Shown here: in pieces, positions 1 to 64,000 of the stretch
Position numbering within the stretch: the stretch's first letter is position 1
Layout of the letters: each line of letters opens with the position of its first letter
Assembly: GCA_002841695.1 (NCBI GenBank)
Contig: PHAN01000002.1
Location: 90,807 to 154,806 of the forward strand
Length of the DNA stretch: 64,000 nt
Direction: 5' to 3'
Origin: Elusimicrobia bacterium HGW-Elusimicrobia-1
Lineage (GTDB): Bacteria > Elusimicrobiota > Endomicrobiia > PHAN01
The notes under the pieces: generated by a model
Seen by the model: only the letters and a program-made list of their open reading frames with translations
Databases searched by the model: none
Told to the model about the DNA's origin: nothing
Made by a program: the position numbers and the translations under genes

Positions 1-4
1 GGCG

Positions 5-3000
5 GTGATAAATTCAGTGACGGTTTCAGCCGGCGACGCCTTGTGGCGCGATGCGATTTCCGACCAGAGATCCGATAATCACAGCTCCACGCAACTTGAT
101 ATTTCTTCCGTCGGAATATCCTGTGACGAGTACAATTTATACATGTTTGTCGCTTTCGCGTCAACCGTGGCGGCGAATTTTGACGGCAGAAATTTTATCC
201 AGATAATGCTCGACAACGGCCTCACTTCCACGGAAAGAGTGTTCAGGGGAAGAGGCGTCGGCTCGGAGGACAGTTATGTCTCCGGCGATACCGCGTGGGA
301 GTATCTGTGCGAAATCGTAACGGACAACGATGTTTTCCGTGTCGAAGACAGCCAATTCTCAAACAGAAATTTCGGCGGATACTCGGAGCACAACGACAAT
401 TATTTTTATGAAGTGGCGATGCCTCTTTCAAATCTCGGCGGTAAAGAAAGATTTCTCGGCAAAACCGTTAATTTTACCGTCGCGACATTCTGGAATGATA
501 ACGGAGTAGTAGGCCAGTGGGGCGCAGGTAGTTCAAATATAGTTGATGTCGTCACATCTTCGGGAACCAACACCTGGAACGAGGTTTCCGACAGGGTAGT
601 GGATTATTACATGGCCATAACGCTCTCGACGTCAGGCGCCATAACCGCGGTAAGCGGCGCGACGGCGAACAGTGTTCCTCCGATGACGGAGCCGCAGCCG
701 GACGCCTCGGCCCCTCCGTCGGCGTTGGATTATATGCTTTACAATATTTTCGTTGATGCCTGGCGCGACGGCGACCCCGCGAACAATAATCCCACGGACA
801 CAAACAGTTACGGCGGCGACTTTCAGGGCGTAATGGACAGCGCGGACTACTTTAACGAGATGGGAATAAATATGCTGTGGTTTGCCCCCGTGCATCAGTT
901 CGGCGGAGGAATCTGGGGTTACAACCTTGACGACGCCTATCAGTTTATGAGCAGGTTCGGCGGGAGAGATAAATATATTGAGATGGCGAAGAAGGTTAAA
1001 AATCGCAACTTAAAAACGATGCTCGACTGGGTTCCGGGACAGGTTGGCGGCAAGGATTCTCCGACGGGCAAAAAATATCCTAATTATTTCCAGGACGAAA
1101 TCTTCGGCTACGGATTAAGGCAGGAGTTCGCCGAGCCGAGGGCGTATATGGTCAATAACGCGGTCTGGTGGTCGTCATTTACCGACGGATTCAGATTCGA
1201 TAATCCAAAATTCTGGGACAATGGCGACGGCCCCGGCAGATACGAATTCTGCCGCGTTCTGCGGTTTGCCGTAGACAGATGGAACCCCGAACTCTACATG
1301 ATGGGCGAGATACCTGGCACCGTCGGTAATTTCAACGAATACACCGGCTCTCTGGGACCGATGATTCACGGGGCTATTGATATGGCGAGCGGCGGTTATA
1401 AAGACGCGTGGGACCACCATATATGCGCGTGGGCAAGGCCGGGAGACGCCCAATCGCGAACGACCATCGGCGTGCGTTCGGGTCTCGACGAGCAGCAAGT
1501 GACATGGAAAAATGACCTCTCGATAAATCCGGTGATGATGGAAAACCACGACGAAACCCGGCTTATTTCAAGATACAGGCCCGGCGGAGCAAATGGCGAG
1601 TGGCAGCAGCGGGTGGCTTATATGACGGCTTTTCTCGTCGGCGGGCCCGCGAAGATTTTCTACGGCGGCGAAGTCGGGCTTGAAGGCCCTTACGGCGGCG
1701 GCTCGTCGGAGAAGATGGACAGAAACGGCAACGTCCGCCAGATGCTGTTCAACCGCGCCAATGAGTGGCCGTGGATAGCCGTCAGAGACAGCATAAGAAG
1801 AACACTTCAGGCGAAAGCGAACTTCCCCGAACTCAGGGGCGACCCCAAAAAAGGCGGCCGCGGCTGGTATACGGGCGGACAGTATGACGACAACGTTCTT
1901 GTCGTTGCCCGCACATGGGCCAACCCCGACAGAAAATCAATCGTTATGATAAACCGCTCGGCGGGGAACGTCCAGATGAGCAGTGTGGGCACAGGCGATA
2001 ACAATACTGTCTATAAAGATTGGTTGACCGATAAAAATTTTACTACAAATGCAAGCGGCATTCTTCAGGATAATGATAATACGGACGGAGATGGTAACCT
2101 TAATACTTTTAATGTGGATTCGCATAACGGCAGAATTTTAATCAGGGGCGGATACGACTGGGTGAATATAACCGGTTCCGTCAAAGACGGGGCGGGAAAT
2201 CCTGTCCCGGGCGCGGTCGTTGATATTGACAGAAAAAGTCACTGGACGACGACTACCGACGCCGGCGGTAACTACTCGCTGTCGGGGGATTTAAGAAAAG
2301 TCCTGACGGGCAATCGCACAATACGCGTATGGGCAAACGGTTTCGGCATCGTAGATATCTCGACCAACATTGTGATAGCGGGCGGTGTAAACAGGACGCA
2401 AAATTTCACTCTGACTGCCGACAACGCGCCGCCCCAGCCGCCTACGAACCTGAGCGGTCGGCCCAGAAAAAATGCCGCTATGATTTTCTGGCAGCCGAAC
2501 ACGGAGGGGGACATCCAGTCGTATATCGTTTATAGAAGCACGGTTTCCATTGCCGCCGGCTCATTCCCCGCGCCGTTAGTCGAGATTTTTTCTCCGTATT
2601 ATTATGACAACAATTTTGACGGTCGGATAAATTCCGACGGAAAACACGTGGATCTTCTTGAAAACGGCGCCACATACTATTACCGTGTCCGCGCTGTTGA
2701 CAGGAGCGGGAACAAATCCGCGCTTTCAAATCAAATAGCGATCGTTCCAAGACCGATAAAAGCCACCTTCTGGGTTGATACTAGAGATAGCGGGCAGTCG
2801 GTCGCATCCGTGGATGTGGAGGGAGACGCTCTGGCATTCGGCGATACCAAACCTGAAAGGAACGTCCGGGGATGGACACAATTGTTTTCCAACGGCGATG
2901 GGACATTCCAGAGAACTTTTGATATGGATGATTCCGACTTTATAGAATACAAATACGTGATTACGACCTCCGGCGGAGGAAGGATAGGGGAGGGCGACGC

Positions 3001-6000
3001 GGGGCATTTGTTCAATGACCCCGCAGGGACCAATGGGGCGGAAAATCGCGGCGAGATTTATCTTGACGCCATACCCAATGTGGAAATCAGGGACGAAGGC
3101 GACGGAACGATGCTTTTGCCGAACGTTTGGCGGTGGTATCAGGACAGAGCGCCGAGAGCGCCGTCGGGGGTTGGGATTTCAGCCGGTCCAAACATTTTAA
3201 CAACCGGCTGGACAAAAAACGCCGAGCCGGATTTACAATATTATACCGTTCAACGTTCGACATGGAATTCGGGATTTTCGGGCGCGGTCGCATCGGTTAA
3301 CATCGGCAAGGACCAGATTAGTTATGTCGACACGAATCTGCTCAATGGCAACACTTATTACTACAGGATCAGGGCGATAGACAGAAGGGCGAATATCGGC
3401 GATTGGTCTTCAACCATTTGGGCATATCCTCGGGCGGCGGATACAACCGCGCCTGTATCGCCATCGGGGTTGGCCGCGTATGGTTCGGGAACAAATGGGC
3501 TTGGATCGGTTGAAGTAAGATGGAATGCAAATTATGAAGGCGATTTGGCGGGATATAATATTCACCGCTCGACGGAAAGCGAGTTTGCGCCCGTCGCCGC
3601 CAATAAGTTAAACATCGTTTTGATTTCGCCGTCGCAGGAACCGCTTTACACCGACAAAAACACAACAACCGGCACGCAGTACTATTACAAGATTGTTGCA
3701 ATTGACGACAGCGGCAACACCTCAAACCCTTCCGTTCAACTTTCCGTAAAAATCATTCCGGTGACATTTAATGTCGATATGGGAAATATCAATCCTTCAA
3801 ACGTTCAAATACTCGGGAACACAAAACCGCTCGATTGGAGCGGAACAAATAGTTTGACGTGTCCGGCGGCCAGTACCTACACGATTACACTCGGCTTTGT
3901 TTCGGGAACTACGCTCTGGTATCGCTACGCCTATAACTCGGCTTCCGTCGAGGAACAGCCGTTTGCGACGTCTTCCTCGCAATACCGCGAGTATGTAATC
4001 GGGTATTCCACCGCCGTCGTCAGTAATGACTGGGAGCAAAACCCCGATATGGTTTCAGGCGTCAAGGTTTACGGCGGCGTCAACAAAGCATATCTTTACT
4101 GGGACGCGAACACGACCGCAGAGGATATCGCTGGATATAACATCTATCGCTCCGAGCCGCCCTCGACTACGCCCACACTTAAATTAAATGCGGGGCCCAC
4201 GAGTTATATTCAACCCTATACCGTCACAGGACTGGACACCGGCTCTACATATTACTTTTCGGTAAAAGCGGTTGATTCGGGGAGTCAGGTTTTGGAAAGC
4301 ACCGCCGCCTCGGTCGTTCCTGTTTTCATATCTTCGAGAGTTTACGTCCATTTCGGAATCCCGTTTTCAGTCGGACAATCAAGCGCGCCGTGGGGCGATG
4401 CCGACAAAATAAAGATGTATCTGGCCGTGCACAACTCGACGGATACGGATCTTTCCGTCTGGAACACTTCCGAAAGAGCAAATGTTACTGACGGAAAAAT
4501 GGTGATGACGGCCTCCGGCGACGGAACATATCGCGCTATGGTTCCTTTGGCTGTCGGAAATCGCTACAATTTTACATTCTTCGCGCAGACGACAAACAAT
4601 CCTCCGTCGGGCTTGAACGGCAACACCGAATATTACGATACAGTCCCGGATACGGGGAGTTTTATAGTTTCCAATTCATCAACGGGTATTTCTCCTCCGG
4701 CGGGCGTATCGGCTGTTTTTGCGCCGTTCGGGATAACCCGCGACGCCAGGCGTGTTCTGGTTTTGCCCTCTGATATTGCGGCCGGCTCCACGATGTACGT
4801 CTTTGCGAACTTCGGCTCCTCACCCACCGCGCCGACTTATATACAGGCCGTCGGCGGAAATAATAAAGTTACCCTTTACTGGTCGGCGCCGTACGGTTCG
4901 CCGTGGACGTATCCGTCTCCTGAAAAAACCGGCAATGTCCCTCTGGGCGGCGGCGAGTCGATGAAAGCGGCCGATGTCGTTGCCGGCGGAGTGTACCACA
5001 TTTTCGTCACCACATATAACCACGGCTCGTTTAATTCTTATACCGCAACAGTCACGCTTTCGGGCGGAACGATGAACTATACGTTTACGGGGCTTCAAAA
5101 TGGCGTAACTTATTACTATCTTATGCGTTCATCCGATACTTTCAAGGGACTTGTGGGAAATAATTTCAGCGTTTTGTCGGCGACCGTAAGCGCTCAGCCC
5201 ACGTCGGCGGCGGTTCCCGTAAGTGTCAGAGTAAACCGCGGGGCGCATCCATTGTGGAAAGCGGTGAGAAAAACAATCGCTTTTCAGGAAGGCACAAGCG
5301 TTCCCGCATGGGACGCCGACGGGAAGTCAAATATCACGCTGACAGGTAAAGCGGTAAATATGGTCGCCCCCGCCGATGATGCAACCGAGCAGGAATTCTC
5401 GGCGAACCTCATTCCGGGCACCTCGTATAATTTCATACTTTTCGCATACTCCACTTTTTCTATTGCGGGGCTTGAAACAAACACCACTTATTTTGATACC
5501 GTGCCGAACTTCGGCGCCGGCGGAATGATAACATCGACCTCGACCATTTCTATAACAGGGCACGGCAAAGCGCTTTGCGGGCCGGCGGGGCCGGCTTCCG
5601 ACGCAAGACGGATTTTGTATGTTCCGACCGATTTACCGTCGGGCTCCACACTTTACGTCTACTGCAACTTCGCCTCCAGCCCGAGCGCGGTTTATCTAAG
5701 TGCGTCCGTCGTGAGCACGTTTTCCGTCCAACTCGAATGGACGCCTTACGGCGCATGGGGAACGAGCGGCGAAAGTTTGAAAGCCGCCGACGTCATAGCC
5801 GGCGGACATTATTATGTATGGCGTTCAAGCGTCAGTTCGGCGGGGCCGTGGAATCTCTGGGTTTCGACGTCGGCGAGAAACTGGATTGACGCGGATCTCA
5901 ACGCGCCGGGCGACGGGCTGGGGCTTGAAGCAGGGCGGACTTATTTTTATGTCGTCGTGTCGTCGGACTCATATAGCGGAAACTTTATACCCAATATGTA

Positions 6001-6298
6001 CCGCGCCGGCGCGCCGGAGTTTTCCTCGTCGGACGCATCCGTCACGCCGCGCGAAAAAGCGCCGGTCTATTTCAAAGTCGAAAATAATTTCTTCGACGAA
6101 AGATACGTCCGCGCGATAGAAATCGCCATACTGCGCCCTCACCCCGCCCCTCTCCCATCGAGGGAGAGGGAGTTTTTGCCGCATAGTTTCCTCTCCCCTT
6201 ATCAAAAGGGGGATGGCTGCAAATACCCCGTCAAACCTTCGGTTTGCCACCCCTTTAATAAAGGGGAATACAGCCGGGGTATTATTCCCCTCTTTTAG
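5..6298 (+). CDS. Giant secreted GH13-family alpha-amylase-like protein with long FN3 domain array (5' end lies upstream of window; last ~60 codons run into palindromic repeats)
   Basis: Uninterrupted 2097-codon ORF from window edge. GH13-like motifs: GGDFQGV...MGINMLWFAPV, GFRFD (region II), GEIPG (region III), MMENHDETR (region IV). Repeated FN3-type signatures YYYRVRAVDRSGNKS, YYYRIRAIDRRANIG, YYYKIVAIDDSGNTS. Confidence 0.8.
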   Translation: MINSVTVSAGDALWRDAISDQRSDNHSSTQLDISSVGISCDEYNLYMFVAFASTVAANFDGRNFIQIMLDNGLTSTERVFRGRGVGSEDSYVSGDTAWEYLCEIVTDNDVFRVEDSQFSNRNFGGYSEHNDNYFYEVAMPLSNLGGKERFLGKTVNFTVATFWNDNGVVGQWGAGSSNIVDVVTSSGTNTWNEVSDRVVDYYMAITLSTSGAITAVSGATANSVPPMTEPQPDASAPPSALDYMLYNIFVDAWRDGDPANNNPTDTNSYGGDFQGVMDSADYFNEMGINMLWFAPVHQFGGGIWGYNLDDAYQFMSRFGGRDKYIEMAKKVKNRNLKTMLDWVPGQVGGKDSPTGKKYPNYFQDEIFGYGLRQEFAEPRAYMVNNAVWWSSFTDGFRFDNPKFWDNGDGPGRYEFCRVLRFAVDRWNPELYMMGEIPGTVGNFNEYTGSLGPMIHGAIDMASGGYKDAWDHHICAWARPGDAQSRTTIGVRSGLDEQQVTWKNDLSINPVMMENHDETRLISRYRPGGANGEWQQRVAYMTAFLVGGPAKIFYGGEVGLEGPYGGGSSEKMDRNGNVRQMLFNRANEWPWIAVRDSIRRTLQAKANFPELRGDPKKGGRGWYTGGQYDDNVLVVARTWANPDRKSIVMINRSAGNVQMSSVGTGDNNTVYKDWLTDKNFTTNASGILQDNDNTDGDGNLNTFNVDSHNGRILIRGGYDWVNITGSVKDGAGNPVPGAVVDIDRKSHWTTTTDAGGNYSLSGDLRKVLTGNRTIRVWANGFGIVDISTNIVIAGGVNRTQNFTLTADNAPPQPPTNLSGRPRKNAAMIFWQPNTEGDIQSYIVYRSTVSIAAGSFPAPLVEIFSPYYYDNNFDGRINSDGKHVDLLENGATYYYRVRAVDRSGNKSALSNQIAIVPRPIKATFWVDTRDSGQSVASVDVEGDALAFGDTKPERNVRGWTQLFSNGDGTFQRTFDMDDSDFIEYKYVITTSGGGRIGEGDAGHLFNDPAGTNGAENRGEIYLDAIPNVEIRDEGDGTMLLPNVWRWYQDRAPRAPSGVGISAGPNILTTGWTKNAEPDLQYYTVQRSTWNSGFSGAVASVNIGKDQISYVDTNLLNGNTYYYRIRAIDRRANIGDWSSTIWAYPRAADTTAPVSPSGLAAYGSGTNGLGSVEVRWNANYEGDLAGYNIHRSTESEFAPVAANKLNIVLISPSQEPLYTDKNTTTGTQYYYKIVAIDDSGNTSNPSVQLSVKIIPVTFNVDMGNINPSNVQILGNTKPLDWSGTNSLTCPAASTYTITLGFVSGTTLWYRYAYNSASVEEQPFATSSSQYREYVIGYSTAVVSNDWEQNPDMVSGVKVYGGVNKAYLYWDANTTAEDIAGYNIYRSEPPSTTPTLKLNAGPTSYIQPYTVTGLDTGSTYYFSVKAVDSGSQVLESTAASVVPVFISSRVYVHFGIPFSVGQSSAPWGDADKIKMYLAVHNSTDTDLSVWNTSERANVTDGKMVMTASGDGTYRAMVPLAVGNRYNFTFFAQTTNNPPSGLNGNTEYYDTVPDTGSFIVSNSSTGISPPAGVSAVFAPFGITRDARRVLVLPSDIAAGSTMYVFANFGSSPTAPTYIQAVGGNNKVTLYWSAPYGSPWTYPSPEKTGNVPLGGGESMKAADVVAGGVYHIFVTTYNHGSFNSYTATVTLSGGTMNYTFTGLQNGVTYYYLMRSSDTFKGLVGNNFSVLSATVSAQPTSAAVPVSVRVNRGAHPLWKAVRKTIAFQEGTSVPAWDADGKSNITLTGKAVNMVAPADDATEQEFSANLIPGTSYNFILFAYSTFSIAGLETNTTYFDTVPNFGAGGMITSTSTISITGHGKALCGPAGPASDARRILYVPTDLPSGSTLYVYCNFASSPSAVYLSASVVSTFSVQLEWTPYGAWGTSGESLKAADVIAGGHYYVWRSSVSSAGPWNLWVSTSARNWIDADLNAPGDGLGLEAGRTYFYVVVSSDSYSGNFIPNMYRAGAPEFSSSDASVTPREKAPVYFKVENNFFDERYVRAIEIAILRPHPAPLPSREREFLPHSFLSPYQKGDGCKYPVKPSVCHPFNKGEYSRGIIPLF

Positions 6299-6370
6299 AG
6301 GGGTGTCCGAAGGACGAGGTGTTATTCCCCTTTTACAAAAGGGGTGTCCCGAAGGGACGGGGTATTTGAG
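6137..6370. repeat. Cluster of short CCCCTTT-N-AAAGGGG type hairpins (P1-related) overlapping the 3' end of the giant gene
   Basis: Successive inverted repeats: ccctctcccatcgagggagaggg, cacccctttaataaaggggaa, ttcccctcttttagaggggtg, ttccccttttacaaaaggggtg. Confidence 0.6.
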
Positions 6371-6447
6371 GGGTAAAATGATGGCGCGATTTTAACAGGA
6401 TATGTGATAAAAAAAGTCAAGGGTAAACCCTTGACTGGGAGGTAGTT

Positions 6448-7584
6448 ATGATGTACAGATTGTTTAGGTTGTTGTTGTGCGCCGCAATGGCCGCGTTAGT
6501 GGGCGCTTCGGCGCTTTTTGCGGCATCGGCCAACGCCCCTTGGGGCGACGCAGCGCAGATACAGGTCGGGGTGGTGATTCATCCGGGTGTCAGCGTCCCG
6601 GCGTGGCCGGAAGTCAACAAAAACGATATAACCGGAGACGCCACATCGTTCATCGTTGCGGGGAAAAGCGCGATGGAAGCCGTCGGAGACGGCACTTACC
6701 AGTTCAGAACCGACCTGGTACCCGGTGGCGTCTATAACTATATCTTTGGCGCCAGGATAATGCAGGGCGCATGGGGGTTCGATGCCGAAAAAGATTACGC
6801 CGAACCTATCCCCGACGGTTCCCAGCAGGACGACTCGGGCAATTACGCGACGAGCGATCCCGGCACTTTCGTATCGCTATCCTCGACGGCGTACTCGTCG
6901 ACGGGCGATGGCGGGGTGTCGTACGTCAATATCGTCGTCGACAACAATGGAAATTCAAGAAGAAAGTTAGATATGCCCACGGTTGATCCGGGCACGACCA
7001 TTTACGTCTTCAACAACTTCGGCTCGCTTCCGCGCGGAGTCGCGAATTACTCTGTGAAGATATCGTCCGGACGGGTGGATCTCAACTGGCAAGGCGCGCT
7101 GGGAACGTGGGGGTCGGGTATGCCTTCCGTCGACGCCCTCGGCGGGAGAAATCTGCTCTACGTCAGCACGTCCAACTCCGCGGGGCCTTACTCGCTTCTG
7201 GCGGATCTCGCCGGAACGGCCACGCATTACGCTCACTCGGGACTTGCCAACGGTACGTCGTATTATTTCATATTCGTCTCATCCGATCCCTACGGAGGTG
7301 TAACGCTGTCCACATACACTGCGTCGAAATCGCTTTGGGCGAATCTTTCGCGCGGCATACCGCCGACCGGCACGATGTGGAACTCCGGCGAATACGCGCA
7401 TAATGATAAATACGGCAAGCCGTCGGGCCCCGTTCCGGTCTATTTCAAAGTCGAAAATATCGACGAGAACTACGTCAGGGAGCACGGCGATCTCGTTTAT
7501 CTGACTCCGTGGCACGAGGACGGCAGATTATACCGACACAAGATTCAGGGCGTGTTTCTTTCCGCTTATCTGCCGAAGGGATGA
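6448..7584 (+). CDS. Secreted protein, paralogous to the C-terminal modules of the giant GH13 protein (unknown function)
   Basis: SD GGGAGG upstream of ATG; signal-peptide-like N-terminus MMYRLFRLLLCAAMAALVGASALFAASA; shared motifs GDGTYQF..YNYIFGA, TIYVFNNFGS, PVYFKVEN with gene 5..6298. Confidence 0.7.
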   Translation: MMYRLFRLLLCAAMAALVGASALFAASANAPWGDAAQIQVGVVIHPGVSVPAWPEVNKNDITGDATSFIVAGKSAMEAVGDGTYQFRTDLVPGGVYNYIFGARIMQGAWGFDAEKDYAEPIPDGSQQDDSGNYATSDPGTFVSLSSTAYSSTGDGGVSYVNIVVDNNGNSRRKLDMPTVDPGTTIYVFNNFGSLPRGVANYSVKISSGRVDLNWQGALGTWGSGMPSVDALGGRNLLYVSTSNSAGPYSLLADLAGTATHYAHSGLANGTSYYFIFVSSDPYGGVTLSTYTASKSLWANLSRGIPPTGTMWNSGEYAHNDKYGKPSGPVPVYFKVENIDENYVREHGDLVYLTPWHEDGRLYRHKIQGVFLSAYLPKG

Positions 7585-7635
7585 GGATAAAATATAGAAT
7601 TAAGTAACCGATACAAACGCGTTGGCACATTACGT

Positions 7636-7720
7636 AAAATCTCCCCTAACCCCTCTTTTTCAAAGAGGGGGAATAAGGGAACAATCCCCCTTTATTAAAG
7701 GGGGATAAAGGGGGATTTTT
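7636..7720. repeat. P1 palindromic element (AAATCCCCCT...CCCCCTTTnAAAGGGGG...AGGGGGATTT)
   Basis: Terminal inverted repeat aaaatctcccct / agggggatttt enclosing two internal hairpins; same family at 39948, 40383, 50775, 58173. Confidence 0.7.
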
Positions 7721-7751
7721 GAAATCGTCTCGTTTGTATTAAATTGCTGAT

Positions 7752-8849
7752 ATGAAAAAATCGAAGACGTTTCTATCGGTGGCTCTTTTAGTCGTCGCGT
7801 TTGCGTCGGCGGGTAGGATTTGCGCCCAACTCCCCGCCGGCGCGGGCGCGTTCGCGCAGTGGGGGAATTTCCAGAAAAAAATAGCCCTCCAGCGCGGCGT
7901 CGGCGTAAGCGCATGGGAAGACCGAGGCGACATAAGCTACGAGCAGTACGGGATGTATGCCGCGACGATGTCTCCCGTCGGAGACGGCACGTATCAGATA
8001 AAATTTGATTTGTATCCGGGCGCGGAATATAATTTCGCGTTCTTCGCCGTTTCGACGACGCCTTTGGCCGGCGTCACGACAGGTCTCACTTATTTCGACG
8101 CCGTTCCGAATCACGGCTCGGACGCGGCTTTCATCGCCTCGACCTCGCCCGCGGCGCCGCTTGCTTCCGATACGCGCTCGGCGGAATACAGGTCCATAGG
8201 CGGCGACGCCCGTCGATACGTCGCAATACCGGATCTCGCGCAGGGCACGACGTTTTACGTTTTCAGCAATTGGGCTTCGACCCCATCCGCCCCGACGGAC
8301 CTTCGCGCCCGGCCCGGCGACTCCAAGGTTCATCTTACATGGGGCGCGCCCTACGGCTGGTGGGGCACGGGCTCCCAACAATACAAAGCCATTGATGTAA
8401 TCGCGGGGGGAGCGTATGTTATTTACCGCTCGTCGGTGGCGGCGGGCGGCCCATACGAAATAGTGGCCTCGACTCCCGGACATTGTTTCTCATGGACGGA
8501 TACGAACGTTCAGAACGGAGTGCGATATTATTACGCCGTCTCGTCGAGCGACGCTTACAAAGGCGACGCCGAGGGGGTTCTCGGCGATGTCAATTTATGC
8601 TCGGACGCGGCGTCGTCACAGACGCCGGGAGCATCTCCGGGTCAGGCGGTTCCGATAAGATTCAGAGTCGAAGGCATCGACTGGAAGGTGATAAAAGAGA
8701 AGGGTTATCTCGCGTGGCTCACGCCGAACGCGGCTTCGGATGGGGCGCCGCCGTGCCCGCCCGCAAGAATCCCCGCGCGGCTCGTCGAAGTAAAACTTTC
8801 GAAAACATTGAAAGACAGAATAAGTGATGCGATTAGATGGTTGTTGTAG
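7752..8849 (+). CDS. Secreted protein of the same module family (unknown function)
   Basis: Signal peptide MKKSKTFLSVALLVVAFASAGRICAQ; motifs GDGTYQIKFDLYPGAEYNFAFFA, TYFDAVPNHG, TTFYVFSNWAS, PIRFRVEG shared with 6448..7584 and C-terminus of 5..6298. Confidence 0.7.
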   Translation: MKKSKTFLSVALLVVAFASAGRICAQLPAGAGAFAQWGNFQKKIALQRGVGVSAWEDRGDISYEQYGMYAATMSPVGDGTYQIKFDLYPGAEYNFAFFAVSTTPLAGVTTGLTYFDAVPNHGSDAAFIASTSPAAPLASDTRSAEYRSIGGDARRYVAIPDLAQGTTFYVFSNWASTPSAPTDLRARPGDSKVHLTWGAPYGWWGTGSQQYKAIDVIAGGAYVIYRSSVAAGGPYEIVASTPGHCFSWTDTNVQNGVRYYYAVSSSDAYKGDAEGVLGDVNLCSDAASSQTPGASPGQAVPIRFRVEGIDWKVIKEKGYLAWLTPNAASDGAPPCPPARIPARLVEVKLSKTLKDRISDAIRWLL

Positions 8850-8906
8850 TGTAGGGGGCTTTATGTTCGTAACAAATTTACGTATTTACGCCCTGTAGTG
8901 TAGGGG

Positions 8907-9080
8907 CTTGTCCCCGTAGGCAAAAGGACTTGTCCCCGTAGGCAAAAGGACTTGTCTCCGTAGGCAAAAGGACTTGTCTCCGTAGGCAAAAGGGCTTGTC
9001 CCCGTAGGCAAAAGGGCTTGTCCCCGTAGGCAAAAGGACTTGTCTCCGTAGACAAAAGGGCTTGTCCCCGTAGACAAAAA
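8907..9080. repeat. Tandem repeat, 8 copies of a 22-bp unit (cttgtccccgtaggcaaaagga), ending at the RAYT start codon
   Basis: Eight head-to-tail units with few substitutions, no spacers; first unit overlaps REP-like gtagtgtaggggcttgtcccc. Confidence 0.85.
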
Positions 9081-9538
9081 TGGAACCACCAAAAAAAATC
9101 CGGCTGGAAAAAGAACTATATTCACAACCCGGAAGAATATATTTTGTTACTGTTAATACAAATTTTAAAAAAGGTTTTTTTATAGAGGACAACTTTAATC
9201 GCGAAATTATACAGTGTTTATTGACGGAGAGAAATAACAGATATAGTATTTTCGTATATTGTTTGATGCCTGACCATATTCATTTTTTAATTTCAACAAA
9301 TGCTGAAAATTATTCAATTACTGATTTTGTGAATAGATTTAAAGGATTGACAACAAGAATTGGTTGGAAATACGGTGTTGAAAAAGTTCTATGGCAAAGA
9401 AGATTTTACGATCATATATTAAGAAAGCAAGAAGATGCTAAAAAAATTGCGGAGTATATAGTTAGCAATCCTGTAAGAAAAGGTTTGGTTAAAAATTGGA
9501 AAGAATATCCATATTGTGGGTATATAGATGAATTTTAA
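9080..9538 (+). CDS. REP-associated tyrosine transposase (IS200/IS605 TnpA-like, HUH Y1 family)
   Basis: 152 aa; HUH motif in CLMPDHIHFLIS; conserved C-terminal tyrosine region AEYIVSNPVRKGLV; codon usage AT-rich relative to neighbours. Confidence 0.8.
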   Translation: MEPPKKIRLEKELYSQPGRIYFVTVNTNFKKGFFIEDNFNREIIQCLLTERNNRYSIFVYCLMPDHIHFLISTNAENYSITDFVNRFKGLTTRIGWKYGVEKVLWQRRFYDHILRKQEDAKKIAEYIVSNPVRKGLVKNWKEYPYCGYIDEF

Positions 9539-12215
9539 ATTACGCCCGTGTAGTGTAGGGATTTATGCCCGTAACAAATTTGCGTATTTACGCCCACAAG
9601 GGGCTACATTGCATACGTATTTACGCCCGCAAGGGGCTACACTACTGTTATTATTTATTTGCAATTTGCTTTATGCTCTTGAAATCGGAACTCCTGCGGG
9701 TGAGACGGGCGGCTTTGCGACGCAGCAGAAACATTTTTACGGCGACTATCTTTCGTCGGGCTCGCCTTCGGACTCCGTTTGGAGTTCGTCGGCGGCGATG
9801 ACACGCGAGGCGCTCGCCGACGGCACGACGATATACTTCGCGGACATTCCGGTAACGGCGGGCAACACCTTTTACTACTATTTTAAAACTCAATCGTCGG
9901 GCGAGCAAAAAACGCCGGTATACAGAACTATCTACGTCAGCAGTTCGAATCCCGGCGAAATTATCGTCGACGGAACGGCGTATCCGGCGGCGGGTCTCGT
10001 TGCGGCGGCTACGGTCTGGCACAACTTCTCGGACGCTCCGCCGCCTCCGGCCAATCTCACTTCTTTCTGGTCAGCCGCCAACGACTTCGTATCTCTTGAA
10101 TGGGACAACCCGCTTTTCGACGGAACCGCTGTTTTCGATCTTACGGGCGGAGGCGGTTATGAGATATGGCGCTCAAGCGTATCGTTTTCCGACGGTATGG
10201 CCGTGATATCTTCCGTCACGGCGATTTTAAGCCGCATGAGTTTTCCTGATTCGTCCGTCGAGGCGGGCGCGACTTATTATTACCGCGTCCGCGCCTACGA
10301 CGCGTATCTTCCGCCAATGCTTTCGTCTCCCGCGCAAACTTCGCCCGCATCGAAAAGAAATTACGTCACGGTTGCCCTCGAGGTCGACGTATTCGCGCTA
10401 TCGGGAGTAACCGGGGTTTCCGTTATCGGAGATTTCACCTCGCCGCCGTTTTACAAAGGCCGTCTGAGTATGGATTACGCCGGCGGCGGCAAATGGCGGC
10501 TCGAACACGCCGACGCTTCGCTTTACTCCGGAGCGCTCATCAAATACAAATATCTCGTCAACGGCGAACTTTATGAACCCGATCTGCCGCCTGCGCTCGG
10601 AGGGCCGTACAGAAATGTCGCGATAAAGGATGAGGGTTCGCGCAGAATGACTATTAAAGACGTCTGGTCGGTCTGGACTCCGACGGGAACGCCGTCGAAC
10701 CTGCCGCGGTTTATGACGGCTTTTTCCGCCGAGCCGTCCGCCGGCGCCGTCAAAATCACATGGGACTGCGACCCCTTTTCGACGGGCACTCTTCTGGGTT
10801 ACGCACTTGAGCGCTCGTCGTTCGCCGCCGGCGGTTATTCCGTAATATCTTCGCCGGATATCCTGGGCCCCGCGACATTCTACTACTCGGACGTCCTCGC
10901 CGACGGCTCGACGGCTTTCTACAGGATCGCCGCCGTATCCTCGTCGGGACAATGGTCGGAGTTCTCCGATGCCGTAAAGGCCAATCCTCCGTCCGTCGGG
11001 GAATCTCTGCCGCGATACAATCCCGCCGCCCAAGAGGTTTTCGCGGCGGGCGATTTTATTTGCGATATCGGTAATCTGACGGGTGAAGTCATACTTGCGT
11101 GGAATGCCGCGTCTCATGACGCGGCCTACGGCGCGGCGAGCGCATACATTGTCAAATACGCGACATTCCCGATAATCGGCGCCGATTCTTTTCATCGCGC
11201 AAAGACCGCCGGCGCGGCGCGCGGTTTGCCGTTGGGCGCGACGGGGCGTCTGACGACTTTGAACCTCGGCGGGGACTGCCCGGGTTTTTACTTTGCGGTC
11301 TGCGCGGTCTACGGCTCGTGGCACGTCGTGGGATTTTCAACTTCCGTCGTGGCGGTAGCCCCCAAGGCCTTCGACGCCAAGGATGGCGGCCTCGTCGTCA
11401 AAACGTTGCGTTTCGCGGGATCCTCGCCGGAGGCGCCGAGCGTGGCGGCGATGGAGTTTCCGCCGGGTGCGCTTCAACAGGGCGAATATCTCGGAGTCAT
11501 AAAAAATCTCGGGGAATTACGGCTCGACGGATCGGTCGCGGCCAAGATAGACGCGGCCAATTCACTCGCCTCGCGTGATGCCAGATTCGGCTATGTCGCG
11601 GATAACGAGAACCTTGCGTCGTCGAGCGTTTTCGCTTTCGATCTTTACGATTCGGCGAAAAACGATTACTTTAATCCCGTCGCCGGCAGAAGAGCGCGCA
11701 AAGACATAGTCGTCTCGCTGTCTTACGCAGGGCTGTCCATTGTGCCGGAGGAGTTGAAAGTCGCGCGCCTCAACGAAAAAAACGATTTCTGGCGGATACT
11801 GAAAGATATCAAACCCGATATAGACCGCGACGCCAAGCTCATAAAGTTCAAAACTAAGGAACTCTCGGTCTACGCACTCTTTCGCGCGCCGGCTCCCGCC
11901 GCCGATCTTTCGAACGTAGCGGTTTATCCGAACCCCTTCAAGCCGCACGACGGCTTACGCGAAACGGGCGACTATTCGACGGGAATCAGATTCACCAACC
12001 TCACACGGAACGCGGATATCAGGATTTATAATATAGCCGGCGAATTGGTCAGATACAAAGGGCTTGAAGCCGACGAGATCGGAGAGTGCCGCTGGGACGC
12101 CATGAACGACGACGGTGAACGCGTCGCAAGCGGCGTTTACATTTTCATTGCGAAAGATGAAAGCGTCAAGGTCGGCAAAAACCATTTCACAGGAAAAGTG
12201 GGAATTGTAAGATAA
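9528..12215 (+). CDS. Large FN3-containing surface protein with C-terminal FlgD-Ig/T9SS-like sorting domain (start codon uncertain; N-terminus encoded by REP sequence)
   Basis: 895-aa ORF; FN3 signature ATYYYRVRAYD; C-terminus AVYPNPFKP...IRIYNIAGELVRY...WDAMNDDGERVASGVYIFIAKD...GKVGIVR. Confidence 0.7.
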   Translation: MNFKLRPCSVGIYARNKFAYLRPQGATLHTYLRPQGATLLLLFICNLLYALEIGTPAGETGGFATQQKHFYGDYLSSGSPSDSVWSSSAAMTREALADGTTIYFADIPVTAGNTFYYYFKTQSSGEQKTPVYRTIYVSSSNPGEIIVDGTAYPAAGLVAAATVWHNFSDAPPPPANLTSFWSAANDFVSLEWDNPLFDGTAVFDLTGGGGYEIWRSSVSFSDGMAVISSVTAILSRMSFPDSSVEAGATYYYRVRAYDAYLPPMLSSPAQTSPASKRNYVTVALEVDVFALSGVTGVSVIGDFTSPPFYKGRLSMDYAGGGKWRLEHADASLYSGALIKYKYLVNGELYEPDLPPALGGPYRNVAIKDEGSRRMTIKDVWSVWTPTGTPSNLPRFMTAFSAEPSAGAVKITWDCDPFSTGTLLGYALERSSFAAGGYSVISSPDILGPATFYYSDVLADGSTAFYRIAAVSSSGQWSEFSDAVKANPPSVGESLPRYNPAAQEVFAAGDFICDIGNLTGEVILAWNAASHDAAYGAASAYIVKYATFPIIGADSFHRAKTAGAARGLPLGATGRLTTLNLGGDCPGFYFAVCAVYGSWHVVGFSTSVVAVAPKAFDAKDGGLVVKTLRFAGSSPEAPSVAAMEFPPGALQQGEYLGVIKNLGELRLDGSVAAKIDAANSLASRDARFGYVADNENLASSSVFAFDLYDSAKNDYFNPVAGRRARKDIVVSLSYAGLSIVPEELKVARLNEKNDFWRILKDIKPDIDRDAKLIKFKTKELSVYALFRAPAPAADLSNVAVYPNPFKPHDGLRETGDYSTGIRFTNLTRNADIRIYNIAGELVRYKGLEADEIGECRWDAMNDDGERVASGVYIFIAKDESVKVGKNHFTGKVGIVR

Positions 12216-12257
12216 AGTGGTCAGTGGATAGTGGTTAGTAAATAAAACGGATAATAT

Positions 12258-13250
12258 ATGAGAAAATTGTGTCTTTCGACTAGTGTTTCGACGGCAACTC
12301 GCGGACGAGGACGGCCCCTGCGACGGATTGCCCTTGTCCTTGCCTTTACTATCCACTATACACTGACCACTAACCACTCTCTACACGCCGCCGGCACGAC
12401 ATCCGCGACTTTTCTTAAACTCGGTGTCGGGGCGAGACCGGTGGGGATGGCCTCGGCGTTCGCAGGCGTGGCCGACGACGTCAACTCCGTCGCATGGAAC
12501 CCTGCGGGGCTCGCCTCAGTCGACGCGAAAGAATTTTCGTTTATGCATCTTGAACATTTTCAGGACGTGCGCTACGATTCGCTGTGCTATGCTCATCCTA
12601 TGAAAAAAACGGTCGTCGCATTCGGCTTTGGCTATCTGTATACCGACGAGATAACAAGGACTTTCATAGACGACGATGTTTATGCGGGTTTTCGCGCGCA
12701 GGGAGATTACCGGCTCCAGGATAGGACGTTTTTTGTTGCGGCGGCAAGACGAATCTCCGATGATAAGGCCGTCGGAGCGCTCGTCAGGTGGCTTTCGGAG
12801 AGGATAGAAGATAATGAAGCGACGGGGCTCGCCGCCGACGTCGGATATCTTCATCTCGTGACGGACCGTCTCGCGTTCGGTTTGTCCGTCCAGAATATCG
12901 GCGGGACGATAAGATTCATCGCGGCCGACGAAATGCTGCCGCTGACTTTTCGCGCGGGCTTCGGATATGACGTTGTCGCCGGAAAACTCAAACTCGCGCT
13001 CGACTTCGTCAAGCCCGTCGACTATCAACTTTCGATCAATCTCGGCGCCGAGTACAGGGCGTTTGACGCGCTCGCCGTCAGAGGCGGATGGAGCTTCAAA
13101 GATTTGTTCTACGACGACCGGCTTAACGGAACATCCGGCGCGGCTCTGGGGATGGGGTTTTCTTTTCACAATTATTCTCTTGACTACGCTTTCGCGCCTT
13201 ATGGAGAGCTCGGTTATTCTCACAGAATATCGTTCGGGGGAAAGTTTTGA
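12258..13250 (+). CDS. Beta-barrel outer-membrane protein, PorV/PorQ- or PorP/SprF-like
   Basis: N-terminal motif LKLGVGARPVGMASAFAGVADDVNSVAWNPAGLA; alternating beta-strand-like pattern; C-terminal ...ISFGGKF (terminal Phe). Confidence 0.6.
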   Translation: MRKLCLSTSVSTATRGRGRPLRRIALVLAFTIHYTLTTNHSLHAAGTTSATFLKLGVGARPVGMASAFAGVADDVNSVAWNPAGLASVDAKEFSFMHLEHFQDVRYDSLCYAHPMKKTVVAFGFGYLYTDEITRTFIDDDVYAGFRAQGDYRLQDRTFFVAAARRISDDKAVGALVRWLSERIEDNEATGLAADVGYLHLVTDRLAFGLSVQNIGGTIRFIAADEMLPLTFRAGFGYDVVAGKLKLALDFVKPVDYQLSINLGAEYRAFDALAVRGGWSFKDLFYDDRLNGTSGAALGMGFSFHNYSLDYAFAPYGELGYSHRISFGGKF

Positions 13251-13254
13251 AAAA

Positions 13255-13425
13255 GCAGGGTTTAGAAAGACAGGGTTTAGGGCATAGGGTCTAGGGTTTA
13301 GTAAAATGAATAAAAAACAGAGTATAAAAAAGACAGGGTTTAGGGTTCAGGGTTTAGGGGTTAGGTTTTTTTTCTTTTTTCTTTTTTCTATTTTCTATCC
13401 CCTAACCCATAGACCCTATACCCTG
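13255..13425. repeat. Leader palindrome P3 built from GGGTTTAGGG-type units; contains start codon and signal-peptide coding region of 13306..15414
   Basis: cagggtttagggcatagggtctagggtttag ... cagggtttagggttcagggtttaggggttagg ... ctatcccctaacccatagaccctataccctg; near-identical copy at 22629-22772. Confidence 0.75.
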
Positions 13426-15414
13426 CTTTATGCTACAACCCCCCACACAATTGCTATCGACGGCAACATCGCCGAATGGCGCAAAGACGAGTTGATTTAC
13501 GACGACTCCTGGAACGACTCTCCGTGGGGCGCGCAAAATGAAATCCACCGATTGTACGCCACATGGGACGACTCGGCTTTGTACCTTGGAGTATCGGGCG
13601 TTCAGAAGGACGGCAACAACCTTATCGTCTACATAGACACATCCCCGCTCGACGGAATCGCGGACGCCTCCCTTCTGAAAGATCCGGGTAATCCCTCGGG
13701 GATGTGGTGGTGGCGCAGAGGGAATAAATTCGCCCACGGCTTCAGACCGGATTTTCAGTGGCATCTTTACGAGATGAAACTGGATCCCGCGGATGGCCAC
13801 GGATTTTTCCGGCTCTATCCCGACGATACGACCGCGAATCTCAACGGCTCCGTCGCGCAGAAGGCCTCCGGCGGGGGCGCGGGCAATATCGGTTACGCCG
13901 AGATAAAGATACCGTGGCAGATTTTATTCGGCGCGGCATCTTTCCCGTCGGGAGAGGAAATCAGAATCGCGGCGGCTGTCACGGGCGGTATGGATACGCG
14001 AGGCACGCTCGATTCTTCCGACGATCTTTTCGGCTCGGCGCGCGACACGATACCCGACCAAAAGGCGGTTTTCCCCGAAGTATGGCACGATTCTTCTACG
14101 ATAGACACGTGGCTCGCTCTGAATCTTTCGGGAACCTCCGGCGACCGGTCGCCGGTGCCGCGCTCGCTCGTCTTAACTCCGCAAAGTCCGTTCGATGCGA
14201 AGGTTTCCTGGCAGACGCGCGGGATCATCGAAAGCAATCTCGACGAATACCGGCTGTATTACGCCCAAGACGGAACCGACGGGCGTTACGTCCGCGCGGC
14301 ATCGACGGAGACGTCCGCCGCGATAGAAGGCCTCGTCGCGGGTGCGACCTATCATTTTTTTCTGAGGGCGGTATATTCGGGCGAGGGGGAAGGCGGTTGT
14401 TCTGAAACGTTGGTTTCGCGGCTGCTGCGCCCTTCGCTCGCGCATTCGGCGCAAAGTGTATTTTGCTTTCCCGGTAAAATCCTCGATATTGAAGTCGAAT
14501 CCTCCGCCGCGCCGTCGGCGGTTGCGTTGCGCTATTTGTTTGACTCTGAAAATGTCTGGCGCACGTCGGCGATGAACATCGCCGGATCCAAGGCCTCATA
14601 CGCTCTTTGGCTGCCTTCAATCCCGGCCACACTGAAATATTATTTCGAAATAACGGACTCGGCCGGCACTCATCTTCTGCCCGCCTCGGCGCCGGCCTTC
14701 TCGTATGCCGTAAAGATAGAGTCGCGCGGTTCGGCGTACGCGCCGCTCTCGACGCAAACTTCGACGCTCGATTTCGGGGGAGGAGTCCTGATGGAAATAC
14801 CGCCGGACGGGCTCTCGACCGCGACGACCATCTATTTCGAATATTCATCGTCGAACGGCGATCTTTACGGCGACGGCGGACTCAGAGCGCTCGCGTATTA
14901 CGATTTTTACGCGCTTGATAGAAGCGGCAGCCGCGTCGGAGTGGTTTTCGAAAAGCCCGCGTTGATTAAGCTCAGATATTTCGACGACGACATCGCCGGC
15001 GTATCCGAATATGAGCTTTCCGTCGGGCGCATAGCCGGCGCAAGAAACGTGGCGCTCAAAGGAACGGTTTCCGCGGCCGAAAATAAAATATCTTTCGAGA
15101 CGTCCCATTTTTCCCGCTTTGCGATTTTTTCAGGAGAGACGGCCGTCTCGCCGATTGCCGGGCCGCTTAAAAAAGTCGTGCGGCCCACATTTAATCCGTC
15201 TCTGGGCGAAGTCGTGGAGTTCGACTGCGAGACGCCGTCGAAGATAGAAATATTCGATATGCGCGGTCGCCTAATCCGGACTTTTGACGGGAACTTCTGG
15301 GACGGCCGCGATTCGCTCGGCTCCAAAACTGCGCCCGGCGTATATCTTTATCGTCTCAGTACGCCCGAGCCGGGAAGAAAGAATATTTACGGCAGTTGTG
15401 TGGTAATCAGGTAA
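13306..15414 (+). CDS. Secreted surface protein with N-terminal CBM9/DOMON-like domain and C-terminal FlgD-Ig/T9SS-like domain
   Basis: 702 aa; N-terminal TIAIDGNIAEW...LYATWDDSALYLGVSGV; C-terminus RPTFNPSLGEVVEF...IEIFDMRGRLIRTF...WDGRDSLGSKTAPGVYLYRL...CVVIR. Confidence 0.7.
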   Translation: MNKKQSIKKTGFRVQGLGVRFFFFFLFSIFYPLTHRPYTLLYATTPHTIAIDGNIAEWRKDELIYDDSWNDSPWGAQNEIHRLYATWDDSALYLGVSGVQKDGNNLIVYIDTSPLDGIADASLLKDPGNPSGMWWWRRGNKFAHGFRPDFQWHLYEMKLDPADGHGFFRLYPDDTTANLNGSVAQKASGGGAGNIGYAEIKIPWQILFGAASFPSGEEIRIAAAVTGGMDTRGTLDSSDDLFGSARDTIPDQKAVFPEVWHDSSTIDTWLALNLSGTSGDRSPVPRSLVLTPQSPFDAKVSWQTRGIIESNLDEYRLYYAQDGTDGRYVRAASTETSAAIEGLVAGATYHFFLRAVYSGEGEGGCSETLVSRLLRPSLAHSAQSVFCFPGKILDIEVESSAAPSAVALRYLFDSENVWRTSAMNIAGSKASYALWLPSIPATLKYYFEITDSAGTHLLPASAPAFSYAVKIESRGSAYAPLSTQTSTLDFGGGVLMEIPPDGLSTATTIYFEYSSSNGDLYGDGGLRALAYYDFYALDRSGSRVGVVFEKPALIKLRYFDDDIAGVSEYELSVGRIAGARNVALKGTVSAAENKISFETSHFSRFAIFSGETAVSPIAGPLKKVVRPTFNPSLGEVVEFDCETPSKIEIFDMRGRLIRTFDGNFWDGRDSLGSKTAPGVYLYRLSTPEPGRKNIYGSCVVIR

Positions 15415-15437
15415 CCGTGTGTTAATCGGATAACAAA

Positions 15438-15620
15438 TTGAGTCAATTGAAAAACCCTTATCACGTCATTCCCGCGAAAGCGGGAATCCAGAGTTTCAGT
15501 CGTAGTATGGATTCGTCCCCGAATGTCTTTATCGGGGATAACAACATTCGGGAATGACCCCCGATAAAAACGTTCGAGGGCAGGCATACGGGAAAAAGGT
15601 TGGTTTTTCAATTGACTCAA
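15438..15620. mobile_element. MITE-like element with terminal inverted repeats and nested internal palindrome
   Basis: TIRs ttgagtcaattgaaaaacc / ggtttttcaattgactcaa; internal gtcattcccgcgaaagcgggaatcc ... cgggaatgac. Confidence 0.7.
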
Positions 15621-15660
15621 ATTAAAAGGTGAAAATATTTACGGTGGCTGGCTCGATAAA

Positions 15661-16623
15661 ATGATGATGACGAAACATTCGTTTGCGCGTCTTCGCGCGG
15701 CGGCATTGGCGGCAGCGGTGCTATGTGTTTGCGCCGCGGCGTCGAGATCCTACGAGCCGGGCGCAAACGCGGCTATTTTATCGTCGGCGGGAGGCGGCGC
15801 CGCCGCGATGTCGGCGCATTATGTCTGGCTCAATCCCGCCGCCGCGGCCTTCGCCGCCGACGGATTTGCGTCGAGCGTCGGCTATAAAAAGTTTTTCGCC
15901 GGGGTTGACACTTCCGCCGCAGAAGGAGTGCCGGGATATATCAGGCCGGACATCTCCGAGACGACGCTCGAAGTTCTCTGTCCGTTCGGCGACGGTCTGA
16001 CGGCCGGCGCGGGATTCTATTCGCTCGGGCTCAAGGATTATTTTTCGCGTCAGAACCTGGTTCTTTACGCCGCATATCCGGTCGGGGGCTCGACCTATTC
16101 CTCGCAGGGCGATCATCTGTCGTCGGATGACCGTATCGTCATAGGCGCCGCGCTCAAACAGGTTTCGATTTCTTATGTCGCGGACGAATATACCTCCGAT
16201 TTTTTCTCCGTGTACTCAGGGCGTAAAAGCGCGCTGACTCTGGACGTCGGGGCGATATATACCGCCGGTCGTCTGCGATTGGGAGTCGTCGGGCGCAATC
16301 TCATTCCAGCGAATCTCGGCATCTATGAAAACGCGCCTGAGGATGTCTCCTTCCTCATCGGCGCGGCGGCGGTCTTCCGGCCATACGAGTTGCGGCTCGA
16401 CTTCGCCGCATCAGGATACAAGGGTTTCACCGAAGCGATACCTTCGGTCGAGATAAAAGCCGGCGCGGCGGATTTTCGTCTGGGCGTCAATTCGTCGCAG
16501 GCGGCCGCCGGCGCGACCCTGCGTTCCGGCGATATTGCCCTGACGGCGGCTTTCATATATCCCTACGTGATATCCGGCGGCTTCGGCGATTTCGCGGCCG
16601 AGTTTTCTTACAGGATAAAATAA
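15661..16623 (+). CDS. Outer-membrane beta-barrel-like protein (divergent member of the same partner family)
   Basis: Signal peptide MMMTKHSFARLRAAALAAAVLCVCAAA; motif MSAHYVWLNPAAAAFAADG; stop overlaps start of next gene. Confidence 0.5.
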   Translation: MMMTKHSFARLRAAALAAAVLCVCAAASRSYEPGANAAILSSAGGGAAAMSAHYVWLNPAAAAFAADGFASSVGYKKFFAGVDTSAAEGVPGYIRPDISETTLEVLCPFGDGLTAGAGFYSLGLKDYFSRQNLVLYAAYPVGGSTYSSQGDHLSSDDRIVIGAALKQVSISYVADEYTSDFFSVYSGRKSALTLDVGAIYTAGRLRLGVVGRNLIPANLGIYENAPEDVSFLIGAAAVFRPYELRLDFAASGYKGFTEAIPSVEIKAGAADFRLGVNSSQAAAGATLRSGDIALTAAFIYPYVISGGFGDFAAEFSYRIK

Positions 16624-18014
16624 TGACAATTTCGGCGAAGGACAAAACCCCGCACACCTTTCTCTTCGGCGCGGAACTCGCCGCCCAGACGGCGGTGTTG
16701 CTGTGGATCGCTCTGGCGCTCGCAGTAGTTTTCGTTTCTCTAAGGGCGCCGCAGCACATAATTCTTGTGTATCCGGCTTCCGTCCTCGTAATTTTTTTGA
16801 GTCACATTTTTTCGGGAACGTCCGTCGCGGCGTCATTGCTGGCTTTTTTTACCATAATCTCTCTCGTCGGCGCGATAGCCGCTTCATCGGTGACGAACAG
16901 GGCGACTTTCATCTCGTCTCTGGCGCTCTCATGGGCGGTGTTTTTCGCGGCGCTGAAATACGCGGCTATAATGGATTCCCGTCGGGCGGCATTCGCGGAA
17001 AAATCGGAAGAGTTTGAGATAGCTCTTAACGAGACGCGGCGGTTTGCGGCGGAGCATTCAGAGACCGCCGCTGCCTGTGAACGCAGGATAGAAAACTATT
17101 CTAAAATGGCCGCGTTTCTGCGCGCGGTGTGCGGCCTTCTTGACGCGGAGGATTTTTTTGCGGCATTGAGCGGCAGGTTCGCCGGCTATCTCGGCGAAGG
17201 CGCGATGCTTTCCTTCCGCTCCGCTCCGCCGGATTTTGTGGCGGCCGCCGGCGGAAGCGCGGGCGCGTTCCATGCGACCGGAGCATTTTTCGTCTCCGCC
17301 GATTCGAGGCGCATAGCCGCGACTTTTCTCGACGAAGTCCCCGGGCGCGAATGGGTTTTGGTCGAAAAAACTTCCCGGGCTCTGACCGACGACGATAAGC
17401 GTTTTCTTTCTTTGGCTCTTGATTTTTCAAGGACGGCGGCGGCAAATGCGATGCTTTACGAAAAAACTCAGAAACTATCCATACTCGATGAACTCACGGG
17501 AGCGTATCTGAGGGGTTACCTTATGGAGCGCTTTGATGAGGAATTTACGCTCGCGCGCGGACACGGCGCTCCCCTTTCGGCGCTTATGTTCGACATCGAT
17601 CATTTCAAGAGCATTAACGACGAACACGGACACACCGTCGGAGATGAAGTGCTAAAAGCCATTGCTCATTCGCTCAGGAGGCGACTGCGCGAGACCGACA
17701 TCCTCGGAAGATACGGGGGGGAAGAGTTTGTCGCCGTAATGCCGCATACGGACTGCGCCGCCGCCCTGGCCGTCGCCCAAGAAGTCCGATCGATGATAGA
17801 ACACGAAAGATTCTTCGCCGGACCGGCGTCCGCGGCTCTCCGTGTGACGGTAAGCGTGGGCGCGGCTTCGATGGAATCGTCCGACGAATCCTGGCAACAA
17901 ATTCTCTCTCGCGCCGACAAGATGCTTTATGCGGCCAAAATATCCGGTCGAAATCGCGTGATGCCGTCGCCGGATAGCGGATCGGGAGCAAAACCCGGCC
18001 CTGATAAAAATTAA
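16623..18014 (+). CDS. Membrane-anchored GGDEF diguanylate cyclase
   Basis: N-terminal hydrophobic segments; GGDEF domain LTGAYLRGYL...FDIDHFKSINDEHGHTVGDEVL...RYGGEEFVAV. Confidence 0.85.
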   Translation: MTISAKDKTPHTFLFGAELAAQTAVLLWIALALAVVFVSLRAPQHIILVYPASVLVIFLSHIFSGTSVAASLLAFFTIISLVGAIAASSVTNRATFISSLALSWAVFFAALKYAAIMDSRRAAFAEKSEEFEIALNETRRFAAEHSETAAACERRIENYSKMAAFLRAVCGLLDAEDFFAALSGRFAGYLGEGAMLSFRSAPPDFVAAAGGSAGAFHATGAFFVSADSRRIAATFLDEVPGREWVLVEKTSRALTDDDKRFLSLALDFSRTAAANAMLYEKTQKLSILDELTGAYLRGYLMERFDEEFTLARGHGAPLSALMFDIDHFKSINDEHGHTVGDEVLKAIAHSLRRRLRETDILGRYGGEEFVAVMPHTDCAAALAVAQEVRSMIEHERFFAGPASAALRVTVSVGAASMESSDESWQQILSRADKMLYAAKISGRNRVMPSPDSGSGAKPGPDKN

Positions 18015-18018
18015 GGAT

Positions 18019-19296
18019 ATGAACTTTATCGGATACGTCTACCCTCACATCGGTTACTTCCTGTCGGCGGCTTTTCTGTGGTCACTGACGATGACAGCCG
18101 CCAAACCCCGGGCGATTGCGGCGGCTGTCTCGACCGCAGCGGTTCTGATATGGGTGTTTCCGATACTGTGGCCGACAATCGGGATGGAGTCGCGCGCGAT
18201 CGTCGGGCCGCTTACATTTTTTGCGATATCGGCGATATTCGCCTCGGATTTCTATAAATCACTCGGCCGCGCGGCGAGGGGTTGCGCCGCGAAAATAGAT
18301 GAGATGGGATGCCGGCTCGCCGTCGAAAAAGAGCGACTCGCCGCCGCGACTGCCGGGGCTATTAAGCTTCAGCGAGATCTCGACAAAACGACCGCCGACT
18401 TCGTCGCGGCTAAAGAAACGCTCTCGCAAATGAATAAAGAGGAACTCTGCGAAAATATAACCCGCCTCGTTTCATCGGTCGAGGGAGTGTCGGGCGTCCG
18501 TGTTTTCGACCACAAGGGATCGTGCCTTTCCGCCTTTCCTCGCCTTCCGTCGGAAAGCCACTCGGCCGACGTGCGTGTCTTTTTTGAGAACGGTCCAATG
18601 CCGTCGAACGGAAATTATTTTTTCGGCGCGATATCGGACGGGAACAGGCGGCTCGGCGCGATATTGGCGGAGTTTGTGTCGGCCCCTGCGAGCGACCGCC
18701 TTAGCGCCGTTGAAAATCTATTTTCCGTATTTGCTCTCGGCTATCGCCGCGCGGCGCTCTTTGAAGAGTACGAATCGAAATCGCGCCACGACGCGCTCAC
18801 CGGACTTTTTAACCGGCGTTATTTTTTTCGGAAACTCGACATCGAGATTAAGCGAGCGCACAGATACGGAAGCGGTTTCGCTCTGCTTATGCTCGACGCG
18901 GATAACTTCAAAAAAGTCAACGACACTTACGGACATCCGGCCGGCGATGCGGTGCTCGTCAAAATATCGTCCGTGCTTGCGGCGTTTGAATATCCGGGCG
19001 CTTTCGTCGGAAGGTACGGCGGCGAGGAGTTTGTCGTCTGCCTGCCTTACTGCGATTCCTCAACGGCGCTCGAACAAGCCGAACGCGTGCGACGTTCGAT
19101 AGAGGCCGCGGATTTTTCGGATAATCTTCGGGGAATGATACAATTCCACGTAACGGCGAGCGTCGGCGCGGCCGTATATCCGGATTCAGGCGTTACGGGA
19201 GCGGCTCTATGCGCCGCCGCCGATAATGCTCTCTACGCGGCTAAAGAAAGCGGCAGAAACCGCTCGGTACTCTCAAGTCGCCCGTCCGCGCCATAA
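18019..19296 (+). CDS. Membrane-anchored GGDEF diguanylate cyclase
   Basis: LTGLFNRRYF...MLDADNFKKVNDTYGHPAGDAVL...RYGGEEFVVCLP; N-terminal TM segments. Confidence 0.85.
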   Translation: MNFIGYVYPHIGYFLSAAFLWSLTMTAAKPRAIAAAVSTAAVLIWVFPILWPTIGMESRAIVGPLTFFAISAIFASDFYKSLGRAARGCAAKIDEMGCRLAVEKERLAAATAGAIKLQRDLDKTTADFVAAKETLSQMNKEELCENITRLVSSVEGVSGVRVFDHKGSCLSAFPRLPSESHSADVRVFFENGPMPSNGNYFFGAISDGNRRLGAILAEFVSAPASDRLSAVENLFSVFALGYRRAALFEEYESKSRHDALTGLFNRRYFFRKLDIEIKRAHRYGSGFALLMLDADNFKKVNDTYGHPAGDAVLVKISSVLAAFEYPGAFVGRYGGEEFVVCLPYCDSSTALEQAERVRRSIEAADFSDNLRGMIQFHVTASVGAAVYPDSGVTGAALCAAADNALYAAKESGRNRSVLSSRPSAP

Positions 19297-19325
19297 GCGG
19301 CAAGAATGACTTAACGGAGGAAATT

Positions 19326-20267
19326 ATGCTGGAAAAACTCGTTTCAAGGATGACCCCGAAATGGCGCGACACGACGGTGGCTCTCGTTTTTCTTTCGCCG
19401 TTTCTGGCCGTTTACGCCGTTTTTCTCGTCTATCCGATTTTTTACTCGATGTATCTGAGTTTCAGGACGGTGAGCGTCGATACCGACATGTTCAACGTTT
19501 TTTCAGATATGAGATTTACCGGCCTGAAAAACTATATTGAACTTGCGAAAGATTATCACTTCTGGTGGTCGCTCGCCGTAACTTTTTACTACGCTATCCT
19601 CTATATACCGCTTCTGATTTTCTCCTCGCTCGTTCTGGCAGTGCTTCTTAACAATCATCTCAAAGGGCACTCGTTTTTCCGCAGCGCCTATTTCATGCCG
19701 AATGTCCTGGATATGTTTGTCGTCGGAACCATATGGATGTTCCTCTACGCCCCGCAGGGAGGCGTCATCTCGCAGATTATGAACGCTCTCGGCATAGATT
19801 TTTTTTCGCGCGAGGGAATACTCGGCAGCCCCCGCACCGCAATGCTCGGAGTCGTCGTGGCTTTGGTTCTCAAAAACACCGGTTTCGGAATGATTCTTTT
19901 TCTTGCGGCGATACAAAACATATCACGCTCGGTCTACGAAGCCGCCGACATCGACGGAGCCAGTAACTGGCAGAAGTTCACGAAAATCACGATACCTCTC
20001 GTGAGACCCATAATCCTTTTTATGGTTGTGACGGGTATGATAGGAGCGCTCAACTCCTTCACCGAAATTTACGCGATGACTTCCGGCAAGCCCAACGTCG
20101 TCGTTTTCGGTAAGACGATGGAGGCGACGCGCGTGGCGGGATATTATCTTTTCCGTCAGTGGGACAGGATGAATTACGGTTACGCCGCCGCCATGAGCTA
20201 CGCCCTTCTTTTTATTACGCTGGCGGTCTCTTACGTCAACGCGAAGATTCTTAAGTCGTCGCATTAG
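19326..20267 (+). CDS. ABC sugar transporter permease (MalF/UgpA-like)
   Basis: SD ACGGAGG; multi-TM; EAA-loop-type motif YEAADIDGASNWQKFTKITIPLVRP. Confidence 0.85.
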   Translation: MLEKLVSRMTPKWRDTTVALVFLSPFLAVYAVFLVYPIFYSMYLSFRTVSVDTDMFNVFSDMRFTGLKNYIELAKDYHFWWSLAVTFYYAILYIPLLIFSSLVLAVLLNNHLKGHSFFRSAYFMPNVLDMFVVGTIWMFLYAPQGGVISQIMNALGIDFFSREGILGSPRTAMLGVVVALVLKNTGFGMILFLAAIQNISRSVYEAADIDGASNWQKFTKITIPLVRPIILFMVVTGMIGALNSFTEIYAMTSGKPNVVVFGKTMEATRVAGYYLFRQWDRMNYGYAAAMSYALLFITLAVSYVNAKILKSSH

Positions 20268-20274
20268 AAAAAGG

Positions 20275-20332
20275 ATGTAGCGGTGGGATTGCCATCCCAC
20301 AAATTCGGCGAATAGCAATTCGCCCGCTACAT
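20275..20332. repeat. Palindromic intergenic element P6 (TGTAGCGG...CCGCTACA enclosing two hairpins)
   Basis: gatgtagcggtgggattgccatcccac...ggcgaatagcaattcgcccgctacat; related copies at 21196-21253 and 39231-39288. Confidence 0.7.
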
Positions 20333-20352
20333 TATTTCAACGGAGGAAAAAA

Positions 20353-21195
20353 ATGACATTGATAACAAAAACGCCGGAACTGGCAAAAAAAACATTTCTC
20401 TACGTCGCGCTGGCCGTAGGCGCGGTCTTCGTGCTTTTCCCGTTTTTCTGGATGATACTCGTTGCGCTGAAACCCGACGAACAGGTTTTCGCGCTGAATT
20501 TTATCCTGCAAAAACCGCTTCTTAAAAATTTCGTCGACATCTGGACGAATCCCTCGTATCCTTTCGGAAGATTCTTCGTCAACAGTTTGATAGTGGCGAC
20601 GAGCGGCGGTTTTTTCACGGCGCTGTTCTGCTCGCTGGGCGGTTACGTTTTCGCGAAGAAAGATTTTTATTTCAAAGAGCAGATATTCTGGATTCTTCTG
20701 GCTACGATGATGATACCGGGGATGATGTTTTTGGTGCCGCAGTTCGCCATCGTCACGAAACTCGGGTGGATAAACACCTACTCGGGAATGGTTGTTCCGC
20801 ATCTGGCCAATGTCTTCGGGATATTCCTGATGAGGCAGTACATGGAGACGATTCCGACGAGCATCATAGAATCCGCCAAGATAGACGGCGCGGGCGAATG
20901 GCAGATATTCTGGCGGCTGATAGTGCCGCTTTCCATGACAATAATAACGATGGTTTTTCTTTTGAGCTTTCTTTTTCACTGGTCGAACTTTCTCTGGCAT
21001 CTCGTCGTAAACACGCCCGAGTCGGACAAACTTACTCTGCCCATAGGCCTCGCGCTTTTTAAGGGGCAGTACACCTCCGACTGGGCAAAGATGATGGCGG
21101 CGTCGTGTTTCAGTATAATCCCGATAGCGTTGATATTCGTTGTCGCCCAGAAGTTTTTTATCGAGGGACTGACGTCGGGAGCCGTAAAAGAGTAA
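20353..21195 (+). CDS. ABC sugar transporter permease (MalG/UgpE-like)
   Basis: SD ACGGAGG; multi-TM; EAA motif IESAKIDGAGEWQIFWRLIVPLS. Confidence 0.85.
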   Translation: MTLITKTPELAKKTFLYVALAVGAVFVLFPFFWMILVALKPDEQVFALNFILQKPLLKNFVDIWTNPSYPFGRFFVNSLIVATSGGFFTALFCSLGGYVFAKKDFYFKEQIFWILLATMMIPGMMFLVPQFAIVTKLGWINTYSGMVVPHLANVFGIFLMRQYMETIPTSIIESAKIDGAGEWQIFWRLIVPLSMTIITMVFLLSFLFHWSNFLWHLVVNTPESDKLTLPIGLALFKGQYTSDWAKMMAASCFSIIPIALIFVVAQKFFIEGLTSGAVKE

Positions 21196-21253
21196 ATGTA
21201 GCGCGAGGATTTATCCTCGCTAATAAAAAAGCGAACTTAAAAGTTCGCGCTAC
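21196..21253. repeat. Palindromic intergenic element P6-related
   Basis: atgtagcgcgaggatttatcctcgc...gcgaacttaaaagttcgcgctaca. Confidence 0.6.
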
Positions 21254-21277
21254 AAATCGTAAAAGACCGGAGGGAAA

Positions 21278-22627
21278 ATGAAAAAAATAAGATTAATGCG
21301 ACCGTTAGGGCGAATAGCAATCCCTCGTTTCACTCGGGACAAGTTTCGCCTGCTACTTGTTTCCTTACTTTTTGCTGTCTTTGTCGGTGGTTGCGTCCGG
21401 AAGGCAAAAGAGCCGATTGCCGATGGCGTCAAATTTCTCACCATCTGGCAGACGTACAATAACGAGGAACACGATGTGTTTCTCAAGGTCGTCTCCGAAT
21501 ACGAAAAGAATAATCAGGGCGTGAAGATAAAAGTTCAGCGCATACCGTGGGATCAGCACGTCACGAAAATAAAAGTAGCGATGATAACGCATACGGTGCC
21601 CGACATCGCGCGGGTTGACCCTGCTTTCCTGCCGCGGCTCGTGAGGTCGCGCTCGGTCATCGACTTGAGTGATTACGGCGCGGACAGAATCATCGGAGAT
21701 CTCGTACCCGCTGCGGCGCAGGCGAACGTCTTCCCCGAGTCGTTCTTCGTCCACGGCTCGACGTCGTCGCGCAAAAGGATATTCGGCCTTCCCGATCAGA
21801 CGACCGGCGTGGCGCTTTTTTATAACAAAAAACTCTTCGCCGATGCCGGGTTCGCGCGCGGGCCTGCGACGTGGGAAGAATTCGTCAAATACGCCAAAGC
21901 CCTCACGCGCGACCTCGACGGCGACGGTCGCGCCGACCAGTTCGGCTTTGCGGCGGACCTTTCGCTGTGGTTCACATTTCCGTTTTTTAACACATACGGT
22001 GTGAAATTCATCAGCGACGACGGAAAAACCTGTCTGCTGGACTCTTTGGCGGCGCGCGAGGCGCTTCAACTTAAAGTGGATCTCTACGCCAGGCACAAGG
22101 TCGAGGCGGGCGCCTGGCAGGCGGGCGCGATAAGCCCCGACACCGGATTCATTAACCGCAAATACGCGATGATATTTACCGGCCCGTGGAACCTCAAAAG
22201 ATTCAAGGACGCGGGCATTCCGTTCGGCGTTTCGCTGATACCGCGCGGACCCGCCGGTTCGTCGACAAACGTCGGCGGATCGAGTATGGTGGTATTCAGA
22301 ACATCCCGCCATCCCGACGAAGCGTATAAGTTTCTCATGTATCTTGTCTCGCCGGCGACGCAGAAAAAGTGGGCGGAGGCGCTGAGTCAGATTCCCGTCA
22401 ATATCAAGGCATATCCGATGGTGAACGTTTCCGCGCTGCCGGAACTGAAAATATTCATGGAGCAGATGAAGACGGCCGTGCCGCGCCCGAAGGTTCTCGA
22501 CTATGACGAACTCGAAAGCATAATGAATGCCGAGATGTACACCGCGCTTTCGGGACAGAAAACCGTCGAGCGGTCGCTCAAGGACGCCGTCGAGGAAATC
22601 AACAAGAGGGTGTTGAATCTGGAATAA
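21278..22627 (+). CDS. Extracellular solute-binding lipoprotein of sugar ABC transporter (family 1, MalE-like)
   Basis: SD CCGGAGGG; lipobox-like LLFAVFVGGC; 449 aa, typical size and composition of SBP_bac_1. Confidence 0.75.
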   Translation: MKKIRLMRPLGRIAIPRFTRDKFRLLLVSLLFAVFVGGCVRKAKEPIADGVKFLTIWQTYNNEEHDVFLKVVSEYEKNNQGVKIKVQRIPWDQHVTKIKVAMITHTVPDIARVDPAFLPRLVRSRSVIDLSDYGADRIIGDLVPAAAQANVFPESFFVHGSTSSRKRIFGLPDQTTGVALFYNKKLFADAGFARGPATWEEFVKYAKALTRDLDGDGRADQFGFAADLSLWFTFPFFNTYGVKFISDDGKTCLLDSLAAREALQLKVDLYARHKVEAGAWQAGAISPDTGFINRKYAMIFTGPWNLKRFKDAGIPFGVSLIPRGPAGSSTNVGGSSMVVFRTSRHPDEAYKFLMYLVSPATQKKWAEALSQIPVNIKAYPMVNVSALPELKIFMEQMKTAVPRPKVLDYDELESIMNAEMYTALSGQKTVERSLKDAVEEINKRVLNLE

Positions 22628-22628
22628 G

Positions 22629-22772
22629 TTAGGGTCTAGGGTTTAGTAAAATGAATAAAAATATAGAAAAGACAGGGTTTAGAAAGGCAGGGTTTAGGGT
22701 TCAGGGTTTAGGGGTTAGGATTTTTGTTTTAATTTTTTTCTATACCCTAACCCCTAAACCCCATGCCCTGCT
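22629..22772. repeat. Leader palindrome P3 (second copy), overlapping start of 22651..23760
   Basis: gttagggtctagggtttagtaaaATG...cagggtttagggttcagggtttaggggttagg...ctataccctaacccctaaaccccatgccctg. Confidence 0.75.
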
Positions 22773-23760
22773 TTTCTCCGCGCCGCGTCACACCATTACC
22801 GTCGACGGCGATTTATCCGAGTGGGCGTCCGACGAAACAAGAGTCGCCGATTCCGCCGACTCCGTATGGGACCCGGGCGCCGGCAAAAACGAGATAAAAA
22901 ATCTCCGCGTCACGTGGGATGCCGAGGCGCTTTACGTGGGCGTCGAGGGAATGGCGACGGACAAAGGTATCCTGTTATATCTCGACAGCGGGCGCGGAGC
23001 GGGTTATTCCGATTTGCGCGAAATAAAAACGTGGAACCGCCGCGTGAGCTTCGAAAACTTTGCGCCCGATTTCTTCTACGGCGCGTGGGACGGCTCCGAC
23101 GGCAATTTTTACAGGTTGAGTTCTTCGTGGAGCGCCGAGAACGTAAGTTCAAAGTGTTCGCTGAAAAACTCTAAAACTTCGGCCGCGGCGGGGTGGGAGA
23201 TGAAGATTCCTTTCGACCTTCTTTATTCGCGCGGGAACGCCGTCGATACCGGGGCGCGCATAAAGATATTCGCCTCCCTTGCCACCGGCGACATAGGTTC
23301 GGCCGCGTCCGGAGATTACGGCTATCTCGGCGGTGACTGCGCGCCGGACAACGAATTGACCGGACTCGGCGACGCCCTGATATCAAATTACGCGCAAGTC
23401 GTCGTCGATTCCGACGGCGACGGCCTGCCCGACGACGCTTTTGCGCGCGCTGCGCTTTCCTTCAGAGAGGTGTCTCTTTCGGAGGTTAAGTTTGCGCCCG
23501 CGCTTCACTCCTTGACGATTTTGCGCGTCGAGGTCACAAAAGAATCTTCGGTCTCGGCGGAAATCTACGGCCTCGACGGAAAAAAAATCAGGACGCTTTC
23601 GGCACAGACCTCCGCCCAAAATTTTGTCCTGAGTTTTTCGTGGGACGGCCGGGACGATTCGGGCGCCGATGTCGCCGGCGGCGTTTACATAATCAATCTG
23701 CGCGCGTCTTCGCTCGACGAAAGCGCGCGTCTTAATAAGGCCGTCGTTGTCATAAGGTGA
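22651..23760 (+). CDS. Secreted protein with CBM9/DOMON-like N-terminal domain and C-terminal FlgD-Ig/T9SS-like domain
   Basis: N-terminal HTITVDGDLSEW...LRVTWDAEALYVGVEG (homologous to 13306 and 40565 N-termini); C-terminus SAEIYGLDGKKIRTL...WDGRDDSGADVAGGVYIINL...VVVIR. Confidence 0.7.
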   Translation: MNKNIEKTGFRKAGFRVQGLGVRIFVLIFFYTLTPKPHALLFSAPRHTITVDGDLSEWASDETRVADSADSVWDPGAGKNEIKNLRVTWDAEALYVGVEGMATDKGILLYLDSGRGAGYSDLREIKTWNRRVSFENFAPDFFYGAWDGSDGNFYRLSSSWSAENVSSKCSLKNSKTSAAAGWEMKIPFDLLYSRGNAVDTGARIKIFASLATGDIGSAASGDYGYLGGDCAPDNELTGLGDALISNYAQVVVDSDGDGLPDDAFARAALSFREVSLSEVKFAPALHSLTILRVEVTKESSVSAEIYGLDGKKIRTLSAQTSAQNFVLSFSWDGRDDSGADVAGGVYIINLRASSLDESARLNKAVVVIR

Positions 23761-23784
23761 TTAAAGGCAGAGGACAGAAACCAG

Positions 23785-23870
23785 AAGGCAGAGATTAAGA
23801 GATTGGGAAATTAGGGAACTACTTTTTAGCGCAATAATCCTCTAATCTCACAATCACCTAATCTCATCTT
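23785..23870. repeat. Hairpin with 7-nt periodic arms (gattaag/agattgg family)
   Basis: gagattaagagattgggaaattaggg ... cctctaatctcacaatcacctaatctc; related arm at 28797-28825. Confidence 0.6.
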
Positions 23871-23876
23871 TTCCGC

Positions 23877-24752
23877 TTGCCGAACTGTGAACTTTTAACT
23901 ATGGACTTTTTCTCTCTTTTCTCGTCGGTGCAGAAATTCCCTGTCTTTGTCTGTGCCGCAATATTCCTCGTTTTATGCCCGACGGACGCGCTGGCCGCTT
24001 TCATCCGTTTCCCGTCCTCAGCGAGGGTGTTGTCGCTGGGCGGCGCCTCGGCGGCGCTTGCCGACGACGCATCGGCCGTGCGCTCCAATCCCGCGGGGAT
24101 GGTTCAATCGGATGGAATCGCTCTCGCCTGCGGCTACGCCGATATCTATGCCGCCGATGGATTGTACCGCGCCGAGACGGCTGCGGTTTATGCGCGCGGC
24201 GCCTCGGCGTGGGGCATCTCGTGGGAGAAACTCGGACTTCAGGGGACTTATGACGAGGACGTCGCGGCTATCGCCTTCGCAAGGCAAATCTCCGACAGTA
24301 CGAGCGTCGGGGCGGCGGTTTCTTCTTACAAAAGTGAAGTCAAGAATTTTACGACGCCGTTTTATAAAGGCCCACGCTCGGCCGCGGGCTTCGCCCTCGG
24401 CGTTTTATGGCAGATTTCCGACGACATACTTGCCGCCGCCGTCGCCGACAACATCAACGAACCGCAGCTTGCCGACGGCGAAAAACTAGCTCAATCGGCG
24501 CGGCTGGGCTTAAGATACCATCCATTTGCGAGCGGTCTTGTAACAGCGGAACACGAAACGGCCGGCAATGTTTTGCGCTGCGGATTTGAGGTCGTCATCG
24601 GCGGAATGCTGCCGGTGCGCGTCGGCGTCGAGCGTGGCCGCCCGACCTTCGGATTCGGCATAGAAACAGGTTTTATCTCGATTGATTTCGCCCTGCTTTC
24701 CGACCATAATCTGGGTCAACTCTACCAGACGGGTGTCAGGATGAAATTATGA
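23877..24752 (+). CDS. Beta-barrel outer-membrane protein, PorV/PorQ- or PorP/SprF-like (start may be ATG 23901)
   Basis: Motif SLGGASAALADDASAVRSNPAGMV near N-terminus, same family signature as 12258..13250. Confidence 0.6.
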   Translation: MPNCELLTMDFFSLFSSVQKFPVFVCAAIFLVLCPTDALAAFIRFPSSARVLSLGGASAALADDASAVRSNPAGMVQSDGIALACGYADIYAADGLYRAETAAVYARGASAWGISWEKLGLQGTYDEDVAAIAFARQISDSTSVGAAVSSYKSEVKNFTTPFYKGPRSAAGFALGVLWQISDDILAAAVADNINEPQLADGEKLAQSARLGLRYHPFASGLVTAEHETAGNVLRCGFEVVIGGMLPVRVGVERGRPTFGFGIETGFISIDFALLSDHNLGQLYQTGVRMKL

Positions 24753-26314
24753 AAAAACCGCTTGCGCGCCTCATTCTGGCGGTTATGGCGCTCGGCTTTG
24801 TCGATGCCGCGGCTTGGGCTTCGTCTGTCGGAATCGGCGGTTATTACGAAACCGAATTTTCTTGGCGTAAGGAATCGGATTTCGAATGGAATCTCGCCTC
24901 GCCAAAGCATTACCTGCAGACAAAGTTTTGGGCGAATCCGCGACAAGGTGTGGAAGTATATTCGCAGTTTTCGGCGCGCACGAACGAAAGTTGGAACGAA
25001 AAATATTTTTTCGAACTTGAGCGCGGGTGGGGAAAATGGCGGTTTGGTTCGGGCGAGACATTTTTTCTGCTTAAAGAAGAAAGACACTGGATCGACTCGC
25101 CGCTCTTACGAATATCCGAACAATCGAAGGCCTCATACTTCAACGACGGCTCCGGCGCGCGGATCAACTTTTTCGGCGCGGGGACACCCTTGAGGGCAAG
25201 CGTTGTTTTAACAAAGTCCCTGCCTAAAGCGCGGCAGGAGTGGTACGGCTCTTATTTTGACGAAAACGCGCATAATTTCGTCGCACGCCTTGGCGCGGAT
25301 TTCAGGACACCTATCGAGGCGCTCGACAGAATATCCGTCGGAGGATCTTATCTGAATTCGGCGCTGATACAGCAAAAGTACGATTCCGCCGGCAATTTTC
25401 TCAATGAGCACGCGATGATAAACGACGTCATTTCGCTCGACGCCAAACTTTCGGTTTTCGACGCGACATTGACGGGCGAATGGTCGGGTTCCCAAAAAAA
25501 AGGATCGGCGAACGACCCGCTTCCGTCGGAAAATCAGACGGCGTTCGCCGCCGAGTTGCGCGACTTAAACTTAAGGCCGCTGCGCCTGCAAACGCGTTTC
25601 TACGACTATGGGCCGGGCTATCGTTCGGAGCTGTCGCGCGCCTTCGGGCGGCTCTCCCGCGACGGAAACGACGCCGACAAAGAGTTCGGCCGCCGGGGAT
25701 ATTACTTTGAAACCGGCTATCTGTGGCCGAAAAAAATGATAACCTTCACGTACAAACGAAAATATAGAATGTCTGACTTCGATTACCTGACCAACAATCA
25801 GAATATCCGCGAGGATTATATTATTTACCGGGCCACAGAGACGTATACCGGTTCCTACGACGCTATCGAATCGCGGATAGATTTCGCCAACGGCATAAAA
25901 AACATCTCCGCCGTCGAGCTTTCCGGCGATAGACAAGGATCGTGGCCGGGGTTTCTCTTTGAAATTTCGGGCGATACGCGCGATGTTTATTCGCGCGTCC
26001 AGTTCAGGGTAAAGGACGCCGGCTCCGAAACGGGTCTTGGCGAAAGACACATCATCGGCGCCGAAGTCAGATACAACCTTTCCGATCATCTGCAGCTTTA
26101 TGCGCGCACGGTCTCGGTGAACGCGGCTAAACGCGGCAGAAACTGGTCGAGCGCTTTCTATCAACTTAGATATTTTATGGGATGGGACATCGAGGGTTAT
26201 GTTGAATACGGCGACGGCTGGCACACCGATTCGCTGTCGCACGACTCCGACATAACCGATTACGATCGCTCGCTCGTCGACGTGGTCAGGATACTTTTCA
26301 AGATTAACTTTTGA
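24749..26314 (+). CDS. Outer-membrane beta-barrel protein (unknown family; candidate glycan channel)
   Basis: ATGA start/stop overlap with upstream gene; signal peptide MKKPLARLILAVMALGFVDAAAWA; C-terminal ...RILFKINF. Confidence 0.55.
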   Translation: MKKPLARLILAVMALGFVDAAAWASSVGIGGYYETEFSWRKESDFEWNLASPKHYLQTKFWANPRQGVEVYSQFSARTNESWNEKYFFELERGWGKWRFGSGETFFLLKEERHWIDSPLLRISEQSKASYFNDGSGARINFFGAGTPLRASVVLTKSLPKARQEWYGSYFDENAHNFVARLGADFRTPIEALDRISVGGSYLNSALIQQKYDSAGNFLNEHAMINDVISLDAKLSVFDATLTGEWSGSQKKGSANDPLPSENQTAFAAELRDLNLRPLRLQTRFYDYGPGYRSELSRAFGRLSRDGNDADKEFGRRGYYFETGYLWPKKMITFTYKRKYRMSDFDYLTNNQNIREDYIIYRATETYTGSYDAIESRIDFANGIKNISAVELSGDRQGSWPGFLFEISGDTRDVYSRVQFRVKDAGSETGLGERHIIGAEVRYNLSDHLQLYARTVSVNAAKRGRNWSSAFYQLRYFMGWDIEGYVEYGDGWHTDSLSHDSDITDYDRSLVDVVRILFKINF

Positions 26315-26338
26315 TTTTGTCGTCGAACGGAGACAAAT

Positions 26339-28363
26339 ATGAAAAAGAAAAAAAATATCGCGTTCGCGAACAAGAATCATATGATCATCGCCTCGGCGGT
26401 TTTTGTAGCGCTTCTTGCGGTTTCTTCCGCCGCCGGTCCTTTGGCGCCGAAAGCCGTTCAGGGCGGCGTGGAATTCGCTTACGAAGCCGCCCGCGACGCC
26501 AAAAAGATTGCCGTGGCCGGTGAGTTTAATTCATGGAACCATGAAAAAAAATTTCTAAAGTACGACCCCGTCCGCGGACTCTGGACGACGGTTGTTGAGC
26601 TTGGCGAGGGAAGACACGAATATAAATTTGTCGTCGACGGAACGTGGCAGGAGGGCGCCAATCTCGTCGCCGAAGTGAAAAAGAAAGACGGACGGCTTGT
26701 TGTTGAGGAGCCCGCCTCCGCGCCCAATACGCCCTACTCGGCAAAGATAAATTTCTCGGGCAAGTTCGTCGCCGAACTCGGAGCGCAGTCCCGCCAACAG
26801 CGGGACGACTTCTCTTCCATGCCGCCCGTCAATCACGCGGACTTCGACTGGAATATAACCGCCTCGAAAGACGCCTCGGGCTTCGCGCGGCTTGAATATG
26901 ACGGCGACAAAACCTCGGGCAAACTCCTATTTAAACAGGGCCGGATAAGTTTCGCGCCGACGGGTTTCGAGACGTCGATGTATTACAAGCAGAAAGCGAT
27001 TCAGTTCGACGACCCTCTGCGCGCGACAGACAGGGCCGTGACGCTGAAATACGACGCCGTCGAGTTCTTCGATGAAACCAATCCGCATAAGGCGTTCGGT
27101 CTCTGGGAGCAGGCCGTCGCCGTAAAAACGGATTTTCTCGGCGGGGCCTTTTCCGCGTTTTATTCGGACATGCTCCGTCCGGCGACGTACTTTCACACTC
27201 TTGAAGACAACAGCGGACTTCGTTATGCGCGGAGTTTCAAATCCATCCCGTTGAAAATCGCTTTTACGACGAGGCGCACTCGCGGCGGATGGTGGCCGTG
27301 GGCGAACAGCGACAACAACTGGTTTCCCGATCCCGAAAAGCCGAACGGCTACTCATGGGACGCCGCGGCCAGAGGAAGCGTTGCGACCTGGTATAACGGA
27401 TATCTCAACGAAGATTTCATAGGCGTTGACGGAAAATTCGACTTTCTGCCCGGTGTCGCCCTGTTCGGTGAAACGGCGTCGGTAAAGAAAGAATTGAAAT
27501 CGCAAAAGATATCGGGGGGCAGCGCGCACGAAAAGACGTGGACCATCGAAAACGGCGCCGAGAGTATTTACGGCGTAAAATACTCGCGCGGAAAGATACT
27601 CTCGCTTCAGGCCTCGGCGTCAAGCCGGAACACAACTTTCACCCCGCCGCTTTATGCGGGCGAAACCTTCGCCGCCACCGGCTCCGGTTTTTCTTTGGCC
27701 GCGCGTCTGCGCGCCGGATCTTTCACTTTAGCGGCGGCGGGCTCGTCGCGAAAAAACTCGCGGATAGAAAAAATACTCCCGCTCGACATACATCCCTACG
27801 CGCGGCCTCTCGTCTATCAAGGTCTATTTCCGATGGAAGCCGCGTCCGTCGGATTTCTCGTCCATGCCGTCGAAGAGGAAAATGCCGTTATAAGCGCCGC
27901 GGAATATTCCGCTCCCGCGTTTTCCGTCGGAGCGAAAAGCAGAATATCTTCGCTTAAACTCTTGCCGCGATCCTACGCCGGCGGAATCTGGAATGTCAAT
28001 CCGTTCATCGCCGCGCCCGACGAAATCACGCTTTCCGAGTCGGCGCTCGATGCCGCCGTCAAAATTTGGCCGGATATTACGGTCGAGTCCGCGCTCAGAT
28101 TGTTCGCGTGGGACGATAAAAACGAAGGCGGCTTGAAAGCATACTCGGCGCTTTTTCTGGCGCTCAAATACGACTTCTCGAAAAATTCATACGTGCGGCT
28201 CGGTTGGGGGCTCGACCCCGAGGACACCGACGACGATATTCTCGCGGGATTTGACGCGCGGGAAAGCTTTTTATATAATCTGCGCGAAGCGTCGATTCTT
28301 GAAGCCGCGCGGACGCTTGAGTCGCTTCGGAGAATTTCCGTGCGTATGTTCGTGAGATTTTAA
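26339..28363 (+). CDS. Fusion of N-terminal CBM48 (AMPK-beta glycogen-binding type) domain to a predicted outer-membrane beta-barrel
   Basis: SD ACGGAG; signal peptide; CBM48 motif KKIAVAGEFNSWNHE...GRHEYKFVVDGTWQEGANLVA; 500-aa C-terminal region ending ...RMFVRF. Confidence 0.6.
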   Translation: MKKKKNIAFANKNHMIIASAVFVALLAVSSAAGPLAPKAVQGGVEFAYEAARDAKKIAVAGEFNSWNHEKKFLKYDPVRGLWTTVVELGEGRHEYKFVVDGTWQEGANLVAEVKKKDGRLVVEEPASAPNTPYSAKINFSGKFVAELGAQSRQQRDDFSSMPPVNHADFDWNITASKDASGFARLEYDGDKTSGKLLFKQGRISFAPTGFETSMYYKQKAIQFDDPLRATDRAVTLKYDAVEFFDETNPHKAFGLWEQAVAVKTDFLGGAFSAFYSDMLRPATYFHTLEDNSGLRYARSFKSIPLKIAFTTRRTRGGWWPWANSDNNWFPDPEKPNGYSWDAAARGSVATWYNGYLNEDFIGVDGKFDFLPGVALFGETASVKKELKSQKISGGSAHEKTWTIENGAESIYGVKYSRGKILSLQASASSRNTTFTPPLYAGETFAATGSGFSLAARLRAGSFTLAAAGSSRKNSRIEKILPLDIHPYARPLVYQGLFPMEAASVGFLVHAVEEENAVISAAEYSAPAFSVGAKSRISSLKLLPRSYAGGIWNVNPFIAAPDEITLSESALDAAVKIWPDITVESALRLFAWDDKNEGGLKAYSALFLALKYDFSKNSYVRLGWGLDPEDTDDDILAGFDARESFLYNLREASILEAARTLESLRRISVRMFVRF

Positions 28364-28367
28364 CGAT

Positions 28368-28796
28368 ATGGAAAAATATTCTGCGACAGACCGGATACAA
28401 TCGCGTCGGGCCGGCATAATTCCGGTCGCGGCGACGTTCTTCCTTGCACTCGCCGTATTTTCCGGCTGCGCCACGTTCAACATTATCCGCGACCGTATAG
28501 AGTCGCCCGTAATTGACGGCGCTAAGGTTGTTTTTTATTACGACTCCGATTCCGCTAAGAGCGTCTCGGTGGCCGGTGAGTTCAATGGATGGGAATATCG
28601 TCCCGAACAGCCGCGCGCGATAGTGATGAAAAGAAACGAAAAGGGGGGCGTCTGGCAGGCGTCGTCCGAGATATCTCCGGGCCGATATCAATATAAAATA
28701 GTGATAGATTATCAAACGTGGATTACCGATCCATATAACACCAACACAGTCGATGACGGAACCGGCAATCTCAACTCGCTTCTCGTCGTAAAATAG
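28368..28796 (+). CDS. Small lipoprotein with single CBM48-like domain
   Basis: Lipobox-like LALAVFSGC; SVSVAGEFNGWEY...GRYQYKIVIDYQTWITDPYNTNTVDDGTGNLNS. Confidence 0.65.
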   Translation: MEKYSATDRIQSRRAGIIPVAATFFLALAVFSGCATFNIIRDRIESPVIDGAKVVFYYDSDSAKSVSVAGEFNGWEYRPEQPRAIVMKRNEKGGVWQASSEISPGRYQYKIVIDYQTWITDPYNTNTVDDGTGNLNSLLVVK

Positions 28797-28842
28797 GAAA
28801 TTAGGAGATTGGGAGATTAGGGGGGATAACGGAGGTATTAAG

Positions 28843-29859
28843 ATGAAACGCAGATTTGTGGTTGCGCTGGTTTGCGCTCTGACGGCGGCATTCGCCGTTT
28901 CTTCAGCCGGAGCGAAACTGAGGAAAGTCGGTTCGGCCGAGAGCGGCAAATCCGTCGAATGCGCTACGCGCGTTACCGGCGCGGGCGTCGAGTTCGTTTA
29001 CGAAAACCCCTCGGCGAAAAACGTCTTCGTGGCCGGTTCTTTCAACGACTGGAACTCTTCGCGCGACGCTCTTTCGAAAGATAAAAAGGGTGTTTGGCGC
29101 GCGACGCTGCCGTTGAAAACGGGAACGCATCAGTACAAGTTCGTCGTCGACGGCAACTGGATGGCAGATCCTTCCAATCCTCAAACCTCCGACGACGGCT
29201 TAGGCGGGAAAAACTCGGCTGTGGAAATAAAATCTGCGGCAGATGGAAAACCCGCCCCCGCAACCGCGGCGCCCGGCGCAGGCGGGCCGAAAGTTACGGG
29301 CGAGGGCGTTAGATTTGTCTATAAAAACCCCGCGGCGAAAAACGTCTTCGCGGCGGGCGAGTTCAACGCATGGAACGCGCAGGCCGATCCGCTCATAAGG
29401 CAGAAAGACGGAACGTGGCTGCTCGTCAAGAAAATCCCCCCCGGAAGATACAATTATAAGTTCATCGTCGACGGACAGTGGCTCAATGATCCCGTCAATA
29501 CCGCAACCTCCGACGACGGTTACGGCGGAAAGAACTCGGTTCTGGAAGTAGTCGCAGCCGCCGCGCCGTCGCACAAACTGTCGGCCGCGACGAGACAGAC
29601 CAAGACGGGGATAGAGTTCGTTTACGAAAATGCATCCGCCAAAAGCGTCGCAGTTGCGGGCAGTTTCAATAACTGGAGCGCCTCGTCGCACCGTCTCGAA
29701 AAGGATAAGTCGGGCATCTGGAAGACATCGGTTCCTCTGGGTAAAGGCAAATATCAGTATAAGTTTGTCGTCGACGGCGAATGGAAAGAGGATCCGTCGA
29801 ACTCCCAAAACTCCGAAGACGGCCTCGGCGGGAAAAACTCAGTCATCGAGGTTCGCTGA
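28843..29859 (+). CDS. Secreted protein consisting of three tandem CBM48-like glycogen/starch-binding domains
   Basis: Three internal repeats of VEFVYENPSAKNVFVAGSFNDWN...HQYKFVVDGNWMADPSNPQTSDDGLGGKNSAVEI (second and third copies at ~aa 150 and ~aa 250). Confidence 0.75.
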   Translation: MKRRFVVALVCALTAAFAVSSAGAKLRKVGSAESGKSVECATRVTGAGVEFVYENPSAKNVFVAGSFNDWNSSRDALSKDKKGVWRATLPLKTGTHQYKFVVDGNWMADPSNPQTSDDGLGGKNSAVEIKSAADGKPAPATAAPGAGGPKVTGEGVRFVYKNPAAKNVFAAGEFNAWNAQADPLIRQKDGTWLLVKKIPPGRYNYKFIVDGQWLNDPVNTATSDDGYGGKNSVLEVVAAAAPSHKLSAATRQTKTGIEFVYENASAKSVAVAGSFNNWSASSHRLEKDKSGIWKTSVPLGKGKYQYKFVVDGEWKEDPSNSQNSEDGLGGKNSVIEVR

Positions 29860-29901
29860 TATAAAAGAAGGGAGAAGTTTAAGAAGTAAGAGGCAAGAAG
29901 T

Positions 29902-30253
29902 GAGACCGTTGAAAAAGTTCACCGGATGTCACCCTGAACGAAGTGAAGGGTCTCGTTGTCCGTAGGAAGGCGAGATTCTTCCCAAGTTTTCAACTTGGTC
30001 AGAATGACAAAATAGAGGTTTTTCAACGGTCTCAAGTAAGAAACAAGAATTGTCTTTATCTTGTCTCTTACTTCTCGCCTCTTGCTTCTTATTATGAGAC
30101 CGTTAAAAAAGTCCCCTTGGTCGTCATTACGAGGAGGTCGCCGTGGCGACCGACGAAGCAATCTCGTTTTTCAATCAAAATGTGAGATTGCCGCGCCCCG
30201 CCACACAACGGCGGGGCTCGCAATGACAAATTACGGAGTTTTTCAACAATCTC
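29902..30253. mobile_element. Two adjacent MITE-like elements (gagaccgttgaaaaag ... tttttcaacggtctc TIR family)
   Basis: Element A 29902-30033 and element B 30096-30253, each bounded by inverted repeats; flanking agaagtaagaggcaagaag arms also inverted (29881 vs 30058). Confidence 0.65.
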
Positions 30254-30301
30254 GGTATCTTGCTTTTTTTCTCTTTTTTTGGGGGCAAGGGTGGGGAATT
30301 T

Positions 30302-32470
30302 TCAGAAAATGACTTCGACGGAAATTTCGTCGCCGGGCGCGACACGCTCGGCGTTTACCCGCGCGAAGTTAAAGCGGCTTTCAAGCGTTTCGCCGAATAT
30401 CTTGTTTGTCGTCGAGAACTCGGTTTTCTTCCCTTCGACGAGAACTTTCCTGGCTTTGCGCTTCCCTCCAAAAACCAGAAAACTGATTTCCTGCGTTTCA
30501 GGCGCCCCGTCATAAGAGCCGCCCTCCGCCGCCGATAACTTTATCAAGACCCTGCCGCCGCGCGAGCGCGCAATAACGCGTCTTTTAAGATACGCGCCGT
30601 TGTCGCAGGCGTTTGTGACGCCGTCGTCTTCGTAGTAGTCAAAAAACGTTTCGCCGCGCGACGGAAAAACGAGAAATTCAATATTTTTCGGCACGCCGAG
30701 CCGCCCGGCCGGCGCGGTCGACGGAATTATCGAGCCCTCCCGGGCGAAGAGCGCGATTTTGTCGATGGCGACGTCGATATGGCGCGAGCGTTTTCCTTTT
30801 ATTATCTCGCCGTCCTCAAGTGGTATCCACGTGCCTTCGGGGAAATATGTCATTCTCGTGGAAACCCTGCCCGGCGAGTAAGCGGGCGCGGCCATAAGCG
30901 AAGCGCCGATGAGGTACTGCTCCCTGTAATCGTAGCAGTTTGCGTCCCGCGGATACTCGACGTAAAGCCCGCGGAAAGGCGGCACTCCCGTTTCGTGGCA
31001 TTCGCGCGCCAAAGAGTAAAGATAAGGATTCAGCGCGTATCTCGCGCGGACGTATTTTTTGAAGATAGAAACCGCCTCTTCGGAATAATTCCAGGCGTCG
31101 CGGGACGCGCCCGACGAATGTGTGCGCAAAACAGGAGAAAAACATCCGAACTCTACCCATCTGATAAAAAGTTCCTCGTCTATATTTTTTCCCAGAAACC
31201 CGCCGATATCGTGCGACCAGTAAGCCGCGCCTATGTTCCCGCCCTGATGCGTGAATGCAATCTGGCGCTTTATCGTCTCAAAAGTCGAATATGTATCGCC
31301 GGAGAATTGTACCGGATATTTGTGGGAGCCGATACCGCCCCATCGTGAAAGTATCATCGCTCTGCGGCCGTCGCGGGCATTGGCGGCGGCTTCGTAGTAA
31401 AACCTGTTGAGCCACATCTGAGAGTGCAAGTCCATTATCCCGCCTGAAGCGCCCCAGCCGTCCACCCACCAGAAGTCGATTCCTTCGTCGAGAATTTTCG
31501 TGAATATCTTTTCCGACCACGCGCGCACATAGCGGTCGTCGTTCCACTGAACGCGGAAATCGCTTATATCGGGCAGGACTTTTTTTATTTGGGCGCGGCA
31601 GGGGTCGTCAGGGGGAAGCTCGTCCGAAACGCCGTAGCCGGGGTGGTCGTTGAGGCAGCATTTCACTCCGAGTTTTTTTAGATCCGAGATGAACCGCGCG
31701 GGATCGGGAAAGAACTCGGAGTTCCACTCGTAGCCGTTCCATCCGCATTTTCGCCAGTCGGTGTCTATGACGAAGACGTCCAGAGGTATGCCGAGTTCGC
31801 GGAATTTGTCGACGACGCCGAGGATATCATCGTGGCGGAACTTGTGCCAGCGCGAGTACCAGTAGCCGAGCGCCCATCGGGGTATCATCGGGATTTTCCC
31901 GAATAGTCCGATAAAATCGGCGAAGGCCTTTTTGTAGTCGGTTCCGCAGGCGAAGAAATACCAATCCTGAAAGTCGCTCGACGAGCGCTTTTTTATCCAT
32001 CCGGTTTTTTCGTCGCGCAGAAAATCGCAGTGGTTGCGGTAGACGAAGTAGCCGTTTTTCGAGACGAGGCCCGGCGTGAAGCTCTCGTAAATCTTGCCCG
32101 ACGGATATTTGTAAAGGTCGATGTGCGCGCCGCCGAGGTTTTCGGTGTCTTCGCCCCCCGGTTCGAATACACTCTCGCCCGAGAGCGCGCCGAAGACGCG
32201 GATTTTGAGGTTGCCTATGTCGAAGCATTTTCCGTCGGGAAGGAGTTCCAGCGCGAAGCGGCGGGTTTTGAGGGCGAACAGGCCGTTGGTTACAACCGAG
32301 TGGGGGACTTCCCCGCTGAAATTCGGTTCGAGTATCAGCGGATTTTCGTCGTCGAAAACTCCCTCCGCGGTGTATTCAAGCCGCAGCAGCGAGTCGGAGT
32401 AAACTGTGACGCGGTAGTTTTTGTCGACGAGATAAACCACCGGCGCCGAAGATATTTTGTGTATTTTCAT
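30302..32470 (-). CDS. GH31-family alpha-glucosidase-like enzyme, cytoplasmic (no signal peptide)
   Basis: 722 aa; motifs PRWALGYWYSRW, FWWVDGWG, SHDIGGF resembling GH31 signatures. Confidence 0.7.
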   Translation of the reverse strand: MKIHKISSAPVVYLVDKNYRVTVYSDSLLRLEYTAEGVFDDENPLILEPNFSGEVPHSVVTNGLFALKTRRFALELLPDGKCFDIGNLKIRVFGALSGESVFEPGGEDTENLGGAHIDLYKYPSGKIYESFTPGLVSKNGYFVYRNHCDFLRDEKTGWIKKRSSSDFQDWYFFACGTDYKKAFADFIGLFGKIPMIPRWALGYWYSRWHKFRHDDILGVVDKFRELGIPLDVFVIDTDWRKCGWNGYEWNSEFFPDPARFISDLKKLGVKCCLNDHPGYGVSDELPPDDPCRAQIKKVLPDISDFRVQWNDDRYVRAWSEKIFTKILDEGIDFWWVDGWGASGGIMDLHSQMWLNRFYYEAAANARDGRRAMILSRWGGIGSHKYPVQFSGDTYSTFETIKRQIAFTHQGGNIGAAYWSHDIGGFLGKNIDEELFIRWVEFGCFSPVLRTHSSGASRDAWNYSEEAVSIFKKYVRARYALNPYLYSLARECHETGVPPFRGLYVEYPRDANCYDYREQYLIGASLMAAPAYSPGRVSTRMTYFPEGTWIPLEDGEIIKGKRSRHIDVAIDKIALFAREGSIIPSTAPAGRLGVPKNIEFLVFPSRGETFFDYYEDDGVTNACDNGAYLKRRVIARSRGGRVLIKLSAAEGGSYDGAPETQEISFLVFGGKRKARKVLVEGKKTEFSTTNKIFGETLESRFNFARVNAERVAPGDEISVEVIF

Positions 32471-32487
32471 GTGTGTGCCCTTATAAC

Positions 32488-32618
32488 GAGACCGTTGAAA
32501 AAGTATTTTTTACTATTTTGTCATTCCCGAACGTTTTAATCGGGAATCCATTACTGACGGAAACTCTGGATTCCCGCTTTCGCGGGAATGACATAATTAA
32601 GGGTTTTTCAACAATCTC
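32488..32618. mobile_element. MITE-like element, same TIR family, with internal gtcattcccg...cgggaatgac palindrome
   Basis: gagaccgttgaaaaag ... tgtcattcccgaacg...cgcgggaatgacat ... tttttcaacaatctc. Confidence 0.65.
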
Positions 32619-32644
32619 ATTATGCGAATCTCAATAAGTATTTT

Positions 32645-35083
32645 TCAGCGCGCAACGAGTATCATCGCCGATCCTGCCGGGATGTCCACGGACAACTTCG
32701 ATTTTTTTACTTTCATTAAGCGTGAGGGCTTTGCGACCCTGATTTTTTTTACGACGCGTCCGCCGTCGGCGCCGGGGGCGTCGAAGAGTTCGTAGCGCTT
32801 CTCGCCGAGGATGTCGAAGTACTCCGTTCCGTCGGGCGCGCCCGCGTCGAACGTGACGGCGCGGGAGGCGGCGGAATTGTTGACCGCGACAAAAATCCTG
32901 TCCGCGCCTCTTCTCCTGGCAAAGACGATAATTTCATTTTCGTCGTCGGCGAGCACACTCTCGTAAACGCCGGTATGGAGTTCCTCGCGCGTGTTATGTA
33001 TCGCGGAGAGTTTCCTGTAGTGCTCGTAAATATCGCGCATAAATATTTTATCTTTATCGTCGAACGCAAGGTCTTTCCATACCATAGGCTCGCGGCAGAA
33101 CGGGTCGTCCGAACTCCACATCCCGGCTTCGGAGCCGTACCATATCATCGGCGCACCGGGCAGCGCAAACTGCACAGCCGTCACTTTTTTGAGTTTTTCG
33201 TAGACGTCTTTCGACGGCCGCCCCTGCTTGTACGACGGGTTATAGTCGCCGGTGTCCGACGGATTGAGGCGGTTACCCTTGTCGTAGTGGCGCCCCGGAT
33301 TAGAAAGCATCGAGACGGCGCGGTCGGTGTCGTGGCTGTCGAAGAGATTCTGCTGGACGAAGTTGACCTGATAAGGATAAAGCGCCAAAAGCCGTTTTAT
33401 CTCCGAATCAAACTTCGAGGGCTTTATCCAGCCGTTGGAGAGCCAGTTGAGCGTCGTCTTGATAAAAGGATAGTTCATCTGCGCGTGAAAAAGTTCGGGT
33501 TTCAGCCATTCGGGGGATTCGTCCCATAATTCGCCCGAGATATAGGCGTCGGGGTTGATGGACTTGACAAGCCGCGACCACTCGACCCAGAAAGGCATCT
33601 TGACATTCTCGGGAACGTCTAATCGCCAGCCGTCTATACCGTCGGAAGGATCGCCGTCGCCGTTGGGATCCATCCAGCGGCGGGTGATGTCGAAGATGTG
33701 TTTTTTTGGGCCGGCGACGAGACCGTTTTCGTCTTCCCTGAATTCCGGCAGCCCGCCGAATCCCGCCCAACCCTCGTAGCCGCGGCCAGTGTGCGCTTCG
33801 CGCATGAATAATTCCCAGTCGGTGACACTGAACCAGTCGGCGTATTTCGATTTCCTGCCTTTTTTCTTGACGTCGTTAAATGCCCAGAAGTTATCGCCCG
33901 AGTGATTGAATACTCCGTCGATGATGACGCGAAAGCCCATCGCCTTGGCTTTTTTAAGAAAATCCAGAAAGAGCATGTCGGTCTTTGTCCATTTCCACGT
34001 GGCGGGATCATCCGTCTCGCCCCTGAGTTCGGCGATGTCGCCCTTGAATCCGAGATTGTCGTCTATGTGGCGATAATCCGAGGTGTTGTATTTGTGGTGC
34101 GATTCGGCTTTGAATACCGGCGTAAGATACAGCGCGGTCACGCCCATTTCTTTGAGATAATCAAGTTTTTCGACGAGTCCCTGAATGTCTCCGCCGAAGC
34201 GCCGTCCCCAGACGAAATCGTAGAAGCCGCCCTGCTCCGAGGGATGTTTCCTGGAAAAATCCCATGTCCACGGAAGCGAGCCGTCGGGATTGTTCGCGGG
34301 GTCGCCATCGCGGAAGCGCTCGGGCATTACCTGATACCAGACCGCGCCTTTCGCCCAATCGGGCGTCGCGAACTTTATTTTTGTCGAGGCAGTGAAAACC
34401 GTCCCGGCGGAGGGGTAAATTATCTTGGTGTTTCCGTCGGCCAGGGCAAACGAATATTTGAGATTTTGCGCGTCGCGGGGAATCTCGGCGAAAGCGCTCC
34501 AGTAGTCGAAGCCGAGATAGGTCTTTGTTTTTTCCATCGCAAAACGTTTGCCGCCGCCCGAGACGACTTCGGCGTTTTCGACGTCTCCGGCGAGCGCGCG
34601 AAGTTTTATCTCGGCAAGACCCTTCGTTATTACGTTAAAATATTCTATCTTGCGAGGATCGTGGCGCAGCGCCGCCACCGCGATGTTGTTGAGAATAGGC
34701 GCCCCGTATGACGTTCCCGTCTCACCGACGGCAATGCCCGAATTGAAACCTCCGAAGCCGTCTTCCTTTTTTAGGGCCGCGTCGGCCTTGGGGTCCTCCA
34801 TCCAGCGGTCGCCGTTGACGACGAGTTTGTATAAGTGGAGGCCTTCTTTGAGTTCGAGCTTCGCCTCGAATTTCCCGTCGGGCCGCCGGCGCATCAGGTC
34901 TTTTGAGGAATTCCATTGGTTAAACGATCCGACTACCGCCACGGAATTTACCGCCTCTCCGGGCCGGGGTTCATATAGAAAAGAGATTTTCTGCGTCGGC
35001 GCAATCACCGCCGACAGAGCCGTCGTCATCAACAGCGCGACGGAGAAAACCGCCGCGAAGAAACATTTTTTCGATGAAAACAT
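32645..35083 (-). CDS. Secreted GH13 alpha-amylase/neopullulanase-like enzyme with N-terminal CBM48-like domain
   Basis: Signal peptide MFSSKKCFFAAVFSVALLMTTALSA; CBM48 VAVVGSFNQWNSS...LHLYKLVVNGDRW; GH13 regions VIIDGVFNHSGD, GWRLDVPENV, YISGELWD, FDSHDTDR. Confidence 0.85.
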   Translation of the reverse strand: MFSSKKCFFAAVFSVALLMTTALSAVIAPTQKISFLYEPRPGEAVNSVAVVGSFNQWNSSKDLMRRRPDGKFEAKLELKEGLHLYKLVVNGDRWMEDPKADAALKKEDGFGGFNSGIAVGETGTSYGAPILNNIAVAALRHDPRKIEYFNVITKGLAEIKLRALAGDVENAEVVSGGGKRFAMEKTKTYLGFDYWSAFAEIPRDAQNLKYSFALADGNTKIIYPSAGTVFTASTKIKFATPDWAKGAVWYQVMPERFRDGDPANNPDGSLPWTWDFSRKHPSEQGGFYDFVWGRRFGGDIQGLVEKLDYLKEMGVTALYLTPVFKAESHHKYNTSDYRHIDDNLGFKGDIAELRGETDDPATWKWTKTDMLFLDFLKKAKAMGFRVIIDGVFNHSGDNFWAFNDVKKKGRKSKYADWFSVTDWELFMREAHTGRGYEGWAGFGGLPEFREDENGLVAGPKKHIFDITRRWMDPNGDGDPSDGIDGWRLDVPENVKMPFWVEWSRLVKSINPDAYISGELWDESPEWLKPELFHAQMNYPFIKTTLNWLSNGWIKPSKFDSEIKRLLALYPYQVNFVQQNLFDSHDTDRAVSMLSNPGRHYDKGNRLNPSDTGDYNPSYKQGRPSKDVYEKLKKVTAVQFALPGAPMIWYGSEAGMWSSDDPFCREPMVWKDLAFDDKDKIFMRDIYEHYRKLSAIHNTREELHTGVYESVLADDENEIIVFARRRGADRIFVAVNNSAASRAVTFDAGAPDGTEYFDILGEKRYELFDAPGADGGRVVKKIRVAKPSRLMKVKKSKLSVDIPAGSAMILVAR

Positions 35084-35226
35084 TGTGCCTCCATTACGTC
35101 ACAGAGAGATGGATGAAAAGGCGGCATCGTTCAATTCCGCCGCGAAGCCATTATACAAAAATGACCCTCGCAGGCAAAAATCGGTAAAACGTTTTAACAC
35201 AGGCGGTATCCGCCGTCCGCGCAATT

Positions 35227-35255
35227 TTTGGAAAGCGCCTTTTCATTATGTATAA
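35227..35255 (+). promoter_or_regulatory. Near-consensus sigma70-type promoter (TTGGAA-N17-TATAAT) upstream of the ABC ATPase gene
   Basis: ttggaa at 35227-35232, tataat at 35250-35255, 17-nt spacer, ~34 nt upstream of ATG 35289. Confidence 0.45.
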
Positions 35256-35288
35256 TTCGGCTGACAACCTTGGATAACCGGAGGAAAT

Positions 35289-36392
35289 ATGGCTCAAGTC
35301 ATCATCAAAAATGTCTGGAAAAAATACGGGGACGCCGAAATCGTAAAAAATTTCAATCTTACGATAGCGGACAAGGAATTCTGCATTCTCGTGGGCCCGT
35401 CGGGCTGCGGCAAAACGACCACGCTTCGCATGATAGCCGGACTCGAAGATATTTCATCCGGAGAGATCCTCATCGGGGACGTTGTCGTCAACGGTGTGCC
35501 TCCGAAGGACAGAGACATCGCCATGGTCTTCCAGAACTACGCGCTCTATCCGCATATGAATGTGCGCGACAACATGGCCTTCGGACTGAAGCTGCGGGGT
35601 TATTCAAAAAAACTCATCGACGAGCGTGTCAACGAAGCCGCCGACATTCTCAACATAAAACATCTCCTGGCCAGAAAACCCAAGGATCTCTCGGGCGGTC
35701 AGCGTCAGCGCGTTGCAGTGGGACGGGCCATCGTCAGAAAACCTAAGGTCTTTCTTTTCGACGAACCGCTCTCCAACCTTGACGCCAAACTCCGCGCCCA
35801 GATGCGCGCGGAACTCAAAAAACTCCACCAGCGACTTCAGGCGACGATGATATACGTCACGCACGACCAGATCGAGGCCATGACGATGGGCGATAAAATC
35901 TGCGTGATGAAAGACGGCGTGATACTGCAGGTCGACGAGCCGATTAAACTTTATTCGGATCCGGTCGACAAGTTCGTGGCCGGCTTTATCGGCTCCCCGC
36001 CGATGAACTTTTTCGATTGCAAGGTGGCCGCGAAGGATGACGCGGTGTGGATATCCGAGGGTAGTTTCGATATTAAACTCTCCGCTAAATTCACCGCCGC
36101 GCTTAAAAATCTCGACGGTAAAATGGTTACGGCCGGCATCCGCCCCGAAGATATTCACGACAAACTCTTCTATCGCATAGGCCCCATGGACGGCAATATC
36201 TTCACCGCTACGGTGGACGTCATAGAGCCGCTCGGCGCCGAGATTTATCTGCATATGAACACCGGGAAAAACTCTTTCGTCGCAAAGGTTGATTCGCACA
36301 ACACCGCTAAGCCCAACCAGATTCTCGAACTCGTCGTCAATGTCGATAAAATAAAGATTTTCGACAAGGAAACCGAAACGGCGCTGGCTTGA
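35289..36392 (+). CDS. Sugar ABC transporter ATP-binding protein (MalK/MsmX/UgpC type with C-terminal regulatory domain)
   Basis: Walker A GPSGCGKTT, ABC signature LSGGQRQRVAVGRA, Walker B VFLFDEPLSNLD, H-loop YVTHDQ. Confidence 0.9.
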   Translation: MAQVIIKNVWKKYGDAEIVKNFNLTIADKEFCILVGPSGCGKTTTLRMIAGLEDISSGEILIGDVVVNGVPPKDRDIAMVFQNYALYPHMNVRDNMAFGLKLRGYSKKLIDERVNEAADILNIKHLLARKPKDLSGGQRQRVAVGRAIVRKPKVFLFDEPLSNLDAKLRAQMRAELKKLHQRLQATMIYVTHDQIEAMTMGDKICVMKDGVILQVDEPIKLYSDPVDKFVAGFIGSPPMNFFDCKVAAKDDAVWISEGSFDIKLSAKFTAALKNLDGKMVTAGIRPEDIHDKLFYRIGPMDGNIFTATVDVIEPLGAEIYLHMNTGKNSFVAKVDSHNTAKPNQILELVVNVDKIKIFDKETETALA

Positions 36393-36465
36393 AAGCGGAG
36401 GTAAATGATAAATGGTGAATGGTGAAAAGGATAATGTCTCACTAAATAATGTGCGCTCCGTAAAG

Positions 36466-36545
36466 GTAGTGTAGCCCTTTATGGGCGTTTCTTTATGGGC
36501 GTTTCTTTATGGGCGTTTATTGACGGGGACAAGCCCCTACACTAC
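36466..36545. repeat. REP-family palindrome plus 3 tandem copies of ctttatgggcgttt
   Basis: gtagtgtagccctttatgggcgtttctttatgggcgtttctttatgggcgtttattgacggggacaagcccctacactac. Confidence 0.7.
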
Positions 36546-36572
36546 ACCAAAATAGGAAGTAAGAGGCAAAAT

Positions 36573-38960
36573 ATGAACCCAAAAACAAAAACATTTTTGG
36601 CGGCTGCTTTTTTTTGTGTATCGACGATATCCGGTTTATTCCCGCCGCCCGCGCACGCGCGAGGGCTTGAAACGCCCGTCATCGACGTCGAGGCGGGTTC
36701 CGTCGTCGAGATGCCGCTTGATTTGTTCGTCGGCGCGCCCGTCGCGTCGGGGCCGGCGGTTACCAATATATCCGGCGCGAAGTCCGTCCGCGTTTCCGTC
36801 GCGCCAAAAAGATCCGCCCTCGTCATTTCGGCGCCGGCGGGTTTTTCGGGCTTCGACGCTTTCGTCGTCTCGGCTTCCTCCGACGGCAAAACGACTTTTT
36901 CGCGCGCCGTGGCGGTGAGGGTGACAGCGCCGCGCCGGACTGTTTTGCGCTATAAACCGGCAAAATCCGTCAAATCCGTCGCCGCGGCGGGGGACTTTAA
37001 TTCGTGGAATCCTTCCGCCTCGCCCATGACGGGGCCCGACAAGAAAGGTTTCTACTCCATTGAGCTTAAACTCGCCGCCGGAGAGTACAATTATAAGTTC
37101 GTCGTCGACGGACAATGGCTCGCCGACACGGCCAACCCCGCATCCGTCCCCGACGGCTTCGGCGGAACGAACTCCGTTGTTTTCGTAGGCGCGCCGCCTA
37201 AGTCCGGCCGATGGCACAGCGTTGTCGTCGACGATACAACCGCGCGCGTCGCGTATATCGCCGGCAAAGCCGCGCCGTCTTTCGACGCCGCATCGCTGTT
37301 GCTCGTCTCCGGCGATAAAATCCTCGCCCGCGGAGGCGACTATTCCGTTGATGAAACGCGCGGCGAAATAGCGATTAAACTCGCATCCCTCGGTTCGCCG
37401 CCCGCCGACGTCATGATATTGGCCCGCGATAAATCGGGTGCGATACTGAGCGGCTTCGTCGCCCGCTTTCCGTCGGACGACGGATGGAACGGGCGGCTGA
37501 TGTACTTCGCCTTCACCGACAGATTTCACAGCGGCTCGGCCGCCAATGACCGGCCATCCGGCGACCCTGACGTTGCGCCGGCGGCGGATTTTCGCGGTGG
37601 CGATTTTGCCGGCATCACAGAAAAACTCCGCGACGGCTATTTTGAGCGGCTCGGCGTGGGAGCGCTGTGGATATCGCCTCACTTTAAGAATCCCGACCGG
37701 CCATATATCGACGCTCTTCCTCCGCATAGAAAGTTTACCGGCTATCACGGCTACTGGCCGGTTTCTTTCGACGAGACCGACCCGAGATTCGGGACTATTG
37801 AAGAACTCCGCGAACTCGTGGCCGCGGCCCATAAGCGCGGCATCAAAGTCATTCTCGATATGGTGTTAAACCACGCCCACGAGGAAAATCCCGTCTACAA
37901 GAAAAATCCCGGATGGTTTTCAAAAATTACTCTGGCCGACGGCCGCAAAAATATCCGTCTTTTCGACGAGCGTCCGCTCGACACGTGGTTCGACGACTTC
38001 CTGCCCGACTTTGCCTACGAAGGTAATCCCGCCGCCGTCGAATATATGGTCTCAAACTGCCTCGATTGGATCAAGAAAACAAACTGCGACGGCTTCCGCC
38101 TCGACGCCGTCAAGCACGTGCCTATGGTATTCTGGACGGAACTCCGCCGCCGCATCCGCCGCGACATCGAAATCCCGCGCGGAGAAATGTTTTACCTCGT
38201 AGGAGAAACCATCTCCGGACGCGAAAAAATAATGGAATACGTCGGCTTTGATAAACTCGACGGACAGTTTGATTTTCCGATATACTGGGCGATAAAAGAC
38301 GTCTTCGCCTGGCAAACTAAAGGTCTCGACTATCTCGAACGCGAGAGCGGGAAATCAGCTTTGCAGTACGTCGGATCCATTCCGAGCCCGCTTTTGGGCA
38401 ATCACGACTTTGCCCGTTTCAGCGCTTTCGCCGACGGCGCGATACCTCCCGGTTCCAACGAAAAAGCGCGCTCGTGGGACAATCGCCCCGAAGTCAAAAA
38501 CCGCTCTACCTATCAAAAACTCCGTATGGCTTTCGCTTTTCTTCTCTCTGAGCCGGGCGTTCCCATGATTTATTACGGCGACGAAATAGGCCTCTCGGGC
38601 GCGGGCGACCCCGACAACCGCCGAATGATGAAGTTCGACAAACTCTCAGGCGACGAGCGCGAAACCCTCCAATATGTCGGCGCGCTGGCCGCGTTCCGCC
38701 GTGCCTCCAAGGCGCTCCGTTTTGGCGAGCGCCACACGCTTGTGTCGTCGGAAAACACCCTCGTTTACCTCAAAAATTATTTCGGCGAAACTGCCGTCGT
38801 TGCAATCAACCGTTCGCCCCGCCCCGCCGAAGTCAGCGTTGAACTTCCGCCGTTTTTCAAAAACCCCGCGTCCTTTGAAGACGTAGTAAGCGGCAAAAAA
38901 ATCCAACTCAAAAAGTTGCGCATCCCCCCGATGAGCGCCGTCGTCCTTCGCGGCATCTGA
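36573..38960 (+). CDS. Secreted GH13 alpha-amylase-family enzyme with CBM48-like domain
   Basis: Start at ATG 36573 (after SD aggaagtaagagg) preferred over track start 36495; signal peptide MNPKTKTFLAAAFFCVSTISG; CBM48 AAAGDFNSWNP...GEYNYKFVVDGQW; GH13 regions VILDMVLNHAHE, GFRLDAVKHVP, FYLVGETISG, LGNHDFARF. Confidence 0.85.
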   Translation: MNPKTKTFLAAAFFCVSTISGLFPPPAHARGLETPVIDVEAGSVVEMPLDLFVGAPVASGPAVTNISGAKSVRVSVAPKRSALVISAPAGFSGFDAFVVSASSDGKTTFSRAVAVRVTAPRRTVLRYKPAKSVKSVAAAGDFNSWNPSASPMTGPDKKGFYSIELKLAAGEYNYKFVVDGQWLADTANPASVPDGFGGTNSVVFVGAPPKSGRWHSVVVDDTTARVAYIAGKAAPSFDAASLLLVSGDKILARGGDYSVDETRGEIAIKLASLGSPPADVMILARDKSGAILSGFVARFPSDDGWNGRLMYFAFTDRFHSGSAANDRPSGDPDVAPAADFRGGDFAGITEKLRDGYFERLGVGALWISPHFKNPDRPYIDALPPHRKFTGYHGYWPVSFDETDPRFGTIEELRELVAAAHKRGIKVILDMVLNHAHEENPVYKKNPGWFSKITLADGRKNIRLFDERPLDTWFDDFLPDFAYEGNPAAVEYMVSNCLDWIKKTNCDGFRLDAVKHVPMVFWTELRRRIRRDIEIPRGEMFYLVGETISGREKIMEYVGFDKLDGQFDFPIYWAIKDVFAWQTKGLDYLERESGKSALQYVGSIPSPLLGNHDFARFSAFADGAIPPGSNEKARSWDNRPEVKNRSTYQKLRMAFAFLLSEPGVPMIYYGDEIGLSGAGDPDNRRMMKFDKLSGDERETLQYVGALAAFRRASKALRFGERHTLVSSENTLVYLKNYFGETAVVAINRSPRPAEVSVELPPFFKNPASFEDVVSGKKIQLKKLRIPPMSAVVLRGI

Positions 38961-38984
38961 AACCTCGCGCATCCAATCTCACCC

Positions 38985-39092
38985 ATTGTTATTGCGAGCC
39001 CCGAAGGGGCGTGGCAATCTCCCTATACGCGAGATTGTTTTGTCAGTAGGGACAGGTCGCGACCTGTCCCTACAAAATCCTCGCAATGACAA
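38985..39092. terminator. Nested palindromic structure downstream of GH13 gene, including a perfect 28-bp palindrome
   Basis: cattgttattgcgag ... gtagggacaggtcgcgacctgtccctac ... ctcgcaatgacaacaatg. Confidence 0.45.
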
Positions 39093-39230
39093 CAATGCTC
39101 TCGCCCGCCGTTTTTCGTCGCCCCCTATCCCACAAAAACCTTGACTTTTCGCCGCGAATCTGCTATAAATACCGTATTAAACGCGAAGTGTGATGTTCGA
39201 TTGATGTTTTGCTGCGATATGTGTAGCGGC

Positions 39231-39288
39231 GGGATTGCTATCCCGCAATTATGGCGCATAGCAATGCGCCCGCTACATAATCATACAT
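39231..39288. repeat. Palindromic intergenic element P6
   Basis: tgtagcggcgggattgctatcccgcaa...ggcgcatagcaatgcgcccgctaca. Confidence 0.7.
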
Positions 39289-39321
39289 GAAAGCAATCTC
39301 ATATAAAGCGAGGATATGTAA

Positions 39322-39924
39322 ATGTCAAGAAAACTCCTTAAAATTTCCGAAGCCGCCAAACTTGTAGGCGTCCTTCCATCCACAATCCGTTACTACACCG
39401 ATATCGGACTTTTGAAGTCAAGCGACGAAACCAAAGGGGGGCACCGCCTCTACGACCCCGACGACGTCGCCGCGATCGTAAACAAGATAAAGTTTCTCTC
39501 GGCCCGCGGACTCACTATGGATGCCATAAAAAAAGAACTCGCCGCCGGCAGAAAATCCAAAAAAATACTGGTGATAGACGACGAACCGGAGGTGGGAAAT
39601 CTCGTCAGGGATGTCGCCGCCGAGAAGTTCCCCGACGCCGAAGTCAAAATCGTCTACGACGGGTTCACCGCCGGCCGCGCGCTGTCGGATTATCTGCCGG
39701 ATTTAATAGTGCTCGACTTGATGCTTCCGGGGATAAACGGTTTTGAGGTCTGCAAGCAGATTCGCGCAAGCAAGTTTATGAACGGCGTAAAGATTCTGGC
39801 CGTAACGGGTTATGATACGACGGAAAACAAAGAACGCATAATGAAATCGGGCGCCGACGATTATCTGGCCAAACCTCTTGAGGTGGCGGCTCTGGCGGCC
39901 AAGATTAAGAAGATGATATTGTGA
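39322..39924 (+). CDS. Response regulator with N-terminal MerR-type HTH domain fused to a CheY-like receiver domain
   Basis: LLKISEAAKLVGVLPSTIRYYTDIGLL (MerR HTH); receiver KILVIDDEPEV...DLIVLDLMLPGINGFEV...KILAVTGYD...GADDYLAKP. Confidence 0.8.
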   Translation: MSRKLLKISEAAKLVGVLPSTIRYYTDIGLLKSSDETKGGHRLYDPDDVAAIVNKIKFLSARGLTMDAIKKELAAGRKSKKILVIDDEPEVGNLVRDVAAEKFPDAEVKIVYDGFTAGRALSDYLPDLIVLDLMLPGINGFEVCKQIRASKFMNGVKILAVTGYDTTENKERIMKSGADDYLAKPLEVAALAAKIKKMIL

Positions 39925-39947
39925 TTTTTTTAAGACGTATCCGTAAG

Positions 39948-40027
39948 AAATACCTCCCCCTTTGGAAAAGGAGGATTGAGGGGGAAATCGGCCTCCCCCT
40001 TTTTAAAGGGGGAAAGAGGGGGATTTT
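39948..40027. repeat. P1 palindromic element
   Basis: aaatacctcccccttttggaaaaggaggattgagggggaaatcggcctccccctttttaaagggggaaagagggggatttt. Confidence 0.7.
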
Positions 40028-40033
40028 AATTTT

Positions 40034-40383
40034 ATGATTTTGCCATACAGTCCCAAGTTAAAATCATATTCAAGAGAATTAAGAAAGAATATGACGGATG
40101 CCGAGAAAAAAATATGGGGAAAACTCCGACGGAAGCAATTAAAGAAATGTCAATTTTACAGACAAAGAGTGATAGGTGAATATATAGTGGATTTTTTTGT
40201 TCCTCCGCCAAATTGGTCATCGAAATCGATGGCGGCCAACACTATACGAAAGATGGTATGGGCAGAGATAAGATCCGTGATGATTACATTAAAAATCTCG
40301 GTGTCAAGATATTAAGATTTACGGACAGAGAAGTTTTACAAAATATTGATTTAGTGGTTGGGCAAATATATGAAAATTTGTAA
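40034..40383 (+). pseudogene. DUF559-family endonuclease-like gene disrupted by a frameshift in a T7 homopolymer (or a homopolymer sequencing error)
   Basis: N-terminal LRKNMTDAEKKIWGKLRRKQL...FYRQRVIGEYIVDFF in frame 1; shifting +1 after the T run gives CSSAKLVIEIDGGQHY...GVKILRFTDREVLQNIDLVVGQIYENL ending at 40383; AT-rich. Confidence 0.7.
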
Positions 40384-40462
40384 AAATCCCCCTGTGTCCC
40401 CCTTTAAAAAAGGGGGATTAAGACATTTCGTCGAGCTCCCCTTTTAAAAAGGGGGAATAGAA
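40383..40462. repeat. P1 palindromic element
   Basis: aaaaatccccctgtgtccccctttaaaaaagggggattaag...gctccccttttaaaaagggggaat. Confidence 0.7.
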
Positions 40463-40564
40463 AGCCGCACCCCAAAGATTCTTGTGATTAACGACGAGAC
40501 GGAAGCACGGAAGATTAAGAAGATATTATTCTGATAGGAACGAACAGTCGGTAACTTTGGGTTA

Positions 40565-43500
40565 ATGATGGTTAAACGGATTTTTGCCGCTATCGGAGTT
40601 TGGTTTTTTTTGACGCTTTGCGTTCTGCGCCCCGCCTTTGCCACAACCAATAATACGATAACCATAGACGCCGCCCTCGCCGACTGGCAAAGCAATGAGG
40701 CGCTCGGCACTTCTTTCGGGCAATTTTATTTCACATGGGATGCGAGCAATTTTTATTTTGCTTATAATCGCGGCGGAACTTTTACCGCTGACCCGGATGT
40801 TGTCTGGATTTATATCAGCACAGTAGCGCCAACATCTACCGCCGGAACTTTTACTTCGGTTGATTGGACTGGCACCCATACACTTCCCTTCCGTGCAGGA
40901 TACGTCTATTTATTCAGGCCCAATGCCGAGTATAAAACCTACAGAAATTGGACCGGCTCGGCTTGGTCGGGAGATTGGGCGGGGAGCGCAACTACAAGCC
41001 AGAATTATGGCAGTGGTATAGTAGAGATAAAAATACCCAGAGCAGATATCGGCAACCCTTCTTCAATCAGGGTTACCATGTATATCACTAACGGGTCAAA
41101 TAACTATGTTTTTGGAACTACCCCGAGGGAAAATCCCAATGGCGCGACGGGAAGGTTGATGGGTTTGTCTTGGTATTATCCTAATTGCTCATCCACGGGA
41201 GTGTTCCCGAATTTAATTAGGTACAGATATCCGGGGGTTGTTATTGCTGATGTGTCGCCAAATGCAGGCGCGGCCGGGAATGATTATGTCACACTGTATA
41301 ATCCAAATGACGAGGCATTATATTTAAGTAACCTGCAATCGCATCATGGTTTGCCGACCGGATTAGTGTTGCGCTTTAGAACATATAACGGAGCAACGGG
41401 AACAAATAAAACACTGACTGTGGTTTCTACAAATACGATCTCCTCGCGAGGATTTTCGTTACTCGCATCCGGGACACCGCCGAAAACCGCCGATATAACT
41501 TTTGCTGCTGGGCTGGATACCTCAGATGACGGGGTGGTGATAGCGTATTCCAATACGACAACATTTGGCACCGACACATGGACATTGACCGATCTTTTTG
41601 GATGGGGGGGGCAAACAGTCGCCCTTGAAGGTAGCGCTCCCGCCAATCCTGGCACCGCCGATAGTTTTCAAAGAAAAGCATGGTCAACAACCGCAAGTTC
41701 CGCATCCATGCGTCTTGATGGCGAGGACACATACGCGGGGCATTTCATGGATACACACAACAACTCAAGCGATTTTGTGACCCTGATAAGTTCGTACATT
41801 TCAAATAATAGTTCGGATCCCCGCGAAGGATTCCTCGGCCAGTGCTGGCACATACCGGACAACACCTCCGATTTGGGCGGCATATCAATGCGCAACCCCC
41901 TGACGTATATTTATTTAAACACGCCCACAACTTTTTATGTAGGCAATTATTTTCAAGGAACCGGAAACCCGGGCGATATGTCGGGCGGGACGCTTTATTA
42001 TAAGGCAAAAACGGAACCATCATGGAGTTCCGTTTCTTTTGCCTATGATTCAACATCCGGCAACAATAAATACTGGCGTGCTCTCCTGAATAATTCTTAT
42101 ACAGCGGGGACAACCGTTCAATATTATATCAGCGTAGCATACGCGGACAGCCACGACACCACTCTTCTGTATTACAGCGGCGGACAAAGCAGAAGATGTT
42201 ACGAAACATACATTGCCACGAATACGCCTTCCGAGTTTATTGTTCAGGCGGACGCCGCGCCGGATCCCATAACGCCTACGCTGTCGCGGGCAGATGAGAT
42301 GGGAGCGAAAATTTACGTTACATGGGCAGCCCAGGGCGGGATGGACGGCTACAAAATCTATCGCTCATCCGTATCCGCGATAACGAACGGCAATAGGGGC
42401 GACGCAAGCCACCCCCTCGACGGAACGGCTACGCCGAGCGCCGCGGAATCGTACACTACGTCCGCCCTATTGCCCAATACCACTTACTGGTTCGCCGTAT
42501 GCGCCTATAAAGACGCCGTCGAGGGCGACGTCGGTTCGGCGGTTGCCATACGCACCGCCAGAATCTCGATAGACGGTTCCGCCTCCGACTGGGCGACCTC
42601 CGTGGAGTCGCCGTGGGTCAATGAATCAACGACCACGCTTGCATCCGGCTCCGGCACAGTTCCTTATTACGAATGGTCGTGGCGCGACAAGGCGTGGGAG
42701 CAAAGAACCGATTCCGCTCAGGACGACCGCAATTTCGACCTCAGGAATTTCCGCGTAGCCGCCGACGAGGAATACATTTATTTTTATACGAAATACGACA
42801 ACATCACCGATAAGGATTTTTATCATTTTGCGGTCGCCATAGACACGGGCGGCGCGACGGGATTAAATTGGCTCGGCGACGATTCCAACTCCGACACGAA
42901 CGGCGGCACCGCTATGGGCCTCGGCGGCGAATACGTCGGGGCGCTCAAAGCGGCGGCCATACTGGCTTTCCGCTACATTTCCACAGCCGGCACGGATTTC
43001 AGGATACATATGTACAAAAACGGCGGTTCCGGATGGGACACGCCCGCGCTCACCGGAGCCGGAAACACTGCCTGCTGGCTTACCACCGGCGACGGCGGAT
43101 GGATGGAAGCCAAAGTCCGCCGCTCCGACATAGGCGCCGCCGGAATCAAAACCCTGAAATTCTCCGCCGCGGTTTTCGAGAATCTGTTGGGACTCATAGG
43201 CGACGTGGACTCGACCAAATACTACGCCCCCGACGCACTCGACGCGATGTCCATAGCGCGTATTTCCGCCGCTTCGACCTACAACGATTCGCAGTGGGGT
43301 ATGAACTCCTGGGACGAGGACATATCCGATTCCGACGCGGATTTCTGGGCGCAGGCGCAGATAGACGCCTCGGGCCTCAAAATTAACCAACCTCCATCCG
43401 CGCCGTCTCTTTCGCTTCCCGCCGATGGCGCGGGTGTCGATATATCCACGCCGGCTTTTTCGTGGAGCGACAACGGCGACCCCGATTCTGGCGACGCAGT

Positions 43501-46500
43501 GACTTCGTATATGATAGAGATTTCCACCTCGGCGAATTTTCCGACGCTGGTGCAATGTCGGGTCAACGTCGCGGGGACTTCGTGGACGGTGCCGCAGGGG
43601 GTTTTGGATCAGGGGCAGTACTACTGGCGCGTCAAAGCGCGCGACCGTGGCGGGGCGGCTTCCGTGTCGTCGGCGTCGCGCTCTTTCATCGTGGACACCT
43701 CTCCGCCGGACAAAATCACGAATCTCTCCGCGCTGCCGGGCGATTCCTCCAGTCGGATAAACCTTTCATGGACCGCGCCAGGCGACGACGGCTCCGTCGG
43801 CAATATCACCGGCGGCAAATACCGCGTCAAATGGTCTACATCCGCGGTTTCCGACTGGGACTCGGGGACTTGGACGGACTACGTCAACAAATATTCTCTT
43901 GAGTTCTCCACCGACGCGACTCCGTCGCACACCCACGGGCTGACAATTACCGGCCTGACGGCGGGCGCGTCGTGCCTGCCGTCAGGCGCGACGTATTATT
44001 TCAGAATGTGGACGCGTGACGAAAACGCCAACAACTGGTCGGATATTTCCGTCGGCGCGACGCAGTACTCTCCCGGGTCCCCCGTCGGGCACGCCCACGG
44101 CGACAGAGAAACATTCACGGCGCTGACTTCCGGAGGCGCATACGGCTCGGGAACAAATATCGTCTATGCCAAGACGACCGCCTGCGGCAGATTGTTTTTG
44201 ATACGCGGCGCGTCAAATTTATTTTATGAATACGACATACCCAACGACTTATGGAATTCCAAGGCGACACTTCCTGCCGCGGCCGGCACCGGTTCGGCTA
44301 TGGTCTGGGTCTCCACGGGCACGGAGGCCGGACAGTCGTGGCTTTACGCCATTCGCGGCGGCGCTCAAGACCATTTTTACCGTTATAACATAGCGGAGGA
44401 TTATTGGCAGACGATGGCCAATTTGCCCGATGCCGTCGCGGGCGGCGCGGCGATGGTGTGGACCGGCGGCGCCGATATATTCGTGTCCAGTCCCGCAGCC
44501 GGCGGGCCGTTCTGGCGATACAACATACCCAACAACAGGTGGAACAACGTTGCCGACGGAGGCGACCCCGCCGATTACGGCGTGGCCTTCGGATTGGGCG
44601 GCGGGCTTACATGGGACGGAACATACGTTTACGGCCTGCGCGGCGGCACTCTGAAGACGTTCAAAAGATATTCTCCGTCGGGAGACGCCTGGACCGACCT
44701 GACCGGCGCTCCGGAGAACGTCGGCGCGGGCGGCTCGCTGCTTTACACCGGCGGCAACTCTATTTACGCCATAAGAGGCGGAGGTAACACCGACCTTTGG
44801 CATTACGACATCGAGACGAGTTCTTGGGTAGTCCTTCCCAATCTTCCCTCCCCGGTAGGCACTAATACCGGCAATCGTCTGGCGTATCATTCCGACAACG
44901 GCGCTCTGGACCATCTTTATATCTGGCGCGGTGCGACGGCCAATGACTTGTGGTGTTTTCGGCGGGACATAACCGCCCCGTCGGCGATAGGCGATCTTAC
45001 GGCTTCCGTGGTGGACGGCTCCTGTGTCGCAATTCGTCTTGAATGGACGGCACCCTACGGCGACGGCACCGAAAACGGCCTCACGGAGACGTCGCAGTTC
45101 TGGATACAGTATTCGGATATGGACGTCGGCTGGAGCCGCGCAAACGCCCAGGTAAAAGTAACGGCCGGCCCAGTCGCCGCCGGCGCGCCCTGCGTTTACG
45201 ATATTAGCGTGCCGCATTGGGGGGTAAGTTACTATTTCAAAATATGGACGGGCGACAAGGTCAAAAACTGGTCTTCGTCATCAAACTCCGGCGGTCCCAT
45301 ATCGGTCACAACTACAAAAACGCTCTCCGGAAAAATCACTAACTCCGAAACAGGACAGCCCATTCAGGGAGTGGGCGTGGGACTGTCCGGTTTCAGGAAC
45401 GGCCGTACGTTTACCGACGCGGGGGGAAATTACTCGTTCACCGTGCCGGTCTGCCGACAGTACATCGTGATGCCGTCGAGCGCGGCTCTGCATTTTACCA
45501 CGGCCACGGCAAGCGGCATAGACTCTTCCTATCCCGACCGCTACGAGTTTTCCTCGTTCCCCAACGACCGCAGCGACCTCGACTTCGTGGGGCATCCGAC
45601 TTACGGCAACCTTTATTATTCCACGGACACCCTTACGACCACCGACATCGTCGGAACCACAAAGAAAATGTCGATAAGATTCACCGCGAACGACACCCGC
45701 CCGTACAACCGCGTCTACACCTATAATTCGACCGCCGCCGGCAATGATTCTTACGTGTTCGAGTTGCGCGGCGACGATGGCGATGGCTATCCCGGCATTC
45801 TTTTGTCTTCATCCACCGCGAATATATACAAAAACGACGGCTGGCATTACGCCACCGGCGCGTGGTCTCTCACAAAAGGAACCACATATCATATGGTGAT
45901 ATACTCCACTTACACCGCGGCAACCAACTATAGAATAAGAAAATCCGCGCCGCTTTCGTTCAACCGCCCCACAGACGCCGAGCCCGACTTCGCGGCAAAT
46001 GTTCTGGATTACGGCTTTGACGACAACCCTGATTTCTGGATGGTCAGGAACTTCACGCCCATCTACTACTTCCACTACGCCGCTCCGCCTTATTACCAGG
46101 AAGGCAATCCCTTCGGCGTAATCTCGTCGGGCGCGTACTATCAGGTGAAGGGTTCGACATGCATAGGCCAGATATTCACCATGGAAAAGTCGTCGGTATC
46201 GGCCAAGGCATTCCACTTCTGGGTAAAACGTTCCGCGGTACAGCCGGAAGACGGCCTTTACTGGTTTCTTCTGGGCCCGAATGACTCGTCCAATGTTTTG
46301 TCATCGGGACTTCTGGCCTCTCCTGAGGCCGTCGCCACCGAATTCAACTGGCACATTTCGGAGCAGATGGTGGAATGCCCGGCGCCGCTTTTGAAAGGAA
46401 GCACATACTGGATAATTCTTAAATCCACCGGCTCAACGTCGGGCTACTACGAGTTCGCCACCCTCAATCATGGAGCCACCGAAACTTACAGGGACGCCAT

Positions 46501-47803
46501 TACCTATCGCGGGGCTGACAGTACCCTTGTCGTCAACTACGGAACGACGTTTGACCCGCGTACCTCCCGCGATGCCATATTCCGCGTGCGTCACTCCACG
46601 GTGGTGACCGGCGGACCAAAAACAATTACGGATTTGGCCGCCGCGACTTCACAGGACGCCGAAGGCGCGGTAGACCTTGACTGGACGTACCCCGGAATTT
46701 GCGGTCACGTGGATTTGCCCATAGGCAGCCGCTACTACATACAGCATTCCACGCATCTGGACGCGCCGTTTAACTGGAATGTGGACAATGCTCAGACGGT
46801 AATCTCCACCGGACCGGTTCTTGTGGGGGAACATCAGTTCTACACCAAGATGTCCTTGGACGAAGGCAACACTTATTATTTCACCGTCTGGTACTGGCAT
46901 TCTGATTTTAACGTCACATCTCTTGCCTCCAACGTCGCGACGTCGTGGGCGTCTCTTATAGCGCCCGCGGCCGTAACGAACCTCACCGCGCTTCCCGCTT
47001 TGCGCGGACGTTCCATCGATCTGGCCTGGACGGCTCCCGGCGACAACGTAATGACCGGCGACATAACAGGCGGCGCGTACCGTCTGAAATATTCCACTTA
47101 TGTCGACGGAGGCGATTCGTTCTGGAACGGCGGCGACTGGACCGACCGCACTTATAAGTATGAGATGATATGGTCGACGGATACCTCGCCCGGTCAGGAT
47201 GAGGCGCTCAACATAACCGCGCTTTCGCCCGGCACGACTTATTATTTCCGGCTTTGGACCCGCGACCGCTTCGAAGACAACTGGTCGAACATTTCAAACG
47301 GGGCCACATCGTGGGCGCAGGTGGTAAATCTTTCCGTCTACGTTCTTGATTCGTCCACTTACAATTTCGGAGCCGTGCCCACTCAAATATCGACCGTGTC
47401 GCTGAACGGAATAATCGTCCGCAACGACGGCAACGTAAATGCGTCCTATTTGTTGCGCATCGCCACCGGCACAGTGCCTCCGGCCAACACTATCTGGGAT
47501 ACATCCACGACTATCGGCGCCAACAGATTCGTGTTAAAAACAATGTTCAAAAACGCCCAGCCGCTCGACGGAGATTTCGGCGCGGCCGCGGGAGACGACG
47601 TGCTCACGCTTGAAGATATTTACGCCACCGGTGTCAACTTTTCCGACGGCACTCACGAAGGCCGCTACATAGAGCCGTTTTTGGCGGCTCCGCTTTTGTC
47701 CGACACGACTTTATGGTTCCGTCTCTCCACGCCGCTTTCCACATCGACCACCGAATATCAGACCATACCGGTGGTAATTACAAGCGAGGAGACGTACCCG
47801 TAA
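40565..47803 (+). CDS. Giant (2412 aa) secreted multidomain surface protein: CBM9/DOMON-like N-terminal domain, FN3 domains, probable beta-propeller repeats
   Basis: Signal peptide MMVKRIFAAIGVWFFLTLCVLRPAFA; N-terminal TITIDAALADWQSNE...FYFTWDASNFYFAY; FN3 signatures TTYWFAVCAYKD, GQYYWRVKARDRGG, TYYFRMWTRDEN, TYYFRLWTRDRF; repeated LYAIRGG / YAIRGGG segments. Confidence 0.8.
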   Translation: MMVKRIFAAIGVWFFLTLCVLRPAFATTNNTITIDAALADWQSNEALGTSFGQFYFTWDASNFYFAYNRGGTFTADPDVVWIYISTVAPTSTAGTFTSVDWTGTHTLPFRAGYVYLFRPNAEYKTYRNWTGSAWSGDWAGSATTSQNYGSGIVEIKIPRADIGNPSSIRVTMYITNGSNNYVFGTTPRENPNGATGRLMGLSWYYPNCSSTGVFPNLIRYRYPGVVIADVSPNAGAAGNDYVTLYNPNDEALYLSNLQSHHGLPTGLVLRFRTYNGATGTNKTLTVVSTNTISSRGFSLLASGTPPKTADITFAAGLDTSDDGVVIAYSNTTTFGTDTWTLTDLFGWGGQTVALEGSAPANPGTADSFQRKAWSTTASSASMRLDGEDTYAGHFMDTHNNSSDFVTLISSYISNNSSDPREGFLGQCWHIPDNTSDLGGISMRNPLTYIYLNTPTTFYVGNYFQGTGNPGDMSGGTLYYKAKTEPSWSSVSFAYDSTSGNNKYWRALLNNSYTAGTTVQYYISVAYADSHDTTLLYYSGGQSRRCYETYIATNTPSEFIVQADAAPDPITPTLSRADEMGAKIYVTWAAQGGMDGYKIYRSSVSAITNGNRGDASHPLDGTATPSAAESYTTSALLPNTTYWFAVCAYKDAVEGDVGSAVAIRTARISIDGSASDWATSVESPWVNESTTTLASGSGTVPYYEWSWRDKAWEQRTDSAQDDRNFDLRNFRVAADEEYIYFYTKYDNITDKDFYHFAVAIDTGGATGLNWLGDDSNSDTNGGTAMGLGGEYVGALKAAAILAFRYISTAGTDFRIHMYKNGGSGWDTPALTGAGNTACWLTTGDGGWMEAKVRRSDIGAAGIKTLKFSAAVFENLLGLIGDVDSTKYYAPDALDAMSIARISAASTYNDSQWGMNSWDEDISDSDADFWAQAQIDASGLKINQPPSAPSLSLPADGAGVDISTPAFSWSDNGDPDSGDAVTSYMIEISTSANFPTLVQCRVNVAGTSWTVPQGVLDQGQYYWRVKARDRGGAASVSSASRSFIVDTSPPDKITNLSALPGDSSSRINLSWTAPGDDGSVGNITGGKYRVKWSTSAVSDWDSGTWTDYVNKYSLEFSTDATPSHTHGLTITGLTAGASCLPSGATYYFRMWTRDENANNWSDISVGATQYSPGSPVGHAHGDRETFTALTSGGAYGSGTNIVYAKTTACGRLFLIRGASNLFYEYDIPNDLWNSKATLPAAAGTGSAMVWVSTGTEAGQSWLYAIRGGAQDHFYRYNIAEDYWQTMANLPDAVAGGAAMVWTGGADIFVSSPAAGGPFWRYNIPNNRWNNVADGGDPADYGVAFGLGGGLTWDGTYVYGLRGGTLKTFKRYSPSGDAWTDLTGAPENVGAGGSLLYTGGNSIYAIRGGGNTDLWHYDIETSSWVVLPNLPSPVGTNTGNRLAYHSDNGALDHLYIWRGATANDLWCFRRDITAPSAIGDLTASVVDGSCVAIRLEWTAPYGDGTENGLTETSQFWIQYSDMDVGWSRANAQVKVTAGPVAAGAPCVYDISVPHWGVSYYFKIWTGDKVKNWSSSSNSGGPISVTTTKTLSGKITNSETGQPIQGVGVGLSGFRNGRTFTDAGGNYSFTVPVCRQYIVMPSSAALHFTTATASGIDSSYPDRYEFSSFPNDRSDLDFVGHPTYGNLYYSTDTLTTTDIVGTTKKMSIRFTANDTRPYNRVYTYNSTAAGNDSYVFELRGDDGDGYPGILLSSSTANIYKNDGWHYATGAWSLTKGTTYHMVIYSTYTAATNYRIRKSAPLSFNRPTDAEPDFAANVLDYGFDDNPDFWMVRNFTPIYYFHYAAPPYYQEGNPFGVISSGAYYQVKGSTCIGQIFTMEKSSVSAKAFHFWVKRSAVQPEDGLYWFLLGPNDSSNVLSSGLLASPEAVATEFNWHISEQMVECPAPLLKGSTYWIILKSTGSTSGYYEFATLNHGATETYRDAITYRGADSTLVVNYGTTFDPRTSRDAIFRVRHSTVVTGGPKTITDLAAATSQDAEGAVDLDWTYPGICGHVDLPIGSRYYIQHSTHLDAPFNWNVDNAQTVISTGPVLVGEHQFYTKMSLDEGNTYYFTVWYWHSDFNVTSLASNVATSWASLIAPAAVTNLTALPALRGRSIDLAWTAPGDNVMTGDITGGAYRLKYSTYVDGGDSFWNGGDWTDRTYKYEMIWSTDTSPGQDEALNITALSPGTTYYFRLWTRDRFEDNWSNISNGATSWAQVVNLSVYVLDSSTYNFGAVPTQISTVSLNGIIVRNDGNVNASYLLRIATGTVPPANTIWDTSTTIGANRFVLKTMFKNAQPLDGDFGAAAGDDVLTLEDIYATGVNFSDGTHEGRYIEPFLAAPLLSDTTLWFRLSTPLSTSTTEYQTIPVVITSEETYP

Positions 47804-47912
47804 AGGGCAGTGGTTAGTGGCGAGTGGTTAGTGGATAGAAAGGGCAGTGGTTAGTTTTTTGTTTTTACTATCCACTATTCACTAACCACTCGCCACTATA
47901 CACTAGCCACTT
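47804..47912. repeat. P2 hairpin (agtggttagtggatag arms around T-rich loop), terminator-like, downstream of giant gene
   Basis: gggcagtggttagtggcgagtggttagtggatagaaagggcagtggttagttttttgtttttactatccactattcactaaccactcgccactata. Confidence 0.7.
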
Positions 47913-47932
47913 ACTTTTGATTGGAGGAAAAA

Positions 47933-48883
47933 ATGAAAAAATTCTCATCGACAGGGTCATTGTTTATTCTCTTGTTTATCGTTTTTACTATCCACTACCC
48001 ACTAACCACTAACCACTGTCTTTACGCCGCCGGTCTCTCGTCTCCCAACGCCTCGATGTATCTGGGTAACCTTAAAATCGGCCAGACGTATTCACTCAGA
48101 CAACTGCTGGGCTACCCATTCAAAGCCACCTACAAAGGACGCTCAATGGCCGACCTGTCCATAAGCGTGATCGCGCTGTCCACCGCGACATCCGACGGAT
48201 ACGAACCCATCCCGTCCAACGACTGGATAGAAATCGAACGCTCGCATTTCTCTCTCGATCCGGGCCAGACCGCCGAAACCGACATCCTCATAAAAATCCC
48301 CGACGACACCGCGCATCTTGACAAAAAATATATCGTCATAATACAGCCACAGTCGGGCGCGCCGCGCGCCAGCGGAGCGGGCATTGTTTTCGGCACGGCG
48401 CTCAGGTGCCAGTTGCGCCTCGACATAGCCGCGCTTCCTCCCACGCCGGACGAAATCCGGCAGTTACGGCGCCTTCGGCACGGACAGTCGGTCGGTGTGG
48501 TTGTGTCTCCGGAAAGAATTTTCGTAAACGAAATCGAGGCGGGAAAAAAGATAGACGTCAAAAAAACTTTCGGCGATGTTATAAAAATAGTGAACTCGTC
48601 GGATTTCGACGTAGAGGCCGTCATAGAGTCCGCCGACCCCGCCAAGTTCGGGATGTTCGCCCCGTCGGGTTATGAAACCGCCCCCGATCACAAATGGCTT
48701 GTGCCCGCAAAAAGAAAAATCAAGATTCAGAAAAACCGCATAGCCGAGGCGCCGGTTACCATAAACATTCCTTCCGGCCCGGAACACGAGGGGAAAAGCT
48801 ACTATTTCGCCATTGCCGTAACCGTCAAATCGCCCATAAGAGAAGTCAATCATCTGGTCAGATTCTTTGTGGATATGAAGTAG
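47933..48883 (+). CDS. Secreted protein A1 of duplicated two-gene cassette (unknown function)
   Basis: ATG 47933 with GGAGGA 5 nt upstream (track start 47921 is TTG); leader SLFILLFIVFTIHYPLTTNHCLYAA; paralogous to 51140..52039 (NLKIG, GYEPxP, HLxKKY, ISAPSGY shared). Confidence 0.7.
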   Translation: MKKFSSTGSLFILLFIVFTIHYPLTTNHCLYAAGLSSPNASMYLGNLKIGQTYSLRQLLGYPFKATYKGRSMADLSISVIALSTATSDGYEPIPSNDWIEIERSHFSLDPGQTAETDILIKIPDDTAHLDKKYIVIIQPQSGAPRASGAGIVFGTALRCQLRLDIAALPPTPDEIRQLRRLRHGQSVGVVVSPERIFVNEIEAGKKIDVKKTFGDVIKIVNSSDFDVEAVIESADPAKFGMFAPSGYETAPDHKWLVPAKRKIKIQKNRIAEAPVTINIPSGPEHEGKSYYFAIAVTVKSPIREVNHLVRFFVDMK

Positions 48884-48925
48884 CAGTGGTTAGTGAAATA
48901 AAAAAAAGTGGTTAGTGGATAGTAA
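48884..48925. repeat. P2 arm copy
   Basis: gcagtggttagtgaaataaaaaaaagtggttagtggatagt. Confidence 0.6.
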
Positions 48926-48948
48926 AAATGAAAAAGGGGGGGAATAGT

Positions 48949-49326
48949 ATGATAGGAGTTAGGAGTTATAAAGATTTAATAATCTGGCGAAAAAGTATGG
49001 AACTTGTAAAAATTGTGTACAAAGCGACCAGTAGTTTCCCGCAAAAAGAATTATTCGGATTGACAAATCAGATGAGAAGGGCAGCCGTATCGATACCTTC
49101 AAATATAGCGGAAGGGCAGGCCAGAAACCATACGAAAGAATTTGTGCAGTTTCTGTATCAGGCGTTGGGCTCCCTGGCGGAACTTGATACACAGGCAATA
49201 ATAGCCAAGGAACTGGGTTATCTAAAAGCAGTGGATAGTGGTGAGTGGATAGAAAGACAAACTGCCGAACTTCAAAAGATGACACACGGCCTACTCAAAA
49301 AACTAACCGCTATAGACAGTGGATAG
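48949..49326 (+). CDS. Four-helix-bundle protein (family formerly called 23S rRNA intervening-sequence protein)
   Basis: SYKDLIIWRKSMELVKIVYK...FGLTNQMRRAAVSIPSNIAEGQAR...ELDTQAIIAKELGYL; AT-rich; start at ATG 48949 after GGGGGG SD preferred over 48928. Confidence 0.8.
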   Translation: MIGVRSYKDLIIWRKSMELVKIVYKATSSFPQKELFGLTNQMRRAAVSIPSNIAEGQARNHTKEFVQFLYQALGSLAELDTQAIIAKELGYLKAVDSGEWIERQTAELQKMTHGLLKKLTAIDSG

Positions 49327-49410
49327 TGGCGAGTGGTTAGTGGATAGAAAGGGCAGTGGTTAGTTTTTTGTTTTTACTATCCACTATTCACTAACCACTA
49401 ACCACTGCCC
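49318..49410. repeat. P2 hairpin, terminator-like
   Basis: gggcagtggttagttttttgtttttactatccactattcactaaccactaaccactgccc (13-bp perfect outer stem). Confidence 0.7.
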
Positions 49411-49668
49411 CTAAAAAACCCTTGACTTTATATAATTATTTTGCTATATACTGTATATCAAACAGGAAGCATACTTCTTAATTTAACATCTTGAATAAAA
49501 TGAGACGTGGGTTGGCCCGCCGAAGAAGGGCAGGAGGTGAAAAAAGGTCGTATGATTCAATCTTTAAAAAGCAATAGAGAAAAAGAGCTCGCGGCGTCGG
49601 TGGTGACGGAGTGCGCACCGTCATCCGTGACAGGCGCGGGCAAAAATCAAAAGGAAGAGGGAGGATTT

Positions 49669-50349
49669 ATGAAGAAGCTATTTTTTATGCTTCTGGCCGC
49701 CTCCGTCGTGGGGCTTTTTGCCTCGACGGTAAAGGCAGCCGACTGGGACAACGCCTACGTCGTAGTGCGTTGCACGGTTAACGTGTCGGTTGATGTCGCC
49801 CCCACAGGCACAGACAACGCCTGGGTGCCATACATCAACGACGCGCCGGGTACCGGACCGTACAACGGCGGTGTCAATCAGATATATGTGTCGACGGGTG
49901 TGGCCGTGAGGAACACAAGTTCTGGTGCCATAACCAACTGGACGCTCCATTTGGTATCGACGCAGACCTATTCGGCTACGCCTGATATAGCCGATTTCGC
50001 CAACACGACGACCGCATATCCGGACTGGACGTACGGCAACAATCTTACGGCCAATGGCCCAAACAAGATTGTAATCGCCGCTGTTTTCAAGAGTAATCCC
50101 GCCGTCTTGGGCGATTACAACGACCTGGACGTGCTCTTCTCCACGGGCACGGTCTATAAGACAGGTTCGGCAGATTTAGGCCCCGCTGCCGACGAATATT
50201 TCGGCGCTGTAGCCAGCGGTAACAACCTGAATATGGTCGCGCCGACAGACACAAGGAACCTGTACTTCAGGGTTCTGACGCCCTCGGCCGTTACGGACAG
50301 TATGTATCGTAAGTTCGAGGTATTGGTCAAGGCCGGTTTAGGTCTATAA
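49669..50349 (+). CDS. Secreted protein B1 of duplicated cassette (beta-sandwich-like, unknown function)
   Basis: ATG 49669 after aaggaagagggagg; signal peptide MKKLFFMLLAASVVGLFASTVKA; paralog of 52272..52955 (AYVVVRCTVNV vs AYITLRCTATV; VRNTSSGAITNWTL vs VRNSGVGSIANWTL). Confidence 0.7.
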   Translation: MKKLFFMLLAASVVGLFASTVKAADWDNAYVVVRCTVNVSVDVAPTGTDNAWVPYINDAPGTGPYNGGVNQIYVSTGVAVRNTSSGAITNWTLHLVSTQTYSATPDIADFANTTTAYPDWTYGNNLTANGPNKIVIAAVFKSNPAVLGDYNDLDVLFSTGTVYKTGSADLGPAADEYFGAVASGNNLNMVAPTDTRNLYFRVLTPSAVTDSMYRKFEVLVKAGLGL

Positions 50350-50630
50350 AGATTAGTCACAGCAGTTTAAGGTCAGCGTAAGTTGGTCTTTGGTATCCCG
50401 CCGTAGTCCGGCGGGACTCCATAGGTTAACAAAATTACTCCCCGTAGAGGTAGACTTCCGTGTCCGCCATCATGGACGCGAATGTTTTCGGGTGTCATTT
50501 TCCCGAGACGTTTGCGACCCCGGAATTATCGGTGGCGCCGATGAAGTCGGCGCCCCATCTGTTTAAAGATTATTTTGCCGTCGCGGCTATGCGCCCGACG
50601 GCTTTTGTTTTTTATAGCCGAATAAACGAT

Positions 50631-51000
50631 TTTGCCGGCGGATGCGGTTGTCTATTCTCTACGGGGAGAAAAAACATCACCCATTCGCCGGCCTTCTTTT
50701 TTGCGGAGCGGAGGTCTATCTCTACGGGGAGAAACGCCTGCCGCTCCGCTTACTATTTTGCAGAAACGCGTCGGGAAAATCCCCCTGTATCCCCCTTTAA
50801 AAAGGGGGAATATCGCACCTCCCCCTTTGGAAAAGGGGGACTGAGGGGGATTTCAAAAAACCATTTTGCCGGCGGACCGGAAGTTTGCCTCTACGGGGAG
50901 TGCATCACTACCGGTCCCGCCGGCTTACTTTTTTTTGCGGACGGACACGAACGTCGAACCTCTACGGGGAGGCAGTACGCATCGCCCGTCCGCATCTTTT
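50631..51000 (+). repeat. Array of four ~70-bp hairpin units with conserved loop motif CTCTACGGGGAG and covarying stems, interrupted by a P1 element (50775-50853)
   Basis: Loops at 50657, 50721, 50890, 50961; stems gccggcg/cgccggc, gcggagcgg/ccgctccgc, gccggcggaccgg/ccggtcccgccggc, gcggacgg/ccgtccgc; each unit followed by a T run; reverse-complement motif ctccccgtagag at 50438. Confidence 0.7.
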
Positions 51001-51056
51001 TCGGGGGGCGTACGAGCCGCCCCTTCAACTATCGGGGGCGGACACGGTTGTCTATT

Positions 51057-51090
51057 ATCGGAGTTTATCCCCGCGAAGGCGGGGAGGGAG
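51057..51090 (+). promoter_or_regulatory. Conserved leader motif TCGGAGTTTATCC-hairpin-GGGAGGGAG, ~50 nt upstream of start codon
   Basis: tcggagtttatccccgcgaaggcggggagggag; copies at 56353-56384 and 58101-58136 with compensatory stem changes. Confidence 0.5.
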
Positions 51091-51139
51091 AAAAACACCG
51101 CCGCGTACCGCCCCCATATTTTCTTATCGGAGAAATATT

Positions 51140-52039
51140 ATGACTAAAAATGTTTTCACCCCGCTTGCTCTGCTGATTTTATCGGCATTTATTGCGCCGC
51201 GCGGTTTGGCGGCGGCCTCGATTGCCACCAATTACTCCGACGTTTACGTGGACAATCTTAAAATCGGCGGCTCCTACAATCTTACGGCCACCGCCAATTA
51301 TCCTATGTGGATATTGTGGAAAGGCGGCGACAGGGCGCTGATAAAAGTGACGCCGAAACTGCCTTTCAAGGAAGTTATGCGCGCGGGATACGAACCCGTG
51401 CCCGATATTTCGTGGATAACGGTTTCAAAAAAAGAGTTTGAACTGATGAGCGACGAAACGGCCAATATCGACGTAACGGTAAACGTGCCAAACGACCCGA
51501 AACATCTGGGCAAAAAATATCAGGCGCTCGTCGAGGTTTCGGCAAATCCGCCCAAGGGTTCGCCCGGCGTCTCGATTGCCCTTGCCGTAAACGGGAAGAT
51601 ACTTATGAGCGTGGCCGGCAAGCCGCCGACCGAAGAGGAATTGTCCGAATTAAGGCGCGAACGAATACGCGCAAGGCGGGGGGTGATCATTGAGCCGGAG
51701 CGGCTTGAGGCATCGGTAAAAGCGGGGGGCATCAACGCCGAATTAACGGCCGACGAACCGCTTAAAATTATCAATTCGTCGAGGGAAAAAGTGTCCGTGA
51801 CGATAGAATCCGTCGCGCCCGAAGTCGCCGGGATATCGGCGCCGTCGGGATATGCCAAGGGCGCGGCCAAGGACATAAGTTTTTCAAAGACGTCGGCGTC
51901 TCTTGAGCCGGACAAGATTGAAAATATCGGAGTGTTTCTCAGGAAAGTGCCGTCGGACAAGTCGTTTTATATTGTCAGAATAACCATAAAGTCGCAGACG
52001 CTTGAAGTCGCAAAATTCGTGAGGGTTTATGTCAACTGA
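51140..52039 (+). CDS. Secreted protein A2 of duplicated cassette (paralog of 47933..48883)
   Basis: ATG 51140 preferred over track start 50885, which lies in the repeat array; signal peptide MTKNVFTPLALLILSAFIAPRGLAAA. Confidence 0.7.
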   Translation: MTKNVFTPLALLILSAFIAPRGLAAASIATNYSDVYVDNLKIGGSYNLTATANYPMWILWKGGDRALIKVTPKLPFKEVMRAGYEPVPDISWITVSKKEFELMSDETANIDVTVNVPNDPKHLGKKYQALVEVSANPPKGSPGVSIALAVNGKILMSVAGKPPTEEELSELRRERIRARRGVIIEPERLEASVKAGGINAELTADEPLKIINSSREKVSVTIESVAPEVAGISAPSGYAKGAAKDISFSKTSASLEPDKIENIGVFLRKVPSDKSFYIVRITIKSQTLEVAKFVRVYVN

Positions 52040-52042
52040 GAA

Positions 52043-52162
52043 AAAGTGGGTAGTGGATAGTGACGAGTGGTTATGGGTAGTGGATAGTGGCGAGTGGTTA
52101 GTGGATAGAAAGGGCAGTGGTTAGTTTTTTGTTTTTACTATCCACTAATCACTATCCACTCT
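52043..52162. repeat. P2 hairpin cluster, terminator-like
   Basis: agtgggtagtggatagtgacgagtggttatgggtagtggatagtggcgagtggttagtggatagaaagggcagtggttagttttttgtttttactatccactaatcactatccact. Confidence 0.7.
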
Positions 52163-52271
52163 CTTTAAAGGAGGCAGTATGAACGGTTTAAGTCGTTTCA
52201 AAGATGTCCCGCAAACGGTGCGGGAAACAAAATCAAGTCCCCCGACGGAAACGCGGGGACAGGGAGGCAGT

Positions 52272-52955
52272 ATGTTTTACAAAGTGAAATCCCGCATAGC
52301 GGGATTCGGAAAGTTGTTGTTGTTATCGGCGGCAGCCGTTGGTCTGGGCGCCATTTCGGCGTCTCAGGCGCAAGCGGCCACGACCGCATCGGCGTATATC
52401 ACGCTGAGATGCACGGCCACCGTCGCCATAGAATTGTTCAGCGGCGGGTCACTTCCGACCTCCGCGACCTTCTATGATTTCGGCGAAGTCGGGGCCGCGG
52501 GCGTTTACGTCTCGGCTAATCCCGTGGGCGTAAGAAACAGCGGAGTGGGTTCCATAGCCAATTGGACGCTCGACATCACGGAAATTACGCAGGACGGCGG
52601 AGCCAGCGCGTGGGTCATAGGAAACACGCCGGGGCTTAACAGAATGACGCTTCACGCAAAGTTCTCGACGAACACGCTTACGTCAGGCGACTTTGATGTG
52701 GCGCTGGATACTGTTTCCACGACGGCTCAGGGCGCCAAGGCCTATCGCCTCGACGTGGTGAACGGCAGCCATTTCTATGACCAGATAGCATCTTATGTCG
52801 AGTCGTCATTCAGTCCCAACGCGTCCAAGGTGCTTCCGGCCAGCTATAGCGCGACGAAGTCCGAGCGTCATATGTGGCTCAAGCTCCAGACGCCTACGGC
52901 ATTTGAAAACGCCAACGCCCTTACAGCCATAACGCTGAGGGTCAGCGCTTACTAA
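52272..52955 (+). CDS. Secreted protein B2 of duplicated cassette (paralog of 49669..50349); alternative start ATG 52179
   Basis: GGGAGG before ATG 52272; signal peptide MFYKVKSRIAGFGKLLLLSAAAVGLGAISASQAQA. Confidence 0.65.
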   Translation: MFYKVKSRIAGFGKLLLLSAAAVGLGAISASQAQAATTASAYITLRCTATVAIELFSGGSLPTSATFYDFGEVGAAGVYVSANPVGVRNSGVGSIANWTLDITEITQDGGASAWVIGNTPGLNRMTLHAKFSTNTLTSGDFDVALDTVSTTAQGAKAYRLDVVNGSHFYDQIASYVESSFSPNASKVLPASYSATKSERHMWLKLQTPTAFENANALTAITLRVSAY

Positions 52956-53077
52956 AAGAAGGCGGAGCGGCAAATCGTCCGCGCCGCGCGCAAAGTCCGT
53001 TTTATCATATTGCGCGCCAAGCGAGACAGGATTTCCGTTTTCCGTCGATGTCTCCTTTGTAACAGGGAGTCGCATCG

Positions 53078-56000
53078 GTGAAAAGGAATAAATCTCTTTC
53101 CACTATCTTCTTAAGAGCGCTGCTGACAGGGATTATAGCGGCTCACGGGGCTCCTATGCCCTCGATGCTGTACGCCGCCCCCGTTACGCTTCGCGGCTCA
53201 CCGCCTTACGCGGGACCGCCGAACAGAGTCACGTCCATCATCGCCGCTCCCGATTTTTCAGCGCCGGAAGCGGAGGGGAAAATAAAGTTGAACTGGACGG
53301 CTCCGTCGGACGCCGGAGGTCTGGACGTTTTCTCCTACATAGTCAAGTACGCGACTTTTTCCGTCGCGGATATGGGAGGGGACAAAGACGCCTGGTGGGA
53401 TCATCCGCAATGTATAACCGCCTTTGATCCGGAACTAAACGTTCGCTGGGGCAAAAAATCTCTCGTGTCGTCGCAAGGAAACGAAATAATATCGGTATCC
53501 GGCCTTGAATCCGGAACGTATTATTATTTCGCGGTCAAGTCCGTCGACAGATACCACAGATTCTCCGTCTGGGACATACCTTACGACGGTGTATCCTCGC
53601 AAAGCAACGCTTACGCCACCACTCCGCCGTGGCAGCCCTACATAGTCACAACGCTTGCGGCAGAACCTATGGCGGCAATAAGAGCGGCGGCAATGCTTGA
53701 ATGGTTCGCGCCTTTGTTTGTGGAGAATAATCCGCCTTACGAAATTCTTCCCGGTCACATAAAACAACTCGGACAGTACTGCATCCAGTATTCTACGGCG
53801 CCTCCGCCCGAGCCCGTCAACAGACCCAACCAGCCGAACAACTGGGCGGCTTCTCAAAGAATCATAGTATCCACACGCAACGTCCAATCGGGCGACCTGC
53901 AAAACTACGTCCTTACGGGACTCTCGCACAATACCACCTATTACGTCCATCTTTTCACCAAAAACGAATGGCCTAACAAGTGGTCTTATGCGTCATACCC
54001 AGTCACTACGGTGCGGCCTTACATAGACCTCTCGCCCGTGGACGATCTCGTCGCTACCGCGTCGGCGTCCGCCGACAACGATATAGCCAGTTTCGTCACG
54101 CTTTCGTGGGAAAATCCCGAAAACGAGCAGTTCTTCGCCGGCGCGCGCGTGGGATATTCCACGTCGTCGTATCCGTCATCGCCCGATTCCGGAAATTATT
54201 TTGATGTAGAACCTCTTGCGTCCGGCACATCCACCGACTACGCGCATATCCGTTTGCTGCCGCGGCATAATTATTATTACTCCGTTTGGGCGTACGACTC
54301 CAACCACTTCTACTCCTCGCCGCGCAATGCGCAAACGTTCACATCGTTCGATATAAATCCGCCCGCCGGCGTCAAAAATATAACGTCCTTCGTCGATGTT
54401 TCTACCGACGGAGACGAAGACGCCTATGCCATACGCCTGGCGTGGAGCGCGCCGGACGCATCGGCCGCTATGCTTTACAGGAATATCGACTTTGACAGAG
54501 TCAGGGTCTATGTCAGCACGACCTCGGCCGACCCCGCCGACCACGTGTATCTCTCGACGGCCTCCGCCTCCGAGACGGCGTTTATTCATTCAGGCGCGGC
54601 GCCCTACACGACATACTATTACTCGTTTGCGAGTGTAGACGCAATCTCAAACGAGCAGACGGCCGTAGAGCGCTCGACTCACTCGGTCTATATCTGCGAA
54701 GATCACGTGCCGCCGTCGGCTCCGACTATTGTAACCCATCTCTATACCGCTTCGCGCGAATACGCCGACGGCTGCAAAGTCGCGCTCACGTGGCGAGCTC
54801 CGCCGGAATCGCATTTTGCGCGTATAGTCGCCAGAATATCGCTCGACGGCTTCCCGCTGTCCGTTTCCGACGGCGACGCGCTTACGGAATGGACCGGACT
54901 GCCCGACGCGACCGGCTCCGCGGAATTTAAGCGGCTTGTATCGCTTACCACCAATTACATATCGCTGTTTGCCGTCGCCGAGCGCGGCGCGGCGTCGCGG
55001 CCGGCTAAGGTCGCGGTCTACACTGATATTCCGTGGACGGATACCGTCTCGCCGCACGTGCCGCGCGACGTCAGGATTTCGTCATCGCGCAGGGTTACGT
55101 GGAGCCCCGTGAAATACGACGCTAACCTGGCGGCCATACCCAACTATGCGACGCCGCGCACTGACCAGATTTACTTCTACGAAATCCTCAAATCTACGTC
55201 GATGAAAGGCCCCTGGATCGTCGGAGACAGAATGAATCCGTCGCTGACTTTCTGCGACATCGCCGCGGCGGCGACCGGATATTACAAGATACGGGCCGTC
55301 GACGCGGGACGCAACTGCGCCGACTCATACGCCTTCGACCTCGACGGCAACATATACGTCGCCGCGGGCGATTCAAGCTACGTGAAAGTGCCGGCGGACA
55401 TCGTTTCGTCCTTGCGCACGCCGTCGAATCCGGCCAAGGATTCGCATCTGCTTTCGCTTTCGCGCGTTCCCGCCGACGAGAAAGGCATAATCTATAAGTC
55501 CGTGGAGTTCCGCTCGTCGGCCATATCCGAGACGTCCGACGCTATGCGGCTCCAAGACGTCCCCGGGTTCTCTCTGGGCGCGCCCGGAGCGAAACTGGCG
55601 TTCAGCTATGATACGGACAGAGATTCCGTCGCCGTCGCCGCGCCCTCGCGCAAAGCGCCGTCGCGCCCGGAGATACAGTCGCAGCTCGGAGTGTTCTATT
55701 ACAACGGGGTCGAGTGGCAGAGGATAAATCTCTCGGCTGCCGCGCCCGACGGCTATGTTATCTCGTCCGTGCGGTTCGCGGGCAAATATCAACTCCGCCG
55801 CGCCGCCTCTACGGGCGAGTTCGCTTTCTACGATGCCGTCCCGCGAATCATCACGCCCAATAACGACGGTATCAACGACAGGGCGATGTTCCGCTTTGCC
55901 AATCCGCAGGGACGCTCGATTACGCTTAAAATTTACGACATCAATTCCGTTCTTGTAAGAGACATAGGCGAGACAACGGCCGCGTCGGACACGCCCGGCG

Positions 56001-56119
56001 AGCATATATTCTGGGACGGTCTCGACGACAACAATCGCATCGTCGCGCCCGGCGTCTATGTTTATCAGTTGGAACTTGAAGAAAAAATTATCAACGGCAC
56101 CATAGTGGTGGCCAGGTAA
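53078..56119 (+). CDS. Large FN3-containing surface protein with C-terminal FlgD-Ig/T9SS type-B-like domain (GTG start)
   Basis: 1013 aa; FN3 signatures GTYYYFAVKSVDRYHRFS, TTYYVHLFTKNEW; C-terminus RIITPNNDGINDRAMFRF...ITLKIYDINSVLVRDI...WDGLDDNNRIVAPGVYVYQL...TIVVAR. Confidence 0.75.
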   Translation: MKRNKSLSTIFLRALLTGIIAAHGAPMPSMLYAAPVTLRGSPPYAGPPNRVTSIIAAPDFSAPEAEGKIKLNWTAPSDAGGLDVFSYIVKYATFSVADMGGDKDAWWDHPQCITAFDPELNVRWGKKSLVSSQGNEIISVSGLESGTYYYFAVKSVDRYHRFSVWDIPYDGVSSQSNAYATTPPWQPYIVTTLAAEPMAAIRAAAMLEWFAPLFVENNPPYEILPGHIKQLGQYCIQYSTAPPPEPVNRPNQPNNWAASQRIIVSTRNVQSGDLQNYVLTGLSHNTTYYVHLFTKNEWPNKWSYASYPVTTVRPYIDLSPVDDLVATASASADNDIASFVTLSWENPENEQFFAGARVGYSTSSYPSSPDSGNYFDVEPLASGTSTDYAHIRLLPRHNYYYSVWAYDSNHFYSSPRNAQTFTSFDINPPAGVKNITSFVDVSTDGDEDAYAIRLAWSAPDASAAMLYRNIDFDRVRVYVSTTSADPADHVYLSTASASETAFIHSGAAPYTTYYYSFASVDAISNEQTAVERSTHSVYICEDHVPPSAPTIVTHLYTASREYADGCKVALTWRAPPESHFARIVARISLDGFPLSVSDGDALTEWTGLPDATGSAEFKRLVSLTTNYISLFAVAERGAASRPAKVAVYTDIPWTDTVSPHVPRDVRISSSRRVTWSPVKYDANLAAIPNYATPRTDQIYFYEILKSTSMKGPWIVGDRMNPSLTFCDIAAAATGYYKIRAVDAGRNCADSYAFDLDGNIYVAAGDSSYVKVPADIVSSLRTPSNPAKDSHLLSLSRVPADEKGIIYKSVEFRSSAISETSDAMRLQDVPGFSLGAPGAKLAFSYDTDRDSVAVAAPSRKAPSRPEIQSQLGVFYYNGVEWQRINLSAAAPDGYVISSVRFAGKYQLRRAASTGEFAFYDAVPRIITPNNDGINDRAMFRFANPQGRSITLKIYDINSVLVRDIGETTAASDTPGEHIFWDGLDDNNRIVAPGVYVYQLELEEKIINGTIVVAR

Positions 56120-56162
56120 AGATAAAGAAGTGAATAGTGATTAGTGGATAGTAAAAGAAAAA

Positions 56163-56274
56163 ACAAGAAGCAAGATAAACCGTCATTCTGAGCGAAGCGA
56201 AGAATCCTCGTCATCTTCCGGCGAAGAATCCTCGCCATACTCTAACAAGATCCTTCGCTTCGCTCAGGATGACA
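56163..56274. repeat. Palindromic element (gtcattctgagcgaagcgaag ... cttcgcttcgctcaggatgac)
   Basis: Near-identical copy at 58838-58957. Confidence 0.7.
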
Positions 56275-56352
56275 GATAACAAGAATTTTATGGACAATAA
56301 CAAATATATTTATCGGCGCGTCGCTTCATCGGCGGGCAAACCCAAGTCAATC

Positions 56353-56384
56353 TCGGAGTTTATCCCGCCACAGGCGGGAGGGAG
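56353..56384 (+). promoter_or_regulatory. Conserved leader motif (second copy)
   Basis: tcggagtttatcccgccacaggcgggagggag, 53 nt upstream of ATG 56437. Confidence 0.5.
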
Positions 56385-56436
56385 ATTCTCTGTTTTGTCC
56401 GCCGACGAGGCGATGCCGTCTTCAAAGGAGCATTTT

Positions 56437-58074
56437 ATGAATACACTTATTAAAATCATCAAAAAATTTCCGCCGCCGTCGTCATTGTTTATTCTCTTGT
56501 TTATCGTTTTTACTATTCACTATTCACTATCCACTATTCACCCTCTTTACGCCGCATTCGAGGATATTTCCGTCGGCGGACGTCCCGCGGCTTTTTCCGG
56601 CGCGTATACAGCGGTCGAAGGCGACGCGTATTCCATCTACTACAATCCCGCGGCGCTTGCGGGTATGGCAAGGGCCGAGTTCGGCGCGCAATATTCCAAA
56701 CTTCATACGGGGCTTACGGACGGTTCGGAACTCTCCAACGCTTTTTTCGGCGTGGCGCAGCCGCTTAAATTCGGCTCGGCCGATTACGGCACAATCGGCG
56801 CGGGATGGATAAGATTCGACCTTGCGGAACTTTATCAGGAAAATACTATAATCTTGTCCTGGGCGCGTGACATTGTAAAGAACAAACTTTCCTTCGGATT
56901 CGGCGCCAAAATGCTCTCTATTACCTACGGCGAAAACGACTACACCAAAAACGCCTTCGACAACGAGGGCAACACGACCGGCGCGGCGGACCCGCTTTTC
57001 AACTATGGCTATATCAAATCCGCCGCCGACTTCGACGCCGGAATAAGATACGCTTTCGCCAAAAATTACGCCGTGGCCGCCGTCGCGCAGAATCTGGCGG
57101 GCGCAAATATATCGCTCGTCAACGACCCCAATGTCGCGCTGCCGCGTCGTTACCGTTTCGGCCTTGCTCACACCGGCAAGGCCTACGCGCTTTCGGCCGA
57201 TGTCGCGGGCGCTTCGGACTCTTCGGTAGTGCGCGGAATGGTCGGCGTCGAAAAAAGTTTCGACTTCGGTGGCGCCCTGAGGGCCGGGCTGGGAATGGGC
57301 ACCGACGGATGGGCCAATATCGCCGGCGGTTTCGGATTCAAAGCCGACGCCCTCAGCTTCGATTACGGCCTCGCATGGCCGTTGTCGGGCATAAAGAACA
57401 CTTCAGGCAGTCACAGGGTCTCGGTGAATTTCAAATTCGGGCCCGTTATGCGCCACCCCGAATCCGACTCGGAAACGCAGGTGCGCCTGGCGCAGGAAAT
57501 TACCGCCCGCAAAGAGTACGAGCAGAAATACAGGGTGTCCGAGATAGAACTCGCCCGCGCTAGAGAAGAGATAAGACAGCTCAAAAATCAGATAGAGGAA
57601 TTGCTCAAGCGTCCGTCGGCTCCCATACCGGCGCCAAGAGAAATCGCGTCGCCCAAGCCGACGGTTACGGAGACGCCCGCGGCCGTCAAACCCGGCGTAA
57701 CGCCGGCCGCGCCCGCTATGCCCACCGATATCGACGCTTTGAGAGCCGCTTATGCCAAAGAATTCAACCAGTATCAGCGCGACGCTTCCAAAATGGATAT
57801 TAAGCAGCGCATCGCGGCGGTTGACGTCATAGTCGCGCGTTATCAGGGCAAGATAAAGATAACCGAAGCCGTCGACGAACAGATGATACTCAGGAATGAA
57901 TTCGCCGCGCAGACCAAGTTCTATAACGACGCGCTTACTTACTACAAACGTCTCGTACGGCAGGGTATATCCGTCGAGGAGCGCAAGGACATACTCAATC
58001 GCATGATAACCAAGTACCAGGTGCTCGGCGTCGATGTAACTGTCGCCAAAGAGGAGCTTAAGACGGTAAAATAA
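56437..58074 (+). CDS. Beta-barrel OMP (PorV/PorQ- or PorP/SprF-like) with C-terminal coiled-coil/Pro-rich extension
   Basis: ATG 56437 after aaaggag (track start 56269 lies in repeat); leader SLFILLFIVFTIHYSLSTIHPLYAA; motif GRPAAFSGAYTAVEGDAYSIYYNPAALAG; C-terminal EIELARAREEIRQLKNQIEELLKRPSAPIPAP. Confidence 0.6.
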   Translation: MNTLIKIIKKFPPPSSLFILLFIVFTIHYSLSTIHPLYAAFEDISVGGRPAAFSGAYTAVEGDAYSIYYNPAALAGMARAEFGAQYSKLHTGLTDGSELSNAFFGVAQPLKFGSADYGTIGAGWIRFDLAELYQENTIILSWARDIVKNKLSFGFGAKMLSITYGENDYTKNAFDNEGNTTGAADPLFNYGYIKSAADFDAGIRYAFAKNYAVAAVAQNLAGANISLVNDPNVALPRRYRFGLAHTGKAYALSADVAGASDSSVVRGMVGVEKSFDFGGALRAGLGMGTDGWANIAGGFGFKADALSFDYGLAWPLSGIKNTSGSHRVSVNFKFGPVMRHPESDSETQVRLAQEITARKEYEQKYRVSEIELARAREEIRQLKNQIEELLKRPSAPIPAPREIASPKPTVTETPAAVKPGVTPAAPAMPTDIDALRAAYAKEFNQYQRDASKMDIKQRIAAVDVIVARYQGKIKITEAVDEQMILRNEFAAQTKFYNDALTYYKRLVRQGISVEERKDILNRMITKYQVLGVDVTVAKEELKTVK

Positions 58075-58100
58075 TATATCGGCGGGACACGGGGTCTACA

Positions 58101-58136
58101 TCGGAGTTTATCCCGCCATAGGCGGGTGGGGGGAGG
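58101..58136 (+). promoter_or_regulatory. Conserved leader motif (third copy, diverged)
   Basis: tcggagtttatcccgccataggcgggtggggggagg. Confidence 0.4.
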
Positions 58137-58172
58137 AAAGAACACCCGCTGTCCCGCCGGAAAAGCAAATTA

Positions 58173-58268
58173 GAAATCCCCCTGTATCCCCCTTTTAAAA
58201 GGGGGGTTGAAAGAGATTGTCGGGTGAAGTTCATCCCCCTTTGAAAAAGGGGGAAAGAGGGGGATTTA
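58173..58268. repeat. P1 palindromic element
   Basis: gaaatccccctgtatcccccttttaaaaggggggttgaaag...catccccctttgaaaaagggggaaagagggggattt. Confidence 0.7.
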
Positions 58269-58336
58269 ATGTTGGCGGCTATATTCCGGATTTTTGTCAG
58301 GCGAATAAAGGTAATTTTATGATATGAGGCACAATT

Positions 58337-58702
58337 ATGAAAATAAATAAAACATTCTCAGCCGTAATGGCCGCGCTTGTCGCCTGCGCTTGTCTTGCCG
58401 CGCCGGCGCCGGCCGAGTTCCGTCTCGTCGATGTAAAGCCGCGCGTGCTTACGCCCGGCGGCTCGTCGGGTTTCAACGACCGCGTAATATTTTCTTTCGT
58501 CGAGCCGGACGAAAAGCTCACTTTAAGAATATTCACTCTCGACGGCAGAAAGATAGAGGAAATTGATTACGGCGCGGCCGGAACGGAACGTCTCGTCTGG
58601 AACGCCTGCGCCGCGGGGTCAATGGTGTCGCCCGGCGTTTATATTTATCAGCTTGAAGCCGACGGAAAAGTTTTTTCGGGGACATTGGTGGTGGCAAGAT
58701 AA
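58337..58702 (+). CDS. Small secreted protein consisting essentially of a FlgD-Ig/T9SS-like C-terminal domain
   Basis: Signal peptide MKINKTFSAVMAALVACACLAAPAPA; LTLRIFTLDGRKIEEI...WNACAAGSMVSPGVYIYQLEADGKVFSGTLVVAR. Confidence 0.65.
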   Translation: MKINKTFSAVMAALVACACLAAPAPAEFRLVDVKPRVLTPGGSSGFNDRVIFSFVEPDEKLTLRIFTLDGRKIEEIDYGAAGTERLVWNACAAGSMVSPGVYIYQLEADGKVFSGTLVVAR

Positions 58703-58705
58703 AAT

Positions 58706-58957
58706 AAAGTGATTAGTGGCGAGTGGTTAGTGGTTAGTAAAAGAAAAAGCAAAATGTCATTCCCGCGCCGCGCCGTAGGCGATGCTCCGCAAATGCGGGG
58801 CTGTGGGAACGCGGAAATCCAGAGCAATTAAATAGAGTCAAGAAGCGAGAGTCAAGATAAATCGTCATTCTGAGCGCAGCGAAGAATCCCCGTCATATTC
58901 CGGCGGGGAATCCTCGCCATACTCTAAGAGGATCCTTCGCTTCGCTCAGGATGACAG
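58706..58957. repeat. Composite repeat: P2 arm, gtcattcccgcg palindrome, and gtcattctgagcg...cgctcaggatgaca palindrome
   Basis: agtgattagtggcgagtggttagtggttagt; gtcattcccgcgccg...ggaacgcggaaatccagag; gtcattctgagcgcagcgaagaatcc...ggatccttcgcttcgctcaggatgacag. Confidence 0.7.
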
Positions 58958-59013
58958 CTAAGGTGTTTATGGTTTGTTATTCTCAATGAGAAGCAAGAGG
59001 CGGGAATGATATT

Positions 59014-60459
59014 ATGAGAATACGCACACGACTTACTATTTCATTCGGGTTGTTCGTTGCGCTGGTGTGCTCTATCGCCGCCTTGAATCTTTATATGAGC
59101 GCGATTTTAAGAGACAAGCTGGACTCGAGCATTTCCTACGCCCAGGTACTGTCCTTCTGGCGCGAGACGGATTTTGCTTTTGCAAGGCAGCGCCGGACCA
59201 TAGATTATTACTTGATGTTCGCCACGCCCGCCGAGAAGGAATCGTTCAATACCCAGGGGTTGCTCATCGTAAGGAAAATCGATGAGTTTATAAATCTTAT
59301 AAGATTGTCGTCGGAGGCAAAAGACATAGCCGTCTGGCGCGACGCCTACCGTGATTATGCCGCCGCCGTGAACAGGATGTTCTCATCGCACACTCCGGAG
59401 GAAACTCCGATGAGATACTTTGAACAGCGCGTGGAACCGGCTATGAAAGCGCTCACCGATGATATAACCGGGCGCATAGACGACTACGCCATCCGCATAG
59501 ATTCAATAGAAAAGGATATCGCGGCGCGCACTCGCAAAAGTTTCATATTTTCCGTCATGGGAGGGCTCGCGGCGCTTTTTCTTGCCGCCTATCTGAGTGT
59601 CTCTCTATTCCGCTCGATTTCCGTGCCCATAAAAACTCTGGAAGACGGCGCCCGCTTGATAGGTTCCGGAGACCTTACGCACACCATTATTCTTAAGCGC
59701 GCCCCGCCGGAACTCAAAACCCTCGCGGATAATTTTAATTCTATGGTCTCGAACCTCGCCAAACTTCAGCTGCAAGTAGTGCAAATGGACAGGATGTCGT
59801 CGATAGGTCAATTATCCGGAGGCGTTGCGCACGAAATAAATAACCCGCTTACAGGTGTGCTGGGGCAGGCGCAGCTTTTGCTTGAAAAACTGCCCGAGGA
59901 CTCGCTCTACCGCAGTCACATCGTTAAAATAGAATCGGCGGCGCAGCGGTGCCGCAAGATAGTCCGCTCTCTTCTGGATTTCTCGCGCGACAAGGACTAC
60001 AACTTCGCCCCGACGGACATCAATCAGATAATCGAAGAAACGTTGGACCTTTTGTCCAGCGAATTGCAGTCAAAGAGCATAATCGTCAAAAAAGACCTTA
60101 AGCCGGTGCCCAAAGTCATGGCTTCGCCGTCGCATATGCATCAGGTGGCGCTCAACATAATGACCAACGCCACTCAGGCCATGAAAACCGGAAACGGTAC
60201 GCTTTTCGTATCGACCTATCGCAGCGGACAGGAAGTCGCGATATCGATAAAAGACACGGGAATCGGCATCAAAAAGGAACATATCAATCATATATTCGAC
60301 CCGTTTTTTACGACTAAAGACATAGGCCAGGGAACCGGCCTCGGTCTTACGATTTGTTACGGCATAATTCAAAAGCACAGTGGCTCAATTACGGCGTCAA
60401 GCCCGGGAGAGGGAAAGGGAACGGAGATAATTATTCGTTTGCCGATCGCCAAAATATGA
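59014..60459 (+). CDS. Sensor histidine kinase (TM sensor region, HAMP-like linker, HisKA, HATPase_c)
   Basis: H-box SGGVAHEINNPLTGVLGQAQLL; ATPase motifs NIMTNATQAM, DTGIGI, GTGLGLTICYGII. Confidence 0.85.
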   Translation: MRIRTRLTISFGLFVALVCSIAALNLYMSAILRDKLDSSISYAQVLSFWRETDFAFARQRRTIDYYLMFATPAEKESFNTQGLLIVRKIDEFINLIRLSSEAKDIAVWRDAYRDYAAAVNRMFSSHTPEETPMRYFEQRVEPAMKALTDDITGRIDDYAIRIDSIEKDIAARTRKSFIFSVMGGLAALFLAAYLSVSLFRSISVPIKTLEDGARLIGSGDLTHTIILKRAPPELKTLADNFNSMVSNLAKLQLQVVQMDRMSSIGQLSGGVAHEINNPLTGVLGQAQLLLEKLPEDSLYRSHIVKIESAAQRCRKIVRSLLDFSRDKDYNFAPTDINQIIEETLDLLSSELQSKSIIVKKDLKPVPKVMASPSHMHQVALNIMTNATQAMKTGNGTLFVSTYRSGQEVAISIKDTGIGIKKEHINHIFDPFFTTKDIGQGTGLGLTICYGIIQKHSGSITASSPGEGKGTEIIIRLPIAKI

Positions 60460-60824
60460 AAAGAATAGTGATAGTCGAGGACGATGCCGACGTCGCCGAG
60501 GTTGTAAAAGTCATAGCCGAAAAACTCGGCTTTGAGTACGCGCTTTTCGGCGAGCCCGTTCCGGCCGTGGAGTTCATAAAAAAAACGCTTCCGGATCTCG
60601 TGCTTCTCGACATTATGATGCCCGGAGAAATAAACGGATTTGAAGTGGCCAGAACGCTTCGCGCCGGAGCCCTTACCCGCAAGATTCCCATACTTGCCAT
60701 GTCCGGCTATGATTCCCAGCAAACGCAGTCGCGCATATTTTCCGCCGGCGCCGACGATTATATAGCCAAACCTTTCGACTTGAAGGATTTGGAAAAACGC
60801 ATAAAGTCGCTGACGGGCGCCTGA
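60456..60824 (+). CDS. Single-domain CheY-like response regulator, translationally coupled to the kinase (ATGA overlap)
   Basis: MKRIVIVEDDADVAEV...DLVLLDIMMPGEINGFEV...ILAMSGYD...GADDYIAKPF; track start 60354 rejected in favour of ATG 60456. Confidence 0.8.
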   Translation: MKRIVIVEDDADVAEVVKVIAEKLGFEYALFGEPVPAVEFIKKTLPDLVLLDIMMPGEINGFEVARTLRAGALTRKIPILAMSGYDSQQTQSRIFSAGADDYIAKPFDLKDLEKRIKSLTGA

Positions 60825-60892
60825 TCCGCCGCGAAGACGGATAAAATTATTTTTTGACGCCGAAAAAAATGTATAATTTACGTTCGATAAAA

Positions 60893-63800
60893 ATGCCCTT
60901 GACAAGACCTCAATTATCGAGGTGGGTATTCGCCTCGGCCGCCGTATTTCTGGCGGCCCTCGCGCTCGCCATTCCGTCATATGCCGATTTCTGGACGGAA
61001 AACTCCGCTTCCGATTTCTCCAACGGATATTTCTCCCGCACCACTTCCACCGTAGCGTCGCCGCCGATACGGATCCAAAACGTCGCCGACTGGTACACAG
61101 TTCCCGGCAACACGTGGCAGGAAAGACAGCCCGTTAAAATAACCAACTCCGCCGGAGTACTCACCGAATATCAGCTTCAATTGACGCTGAACACCAAGGG
61201 TTACGTGGATTCGGCCAAATTGCGTTCCGACGGCGCGGATTTAAGAGTAACGGATTCCGACGGCGTAACGCTGTTGCCCTATTGGGTGGACACAAGCACT
61301 CCGATCAACGCCAACACCGCCGCGCCGATATGGGTCAGGATTCCGTCCGTCCCCGTAGGCGAGAAGACCATATATGTTTATTACAATAATTCCAGCACGG
61401 CCTCATCGCTTTCCAACCGTCATAATGTAGACGATTTCTACGAGGACTGGTCGAGCGCGGCCATAGACCCGGGCAAGTGGTCTATGGGCGGGCAGGCGCC
61501 TTTTCAGATTACGACATCATCGAAATACGCCGGCGCTTATTCGGTGCGGTCGGGCACCATAACGCACGGACAGGAATCCTACATACAATTCACGGTGAAT
61601 CCCGCCATGGCTGCCCGCGTCACTTTCTGGTGGGCCACTTCCTGCCAGCCCGAAATAAATTCCGACCGTCTGCGTTTCTATGTGAATAATATGGACTCGC
61701 ATATTTCACTCATAGGCGGTGAAATACCGTGGACGCAAACCACGCAGAACCTTGCCGCGGCGCCGAATACCATCCGGTGGAAATACAACAAGAACACCGA
61801 CGGAATAAGCACAGGGCTTGACCGCGGATGGGTCGATTTCATTTCCGTGCGCAAATATACCGCTTCGCCGCCCACACTCGACTACTCTCAGTCGCCGGAA
61901 ATCGTGGGCTACGAGTATTACTTCGACGGATATTATCTTTCCGAAGTAAAAGATCTCGGCGGCGAGAATACCCACATCAACAGCGCCTCATGGACGGTCA
62001 CGACCCCCGCCGGGACGTCGGCCAATATTCAGTACAGGCGATCCAATTATTCGTTCAGTTTGCAGAGTTCAACGCCCACGCCGTGGACGGCTTTAAGTAA
62101 CGGCGCGCCGCTTACAAATATTCAGGGACGCTACCTTCAATATCGCGCCGACCTCTCGGGACCGGGCACGACTTCGCCGGCTCTTGTGGAAATATCCGTG
62201 GATCACAGCCCTGTGCCGCAGAGGCCTTCGGGCTTCCGCGGGACGGCGGTTTCCTCGACGGTAATTCACTGGGAATGGTCGGATAATTCAAGCAACGAAA
62301 CGGGTTACAGAATATACTCGGGAACGGTTTCCGTGCCCGCCGAGGGTTATGTGTCTTCGCTTACGGGAATGCTCTGCGAACTTGGGGCAGACGCCACTTT
62401 CTACACGGAGCATAACCTGTCGCCCAATATACTCTATAACAGGTACGCAGTGGCATATAGCGCCAACGGCGGCAACGCGTCGAGCCGCTCGTCGGACTCT
62501 CGGCTGCTTCCGGCGGGCGTAACGACCTATTCGCACGCGCCGGTTCCCGTGGCCGAGGAATTCGCTTTTCTGCCGGGTGCGGGCGTTCAGTATAACACTG
62601 TTCCGACGGAAACGGCGATTTATCAGTCGACGTTTATGTTCACGTCGGATATGTCGACTACATCCGTGGAGTACTACCGTTTTGTGTTCAGCACACAGCC
62701 CTCGCACTCGTGGGTTAATACCGAGACGGTGTGGATTCCGAATGTTTCCACGGTAACCCATCCCGACTCCGGCGATCTCCACATTAAAAAGGCAATGATA
62801 ATTCCGCAGGCGGGTTTCAACTCCGAGTCGTGGTATTTCCACGCGCGGACATACAACAAGGGCAATATCCCGTCGGGCATAAGCACGCTCGGACCGTTTT
62901 ACTACCGCGGCTCGCCTTCCGCCATAACGGACCTGACGGCCGTGCCGTCGCCCACGGACGAAGGCCGTGTGGTGCTCTCCTGGACGGCTCCGTCGGACAA
63001 CGCCGGAACGGCGCAACTGACAAACGGCCGTTTTGTAATCAAGCGTCGCGCCGACTTCCTCATAAACACCACAACGCAATTCGACGCGGCGGTTACAGTC
63101 GCCAATATTTCGACCACCGCTGCGGCGGGGCAGCTGCAGACCTATGTGGTTACGGGTTTGACCCCGGGCAGTATATGGGGCTTCTCCATAAGATCCGTCG
63201 ACTATCAGGGAAATTACTCGGATGTTTCCACGCATATTCTGGATTCCGCAAACACCAGAACCGCCGCCGCCAAAGTGGCAAAACTCGTATATGTCACGCC
63301 CGCCCGAACCGGCGAAGTGGGCAGCCCGATAGGTCCTATTACCGTCGAGGCCCGCGACGCTTCGGACAGAGTTTTGCGTCTGGACACCGCTCAAAACATC
63401 TCGCTTGTGACCGACTCTCCCGACGGAGAATTCTCGCTGTCGGGCGACGAAGGCAGCTTCGGAATAACATTCGTAAATATCGCGGCAGGTTCTTCGCAAC
63501 AGTCGTTCTTCTACAGGGACTTGCAGTCCGGCAACCCCACTATTACCGCAGACGAGTCCCCGTCCGCCGATTGGGCTTCGGCTCAGCAGCAGCAGACCAT
63601 CCTTCCGGCCAAGGCCATAAGGTATATGGTAACGCACGACGGCGCCGGAACCATAGGTATCGACGAGAATCTGACGATATACGCCAACGACGGTTACAAC
63701 GCCGGCAACATATCGGTGGAATACGAAGGCGGAATGATATCCACAACCACCTTCTCCGGAATGCAGGTCATTCCGTCCACGCATATGTACGCCTCCGCCG

Positions 63801-64000
63801 ACGCCGGCACAAAAAATTACACATTAAGAAATCTCTTCTACGCCGGTCCCGGCGTCGTGAACGTTTATGAGGCGATAGCACAGAATTACGTCGATGTATG
63901 GGCAGGCGCCGGCGGCCGCGCGTGGGCCGCTGCCGACGAAGGCATCATAAAGAAAACGGCCAACTCCGGCGGCGACTGGTTCGCGCAGCGGTACGCGGTG
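60893..64000 (+). CDS. Large secreted protein with DUF2341-like N-terminal domain (3' end beyond window)
   Basis: Manual translation from ATG 60893 in the frame that continues to the window end; no stop met in the ~1.2 kb translated by hand, remainder unchecked. Signal peptide MPLTRPQLSRWVFASAAVFLAALALAIPSYA; DUF2341-like TEYQLQLTLNT...LRVTDSDGVTLLPYWVD...IWVRIPSVPVGEKTIYVYYNN. Not in ORF track because no stop codon is reached. Confidence 0.55.
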   Translation, partial: MPLTRPQLSRWVFASAAVFLAALALAIPSYADFWTENSASDFSNGYFSRTTSTVASPPIRIQNVADWYTVPGNTWQERQPVKITNSAGVLTEYQLQLTLNTKGYVDSAKLRSDGADLRVTDSDGVTLLPYWVDTSTPINANTAAPIWVRIPSVPVGEKTIYVYYNNSSTASSLSNRHNVDDFYEDWSSAAIDPGKWSMGGQAPFQITTSSKYAGAYSVRSGTITHGQESYIQFTVNPAMAARVTFWWATSCQPEINSDRLRFYVNNMDSHISLIGGEIPWTQTTQNLAAAPNTIRWKYNKNTDGISTGLDRGWVDFISVRKYTASPPTLDYSQSPEIVGYEYYFDGYYLSEVKDLGGENTHINSASWTVTTPAGTSANIQYRRSNYSFSLQSSTPTPWTALSNGAPLTNIQGRYLQYRADLSGPGTTSPALVEISVDHSPVPQRPSGFRGTAVSSTVIHWEWSDNSSNETGYRIYSGTVSVPAEGYVSSLTGMLCELGADATFYTEHNLSPNILYNRYAVAYSANGGNASSRSSDSRLLPAGVTTYSHAPVPVAEEFAFLPGAGVQYNTVPTETAIYQSTFMFTSDMSTTSVEYYRFVFSTQPSHSWVNTETVWIPNVSTVTHPDSGDLHIKKAMIIPQAGFNSESWYFHARTYNKGNIPSGISTLGPFYYRGSPSAITDLTAVPSPTDEGRVVLSWTAPSDNAGTAQLTNGRFVIKRRADFLINTTTQFDAAVTVANISTTAAAGQLQTYVVTGLTPGSIWGFSIRSVDYQGNYSDVSTHILDSANTRTAAAKVAKLVYVTPARTGEVGSPIGPITVEARDASDRVLRLDTAQNISLVTDSPDGEFSLSGDEGSFGITFVNIAAGSSQQSFFYRDLQSGNPTITADESPSADWASAQQQQTILPAKAIRYMVTHDGAGTIGIDENLTIYANDGYNAGNISVEYEGGMISTTTFSGMQVIPSTHMYASADAGTKNYTLRNLFYAGPGVVNVYEAIAQNYVDVWAGAGGRAWAAADEGIIKKTANSGGDWFAQRYAV

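Follow-up and report, generated by a model that had tools for sequence, protein, structure and literature searches.

Heptamer hairpins at gene junctions of an Elusimicrobiota bacterium and their probable use as signal-peptide coding sequence

REP sequences are extragenic palindromes found past stop codons, and they can stabilise the upstream mRNA. Other short repeats have been described both between and within genes. Rickettsia palindromic elements (RPEs) lie between genes and also in-frame in unrelated genes, to which they add a conserved peptide (PMC10969869). Heptameric intergenic repeats consist of tandem 7-nt units, mostly intergenic near the end of the upstream ORF and sometimes in inverted pairs; their position is conserved across species and their length and sequence are highly variable (PMC4692102, PMC2700814). 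These two sources do not describe them as signal-peptide coding. Finally, in the Coxiella IVS the ORF comes after tandem heptamers, the first of which is a point of RNase III cleavage (PMC4990558).

Here, we analyzed 64,000 nt of a contig of Elusimicrobia bacterium HGW-Elusimicrobia-1 (the window), in which heptamer hairpins occur both at gene junctions and at the 5' ends of genes for secreted proteins. We consider it probable that such hairpin elements overwrite the leaders of secreted-protein genes, the repeat DNA then serving as signal peptide.

Heptamer arrays at gene junctions

The units of the main repeat family (P2) read AGTGGWT, with complement ACTAWCC. Of the genome, the analysis covered the 64-kb window and a few further loci. 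In the window, TTACTATCCACTA has 21 matches at up to 2 mismatches (0.46 expected) and CACTAACCACT has 34 at up to 1 mismatch (0.22 expected). Arrays of at least 3 units in exact 7-nt period number 14 in the window (6 of the CACT type and 8 of the AGTG type, each of 3-6 units), compared with 0.005 per shuffle. The features discussed below are the following.

12216..12242, + strand: left arm, 1 nt past the stop of the 895-aa gene (7-nt array)
12258..12392, + strand: predicted signal-peptide coding region of a PorV/UPF0164-like outer-membrane protein; right arm 12345-12381 encodes FTIHYTLTTNHSLHA
47804..47914, + strand: complete heptamer hairpin (fold, 7-nt array) from the stop of the 2412-aa gene to the next ribosome-binding site, with left arm 47809-47841, inner mini-arm 47843-47856, T-rich loop and right arm 47865-47914
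47933..48031, + strand: predicted signal-peptide coding region of the 316-aa protein (MKKFSSTGSLFILLFIVFTIHYPLTTNHCLYAA), its c-region from a second right arm, 47984-48020
48884..48935, + strand: left heptamer arms of the element carrying the four-helix-bundle gene, pairing with 49365-49410
48949..49326, + strand: four-helix-bundle protein gene (23S_rRNA_IVP / bAvd-like; Pfam PF05635, 8.5e-38) in the loop of the heptamer stem
49318..49410, + strand: complete heptamer hairpin, also the right boundary of the four-helix-bundle element (-47.6 kcal/mol, z -6.6)
52043..52163, + strand: complete heptamer hairpin from stop 52037-39 to the AAGGAGG ribosome-binding site of gene 52179
56126..56178, + strand: left arm with purine-rich extension, right after the stop of the 1013-aa gene, pairing with 56487-56540
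56437..56556, + strand: predicted signal-peptide coding region of a FadL/PorV-like outer-membrane protein (MNTLIKIIKKFPPPSSLFILLFIVFTIHYSLSTIHPLYAA), with right arm 56509-56540
58706..58746, + strand: solitary left arm past stop 58700-02 (7-nt array)

The original prediction placed this repeat next to stop codons, and we find it there at every site that was named (stops 47801-03, 49324-26, 52037-39, 56117-19, 58700-02 and 12213-15). The arrays begin 0-10 nt downstream of stop codons, and stop 49324-26, the TAG of the four-helix-bundle gene, lies within a heptamer arm and is itself part of a unit. The accompanying view that the hairpins resemble terminators fails, as none of them combines a stem with a U-tract. 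More precisely, a scan for intrinsic (Rho-independent) terminators retrieved 0 heptamer hairpins, the loops are T-rich and 10-30 nt long, no T-run follows the stem, and the hairpin at 47804..47914 has no U-tract after it.

The P2 repeats and a second, GGGTTTA-type family (P3) are members of a widespread bacterial class of heptamer repeats, the cyanobacterial STRR type: the arrays are made of tandem 7-nt units, are mostly intergenic and occur in dispersed copies. A metagenome scan recovered more than 120 contigs with related CACTNNN hairpins or arrays, and hairpins of the window's type are found in many phyla. Among 121 metagenome matches, arms outside the clade usually lie upstream of the start codon and show no strong frame preference; four of the matches were rejected as chance occurrences of an RmlA-like (glucose-1-phosphate thymidylyltransferase) coding motif. 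A crude comparison of hairpin orientation with flanking ORFs in the metagenome loci found long stop-free frames on both strands. No difference separates L001 and L003 from the window, and L002 differs from it in scaffold N-gaps. Repeats of the class also fall at points where assemblies break, such as an N gap in L002 and the end of a contig in L127, a point of relevance to the binning of metagenomes.

Repeat arms in leader-coding regions

The complementary arm was predicted to recur in the first codons of the downstream genes. It is indeed found in-frame within 45 codons of the starts at 12258, 47933 and 56437, where 47984-48020 reads FTIHYPLTTNHCLYAA, 56509-56540 reads FTIHYSLSTIHPLYAA and 12345-12381 reads FTIHYTLTTNHSLHAA. 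Translation of the arm as a leader was expected to end with cleavage after LYAA/LHAA; the predicted site falls after LYA/LHA, directly before the conserved mature N-terminus. Sec-type signal peptides have a basic n-region, a hydrophobic h-region of about 7-15 residues and, ahead of the mature N-terminus, a polar c-region in which -1 and -3 are small residues. In keeping with this plan, the leaders have K/R at the start, an h-region with a Kyte-Doolittle value of +3.2, and L-Y-A or L-H-A before mature sequence common to homologues. Mean Kyte-Doolittle values are -0.8 for the left arm, +2.7 to +3.6 for the loop and about 0 for the right arm. Each of the 40 homologues of the 316-aa protein begins with a signal peptide that ends in ...[YF][AS][AG] before G[LI]S[ST]P, ahead of the same mature N-terminus, and the leaders of PorV-like homologues end in ...A before (A/G)GTTSATFLKLG. 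Mature N-termini align with those of orthologues immediately past the arm, ribosome-binding sites lie upstream of the proposed ATGs, and no in-frame start was found between the arm and the predicted cleavage site or anywhere downstream of the arm. On these sequence features, the arm is the c-region of a predicted cleavable signal peptide, and the leader that contains it looks functional.

The comparison with orthologues lacking the repeat, suggested as a check in the original prediction, was informative. P0012, an orthologue of the 316-aa protein (84% identity), has the unrelated leader MKKMLLSFLTMLIAVAVASA ahead of an identical mature N-terminus, and P0051, an orthologue of the protein at 12258 (89% identity), also has a different leader. 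At both loci the flanking DNA is ~90% identical, and the similarity is lost precisely in the stretch from the upstream stop to the codons of the predicted cleavage site (for 12258, between the stop and ACGCCGCCGGC), with one breakpoint at each end of this stretch. The arms are inverted and are read in-frame. Relative to these relatives, the whole stop-to-cleavage-site interval is replaced, a pattern unlike that of a simple insertion that duplicates its flanks. We saw no target-site duplications, and the sole nearby transposase belongs to another repeat. An in-window paralogue at 51140 has an ordinary leader.

Similarity between leaders also crosses gene families. By BLASTP, the 316-aa protein and the outer-membrane protein at 56437 are similar over residues 1-33 exclusively (73% identity), and at the DNA level 103 nt of the leader at 47933 recur at 82% identity in 56453-56555, 35 of them as an unbroken identical block. 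Homology between leaders and intergenic elements runs from the loop (GTTTTTACTATCCACTA) across the arm to CTCTTTA. The downstream proteins had been called non-homologous; this stands for the pair just described, but the proteins at 12258 and 56437 are distant relatives, both PorV/FadL-like barrels. The further claim that the DNA repeat is the shared element is confirmed by leader similarity that occurs without protein homology. Taken at the level of sequence comparison, the leaders are repeat-derived and replaceable, and they have been replaced and recently exchanged.

Two more kinds of repeat contribute leaders in the window.

8860..9677, + strand: insertion of a RAYT gene (PF01797, 6.6e-11) together with REP sequence
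13272..13434, + strand: GGGTTTA-type element (fold -45.4 kcal/mol, z -4.9)
22630..22782, + strand: second GGGTTTA-type hairpin, the predicted leader of a paralogue (MNKNIEKTGFRKAGFRVQGLGVRIFVLIFFYTLTPKPHALLFSA; fold -55.3 kcal/mol, z -5.7)

As originally proposed, the GGGTTTA hairpins form the 5' coding ends of genes 13306 and 22651, which are paralogues, and encode two complete leaders. In the first, an extra left arm (13272-13299) lies upstream of the ATG at 13306 and the full hairpin (13335-13425) is translated as MNKKQSIKKTGFRVQGLGVRFFFFFLFSIFYPLTHRPYTLLYA. The frame of this gene is stop-free, with 4 stops past the ATG in each of the other two; over the scanned interval of the P3 hairpins, the gene frame has no stops and the other frames have 5-8. 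The claim that REP arms form the 5' coding end of 9528-12215 was likewise borne out. The insertion comprises a 22-nt tandem array (8860-9079), a Y1 transposase gene (9080-9538) and REP copies (9540-9650), which now provide the 5' coding end of the 895-aa gene, its ribosome-binding site and its leader up to LLYA before LEIGTP. The L127 orthologue at 9528 lacks the insertion and has an ordinary leader, MKIQKAILVLLLAVFSPALVLA, before LEIGTPSG. Judging from this pair, the leader of gene 9528 was rebuilt by the RAYT/REP insertion, the third replaced leader.

Related genomes have comparable arrangements. In L129 (orthologues ~60% identical), five consecutive genes have heptamer-encoded leaders, and the heptamer pair found in L127 at the orthologous junction is a different one; the junction of 52043..52163 has, in a relative, a hairpin built from different heptamers. 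The 56437 leader is kept in the orthologues of L126 and L128/P0003, with four heptamer units each, and the left arm of the 58706 junction is present in L126 and absent in L128. A scan of the genome collection with GTTTTTACTATCCACTANNCACT retrieved two unrelated MAGs, in one of which (L125) the arm lies inside a lipoprotein leader; L125 and L026 are independent cases. A word-indexed protein search with a leader profile gave 22 candidates, none of them informative. A leader profile run against the full library found one orthologue (P0003), and 8 other matches that look like spurious ORFs translating heptamer arrays. On this profile search, which yielded one further family member, the FTIHY leader is not widespread.

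These observations suggest how leaders could arise. P2 and P3 are oriented palindromic elements of 7-nt units, in which a T-rich loop separates a purine/G-rich 5' arm from a pyrimidine-rich 3' arm, and they accumulate at gene junctions of this Elusimicrobiota lineage, past stop codons and ahead of ribosome-binding sites. Read in-frame, the G-rich arm gives a basic n-region, the T-rich loop a hydrophobic h-region, and the pyrimidine-rich arm with its CTCTTTAC flank a polar c-region ending in LYA. All that a signal peptide needs is a basic start, a hydrophobic core and a cleavage site with small residues, and the 5' ends of secreted-protein genes can therefore tolerate overwriting by elements. 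Leaders may then have spread among genes by recombination via shared arms, and leftover complementarity to the upstream arm would form an RNA stem around the ribosome-binding site, as a by-product or as a tuner of expression.

If correct, this offers a concrete path from selfish or structural repeat DNA to coding sequence, in which an oriented palindrome, with its purine arm, T-rich loop and pyrimidine arm, corresponds directly to the n-h-c plan of a signal peptide. Export signals would be made, swapped and moved among unrelated genes as DNA cassettes, which would explain the much faster evolution of leaders relative to mature proteins in the lineage. Leader similarity may then be mistaken for homology, and gene-calling programs may set starts wrongly where such elements lie. 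The finding would also connect intercistronic hairpins with the orphan 'IVS protein' family and with over-represented bacterial heptamer repeats, all of them poorly understood.

RNA structure and other explanations

The original prediction included a transcript-spanning hairpin that pairs the upstream 3' region with the leader-coding region. This is the predicted minimum-energy fold at three loci: 47805-47841 pairs with the leader arm in 47790-48050 (z -7.4), 12216.. with 12345.. in 12200-12400 (-67 kcal/mol, z -4.0), and 56126-56178 with 56487-56540 in 56110-56570 (-170.4 kcal/mol, z -13.2). It is weak in the loci of the relatives L127 (z -0.3) and L129 (z +1.3), and the pairing is, overall, a thermodynamic prediction.

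An RNA-level function could nevertheless be primary, the stem joining the 3' end of the upstream cistron to the next leader-coding region around the ribosome-binding site, and the peptide being a constrained by-product. The stem might be processed by RNase III in the manner of the IVS, stabilise the upstream message, or couple or insulate downstream translation. We regard this as rather unlikely, although it has several points in its favour. The long-range pairing recurs in L126 (z -3.6), and sense RNA is more stable than antisense in 5/5 hairpins (e.g., -64.6 kcal/mol, z -10.1, against -55.7 at 47804..47914, and -44.7 against -32.0 at 52043..52163). Hairpins stay at the same junctions in relatives though the heptamer sequences differ, and arms enclose the four-helix-bundle gene as the IVS stem, which is cut by RNase III, encloses S23p (PMC4990558). 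This positional persistence and the sense-strand advantage could mean that RNA structure is selected, which a pure 'tolerated insertion' does not predict. However, besides being weak or absent in the orthologous L127 and L129 loci, the pairing has no counterpart at 58706..58746, whose arm lacks a partner in the next gene; P0012 works with a short degenerate upstream hairpin and a leader without arm; and cleavage in the stem would destroy the downstream coding region. An RNA-level function partly overlaps with the overwriting of leaders by hairpins.

It is much less plausible that the heptamer tracts are contingency loci, in which slippage by 7 nt shifts the frame and switches surface proteins on and off, as in the NeuO heptanucleotide repeats. 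Seven is not divisible by 3, the genes belong to a type IX secretion-like cluster and their products are secreted or lie at the surface, the number of Coxiella IVS units differs among strains (PMC4990558), and heptanucleotide phase variation is known, as indicated in PMC13001214. Yet, instead of the identical units and variable copy number of phase-variable repeats, the tracts have imperfect units, of which no more than 2 in a row are identical, the leader of the outer-membrane protein keeps 4 units in three species with point substitutions as the sole differences, and three metagenome samples are identical.

We give slightly less credence still to FTIHYxLxTxHxLYAA being a dedicated sorting motif for a lineage-specific export or processing machine. 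The motif is conserved in three proteins of the window and in orthologues of the outer-membrane protein, and FTIHYSLFAIRYL is found again in L129, but close orthologues of these proteins, and one paralogue, do without it, the motif is the direct translation of a mostly non-coding repeat, other heptamer families yield different peptides at the same positions, and the profile search gave no further families. Least credible of all is an annotation artefact (true starts past the arm) or a recent segmental duplication of gene 5' ends, a reading that the unusually long leaders (33-45 aa) and the paralogy of 13306 and 22651 might invite but that is already contradicted by the lack of downstream starts, the ribosome-binding sites, the aligned mature N-termini, leader-only similarity between non-homologous genes, and the recurrence of other heptamer families at orthologous positions in two further genomes.

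Comparison with described repeat systems

The element at 48884-49410 resembles the 23S rRNA IVS, as both have a terminal inverted-repeat stem around a PF05635 (S23p / four-helix-bundle) ORF. In the predicted fold of 48875-49425, 48884-48935 pairs with 49365-49410 around the ORF (-159.7 kcal/mol, z -5.65). The bracketing of this 23S-rRNA-IVS-type gene (48949-49326) by heptamer arms had been missed in the original prediction. Heptamer hairpins bracket a four-helix-bundle gene in 9/10 other examined loci, including one on a Nostoc edaphicum plasmid; the gene is absent from the syntenic L126. However, the 23S rRNA IVS sits in helix 9, 25 or 45, whereas the window element lies in the intercistronic spacer of a protein operon, between two protein-coding genes; Rfam (at gathering thresholds) and tRNA scans gave no match in the window, rRNA included. 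Moreover, most copies are empty, with no ORF, and excision by RNase III, as in the 23S rRNA IVS, is putative here. We see only a slim chance that the heptamer hairpins are a cross-phylum, IVS-like RNA class with a four-helix-bundle (S23p/Avd-like) protein as trans-acting partner; in this clade, they would then be modular 5' cassettes giving ribosome-binding site, start codon and n-h-c signal peptide, all from a single hairpin, with the stem as a selected device for processing or translational control that links the expression of successive genes in the secretion cluster.

In their tandem 7-nt layout, the window arrays are like the cyanobacterial STRR, the Xanthomonas GGGAATC, the Nostoc GGGGAYT and the Geobacter heptanucleotide elements. 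The G-quadruplex idea does not suit AGTGGWT units, and the host lineage is here an Elusimicrobiota. The heptamer hairpins share with REP/RAYT systems the position of palindromes after stops, and the RAYT/REP unit of the window (9080-9650) also rebuilt a leader. We rejected membership of the heptamer hairpins in this system, because no heptamer arms flank the only RAYT (9080-9538; PF01797), which has the 22-nt tandem repeat and TACGCCC...GGGGCTAC palindromes on its sides.

Finally, the window repeats resemble RPEs and intragenic MITEs in being short palindromes found both between genes and in-frame. They differ in their heptameric units, and neither a Rickettsia-type consensus nor transposition hallmarks were seen. 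RPEs insert in the body of cytoplasmic enzymes, whereas the insertions into genes of the window are confined to the N-terminal leader, predicted to be cleaved, which they replace.

Heptamer hairpins at gene junctions

The heptamer repeat is real. In a scan of the window, TTACTATCCACTA occurs 21 times with at most two mismatches (0.46 expected) and CACTAACCACT 34 times with at most one (0.22 expected), and 14 arrays repeat exactly every 7 nt over three or more units, versus 0.005 in shuffles. Every G-rich (AGTG-type) arm lies 5' of CACT-type arms on the + strand, the strand that also codes for the junction genes. The original prediction placed the repeat directly after stop codons, and left arms indeed start 0-10 nt past those at 47803, 49326, 52039, 56119, 58702 and 12215. 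Its likening of the hairpins to terminators fails: they have no U-tract, their loops are long and T-rich, and the intrinsic terminator reading was rejected.

Heptamer hairpins and arms in the window
47804-47914, + strand: complete hairpin, preceded by a stop codon and followed by the ribosome-binding site or a promoter-like region of the next gene
49318-49410, + strand: complete hairpin, same placement
52043-52163, + strand: complete hairpin, same placement
12345-12381, + strand: right arm, in frame within codons 1-45 of the next gene (12258)
47984-48020, + strand: right arm, in frame within codons 1-45 of the next gene (47933)
56509-56540, + strand: right arm, in frame within codons 1-45 of the next gene (56437)
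58706-58746, + strand: left arm without a partner arm

The window sequence is also found within the 249.7-kb metagenome contig k141_46455 (ENA ERZ27239242) and in JGI 3300029821, and every label among the named homologues of its proteins is Elusimicrobia, Elusimicrobiota or Endomicrobia. Its genes resemble a type IX secretion cluster and include ones for PorV/FadL-like barrels and for proteins with C-terminal CHU_C or FlgD_ig domains. The genome is unusually repeat-rich, with at least five unrelated small repeat families in the window. A second hairpin family, ATCCCCCTTT(A/T)AAAAGGGGGAT, is intergenic and often forms tandem pairs (6231-6271, 7636-7720, 39952-40027, 40381-40460, 50774-50850, 58171-58264). 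Palindromes GTCATTCTGAGCGAAGCGAAGAATCC...GGATCCTTCGCTTCGCTCAGGATGAC lie at 56182-56268, nested in the heptamer-stem loop 5' of 56437, and at 58868-58955, after 58746. The dispersed repeat GTCATTCCCGCGAAAGCGGGAATCCAGAG makes a 52-nt inverted pair 17 kb apart (15450-15501 and 32556-32607) and recurs at 58757-58825. Inside the gene cluster, apparently non-coding stretches of 0.8-1 kb (50350-51140, and 11985-13004 in L126, from a syntenic relative) hold loosely periodic 57-100 nt units that begin TTTTGCCGNCGGA or end CTCTACGGGGAG, the latter end having 4 copies in the window and about 7 in the relative. A mechanical 227-aa ORF overlapping the window stretch (50460-51143, also a gene call in L001, a copy of the window sequence) has no Pfam match.

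Repeat arms in predicted signal peptides

The heptamer arm is translated as part of a predicted signal peptide. The complementary arm had been proposed to fall in the early codons of 47933, 56437 and 12258, and it does so in frame in all three. Start codons downstream of the arm would leave it untranslated, and no in-frame start was found between arm and predicted cleavage site in the heptamer-leader genes; GGAGG and AAGGAG precede the proposed ATGs of 47933 and 56437, respectively. In all 40 homologues of the 316-aa protein (47933), an N-terminal signal peptide directly precedes the conserved beginning of the mature protein, G[LI]S[ST]P..(M)YLGNLKIGQ, which in the window protein comes after ...FTIHYPLTTNHCLYA, and leaders of PorV-like homologues stop right before (A/G)GTTSATFLKLGVGAR.

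The whole hairpin of the GGGTTTA family lies within the reading frame, which is stop-free from the ATG through the hairpin, versus 5-8 stops in the other two frames over the scanned interval. Read in frame, a basic stretch comes from the G-rich arm (mean Kyte-Doolittle -0.8), a hydrophobic core from the T-rich loop (+2.7 to +3.6), and a polar c-region, ending LYA, LHA or FSA, from the pyrimidine-rich arm (about 0). Repeat-encoded leaders have 33-45 residues; those of orthologues and of the window's own paralogue at 51140 have 20-26. That they represent a dedicated sorting motif is unlikely. The GGGTTTA unit (13272-13425, 22677-22775) matches the plant-type telomere repeat (TTTAGGG)n exactly, probably by coincidence, and these regions could give misleading matches as database queries.

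Comparisons of DNA indicate that the leader is repeat DNA and is exchanged. As originally claimed, non-homologous proteins share it: in BLASTP, the 316-aa protein and the 56437 barrel resemble each other over residues 1-33 only (73% identity), and their genes have 103 nt in common at 82%, with an identical 35-mer. Homology between leader and intergenic copies takes in the loop (GTTTTTACTATCCACTA), the arm and the flank CTCTTTA, after which the intergenic copy has AAGGAGG, a ribosome-binding site, whereas leaders have CGCCGCC (Tyr-Ala-Ala).

Replacement is seen in three comparisons with the syntenic relative (Logan SRR4188643; loci L126 and L127). The orthologue of the 316-aa protein (P0012, 84% identity) has an ordinary leader, MKKMLLSFLTMLIAVAVASA, followed by identical mature sequence. 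In that of the 12258 protein (P0051, 89% identity), the leader differs, and its DNA holds another heptamer pair (GGTAGAGGG / CCTTCTACC). In these two cases, the DNAs are about 90% identical except for a sharp collapse that spans precisely the interval from the upstream stop codon to the predicted cleavage-site codons. The 9528 orthologue has the leader MKIQKAILVLLLAVFSPALVLA; in the window, a RAYT gene and REP copies are inserted, and ribosome-binding site, start and leader are now REP sequence. Here, identity drops off a little ahead of where the upstream gene ends, the 3' end of that gene having been replaced as well, and is regained from the cleavage-site codons on. In contrast to these replaced leaders, that of the 56437 barrel is older, being present in L126 and a further relative (L128/P0003) with the same four units and point substitutions only. 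Phase variation at the heptamer tracts is an unlikely explanation. Directly 5' of the RAYT gene (9080-9538), 8860-9079 contains at least 8 tandem copies of a 22-nt unit, GGRCTTGTCYCCGTAGGCAAAA, which is unusual for REP sequences.

Predicted RNA folds and the exaptation account

In the minimum-energy folds of four regions, the upstream left arm pairs with the leader arm and encloses the ribosome-binding site and start codon.

Predicted folds (minimum free energy, z-score)
Window 47790-48050: -89.1 kcal/mol, z -7.4
Window 12200-12400: -67.0 kcal/mol, z -4.0
Window 56110-56570: -170.4 kcal/mol, z -13.2
L126 17970-18340: -112.1 kcal/mol, z -3.6

Sense folds are more stable than antisense ones in 5/5 hairpins, consistent with G-U pairs. 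The transcript-spanning hairpin of the original prediction is plausible as predicted pairing at three window loci and L126, but its conservation and function are unproven because the orthologous loci in L127 and the more distant L129 fold no better than shuffles. A selected RNA function of the hairpins is a serious alternative, and one partly compatible with exaptation.

Exaptation of repeats as leaders is the best-supported account, on a basis of about 64 kb of genome and loci from three relatives. Oriented heptamer palindromes of the STRR/IVS-like class, which crowd gene junctions, would time and again overwrite the leader region of genes for secreted proteins, a region tolerant of sequence change, and genes would exchange the leader cassettes so formed.

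Heptamer elements in other genomes

The similarity is not confined to a few loci, and an artefact of annotation or duplication is unlikely. L129 (GCA_041694835.1) is a more distant Elusimicrobiota MAG with 44% G+C and orthologues about 60% identical. Five consecutive genes there all have leaders from pyrimidine-rich heptamer arrays with purine-rich arrays 5', one reading MKRFRNFPPFTIHYSLFAIRYL. At 4001, 5158 and 7369, an ATG lies at the 5' edge of the purine-rich arrays (MRGQRTEWQSTSAQ...), and from it the frame runs without a stop through about 75 codons to the leader, so translation may take in the entire nested hairpin and add a very long, charged extension at the N-terminus. Independent cases are a UBA5214 Elusimicrobia lipoprotein (MKKFLLSTIHYPLLTV...NGC), with the arm in another reading frame, and metagenome contig L026 (MKLKKIVLIIMFFTIHYSLFTSHSLAQQ). 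Heptamer arrays are absent from other Elusimicrobiota loci, e.g. L131. A metagenome scan (20-nt pattern, 18 specified bases) matched at least 120 contigs from many environments, most among the matches listed having (AGTGNNN)n ... (NNNCACT)n hairpins; outside the clade, AGTG/CACT-type hairpins mostly end before the start codon among those matches. Assemblies break at two arrays: in JGI scaffold L002, an N gap interrupts the 47804 hairpin (around 47867), and a Logan contig (L127 7041-7076) stops in a TTTTCTA array where the 13306 orthologue begins.

In the window, a PF05635 four-helix-bundle gene lies between arms at 48884-48935 and 49365-49410; the corresponding place in the syntenic relative (L126) lacks it. 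Besides the array supplying its stop codon, this ORF contains a three-unit AGTGGAT array (49230-49250; AVDSGEWIE). Among ten further PF05635 loci (eight from metagenomes, L124 with a different heptamer, and one Nostoc edaphicum plasmid locus), inverted arms bracket the gene in nine (L006, L012, L041, L054, L094, L104, L120, L124, L133), L035 being a weak match only. The eight AGTG/CACT-type loci have the G-rich arm upstream and the C-rich arm after the stop codon; two plasmid loci of Nostoc PCC 7120 have an array on the 3' side only. The gene sits between ordinary genes, apparently trpE and trpG in L006, judged from flanking sequence, and, in Nostoc edaphicum, genes annotated as ribonucleotide reductase subunits.

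The Coxiella 23S rRNA intervening sequence has tandem heptamers before its S23p ORF, and RNase III cuts at the first heptamer (PMC4990558). A PF05635 gene between inverted heptamer arms has the same anatomy, and its occurrence in unrelated organisms suggests a cross-phylum IVS-like element outside rRNA. Xanthomonas, Nostoc and Geobacter have over-represented intergenic heptamers near the upstream ORF, conserved in position, variable in sequence and without settled function (PMC4692102, PMC2700814). Our literature search turned up no account in which palindromic repeats provide signal peptides, the closest known systems being Rickettsia palindromic elements (RPEs), STRR and the IVS.

Follow-up and report, generated by a model that had tools for sequence, protein, structure and literature searches.

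The paired proteins A and B described here are proposed as the cognate core of a conserved surface-adhesin display locus that is found in Elusimicrobia and, in a reduced form, in Ignavibacteria and Zixibacteria. The locus probably assembles or anchors its giant adhesins by a chaperone-and-subunit logic that does without the usual outer-membrane usher. In our main reading, to which we assign a probability of roughly 0.45, B modules would have A as their cognate binding partner or chaperone, and the N-terminal strand of a free B would complete another B, tethering or extending the adhesin. We observed the fold of A, the presence of the B module in giant proteins, an extension limited to free B, a recurring gene order, and a clade-wise pairing of A with B.

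The first-pass annotation had described a duplicated two-gene cassette, A then B, encoding secreted paralogs with no recognisable family, and this description is confirmed. Within the window, the whole 64-kb stretch of DNA that was analysed, the open reading frames A1 (47933-48883, 316 aa), B1 (49669-50349, 226 aa), A2 (51140-52039, 299 aa), and B2 (52272-52955, 227 aa) lie where it had placed them; they and the other genes of their locus are on the + strand. In pairwise comparison A1 and A2 are 31% identical over 287 residues (E 2e-37) and B1 and B2 26% identical over 223 residues (E 1e-8), and judged by their sequences both are old paralog pairs. As read from their sequences, all four proteins start with what looks like a signal peptide: the N-terminus is basic, a hydrophobic core and a site of the A-x-A type are present, and no lipobox Cys is apparent. 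No family in Pfam, NCBIfam, or PHROGs reached threshold for any of the four, and their exact NCBI copies (PKN02116.1, PKN02118.1, PKN02120.1, and PKN02121.1, from Elusimicrobia bacterium HGW-Elusimicrobia-1) all carry the name ‘hypothetical protein’. The source is a groundwater Elusimicrobia genome. The cassette had also been said to carry a repeat-encoded leader. This repeat is real, as positions 47928-48030 share 82% identity over 103 nt with the leader of a downstream barrel protein (56453-56555), but it belongs to A1 only and not to the whole cassette.

The structure model of A is confident and consists of two PapD/MSP/ASH-type Ig sandwiches in tandem, as the initial suggestion of a two-domain protein had anticipated. 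In A1 the model places domain 1 at residues ~35-166, a linker helix at 172-184, and domain 2 at ~188-315. The periplasmic chaperone of chaperone-usher systems is likewise built of two Ig-like (PapD-like) domains. A2 is a diverged paralog from clade ‘A2’ that matches the A family profile with an E-value of 3e-92; the family comprises 45 clusters at 90% identity. The signal peptide of A looks cleavable and the protein lacks a lipobox as well as a membrane helix; we consider A to be Sec-exported, soluble, and encoded beside its own type of B. The resemblance of A to the chaperones of chaperone-usher systems and to WxLIP exists at the level of the fold only. PapD_N (PF00345) and PapD_C (PF02753) are absent among the families listed for 34 A members (E<=1) and did not match A1 or A2 at E<=0.1, and the 34 members gave scattered weak Ig-like Pfam matches, none of them at threshold. 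Matches of A to the WxLIP families DUF916/PGBD (PF06030) and DUF3324/HBD (PF11797) fell far under threshold, while a PDB sequence search with the A profile returned weak MSP matches only (E 0.06-0.9).

B is a beta module of ~165 residues whose family contains 113 representative clusters at 50% identity; the family profile matches B1 at E 7e-57 and B2, its diverged paralog from clade b3, at E 2e-50. The AF2 model of B1 has a beta-sandwich core with pLDDT of 70-86, consistent with the beta-sandwich character first proposed, and leaves the N-terminal extension unplaced (pLDDT <50). The core appears to resemble a larger jelly-roll-type sandwich in a model whose quality does not suffice to fix the fold. 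Right behind the signal peptide, every free B carries a conserved extra N-terminal strand (AYVVVRCT), which is amphipathic and among the best-conserved parts of the protein. The extension reads ADWDNAYVVVRCTV in B1 (nt 49738-49779; the strand itself spans residues 27-37) and ATTASAYITLRCT in B2 (nt 52377-52415). Pfam gave nothing consistent for 76 B members at E<=1; Fimbrial (PF00419) and SCPU (PF05229) do not occur among the families listed for these members at that level, nor is the WxL domain (PF13731) among the families listed for them. The Pfam scans gave B no match to TasA/Peptidase_M73 or DUF1102, and a PDB sequence search with the B profile found no match at E<=10, though entry 9i25 includes a long WxL chain. 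Alignment of the A and B profiles with hhalign reached a probability of 30% over 35 columns, which indicates no relationship, and B is therefore not a diverged A domain. A Cys-Cys link from the final strand of A domain 1 (A1 residues ~155-166) to the B extension was considered and set aside; its clade-wise pattern is suggestive across 3-4 clades, with one exception.

The same module forms the tail of a giant surface protein encoded at 40565-47803 (2412 aa), which is rich in Fn3, Kelch, and LTD domains (Pfam fn3 at 1.1e-15, with other Ig-like domains). The B-family HMM matches the extreme C-terminus of this protein at E 6e-21, and the hmmsearch domain (47324-47785, ORF residues 2263-2416, 72.3 bits) spans positions 38-199 of the 206-position profile and leaves 5 residues behind it. 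B is also the last domain in 8 large proteins of other loci, and these B-tailed adhesins are 2400-3800 aa long. With the giant of the window, 9 large proteins contain a whole aligned B module, and in 9/9 it starts at profile position 38-44 and ends 2-7 residues before the stop. Because the module starts at this point, the large proteins do not include the AYVVVRCT strand of free B, which is present in 0/9. By analogy, a strandless tail on the giants together with a strand on free B corresponds to a tip adhesin whose pilin domain has no donor strand, accompanied by donor-bearing subunits.

The cassette had been described as lying between giant adhesin-like genes, and the genes on both flanks indeed encode large, Fn3-rich proteins. 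The upstream edge of the locus is a regulator with MerR-HTH and receiver domains (39322-39924; Pfam MerR_1 2.6e-16, Response_reg 5.3e-22), an ortholog of which lies directly upstream of A in three related loci (phmmer 8e-72 to 2e-68). Downstream of B2, 53078-56119 encodes a 1013-aa Fn3-rich protein (fn3 2.1e-8) with a T9SS type-B-like C-terminal tail (CHU_C 1.3e-5, TIGR04131 6.5e-4), whose orthologs come after B in 12 loci. It is followed by a PorV/PorQ/FadL-like outer-membrane barrel with a coiled coil and a helical C-terminal region (56269-58074; PorV_fam of NCBIfam 6.6e-9, 35.8 bits against a cutoff of 90; Toluene_X 2.7e-4). The barrel gene probably begins at the ATG at ~56434, immediately before its repeat-encoded leader. 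Barrel orthologs, one of which matches TraF_2, hold the same position in other loci. The product of the next gene (58337-58702, 121 aa) joins a signal peptide to a T9SS type-A-like tail (TIGR04183 1.6e-4), with little else, and its orthologs stand behind the barrel gene in eight loci. The T9SS-type tail matches of both proteins are weak. A HAMP-HisKA-HATPase sensor kinase (59014-60459; Pfam) with orthologs in three loci forms the downstream edge, and at its stop codon the kinase gene overlaps that of a receiver-domain response regulator (60456-60824; phmmer 1e-23 to the receiver domain). The window matched nothing in Rfam over its whole length, and there is thus no riboswitch ahead of the locus; a promoter and terminator scan gave nothing interpretable.

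Adjacency of A and B in other genomes, put forward in the first-pass annotation as a check, was borne out. Independent Elusimicrobia contigs show the recurring order giant-B, A, B, (A2, B2), Fn3/T9SS-like tail, PorV-like barrel, tail-only protein, histidine kinase, and response regulator, and Ignavibacteria and Zixibacteria also hold B-A pairs; in some Endomicrobia A stands alone. Relatives were sought in a metagenome locus scan based on a narrow B alignment. Types of A keep to types of B, with A5 beside b5/6/8/9, A2 beside b3 (including locus L009), A4 beside b2, and A3 beside b1, and a second A-B pair occupies the same position in locus L049. The identities of A and B co-vary across loci (Spearman 0.61), with B diverging slightly faster.

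We infer the binding of A to B, the donation of strands, polymerisation, and the location in the cell along the following lines. A would bind newly exported B modules through a beta edge or by strand complementation and would keep them assembly-competent, as a chaperone or adaptor does. The N-terminal strand of a free B would then enter the B module at the end of a giant adhesin, or that of another B, and such insertions could build up a short stalk or fibre by which the adhesin is carried or tethered. The two specialised partner-subunit pairs may be A1/B1 and A2/B2; for comparison, the E. coli common pilus has the pairs EcpB/EcpA and EcpE/EcpD. Passage across the outer membrane would involve no usher and may rely on the genes for T9SS-like tails and the PorV-like barrel in the locus. 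In the most specific form of this scheme, uncultivated diderm phyla would have an assembly system that works by donor strands and does not depend on an usher. A PapD-like tandem-Ig chaperone would load free B, by its strand, onto the C-terminal B of the 2400-3800-aa adhesins, giving a stalk or fibre exported or anchored via T9SS-like PorV-family barrels. This form is speculative, and we regard it as somewhat unlikely in full.

One alternative is a static arrangement. The Firmicutes complex of WxLIP and its short and long WxL partners would be the parallel for a fixed hetero-oligomer of A, free B, and the giant B tail that holds the adhesin on the envelope, with A surface-exposed and no polymerisation. 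We consider this doubtful, as A has no C-terminal membrane helix, the 76 B members have no Pfam WxL match, the WxLIP matches lie far under threshold, and display on a peptidoglycan surface does not apply to diderm hosts. A static complex also leaves unexplained why free B alone has the extra N-terminal strand.

The neighbouring genes raise another alternative, that T9SS-like export uses B as a new kind of sorting or anchoring domain at the C-terminus, with A as periplasmic carrier or outer-membrane receptor and free B as small cargo, decoys, or plugs, parallel to the 121-aa tail-only protein. The type-B-like tail, PorV-like barrel, and tail-only genes of the locus are consistent with this, as are a bona fide PorV/PorQ family protein at 12258-13250 (149.5 bits, cutoff 90) adjoining a protein with a PorZ-like C-terminus, a Por_Secre_tail protein directly behind A in Ignavibacteria and Zixibacteria, a PorV/TraF_2-like barrel and a tail-bearing M12 protease that are both near the pair in one of these loci, L032, and the invariable placement of B, as of a CTD, at the extreme C-terminus of large proteins. 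It is nevertheless improbable. B is dissimilar to the CTD models, with no match to TIGR04183, TIGR04131, PF18962, or PF13585 in B1, B2, or the giant (Pfam, NCBIfam); core T9SS translocon genes were not seen within the window; and a dedicated two-Ig partner for each paralog has no precedent among known sorting domains. The first 39 kb of the window are filled by alpha-glucan utilisation genes, and A and B could in principle be SusE/F-like carbohydrate-binding or starch-utilisation accessories of these genes. We rejected this role as very improbable because the locus is not beside amylase genes in other genomes, where it sits among unrelated housekeeping genes; moreover, A and B are not lipoproteins, and no CBM family scores for either.

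These results bear on how Elusimicrobia and related uncultivated diderms display very large Fn3-rich adhesins. Should A prove to serve a strand-complemented B as its chaperone or adaptor, strand complementation assisted by an Ig tandem would be far more general in surface assembly than now recognised and workable without an usher, and the B tail would become a recognisable ‘anchor’ signature for annotating giant proteins. Even if the mechanism is wrong, two domain families are newly described, a 10-gene locus is shown to be conserved, and giant proteins have gained a defined C-terminal module. A literature search found nothing relevant that connects Elusimicrobia to donor strands, PapD-like proteins, or type IX secretion.

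Among known systems, the likeness to chaperone and fibre subunit first suggested for A and B is supported overall. Chaperone-usher pili combine a PapD/FimC-type chaperone, a pilin with an N-terminal donor strand, and a two-domain tip adhesin, and ECP, with its two chaperones EcpB and EcpE, comes closest. Unlike these systems, A and B have no membership in PapD_N, PapD_C, Fimbrial, or SCPU, every B paralog is paired with an A of its own, the adhesins are of giant length, and the B core looks in the model like a larger sandwich rather than an incomplete Ig fold of ~150 aa. An usher (PF00577, ~800 aa), already noted as not adjacent, had no match in the scanned window proteins or in related loci with Pfam-annotated gene calls. 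TasA, CanA, archaeal bundling-pilus, and DUF1102 donor-strand fibres share no sequence membership with A or B; these fibres need no Ig-tandem partner, and the A/B locus has no SipW-type peptidase. The pairing of a T9SS cargo tail with a cognate PorV/PorP/SprF-type barrel appears three times among neighbour genes in the window; B itself is unrelated in sequence to T9SS CTDs and twice their size, and A has no T9SS counterpart. WxL clusters of Firmicutes comprise WxLIP (DUF916 + DUF3324), short WxL, and long WxL proteins (PMC10599100), and PDB entries 9i1y and 9i25 come from such clusters. As in the definition of these clusters (PMC10599100), a small protein made of the module only (B1, B2) accompanies a large one that ends in the module (the giant). 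The hosts of A and B are diderm, with no peptidoglycan-surface context, and A and B have no membership in PF13731, PF06030, or PF11797. A and B thus belong to neither WxL clusters nor chaperone-usher systems. The logic of their locus bridges the chaperone-usher pili of Proteobacteria and the WxL clusters of Firmicutes, which are usually treated apart, and if the scheme of donor-strand assembly without an usher is true it would represent a third independent lineage of an Ig-tandem partner plus strand-complemented module beside these two.

The two gene pairs lie on the forward strand in the order A1 (47933-48883, 316 aa), B1 (49669-50349, 226 aa), A2 (51140-52039, 299 aa) and B2 (52272-52955, 227 aa), and all four carry the NCBI label "hypothetical protein" in the source genome, Elusimicrobia bacterium HGW-Elusimicrobia-1. 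The first-pass annotation had read these ORFs as two A-B paralog pairs; their coordinates and strand were confirmed, with A1 and A2 aligning at 31% identity across 287 residues (E 2e-37) and B1 and B2 at 26% identity (E 1e-8). Reading of the sequences bore out the signal peptides claimed for all four proteins, which are of the Sec type and have no lipobox. No match at threshold was obtained for any of them in Pfam, NCBIfam or PHROGs, in agreement with the earlier remark that neither A nor B belonged to a recognisable family.

Protein A has a tandem PapD/MSP-type fold. The family comprises 45 homolog clusters at 90% identity, in which every named homolog comes from an Elusimicrobia or Endomicrobia MAG, and the family alignment contains a strongly conserved mature N-terminus (GGLSSPxGxMYLxNLKIGQxYSL) and a PPTxEEIR linker after domain 1. 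The AF2 model built from this alignment was confident (pLDDT 87.9) and placed beta-sandwiches at ~35-166 and ~188-315, linked by a helix at 172-184, upholding the two-domain description of A. The Foldseek result agrees with this two-sandwich reading, and the A sequence profile made weak contact with MSP proteins. Comparison of 34 A members with Pfam gave only scattered sub-threshold Ig-like matches (FixG_C in 15/34, fn3_5 in 6/34, WxLIP_PGBD in 2/34 and WxLIP_HBD in 1/34), with PapD_N and PapD_C absent. This pattern argues that A is a new family that, as judged by sequence, falls outside all chaperone and WxLIP families.

Protein B is a module with two modes of use: free subunits carry an extra strand, which is missing where the module forms the tail of a giant adhesin-like protein. 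Word-index searches returned few relatives; when the family profile was run with HMMER in full against 1.84 billion representatives, 113 clusters reached E<=1e-3, and almost all of the proteins in question are 130-290 aa in length. There was no consistent Pfam match among 76 B members and no match of the B profile to PDB sequences. The AF2 model, poor overall (58.5) and with the N-terminal strand unplaced (<50), nonetheless has a core beta-sandwich at pLDDT 70-86, as anticipated from the beta-rich composition noted for B. Every free B opens with a signal peptide that has an A-x-A end. Immediately after it comes a strand that is both conserved and amphipathic (in the Elusimicrobia clades AYVVVRCTVxVSVDV, with alternating hydrophobic residues family-wide), and the core behind this strand runs precisely to the C-terminus (RNLYFRVxTPxAVTD...VxVxA).

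The giant 2412-aa Fn3-rich surface protein encoded upstream of A1 (40565-47803, +) matches the B-family HMM at its extreme C-terminus (ORF residues 2263-2416, 72 bits, E 6e-21), where the family motifs YNFG, VRND, FKxAxPxxGDF and LWFRLxTP align. Large proteins upstream of A end in a B module at eight related loci as well (L009, L017, L019, L022, L024, L026, L028 and L049). In all nine large proteins an Fn3 domain precedes the module, which begins at profile position 38-44 and stops 2-7 residues short of the end of the protein. The N-terminal strand, at profile positions 27-37, is therefore missing from 9/9 of these modules and is restricted to free B.

The related loci came from an A-side scan of one genome per GTDB species (28 loci), a B-side metagenome scan (15 loci) and direct look-ups, which added L001-L005 and L049. 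Of the 28 A loci, 19 are from Elusimicrobia-, Elusimicrobiota- or Endomicrobia-named MAGs, 2 from Ignavibacteria, 2 from Zixibacteria and 5 from unclassified 'bacterium' MAGs. By local HMM annotation A adjoins B in ~22/26 loci with enough sequence, and the adjacency seen in the window is thus conserved elsewhere. The exceptions are three Endomicrobia-type loci (L005, L010 and L012) in which A stands alone with no B inside 8-10 kb, so that A may also work independently of B. These lone A genes are 44-45% identical to A1; that of L005 (241-1167) has rpmG on one side and a thioredoxin-reductase-like gene on the other, and signal peptidase I is encoded a short distance away.

The Elusimicrobia order runs from a MerR-receiver regulator through an optional giant ending in B, A, B and an optional A2 and B2 to a CHU_C/type-B-like-tailed Fn3 protein, a PorV/FadL-like barrel with a coiled-coil C-terminus, a small tail-only protein, a histidine kinase and a response regulator. 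The same ten-gene order as in the window, including the A-B/A2-B2 duplication, was present in L049, a locus from an unrelated metagenome with a giant of 3845 aa. Since the duplication occurs in L009 also, it is old and not specific to the window. Clades of A and B are paired: A5 with b5/6/8/9, A2 with b3, A4 with b2, which a further A follows, and A3 with b1, the gene order in this last case being B-A (Ignavibacteria, Zixibacteria and one unclassified locus). Across comparisons that are not independent of one another, A and B identities co-vary from locus to locus (Spearman 0.61) and B diverges slightly faster, A being the more conserved in 73%. Conserved Cys residues were observed at B1 C35 in the N-terminal extension (~49771-49773) and at A1 C159 in the last strand of domain 1 (~48407-48409). 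Among L001-L049, Cys-bearing A clades pair with Cys-bearing B clades and Ser/Thr A clades with Val B clades, over only 3-4 independent clades and with A2/b3 as an exception.

A 23S-rRNA-IVS/four-helix-bundle gene between A1 and B1 (48928-49326; PF05635, 1e-37) is bracketed by 103-nt direct repeats that are 91% identical (47795-47897 and 49304-49406), with a third copy after A2 (52065-52167). As this gene is absent between A and B in related loci, a repeat-associated element seems to have inserted here, and we read the gene as lying outside the system. The repeat-encoded leader earlier ascribed to the cassette is real but belongs to A1 only; its 103-nt repeat (47928-48030) is 82% identical to one in the leader of the downstream PorV-like barrel protein (56453-56555). 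The two proteins have nearly the same repeat-encoded signal peptide, SLFILLFIVFTIHY..L..H.LYAA, so the leader was apparently copied from one to the other of two genes that are unrelated in all other respects. The intergenic regions of the locus (39952-40460, 50774-50850 and 58171-58264) are filled with GC-rich hairpin repeats (TCCCCCTTTnAAAGGGGGA type), which are REP-like or terminator-like in appearance and create spurious ORFs such as 50460-51143. Window positions 1-39000 form an alpha-glucan utilisation region with a 2097-aa amylase/Fn3 protein (5-6298), two GGDEF diguanylate cyclases (16623-19296), a solute-binding protein (21278-22627), CBM48-rich proteins (26339-29859), a GH31 enzyme (30302-32470, -), MalK (35289-36392) and amylases (32645-35083, -, and 36495-38960).

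The first-pass annotation had seen no adjacent usher, and indeed no PF00577 match was found among the scanned proteins of the window. At three places a gene for a protein with a T9SS-like tail at its C-terminus precedes one for a small PorV/FadL/TraF_2-like barrel. The first pair consists of 9528-12215, with a PorZ-like C-terminus (1.3e-14), and 12258-13250, a member of the NCBIfam PorV/PorQ family (149.5 bits versus a cutoff of 90); the others are 13306-15414 with 15661-16623 and 53078-56119 with 56269-58074. The three pairs suggest that this Elusimicrobia genome encodes a T9SS-like system for sorting or attachment. In the Ignavibacteria locus L029 the gene immediately after A encodes a Por_Secre_tail protein, and in L032 the neighbourhood includes a PorV/TraF_2-like barrel together with a tail-bearing M12 protease; A-B is thus associated with T9SS-type sorting parts in more than one phylum. 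Within the window, a small protein consisting only of the tail domain (58337-58702) lies beside a large carrier with that domain C-terminal (53078-56119), paralleling the domain-only B1 and B2 beside the carrier 40565-47803. This parallel may reflect a shared principle, e.g. capping, priming or competition.

We tentatively favour, at a probability of about 0.45, a model in which A would bind B modules as a chaperone or adaptor, via strand or edge complementation, and free B would then use its N-terminal strand to complete a B module, either the giant's or that of a second B; the resulting stalk or fibre would carry the adhesin or tether it. No usher would be needed for export, which might be linked to the PorV-like and tail-domain genes. 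Observed directly are the A fold, the dual use of the B module, the confinement of the extra strand to free B and the gene order; A-B binding, strand donation, polymerisation and location are what we infer here. Several points weigh against this model: ASH/MSP and generic extracellular Ig domains are at least as good a match to the A domains as chaperones are, the structure predicted for B is poor, no pore through which a fibre could be exported was identified, and A is kept without adjacent B in some lineages. Given the T9SS-type neighbours, B could instead be a C-terminal sorting domain of a new type, for which A would be the carrier in a T9SS-like route; we regard this as improbable. Profile tests of family membership fail for T9SS-CTD as they do for chaperone-usher, WxL and TasA-like proteins, and what agreement there is lies at the level of fold or architecture. 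An accessory role for A and B in starch utilisation is contradicted by the synteny in other genomes and is very improbable indeed.

The favoured strand-complementation model draws on an anatomy of four elements: an exported tandem-Ig partner, a strand-bearing module-only subunit, a giant adhesin with a strandless module, and cognate partner-subunit pairs. Within the library searched, no paper linked these phyla to such a system. Chaperone-usher pili combine a chaperone, donor-strand pilins and a tip adhesin in which the pilin domain has no donor strand, and this logic is matched by the A/B locus. Equally well matched is the Gram-positive WxL cluster, in which a WxLIP with two Ig domains accompanies a short and a long WxL protein, and a WxLIP strand completes the WxL sandwich in an AF2 prediction (PMC10599100). 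A static WxL-like anchoring complex that does not polymerise is unlikely, though the better placed of the alternatives. In type, the locus would be a variant of those systems in which an Ig-tandem partner helps surface proteins to assemble through strand complementation.

Follow-up and report, generated by a model that had tools for sequence, protein, structure and literature searches.

Tandem hairpins with an invariant tip and an upstream antisense copy of their 5′ halves look like a novel type of RNA switch separating the cassettes of an Elusimicrobia operon

The spacer between two gene cassettes of an Elusimicrobia cell-surface-protein operon carries an array of five tandem hairpin units and, upstream of the array, an antisense copy of the 5′ half of these units, termed U0. 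Judged from sequence, array and antisense copy together have the look of a novel type of RNA switch placed between the cassettes. In the reading we prefer, to which we assign a probability of about 0.4, the units are modular, terminator-like RNA elements of one operon, the folding of which would be controlled by pairing with U0. The array lies in a stretch of 64,000 nucleotides, hereafter the window, between cassette 1 (A1-B1) and cassette 2 (A2-B2 and downstream genes). The spacer measures 790 bp from the B1 stop codon (50349) to the A2 ATG (51140), in agreement with the ~790-bp leader of a preliminary description. Pfam searches of A, B and their neighbors returned FN3, CHU_C, FadL-like, GGDEF and receiver domains and were otherwise uninformative, and the AlphaFold model of B was of low confidence (mean pLDDT 45.5). 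The Rfam scan suggested in the preliminary description was run and yielded no matching family for the whole window at the gathering threshold, for the window spacer at E ≤10, or for the spacer of the homologous locus L043 at E ≤1. Low-threshold Rfam output consisted of microRNA noise on one unrelated palindrome only. Literature searches on the motif, and on Elusimicrobia combined with terminators, found nothing relevant. The hairpin family with its shared invariant tip is previously undescribed.

The element common to the array is the 12-mer CTCTACGGGGAG, located on the plus strand at 50657, 50720, 50889 and 50960 and on the minus strand at 50438. Five matches were thus found in the 64-kb window against 0.20 expected, a number reached in 0 of 100 shuffles, and no copy occurred anywhere else in the window outside 50438-50971. 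The preliminary description had located the copies at 50657 and 50438 correctly and placed the other three one base off (50721, 50890 and 50961). The 12-mer is a mini-hairpin in its own right, CUCU[ACGG]GGAG, with a 4-bp stem and an ACGG tetraloop; this hairpin and the plain terminator at 50577-50613 had both been missed. The spacings of the 12-mer between the type I units of the window are 63, 169 and 71 nt. A CRISPR or type III antitoxin RNA array was rejected on account of these spacings, of the mere 12 nt that are identical between units, and of TRF, which reported no array.

The 3′ UTR of B1 contains five elements, all on the plus strand. H0 (50382-50430; MFE -25.7 kcal/mol, z -5.2) is a conserved hairpin directly 5′ of U0, with a conserved lower stem and a variable upper stem that shows compensatory changes among five loci; in L016 the lower stem CUUUGG/CCAUAG is swapped for CUUUCC/GGAUGG. 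U0 (ACTCCCCGTAGAGGTAGACTTCCGTGTCCGCC, 50437-50468) is 32 nt long, lies 88 nt past the B1 stop and includes the inverted copy of the 12-mer. H1 (50477-50516), a variable hairpin between U0 and H2, corresponds to an RNAalifold consensus helix with double compensatory changes. H2 (50525-50554) consists of a conserved ATTATCGG box and a predicted hairpin, GGCGCCGA-TGAAG-TCGGCGCC, in invariant columns of the alignment (A5). T0 (50577-50613; MFE -19.2 kcal/mol, z -3.6) is a plain intrinsic terminator, GCCGTCGCGGC...GCCCGACGGC followed by TTTTGTTTTTT; across loci its stem covaries and its T-tract is kept. T0 probably ends the B1 transcript and, because U0 lies upstream of it, U0 should be present on every B1 transcript.

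Each unit consists of an outer stem (P1) of 8-13 bp, the sequence of which differs from unit to unit, a semi-conserved 5′ internal strand (J1) of the form ..ACGGAAGUCUAC, a tip, and a 3′ strand (J2) without sequence conservation, so that the sequence-conserved part is the 5′ half only; a U-rich tract usually comes after it. The tip is either the invariant CUCU[ACGG]GGAG mini-hairpin (type I) or a longer hairpin in its place (type II). Four plus-strand units of the window are type I: U1 (50634-50692; z -6.4), with P1 GCCGGCGGATG/CATTCGCCGGC and its apical 12-mer at 50657-50668; U2 (50703-50749; z -5.7), with P1 GCGGAGCGG/CCGCTCCGC and the 12-mer at 50720-50731; U3 (50868-50924; z -5.2), with P1 GCCGGCGG(ACCGG)/(CCGGTC)CCGCCGGC and the 12-mer at 50889-50900; and U4 (50936-50994; z -3.2), with P1 TGCGGACGG/CCGTCCGCA and the 12-mer at 50960-50971. 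The U3 ortholog in L040 has P1 GCGGACGG/CCGTCCGC with the same loop, a compensated stem change, and the U2 ortholog is type II in L013 and L043. The four hairpins with a fixed motif and differing, complementary stems that had been described earlier are real, with the stems as quoted and minimum free energies of -27 to -38 kcal/mol.

That count of four ~70-bp units had nevertheless missed a fifth unit in the array and two solitary ones downstream. U5 (51034-51115, plus strand; z -3.5) is a type II unit with P1 GGGGGCGG/CCGCCCCC; J1 is retained (ACACGGTTGTCTATTATC), and GGAGTTTAT-CCCCGC GAAG GCGGGG-AGGGAG replaces the 12-mer. It ends 13 nt from the A2 Shine-Dalgarno sequence (GGAG at 51129; ATG at 51140), and an orthologous last unit is found in L043. 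One solitary type II unit (56329-56405, plus strand; MFE -39.4 kcal/mol, z -4.6) occupies the spacer between an FN3 gene and an outer-membrane-protein gene, ~30 nt 5′ of the RBS (ATG at 56438). The other (58081-58159, plus strand; MFE -42 kcal/mol, z -4.1), also type II, begins 6 nt past the stop codon of the outer-membrane-protein gene (58074); the homologous spacer in L033 carries a type I unit. Neither is followed by a T-run. Fold z scores of the seven window units ranged from -3.2 to -6.4 relative to dinucleotide shuffles.

Eight further metagenomic loci carry homologous arrays of four to nine units in the corresponding position, and the order B gene, H0-U0-H1-H2-T0, 4-9 units, next gene was seen in 9 of 9 loci from differing samples. 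The 12-mer is unchanged throughout the 43 type I units, while P1 varies and still pairs: 41 of the 43 have an uninterrupted, GC-rich P1 of 8 bp or more, with ~12 different stem sequences. All eight P1 pairs scored covary. Paired cells amounted to 90.9%, compared with 63.9% in shuffles and 46-58% in slid controls, although the arms scored were the best helix of each unit, so that the percentage paired arises partly by construction and the shuffles address specificity only. The covariation score was 0.696 versus 0.163 in shuffles and was reached in 0 of 500 of these. Flank-shuffle tests of the units gave a mean z of 4.2. The variable-length 3′ halves could not be aligned with MAFFT, so no covariance model was built; the analysis instead used pair counting on a fixed-length synthetic alignment, our own helix search with shuffles, and nhmmer. 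The covarying stems around a fixed element, recurring in eight further loci and exceeding the shuffles, support a structured RNA and not random repeats, as the preliminary description had proposed.

Of the three candidates named there, two were not sustained. Operator repeats acting as double-stranded DNA leave the compensatory stem changes unexplained. Independent small-RNA genes are unlikely since neighboring units are only 8-13 nt apart, which leaves no room for promoters. A multi-terminator attenuator comes closest, and is incomplete. The U-rich tract reported after each of the four units is indeed present, but its onset is usually 3-6 nt after P1 and not directly at the stem, and it abuts the next unit. 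A T-run of at least four within 10 nt follows no more than 28 of the 43 units, and in 32 of the 43 five or more of those 10 nt are T; T-runs are absent after solitary units and many last-in-array units, so that termination cannot be ascribed to units in general. P1, moreover, has a nested structure of 29-43 nt or more inside it, as opposed to the ~3-8-nt loop that lets an intrinsic terminator close quickly, and a scan for consensus terminators passed over the units.

The apical ACGG conforms to an ACGR tetraloop, and the units stand in series, which would fit tandem ligand-sensing, riboswitch-like aptamers, for example relatives of guanidine-II, each with P1 as its own terminator. The guanidine-II (mini-ykkC, RF01068) riboswitch has small hairpins with ACGR tetraloops, more than one per leader, that kiss in pairs, and tandem riboswitches with steeper responses are known. 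The units match neither mini-ykkC nor any other Rfam family, however, even at E ≤10. The tetraloop hairpin is nested inside a larger hairpin and its loop is closed by U-G within CUCU/GGAG, unlike the conserved G-C closing pairs of mini-ykkC. The tetraloop is dropped in type II and type III units, and the nearby genes encode surface proteins and not transporters or metabolic enzymes. U0 would have no explanation. Together these points make ligand sensing highly improbable.

In the sequence covered, the units are confined to the operon, since neither type I nor type II units occurred beyond it in the 64-kb window or in the rest of the fetched 6-13-kb loci. When contigs were searched for two motif copies 40-70 nt apart, 2 of 27 matches in genome contigs and 1 of 8 in metagenome contigs were true; CRISPR arrays, REPs and coding repeats with no relation to the units made up most of the genome-contig matches. 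Neither array nor U0 was found in viral contigs, and an HMM of J1 only was too weak to detect units. Two more distant A-family homologs, L046 and L047, are without adjoining units, and the L045 sequence begins at the A-family gene, its upstream side being absent from the contig. To date the elements are known from a single type of operon, in a small clade of uncultured Elusimicrobia. Every unit is on the coding strand in all loci, and U0 is the sole inverted element.

This distribution bears on whether the units could be REP/BIME-like palindromes handled by a RAYT (Y1/HUH) transposase, that is, selfish or domesticated DNA hairpins piled up in a long spacer. Like REP/BIME elements, they are clustered, GC-rich extragenic hairpins in intercistronic spacers for which roles in mRNA stabilization and partial termination are plausible, and their motif includes CTAC, the complement of the REP hallmark GTAG. 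RAYT-like genes accompany three arrays: that of L013 is followed 30 nt on by a Y1_Tnp/RAYT-like gene (PF01797, E 3e-10), that of L016 by a RAYT C-terminal remnant, and the L040 operon contains a Y1_Tnp gene. A further RAYT-like gene of the window (9080-9538) is preceded by eight tandem 22-nt repeats (8907-9079) with CCCCGTAG, the minus strand of which forms G(U/C)CU[ACGG](G/A)GAC mini-hairpins. No RAYT gene adjoins the array in the window, L033, L041, L043 or L044. REP copies in one genome share stems, however, whereas here the stems differ (~12 sequences) around a fixed tip; CTAC is in the apical loop and not at the hairpin foot; the units have a single orientation, unlike alternating BIMEs; they occupy syntenic positions between lineages; and dispersed copies are lacking in the 64 kb and the rest of the fetched loci. 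Canonical REPs (GTAG and hairpin ... CTAC) are interspersed among the units in L013, L040, L042 and L043 as a separate family, and account for the nearby RAYT genes. A REP origin of the units was set aside as very unlikely.

U0 is the reverse complement of the consensus unit 5′ half, namely the P1 5′ arm, J1 and the 12-mer. It is the most conserved piece of the locus, and all nine loci have it at a fixed place in the upstream gene's 3′ UTR. In five aligned loci it is invariant at 32 of 32 nt, the B proteins there being 21-56% identical, with values down to 21-28%; L016 and L033 have one or two changes, L041 a partial copy and L042 a co-varied form. The reverse-complement copy at 50438 had been mentioned only in passing in the preliminary description, where its extension to 32 nt went unnoticed; it is probably a key component.

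Duplexes of U0 with the 5′ half of a unit were predicted at -47 to -65 kcal/mol, compared with -15 to -25 kcal/mol for shuffled U0. The computed self-fold of the units (-23 to -41 kcal/mol) was less stable than U0 pairing for every unit. As the complementarity covers the P1 5′ arm, duplex and unit hairpin are computationally mutually exclusive. Pairing of U0 with type II units involves P1 and J1 only (about -35 kcal/mol), and these units, which lack the 12-mer, need a separate explanation. In the AT-rich locus L042, U0 and the units changed together (GTAGACTTCCGTG to GTAAACTCCTGTG); the L042 U0 was predicted to pair at -46 kcal/mol with its own units and at about -30 kcal/mol with those of other lineages.

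One inverted copy opposite several direct copies, 25-32 bp long and in front of surface-protein genes, is also the arrangement of inverted-repeat recombination sites, and the joint change of both orientations in L042 would suit a shufflon or invertible promoter that phase-varies cassette 2. The recombinase for sites of this kind may be encoded at a distance in the same genome, as with Mpi of Bacteroides; none was present among the ORFs around the window locus or in related loci. The segment from U0 to the first unit nevertheless had one orientation at every readable locus, the region was 100% identical in four assemblies that represent the window's strain in different samples, and a 2.7-kb Logan contig common to five samples spanned it unbroken. 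The conserved sequence has no dyad-symmetric core (on direct reading, the U0 32-mer is without dyad symmetry), direct repeats would be prone to deletion, and the covarying stems would remain unexplained. Inversion is hardly probable on this evidence.

A stronger competitor is a dedicated RNA-binding protein that reads the invariant tip, with the units serving as intercistronic hairpins for stabilization, processing or attenuation, by which the amount of B1 relative to downstream products is set, and U0 being incidental or having another role. The apical CUCU/GGAG never covaries though adjoining pairs do, as would fit sequence-specific recognition. At orthologous positions a type I unit can stand in for a type II unit and vice versa, with the CUC/GAG closing pairs kept, and solitary units lacking a T-run resemble stability or processing elements. 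There is precedent in multi-hairpin spacers that set stoichiometry after a highly expressed subunit gene, such as the malE-malF REP hairpins and those of papA and fimA. A protein would, however, leave unexplained the invariance and fixed position of U0, its complementarity through J1 into P1, its co-variation in L042, and the conservation of J1 but not J2; no gene for such a protein is evident in the operon. We regard it as possible but doubtful. If U0 controls folding, the frozen 12-mer amid covarying neighbors would follow from one U0 facing many units.

In the U0-controlled reading, RNA-level action of the units, their pairing with U0 in vivo, and the direction and result of the regulation are inferences; the sequence data themselves show the anatomy and conservation of the elements, the stem covariation, the strand bias and the complementarity of U0 with its energetics. 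U0 RNA would meet a unit through complementary loops, UACGGG in the unit and CCCGUA in U0. The contact would zip into a ~30-bp duplex that consumes the P1 5′ arm and blocks the unit hairpin. Within the array, P1 and the U-rich tract would form a terminator or roadblock, and opening it would allow transcription, or mRNA survival, into cassette 2. With units in series, all of which need opening, the response to the level of U0 RNA, i.e. of B1 mRNA, could be steep. Units that stand alone 5-7 kb further down, as in the window and L033, imply a trans-acting factor. Several observations speak against this reading. In cis, a single U0 could neutralize one unit only, and in the isolated 3′ UTR U0 was not distinctively accessible (P(paired) 0.50-0.67 versus 0.55-0.65 elsewhere). 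The offset or absent T-runs mean that termination is not general to the units. The similarity of U0 and units could also stem from concerted evolution of the repeats or from a factor that binds both.

A bolder version, which we consider unlikely, would make U0 of the B1 3′ UTR a master key that opens 4-9 same-tipped, differently stemmed terminators, and the solitary ones, by kissing and strand invasion. Expression of cassette 2 would then depend steeply on accumulated first-cassette mRNA, every lock needing to be opened, and the array would be an RNA-only counting or threshold device that orders the assembly of a surface structure. To our knowledge, no system has been described in which a single trans-antisense element serves a tandem array of its cognate terminators.

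One close likeness is to antisense-RNA-driven attenuation as in pT181 (RNAI) and pIP501 (RNAIII), in which antiterminator and terminator pairing are mutually exclusive, complementary-loop pairing starts the interaction, and pairing induces termination. Here too, a GC-rich hairpin with a U-rich tract has a 5′ arm complementary to RNA that lies upstream or comes in trans, and the alternative structures are mutually exclusive. Unlike in the plasmid systems, one antisense element faces 4-9 serial hairpins and solitary ones kilobases away, the hairpins have structured interiors of 29-43 nt, the antisense element lies in the preceding gene's 3′ UTR upstream of that gene's own terminator, and pairing is proposed to prevent termination. 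No leader peptide, ligand or protein sensor of the kind used by known attenuators was identified. In the pyr operon of Bacillus, PyrR, an operon-encoded protein, attenuates at multiple sites by binding a motif in the anti-antiterminator hairpin, which is repeated to control read-through. The units likewise place one conserved motif on differently stemmed hairpins at several intercistronic sites of one operon, but at the tip of a terminator-like hairpin and in up to nine tandem copies, and no partner is evident for them other than the RNA U0. STAXI, and ToxI of type III toxin-antitoxin systems, likewise consist of small structured units arranged head to tail. Those repeats are near-identical, and in ToxI are followed by a toxin gene, whereas the stems here differ between units; the Rfam searches gave no match to STAXI.

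If the modules act as proposed, they would represent a new RNA family and a new layout, in which one antisense element addresses many differently stemmed, same-tipped hairpins. They would offer a testable example of a steep, threshold-like bacterial switch made from RNA alone and of the way in which a set of regulatory hairpins keeps from cross-pairing, and the many-to-one pairing constraint would show how a helix comes to be fixed in its sequence. The restricted occurrence of the element limits its practical reach.

The array also overlaps a 227-codon ORF (50460-51143), which the preliminary description had raised as a possible conserved, expressed protein. It is annotated by gene callers in several assemblies, and its product matched that of an ORF in L041 (BLASTP, E 4e-8). 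This match is, however, a patchwork of repeat translations with 23% gaps, and within each locus copies of the 12-mer fall into frames 0, 1 and 2 (STG, LYGE and PLRG). Neither the spacings of the units nor the indels are multiples of 3, close relatives differ in the number and type of their units, and the ORF had no Pfam match. The open frame is attributable to composition, there being only 4-6 stops per frame. To judge by its reading frames, the ORF is non-coding and not a gene; that it encodes a real repeat protein has a negligible probability, and the corresponding "hypothetical protein" of this lineage in public records is probably a mis-annotation.

The 790-bp spacer between the stop codon of B1 (50349), a gene of the first cassette, and the ATG of A2 (51140), in the second, contains four plus-strand, GC-rich hairpins, U1 (50634-50692), U2 (50703-50749), U3 (50868-50924) and U4 (50936-50994), each formed around the 12-mer CTCTACGGGGAG (50657, 50720, 50889 and 50960). 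The four hairpins fold at -27 to -38 kcal/mol (z-scores -3.2 to -6.4). One further copy lies on the minus strand at 50438, and none was found outside the array region in the 64 kb; the five matches compare with 0.20 expected, and 0 of 100 shuffles reached five. The motif copies, hairpins and spacer of the preliminary description were reproduced, with three of its motif coordinates corrected by one base.

The 12-mer folds by itself as the mini-hairpin CUCU[ACGG]GGAG, often lengthened by differing flanking pairs (UUCUCU/GGAGAA, CACUCU/GGAGUG, UCCUCU/GGAGGA). The unit is nested, comprising the 5′ arm of an outer stem (P1), a semi-conserved internal strand (J1, ..ACGGAAGTCTAC), an apical hairpin (P3), an unconserved 3′ internal strand (J2) and the P1 3′ arm. 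In type II units, a longer hairpin replaces the 12-mer that defines type I. The fifth array unit, U5 (51034-51115), belongs to type II, and 13 nt separate its end from the A2 ribosome-binding site; P1 and J1 are retained, the 12-mer being swapped for GGAGTTTAT-CCCCGC GAAG GCGGGG-AGGGAG. Solitary type II units lie about 30 nt upstream of the ribosome-binding site of an outer-membrane-protein gene of the same operon (56329-56405) and 6 nt past the stop codon of that gene (58081-58159). Searches with nhmmer and patterns found no other copies in the window. After most array units comes a U-rich linker of 8-13 nt, in which the U-tract starts 3-6 nt after P1 and abuts the following unit; U-tracts are absent after solitary units and after many last-in-array units, and (A/G)ATTTT lies directly 5′ of P1 in 9 of the 12 units that have no preceding unit. 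Between U4 and U5 (51003-51023) is a small extra hairpin, GGGGGGC GTACGA GCCGCCCC, with an interior that is not unit-like. Read on the minus strand, the type II inner hairpins (51060-51090, 56355-56385 and 58103-58135) give CCCCGC CTTC GCGGGG ATAAAC, which we take to resemble a type I-E CRISPR repeat; no CRISPR array is present in the window.

The 227-codon ORF spanning the array, which the preliminary description had held open as a possible conserved protein, was excluded as coding sequence because the 12-mer is read in all three frames and the unit spacings are not multiples of three. It had no Pfam match, and its match to the corresponding ORF of the related locus L041 is a patchwork of translated repeats interrupted by gaps. 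In several public assemblies, gene callers place a 220-500-aa hypothetical protein in the spacer (window 50460-51143; L040 8036-8824; L041 7987-8727; L044 5957-7471, here fused to the A gene), and these calls look spurious. The Rfam scan proposed earlier matched no family. A guanidine-II-like riboswitch array would share the ACGR loop with the units, but nothing beyond that loop is in common.

Relatives were sought by DNA-pattern scans and by looking up homologs of the flanking proteins. Four other assemblies were 100% identical to the window across the region, and eight further loci share the layout (L013, from an Endomicrobiia MAG; L016; L033; L040; L041; L042, an AT-rich relative; L043; L044). 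The order was the same in 9 of 9 loci: a B-type gene, hairpin H0, an inverted element (U0), hairpins, a plain terminator, 4-9 coding-strand units and the next A- or B-type gene. The number and type of units differ even among close relatives: four L043 units are missing from the window, U2 is type I in the window and type II at the orthologous position of L013 and L043, and one spacer holds a solitary unit that is type I in L033 and type II in the window. L042 shows a third form, with a hairpin inserted between CUC and the distal GAG to which it pairs. No units were found beside more distant A homologs, and neither the array pattern nor U0 was found in a viral collection. DNA inversion had no support as an explanation, as orientation, assemblies and gene content give it no backing. 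The same operon, with U0 and units, is carried by L016 (JBGFRZ010000048.1), a MAG titled Ignavibacteria whose B protein looks by eye close to that of L013; mis-binning, mislabelling or horizontal transfer could each account for this.

Of 43 type I units, 41 had an uninterrupted P1 of 8 bp or more, with about a dozen different P1 sequences. Covariation was scored over eight P1 pairs in a fixed-length alignment of 36 distinct units. All eight pairs covaried (score 0.696 versus 0.163 shuffled; 0 of 500 shuffles reached the observed value), and 90.9% of P1 cells formed standard pairs versus 63.9% in shuffles and 46-58% in slid controls. The four base pairs of the 12-mer did not vary in this alignment. 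As the P1 arms had been picked as the best helix of each unit, the flanks were also shuffled; the observed helices again exceeded the shuffled ones (mean z 4.2), whose score reached the observed one in 92 of 4300 shuffles. A compensated change was also seen between orthologs, the U3 stem being GCCGGCGG/CCGCCGGC in the window and GCGGACGG/CCGTCCGC in L040 around the same interior. To the general claim of a family of functional structured RNA elements specific to this operon we assign a probability of about 0.8.

Upstream of the array, the B1 3′UTR contains, in order, H0 (50382-50430), inverted U0 (50437-50468), hairpins H1 and H2, and the plain terminator T0 (50577-50613). U0, ACTCCCCGTAGAGGTAGACTTCCGTGTCCGCC, is 32 nt long rather than 12 and is the reverse complement of the consensus P1 5′ arm, J1 and 12-mer; sequence conservation in the units is limited to this 5′ half. 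All 32 nt are invariant across five lineages, in which the B proteins share 21-82% identity with that of the window; the surrounding UTR has a mean column identity of 65% in the five-lineage comparison, with 13 pairs of its hairpins changed on both sides among the five sequences. In each of L016 and L033, U0 differs by one deletion and one substitution. In all 35 units of loci with a complete U0, computed pairing of U0 with the unit 5′ half was -47 to -65 kcal/mol, compared with -23 to -41 kcal/mol for the unit's own fold and -15 to -25 kcal/mol for shuffled U0. In L042, U0 and units have changed together, this U0 scoring -46 with the L042 units and about -30 with those of other lineages.

In antisense "kissing" systems, complementary loops are presented on stems. 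The apical loop UACGGG of the unit exactly complements a U0 stretch, CCCGUA, as read from the sequence, and CUC/GAG stems could present both loops. Type II units are without the kissing loop and pair with U0 at only about -35 kcal/mol; no special accessibility of U0 was predicted. A single U0 shared by many units would account for a 12-mer that stays fixed as the pairs next to it drift. A protein reading the invariant tip would likewise account for the frozen stem, and for the interchangeable type I and type II units, but would leave U0 unexplained.

An antisense mechanism is put forward tentatively, at somewhat less than even odds. The units would act within the operon mRNA, where pairing with U0 RNA would block P1 formation; in the array, failure of P1 to form would lift a terminator or roadblock separating the two cassettes, and several units in series could give a steep response. 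The position of U0 ahead of T0 should place it on every B1 transcript, from which it could work in trans, a mode that the solitary units 5-7 kb downstream would fit. Weighing against the mechanism are the placement and gaps of the U-tracts, the unremarkable predicted accessibility of U0, and the type II units with their missing kissing loop and weaker pairing. The direction could also be reversed, the units targeting the B1 3′UTR.

Nearest in concept are alternative-pairing attenuators and attenuation driven by antisense RNA, the multi-site attenuation of the pyr operon, and stabiliser hairpins of the REP/BIME kind, none of which is known to pair tandem, differently stemmed hairpins of identical tip with one conserved antisense element in a neighbouring 3′UTR. 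A literature search found no paper describing the family. We rate the element as a probable new cis-regulatory RNA family of unusual layout, so far seen in a single operon type of a small uncultured clade.

REP/RAYT elements were suggested by Y1_Tnp genes adjoining three arrays and by eight CCCCGTAG-containing repeats preceding the window's own RAYT-like gene (9080-9538; PF01797 Y1_Tnp, E 6.6e-11). However, no dispersed copies of the units were found in the 64 kb or in the related loci, their stems are not shared and all have one orientation, and a separate canonical GTAG-hairpin REP family coexists with them, inserted between units. Its doublets (GTAG and a short hairpin, then a hairpin and CTAC; e.g. 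GTAGCGGCGGGATTGCCATCCCGC...GGCCGCTAC) occupy differing positions in several relatives (L013, minus strand, about 840-905; L040 8225-8300 and 8455-8515; L042 5100-5800, 8600-8900 and 9300-9760), and small mobile palindromes seem to collect in the array spacer. The repeats directly before the RAYT-like gene are 7.9 tandem copies of the 22-nt unit CTTGTCCCCGTAGGCAAAAGGA (8907-9079), each able to form a G(U/C)CU[ACGG](G/A)GAC mini-hairpin on the minus strand. This repeat and the array 12-mer have CTACGGGGA in common, a match that could be due to chance or could reflect a genuine connection with HUH-enzyme recognition. The gene belongs to a second, similar surface-protein cluster further upstream (5-15414), also comprising a giant protein, two ~370-aa proteins, a FlgD_ig protein, a FadL-like outer-membrane protein and an FN3 protein; no hairpin units were found there.

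A paired-palindrome family, TCCCCCTTT(A/G)AAAAGGGGGA, had 15 matches versus 0.08 expected (6194-6345, 7685-7705, 39955-40013, 40397-40456, 50775-50855, 58187-58254). The copy at 50775-50855, unrelated to the units, splits the array between U2 and U3, another comes after the solitary unit at 58081-58159, and those at 39955-40456 flank a frameshifted DUF559-like endonuclease ORF. Heptamer-based repeats, AGTGGTTAGTGGATAG, had 25 matches versus 0 expected, in both orientations (12216-12378, 47809-47911, 48907-48922, 49332-49406, 52045-52153, 56136-56151, 58722-58737); they flank a small four-helix-bundle gene (48928-49326; PF05635, 23S rRNA intervening-sequence protein), fill several other operon spacers, and recur within the signal-peptide regions of A1 (47988-48017) and the outer-membrane protein (56520-56535). 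A long inverted repeat, GTCATTCTGAGCGAAGCGAAGAATCCT ... AGATCCTTCGCTTCGCTCAGGATGAC, lies just upstream of a solitary unit in the spacer between the FN3 and outer-membrane-protein genes (56183-56275), and similar GGGAATGACA / GTCATCCCGAGCG elements surround the array of L033.
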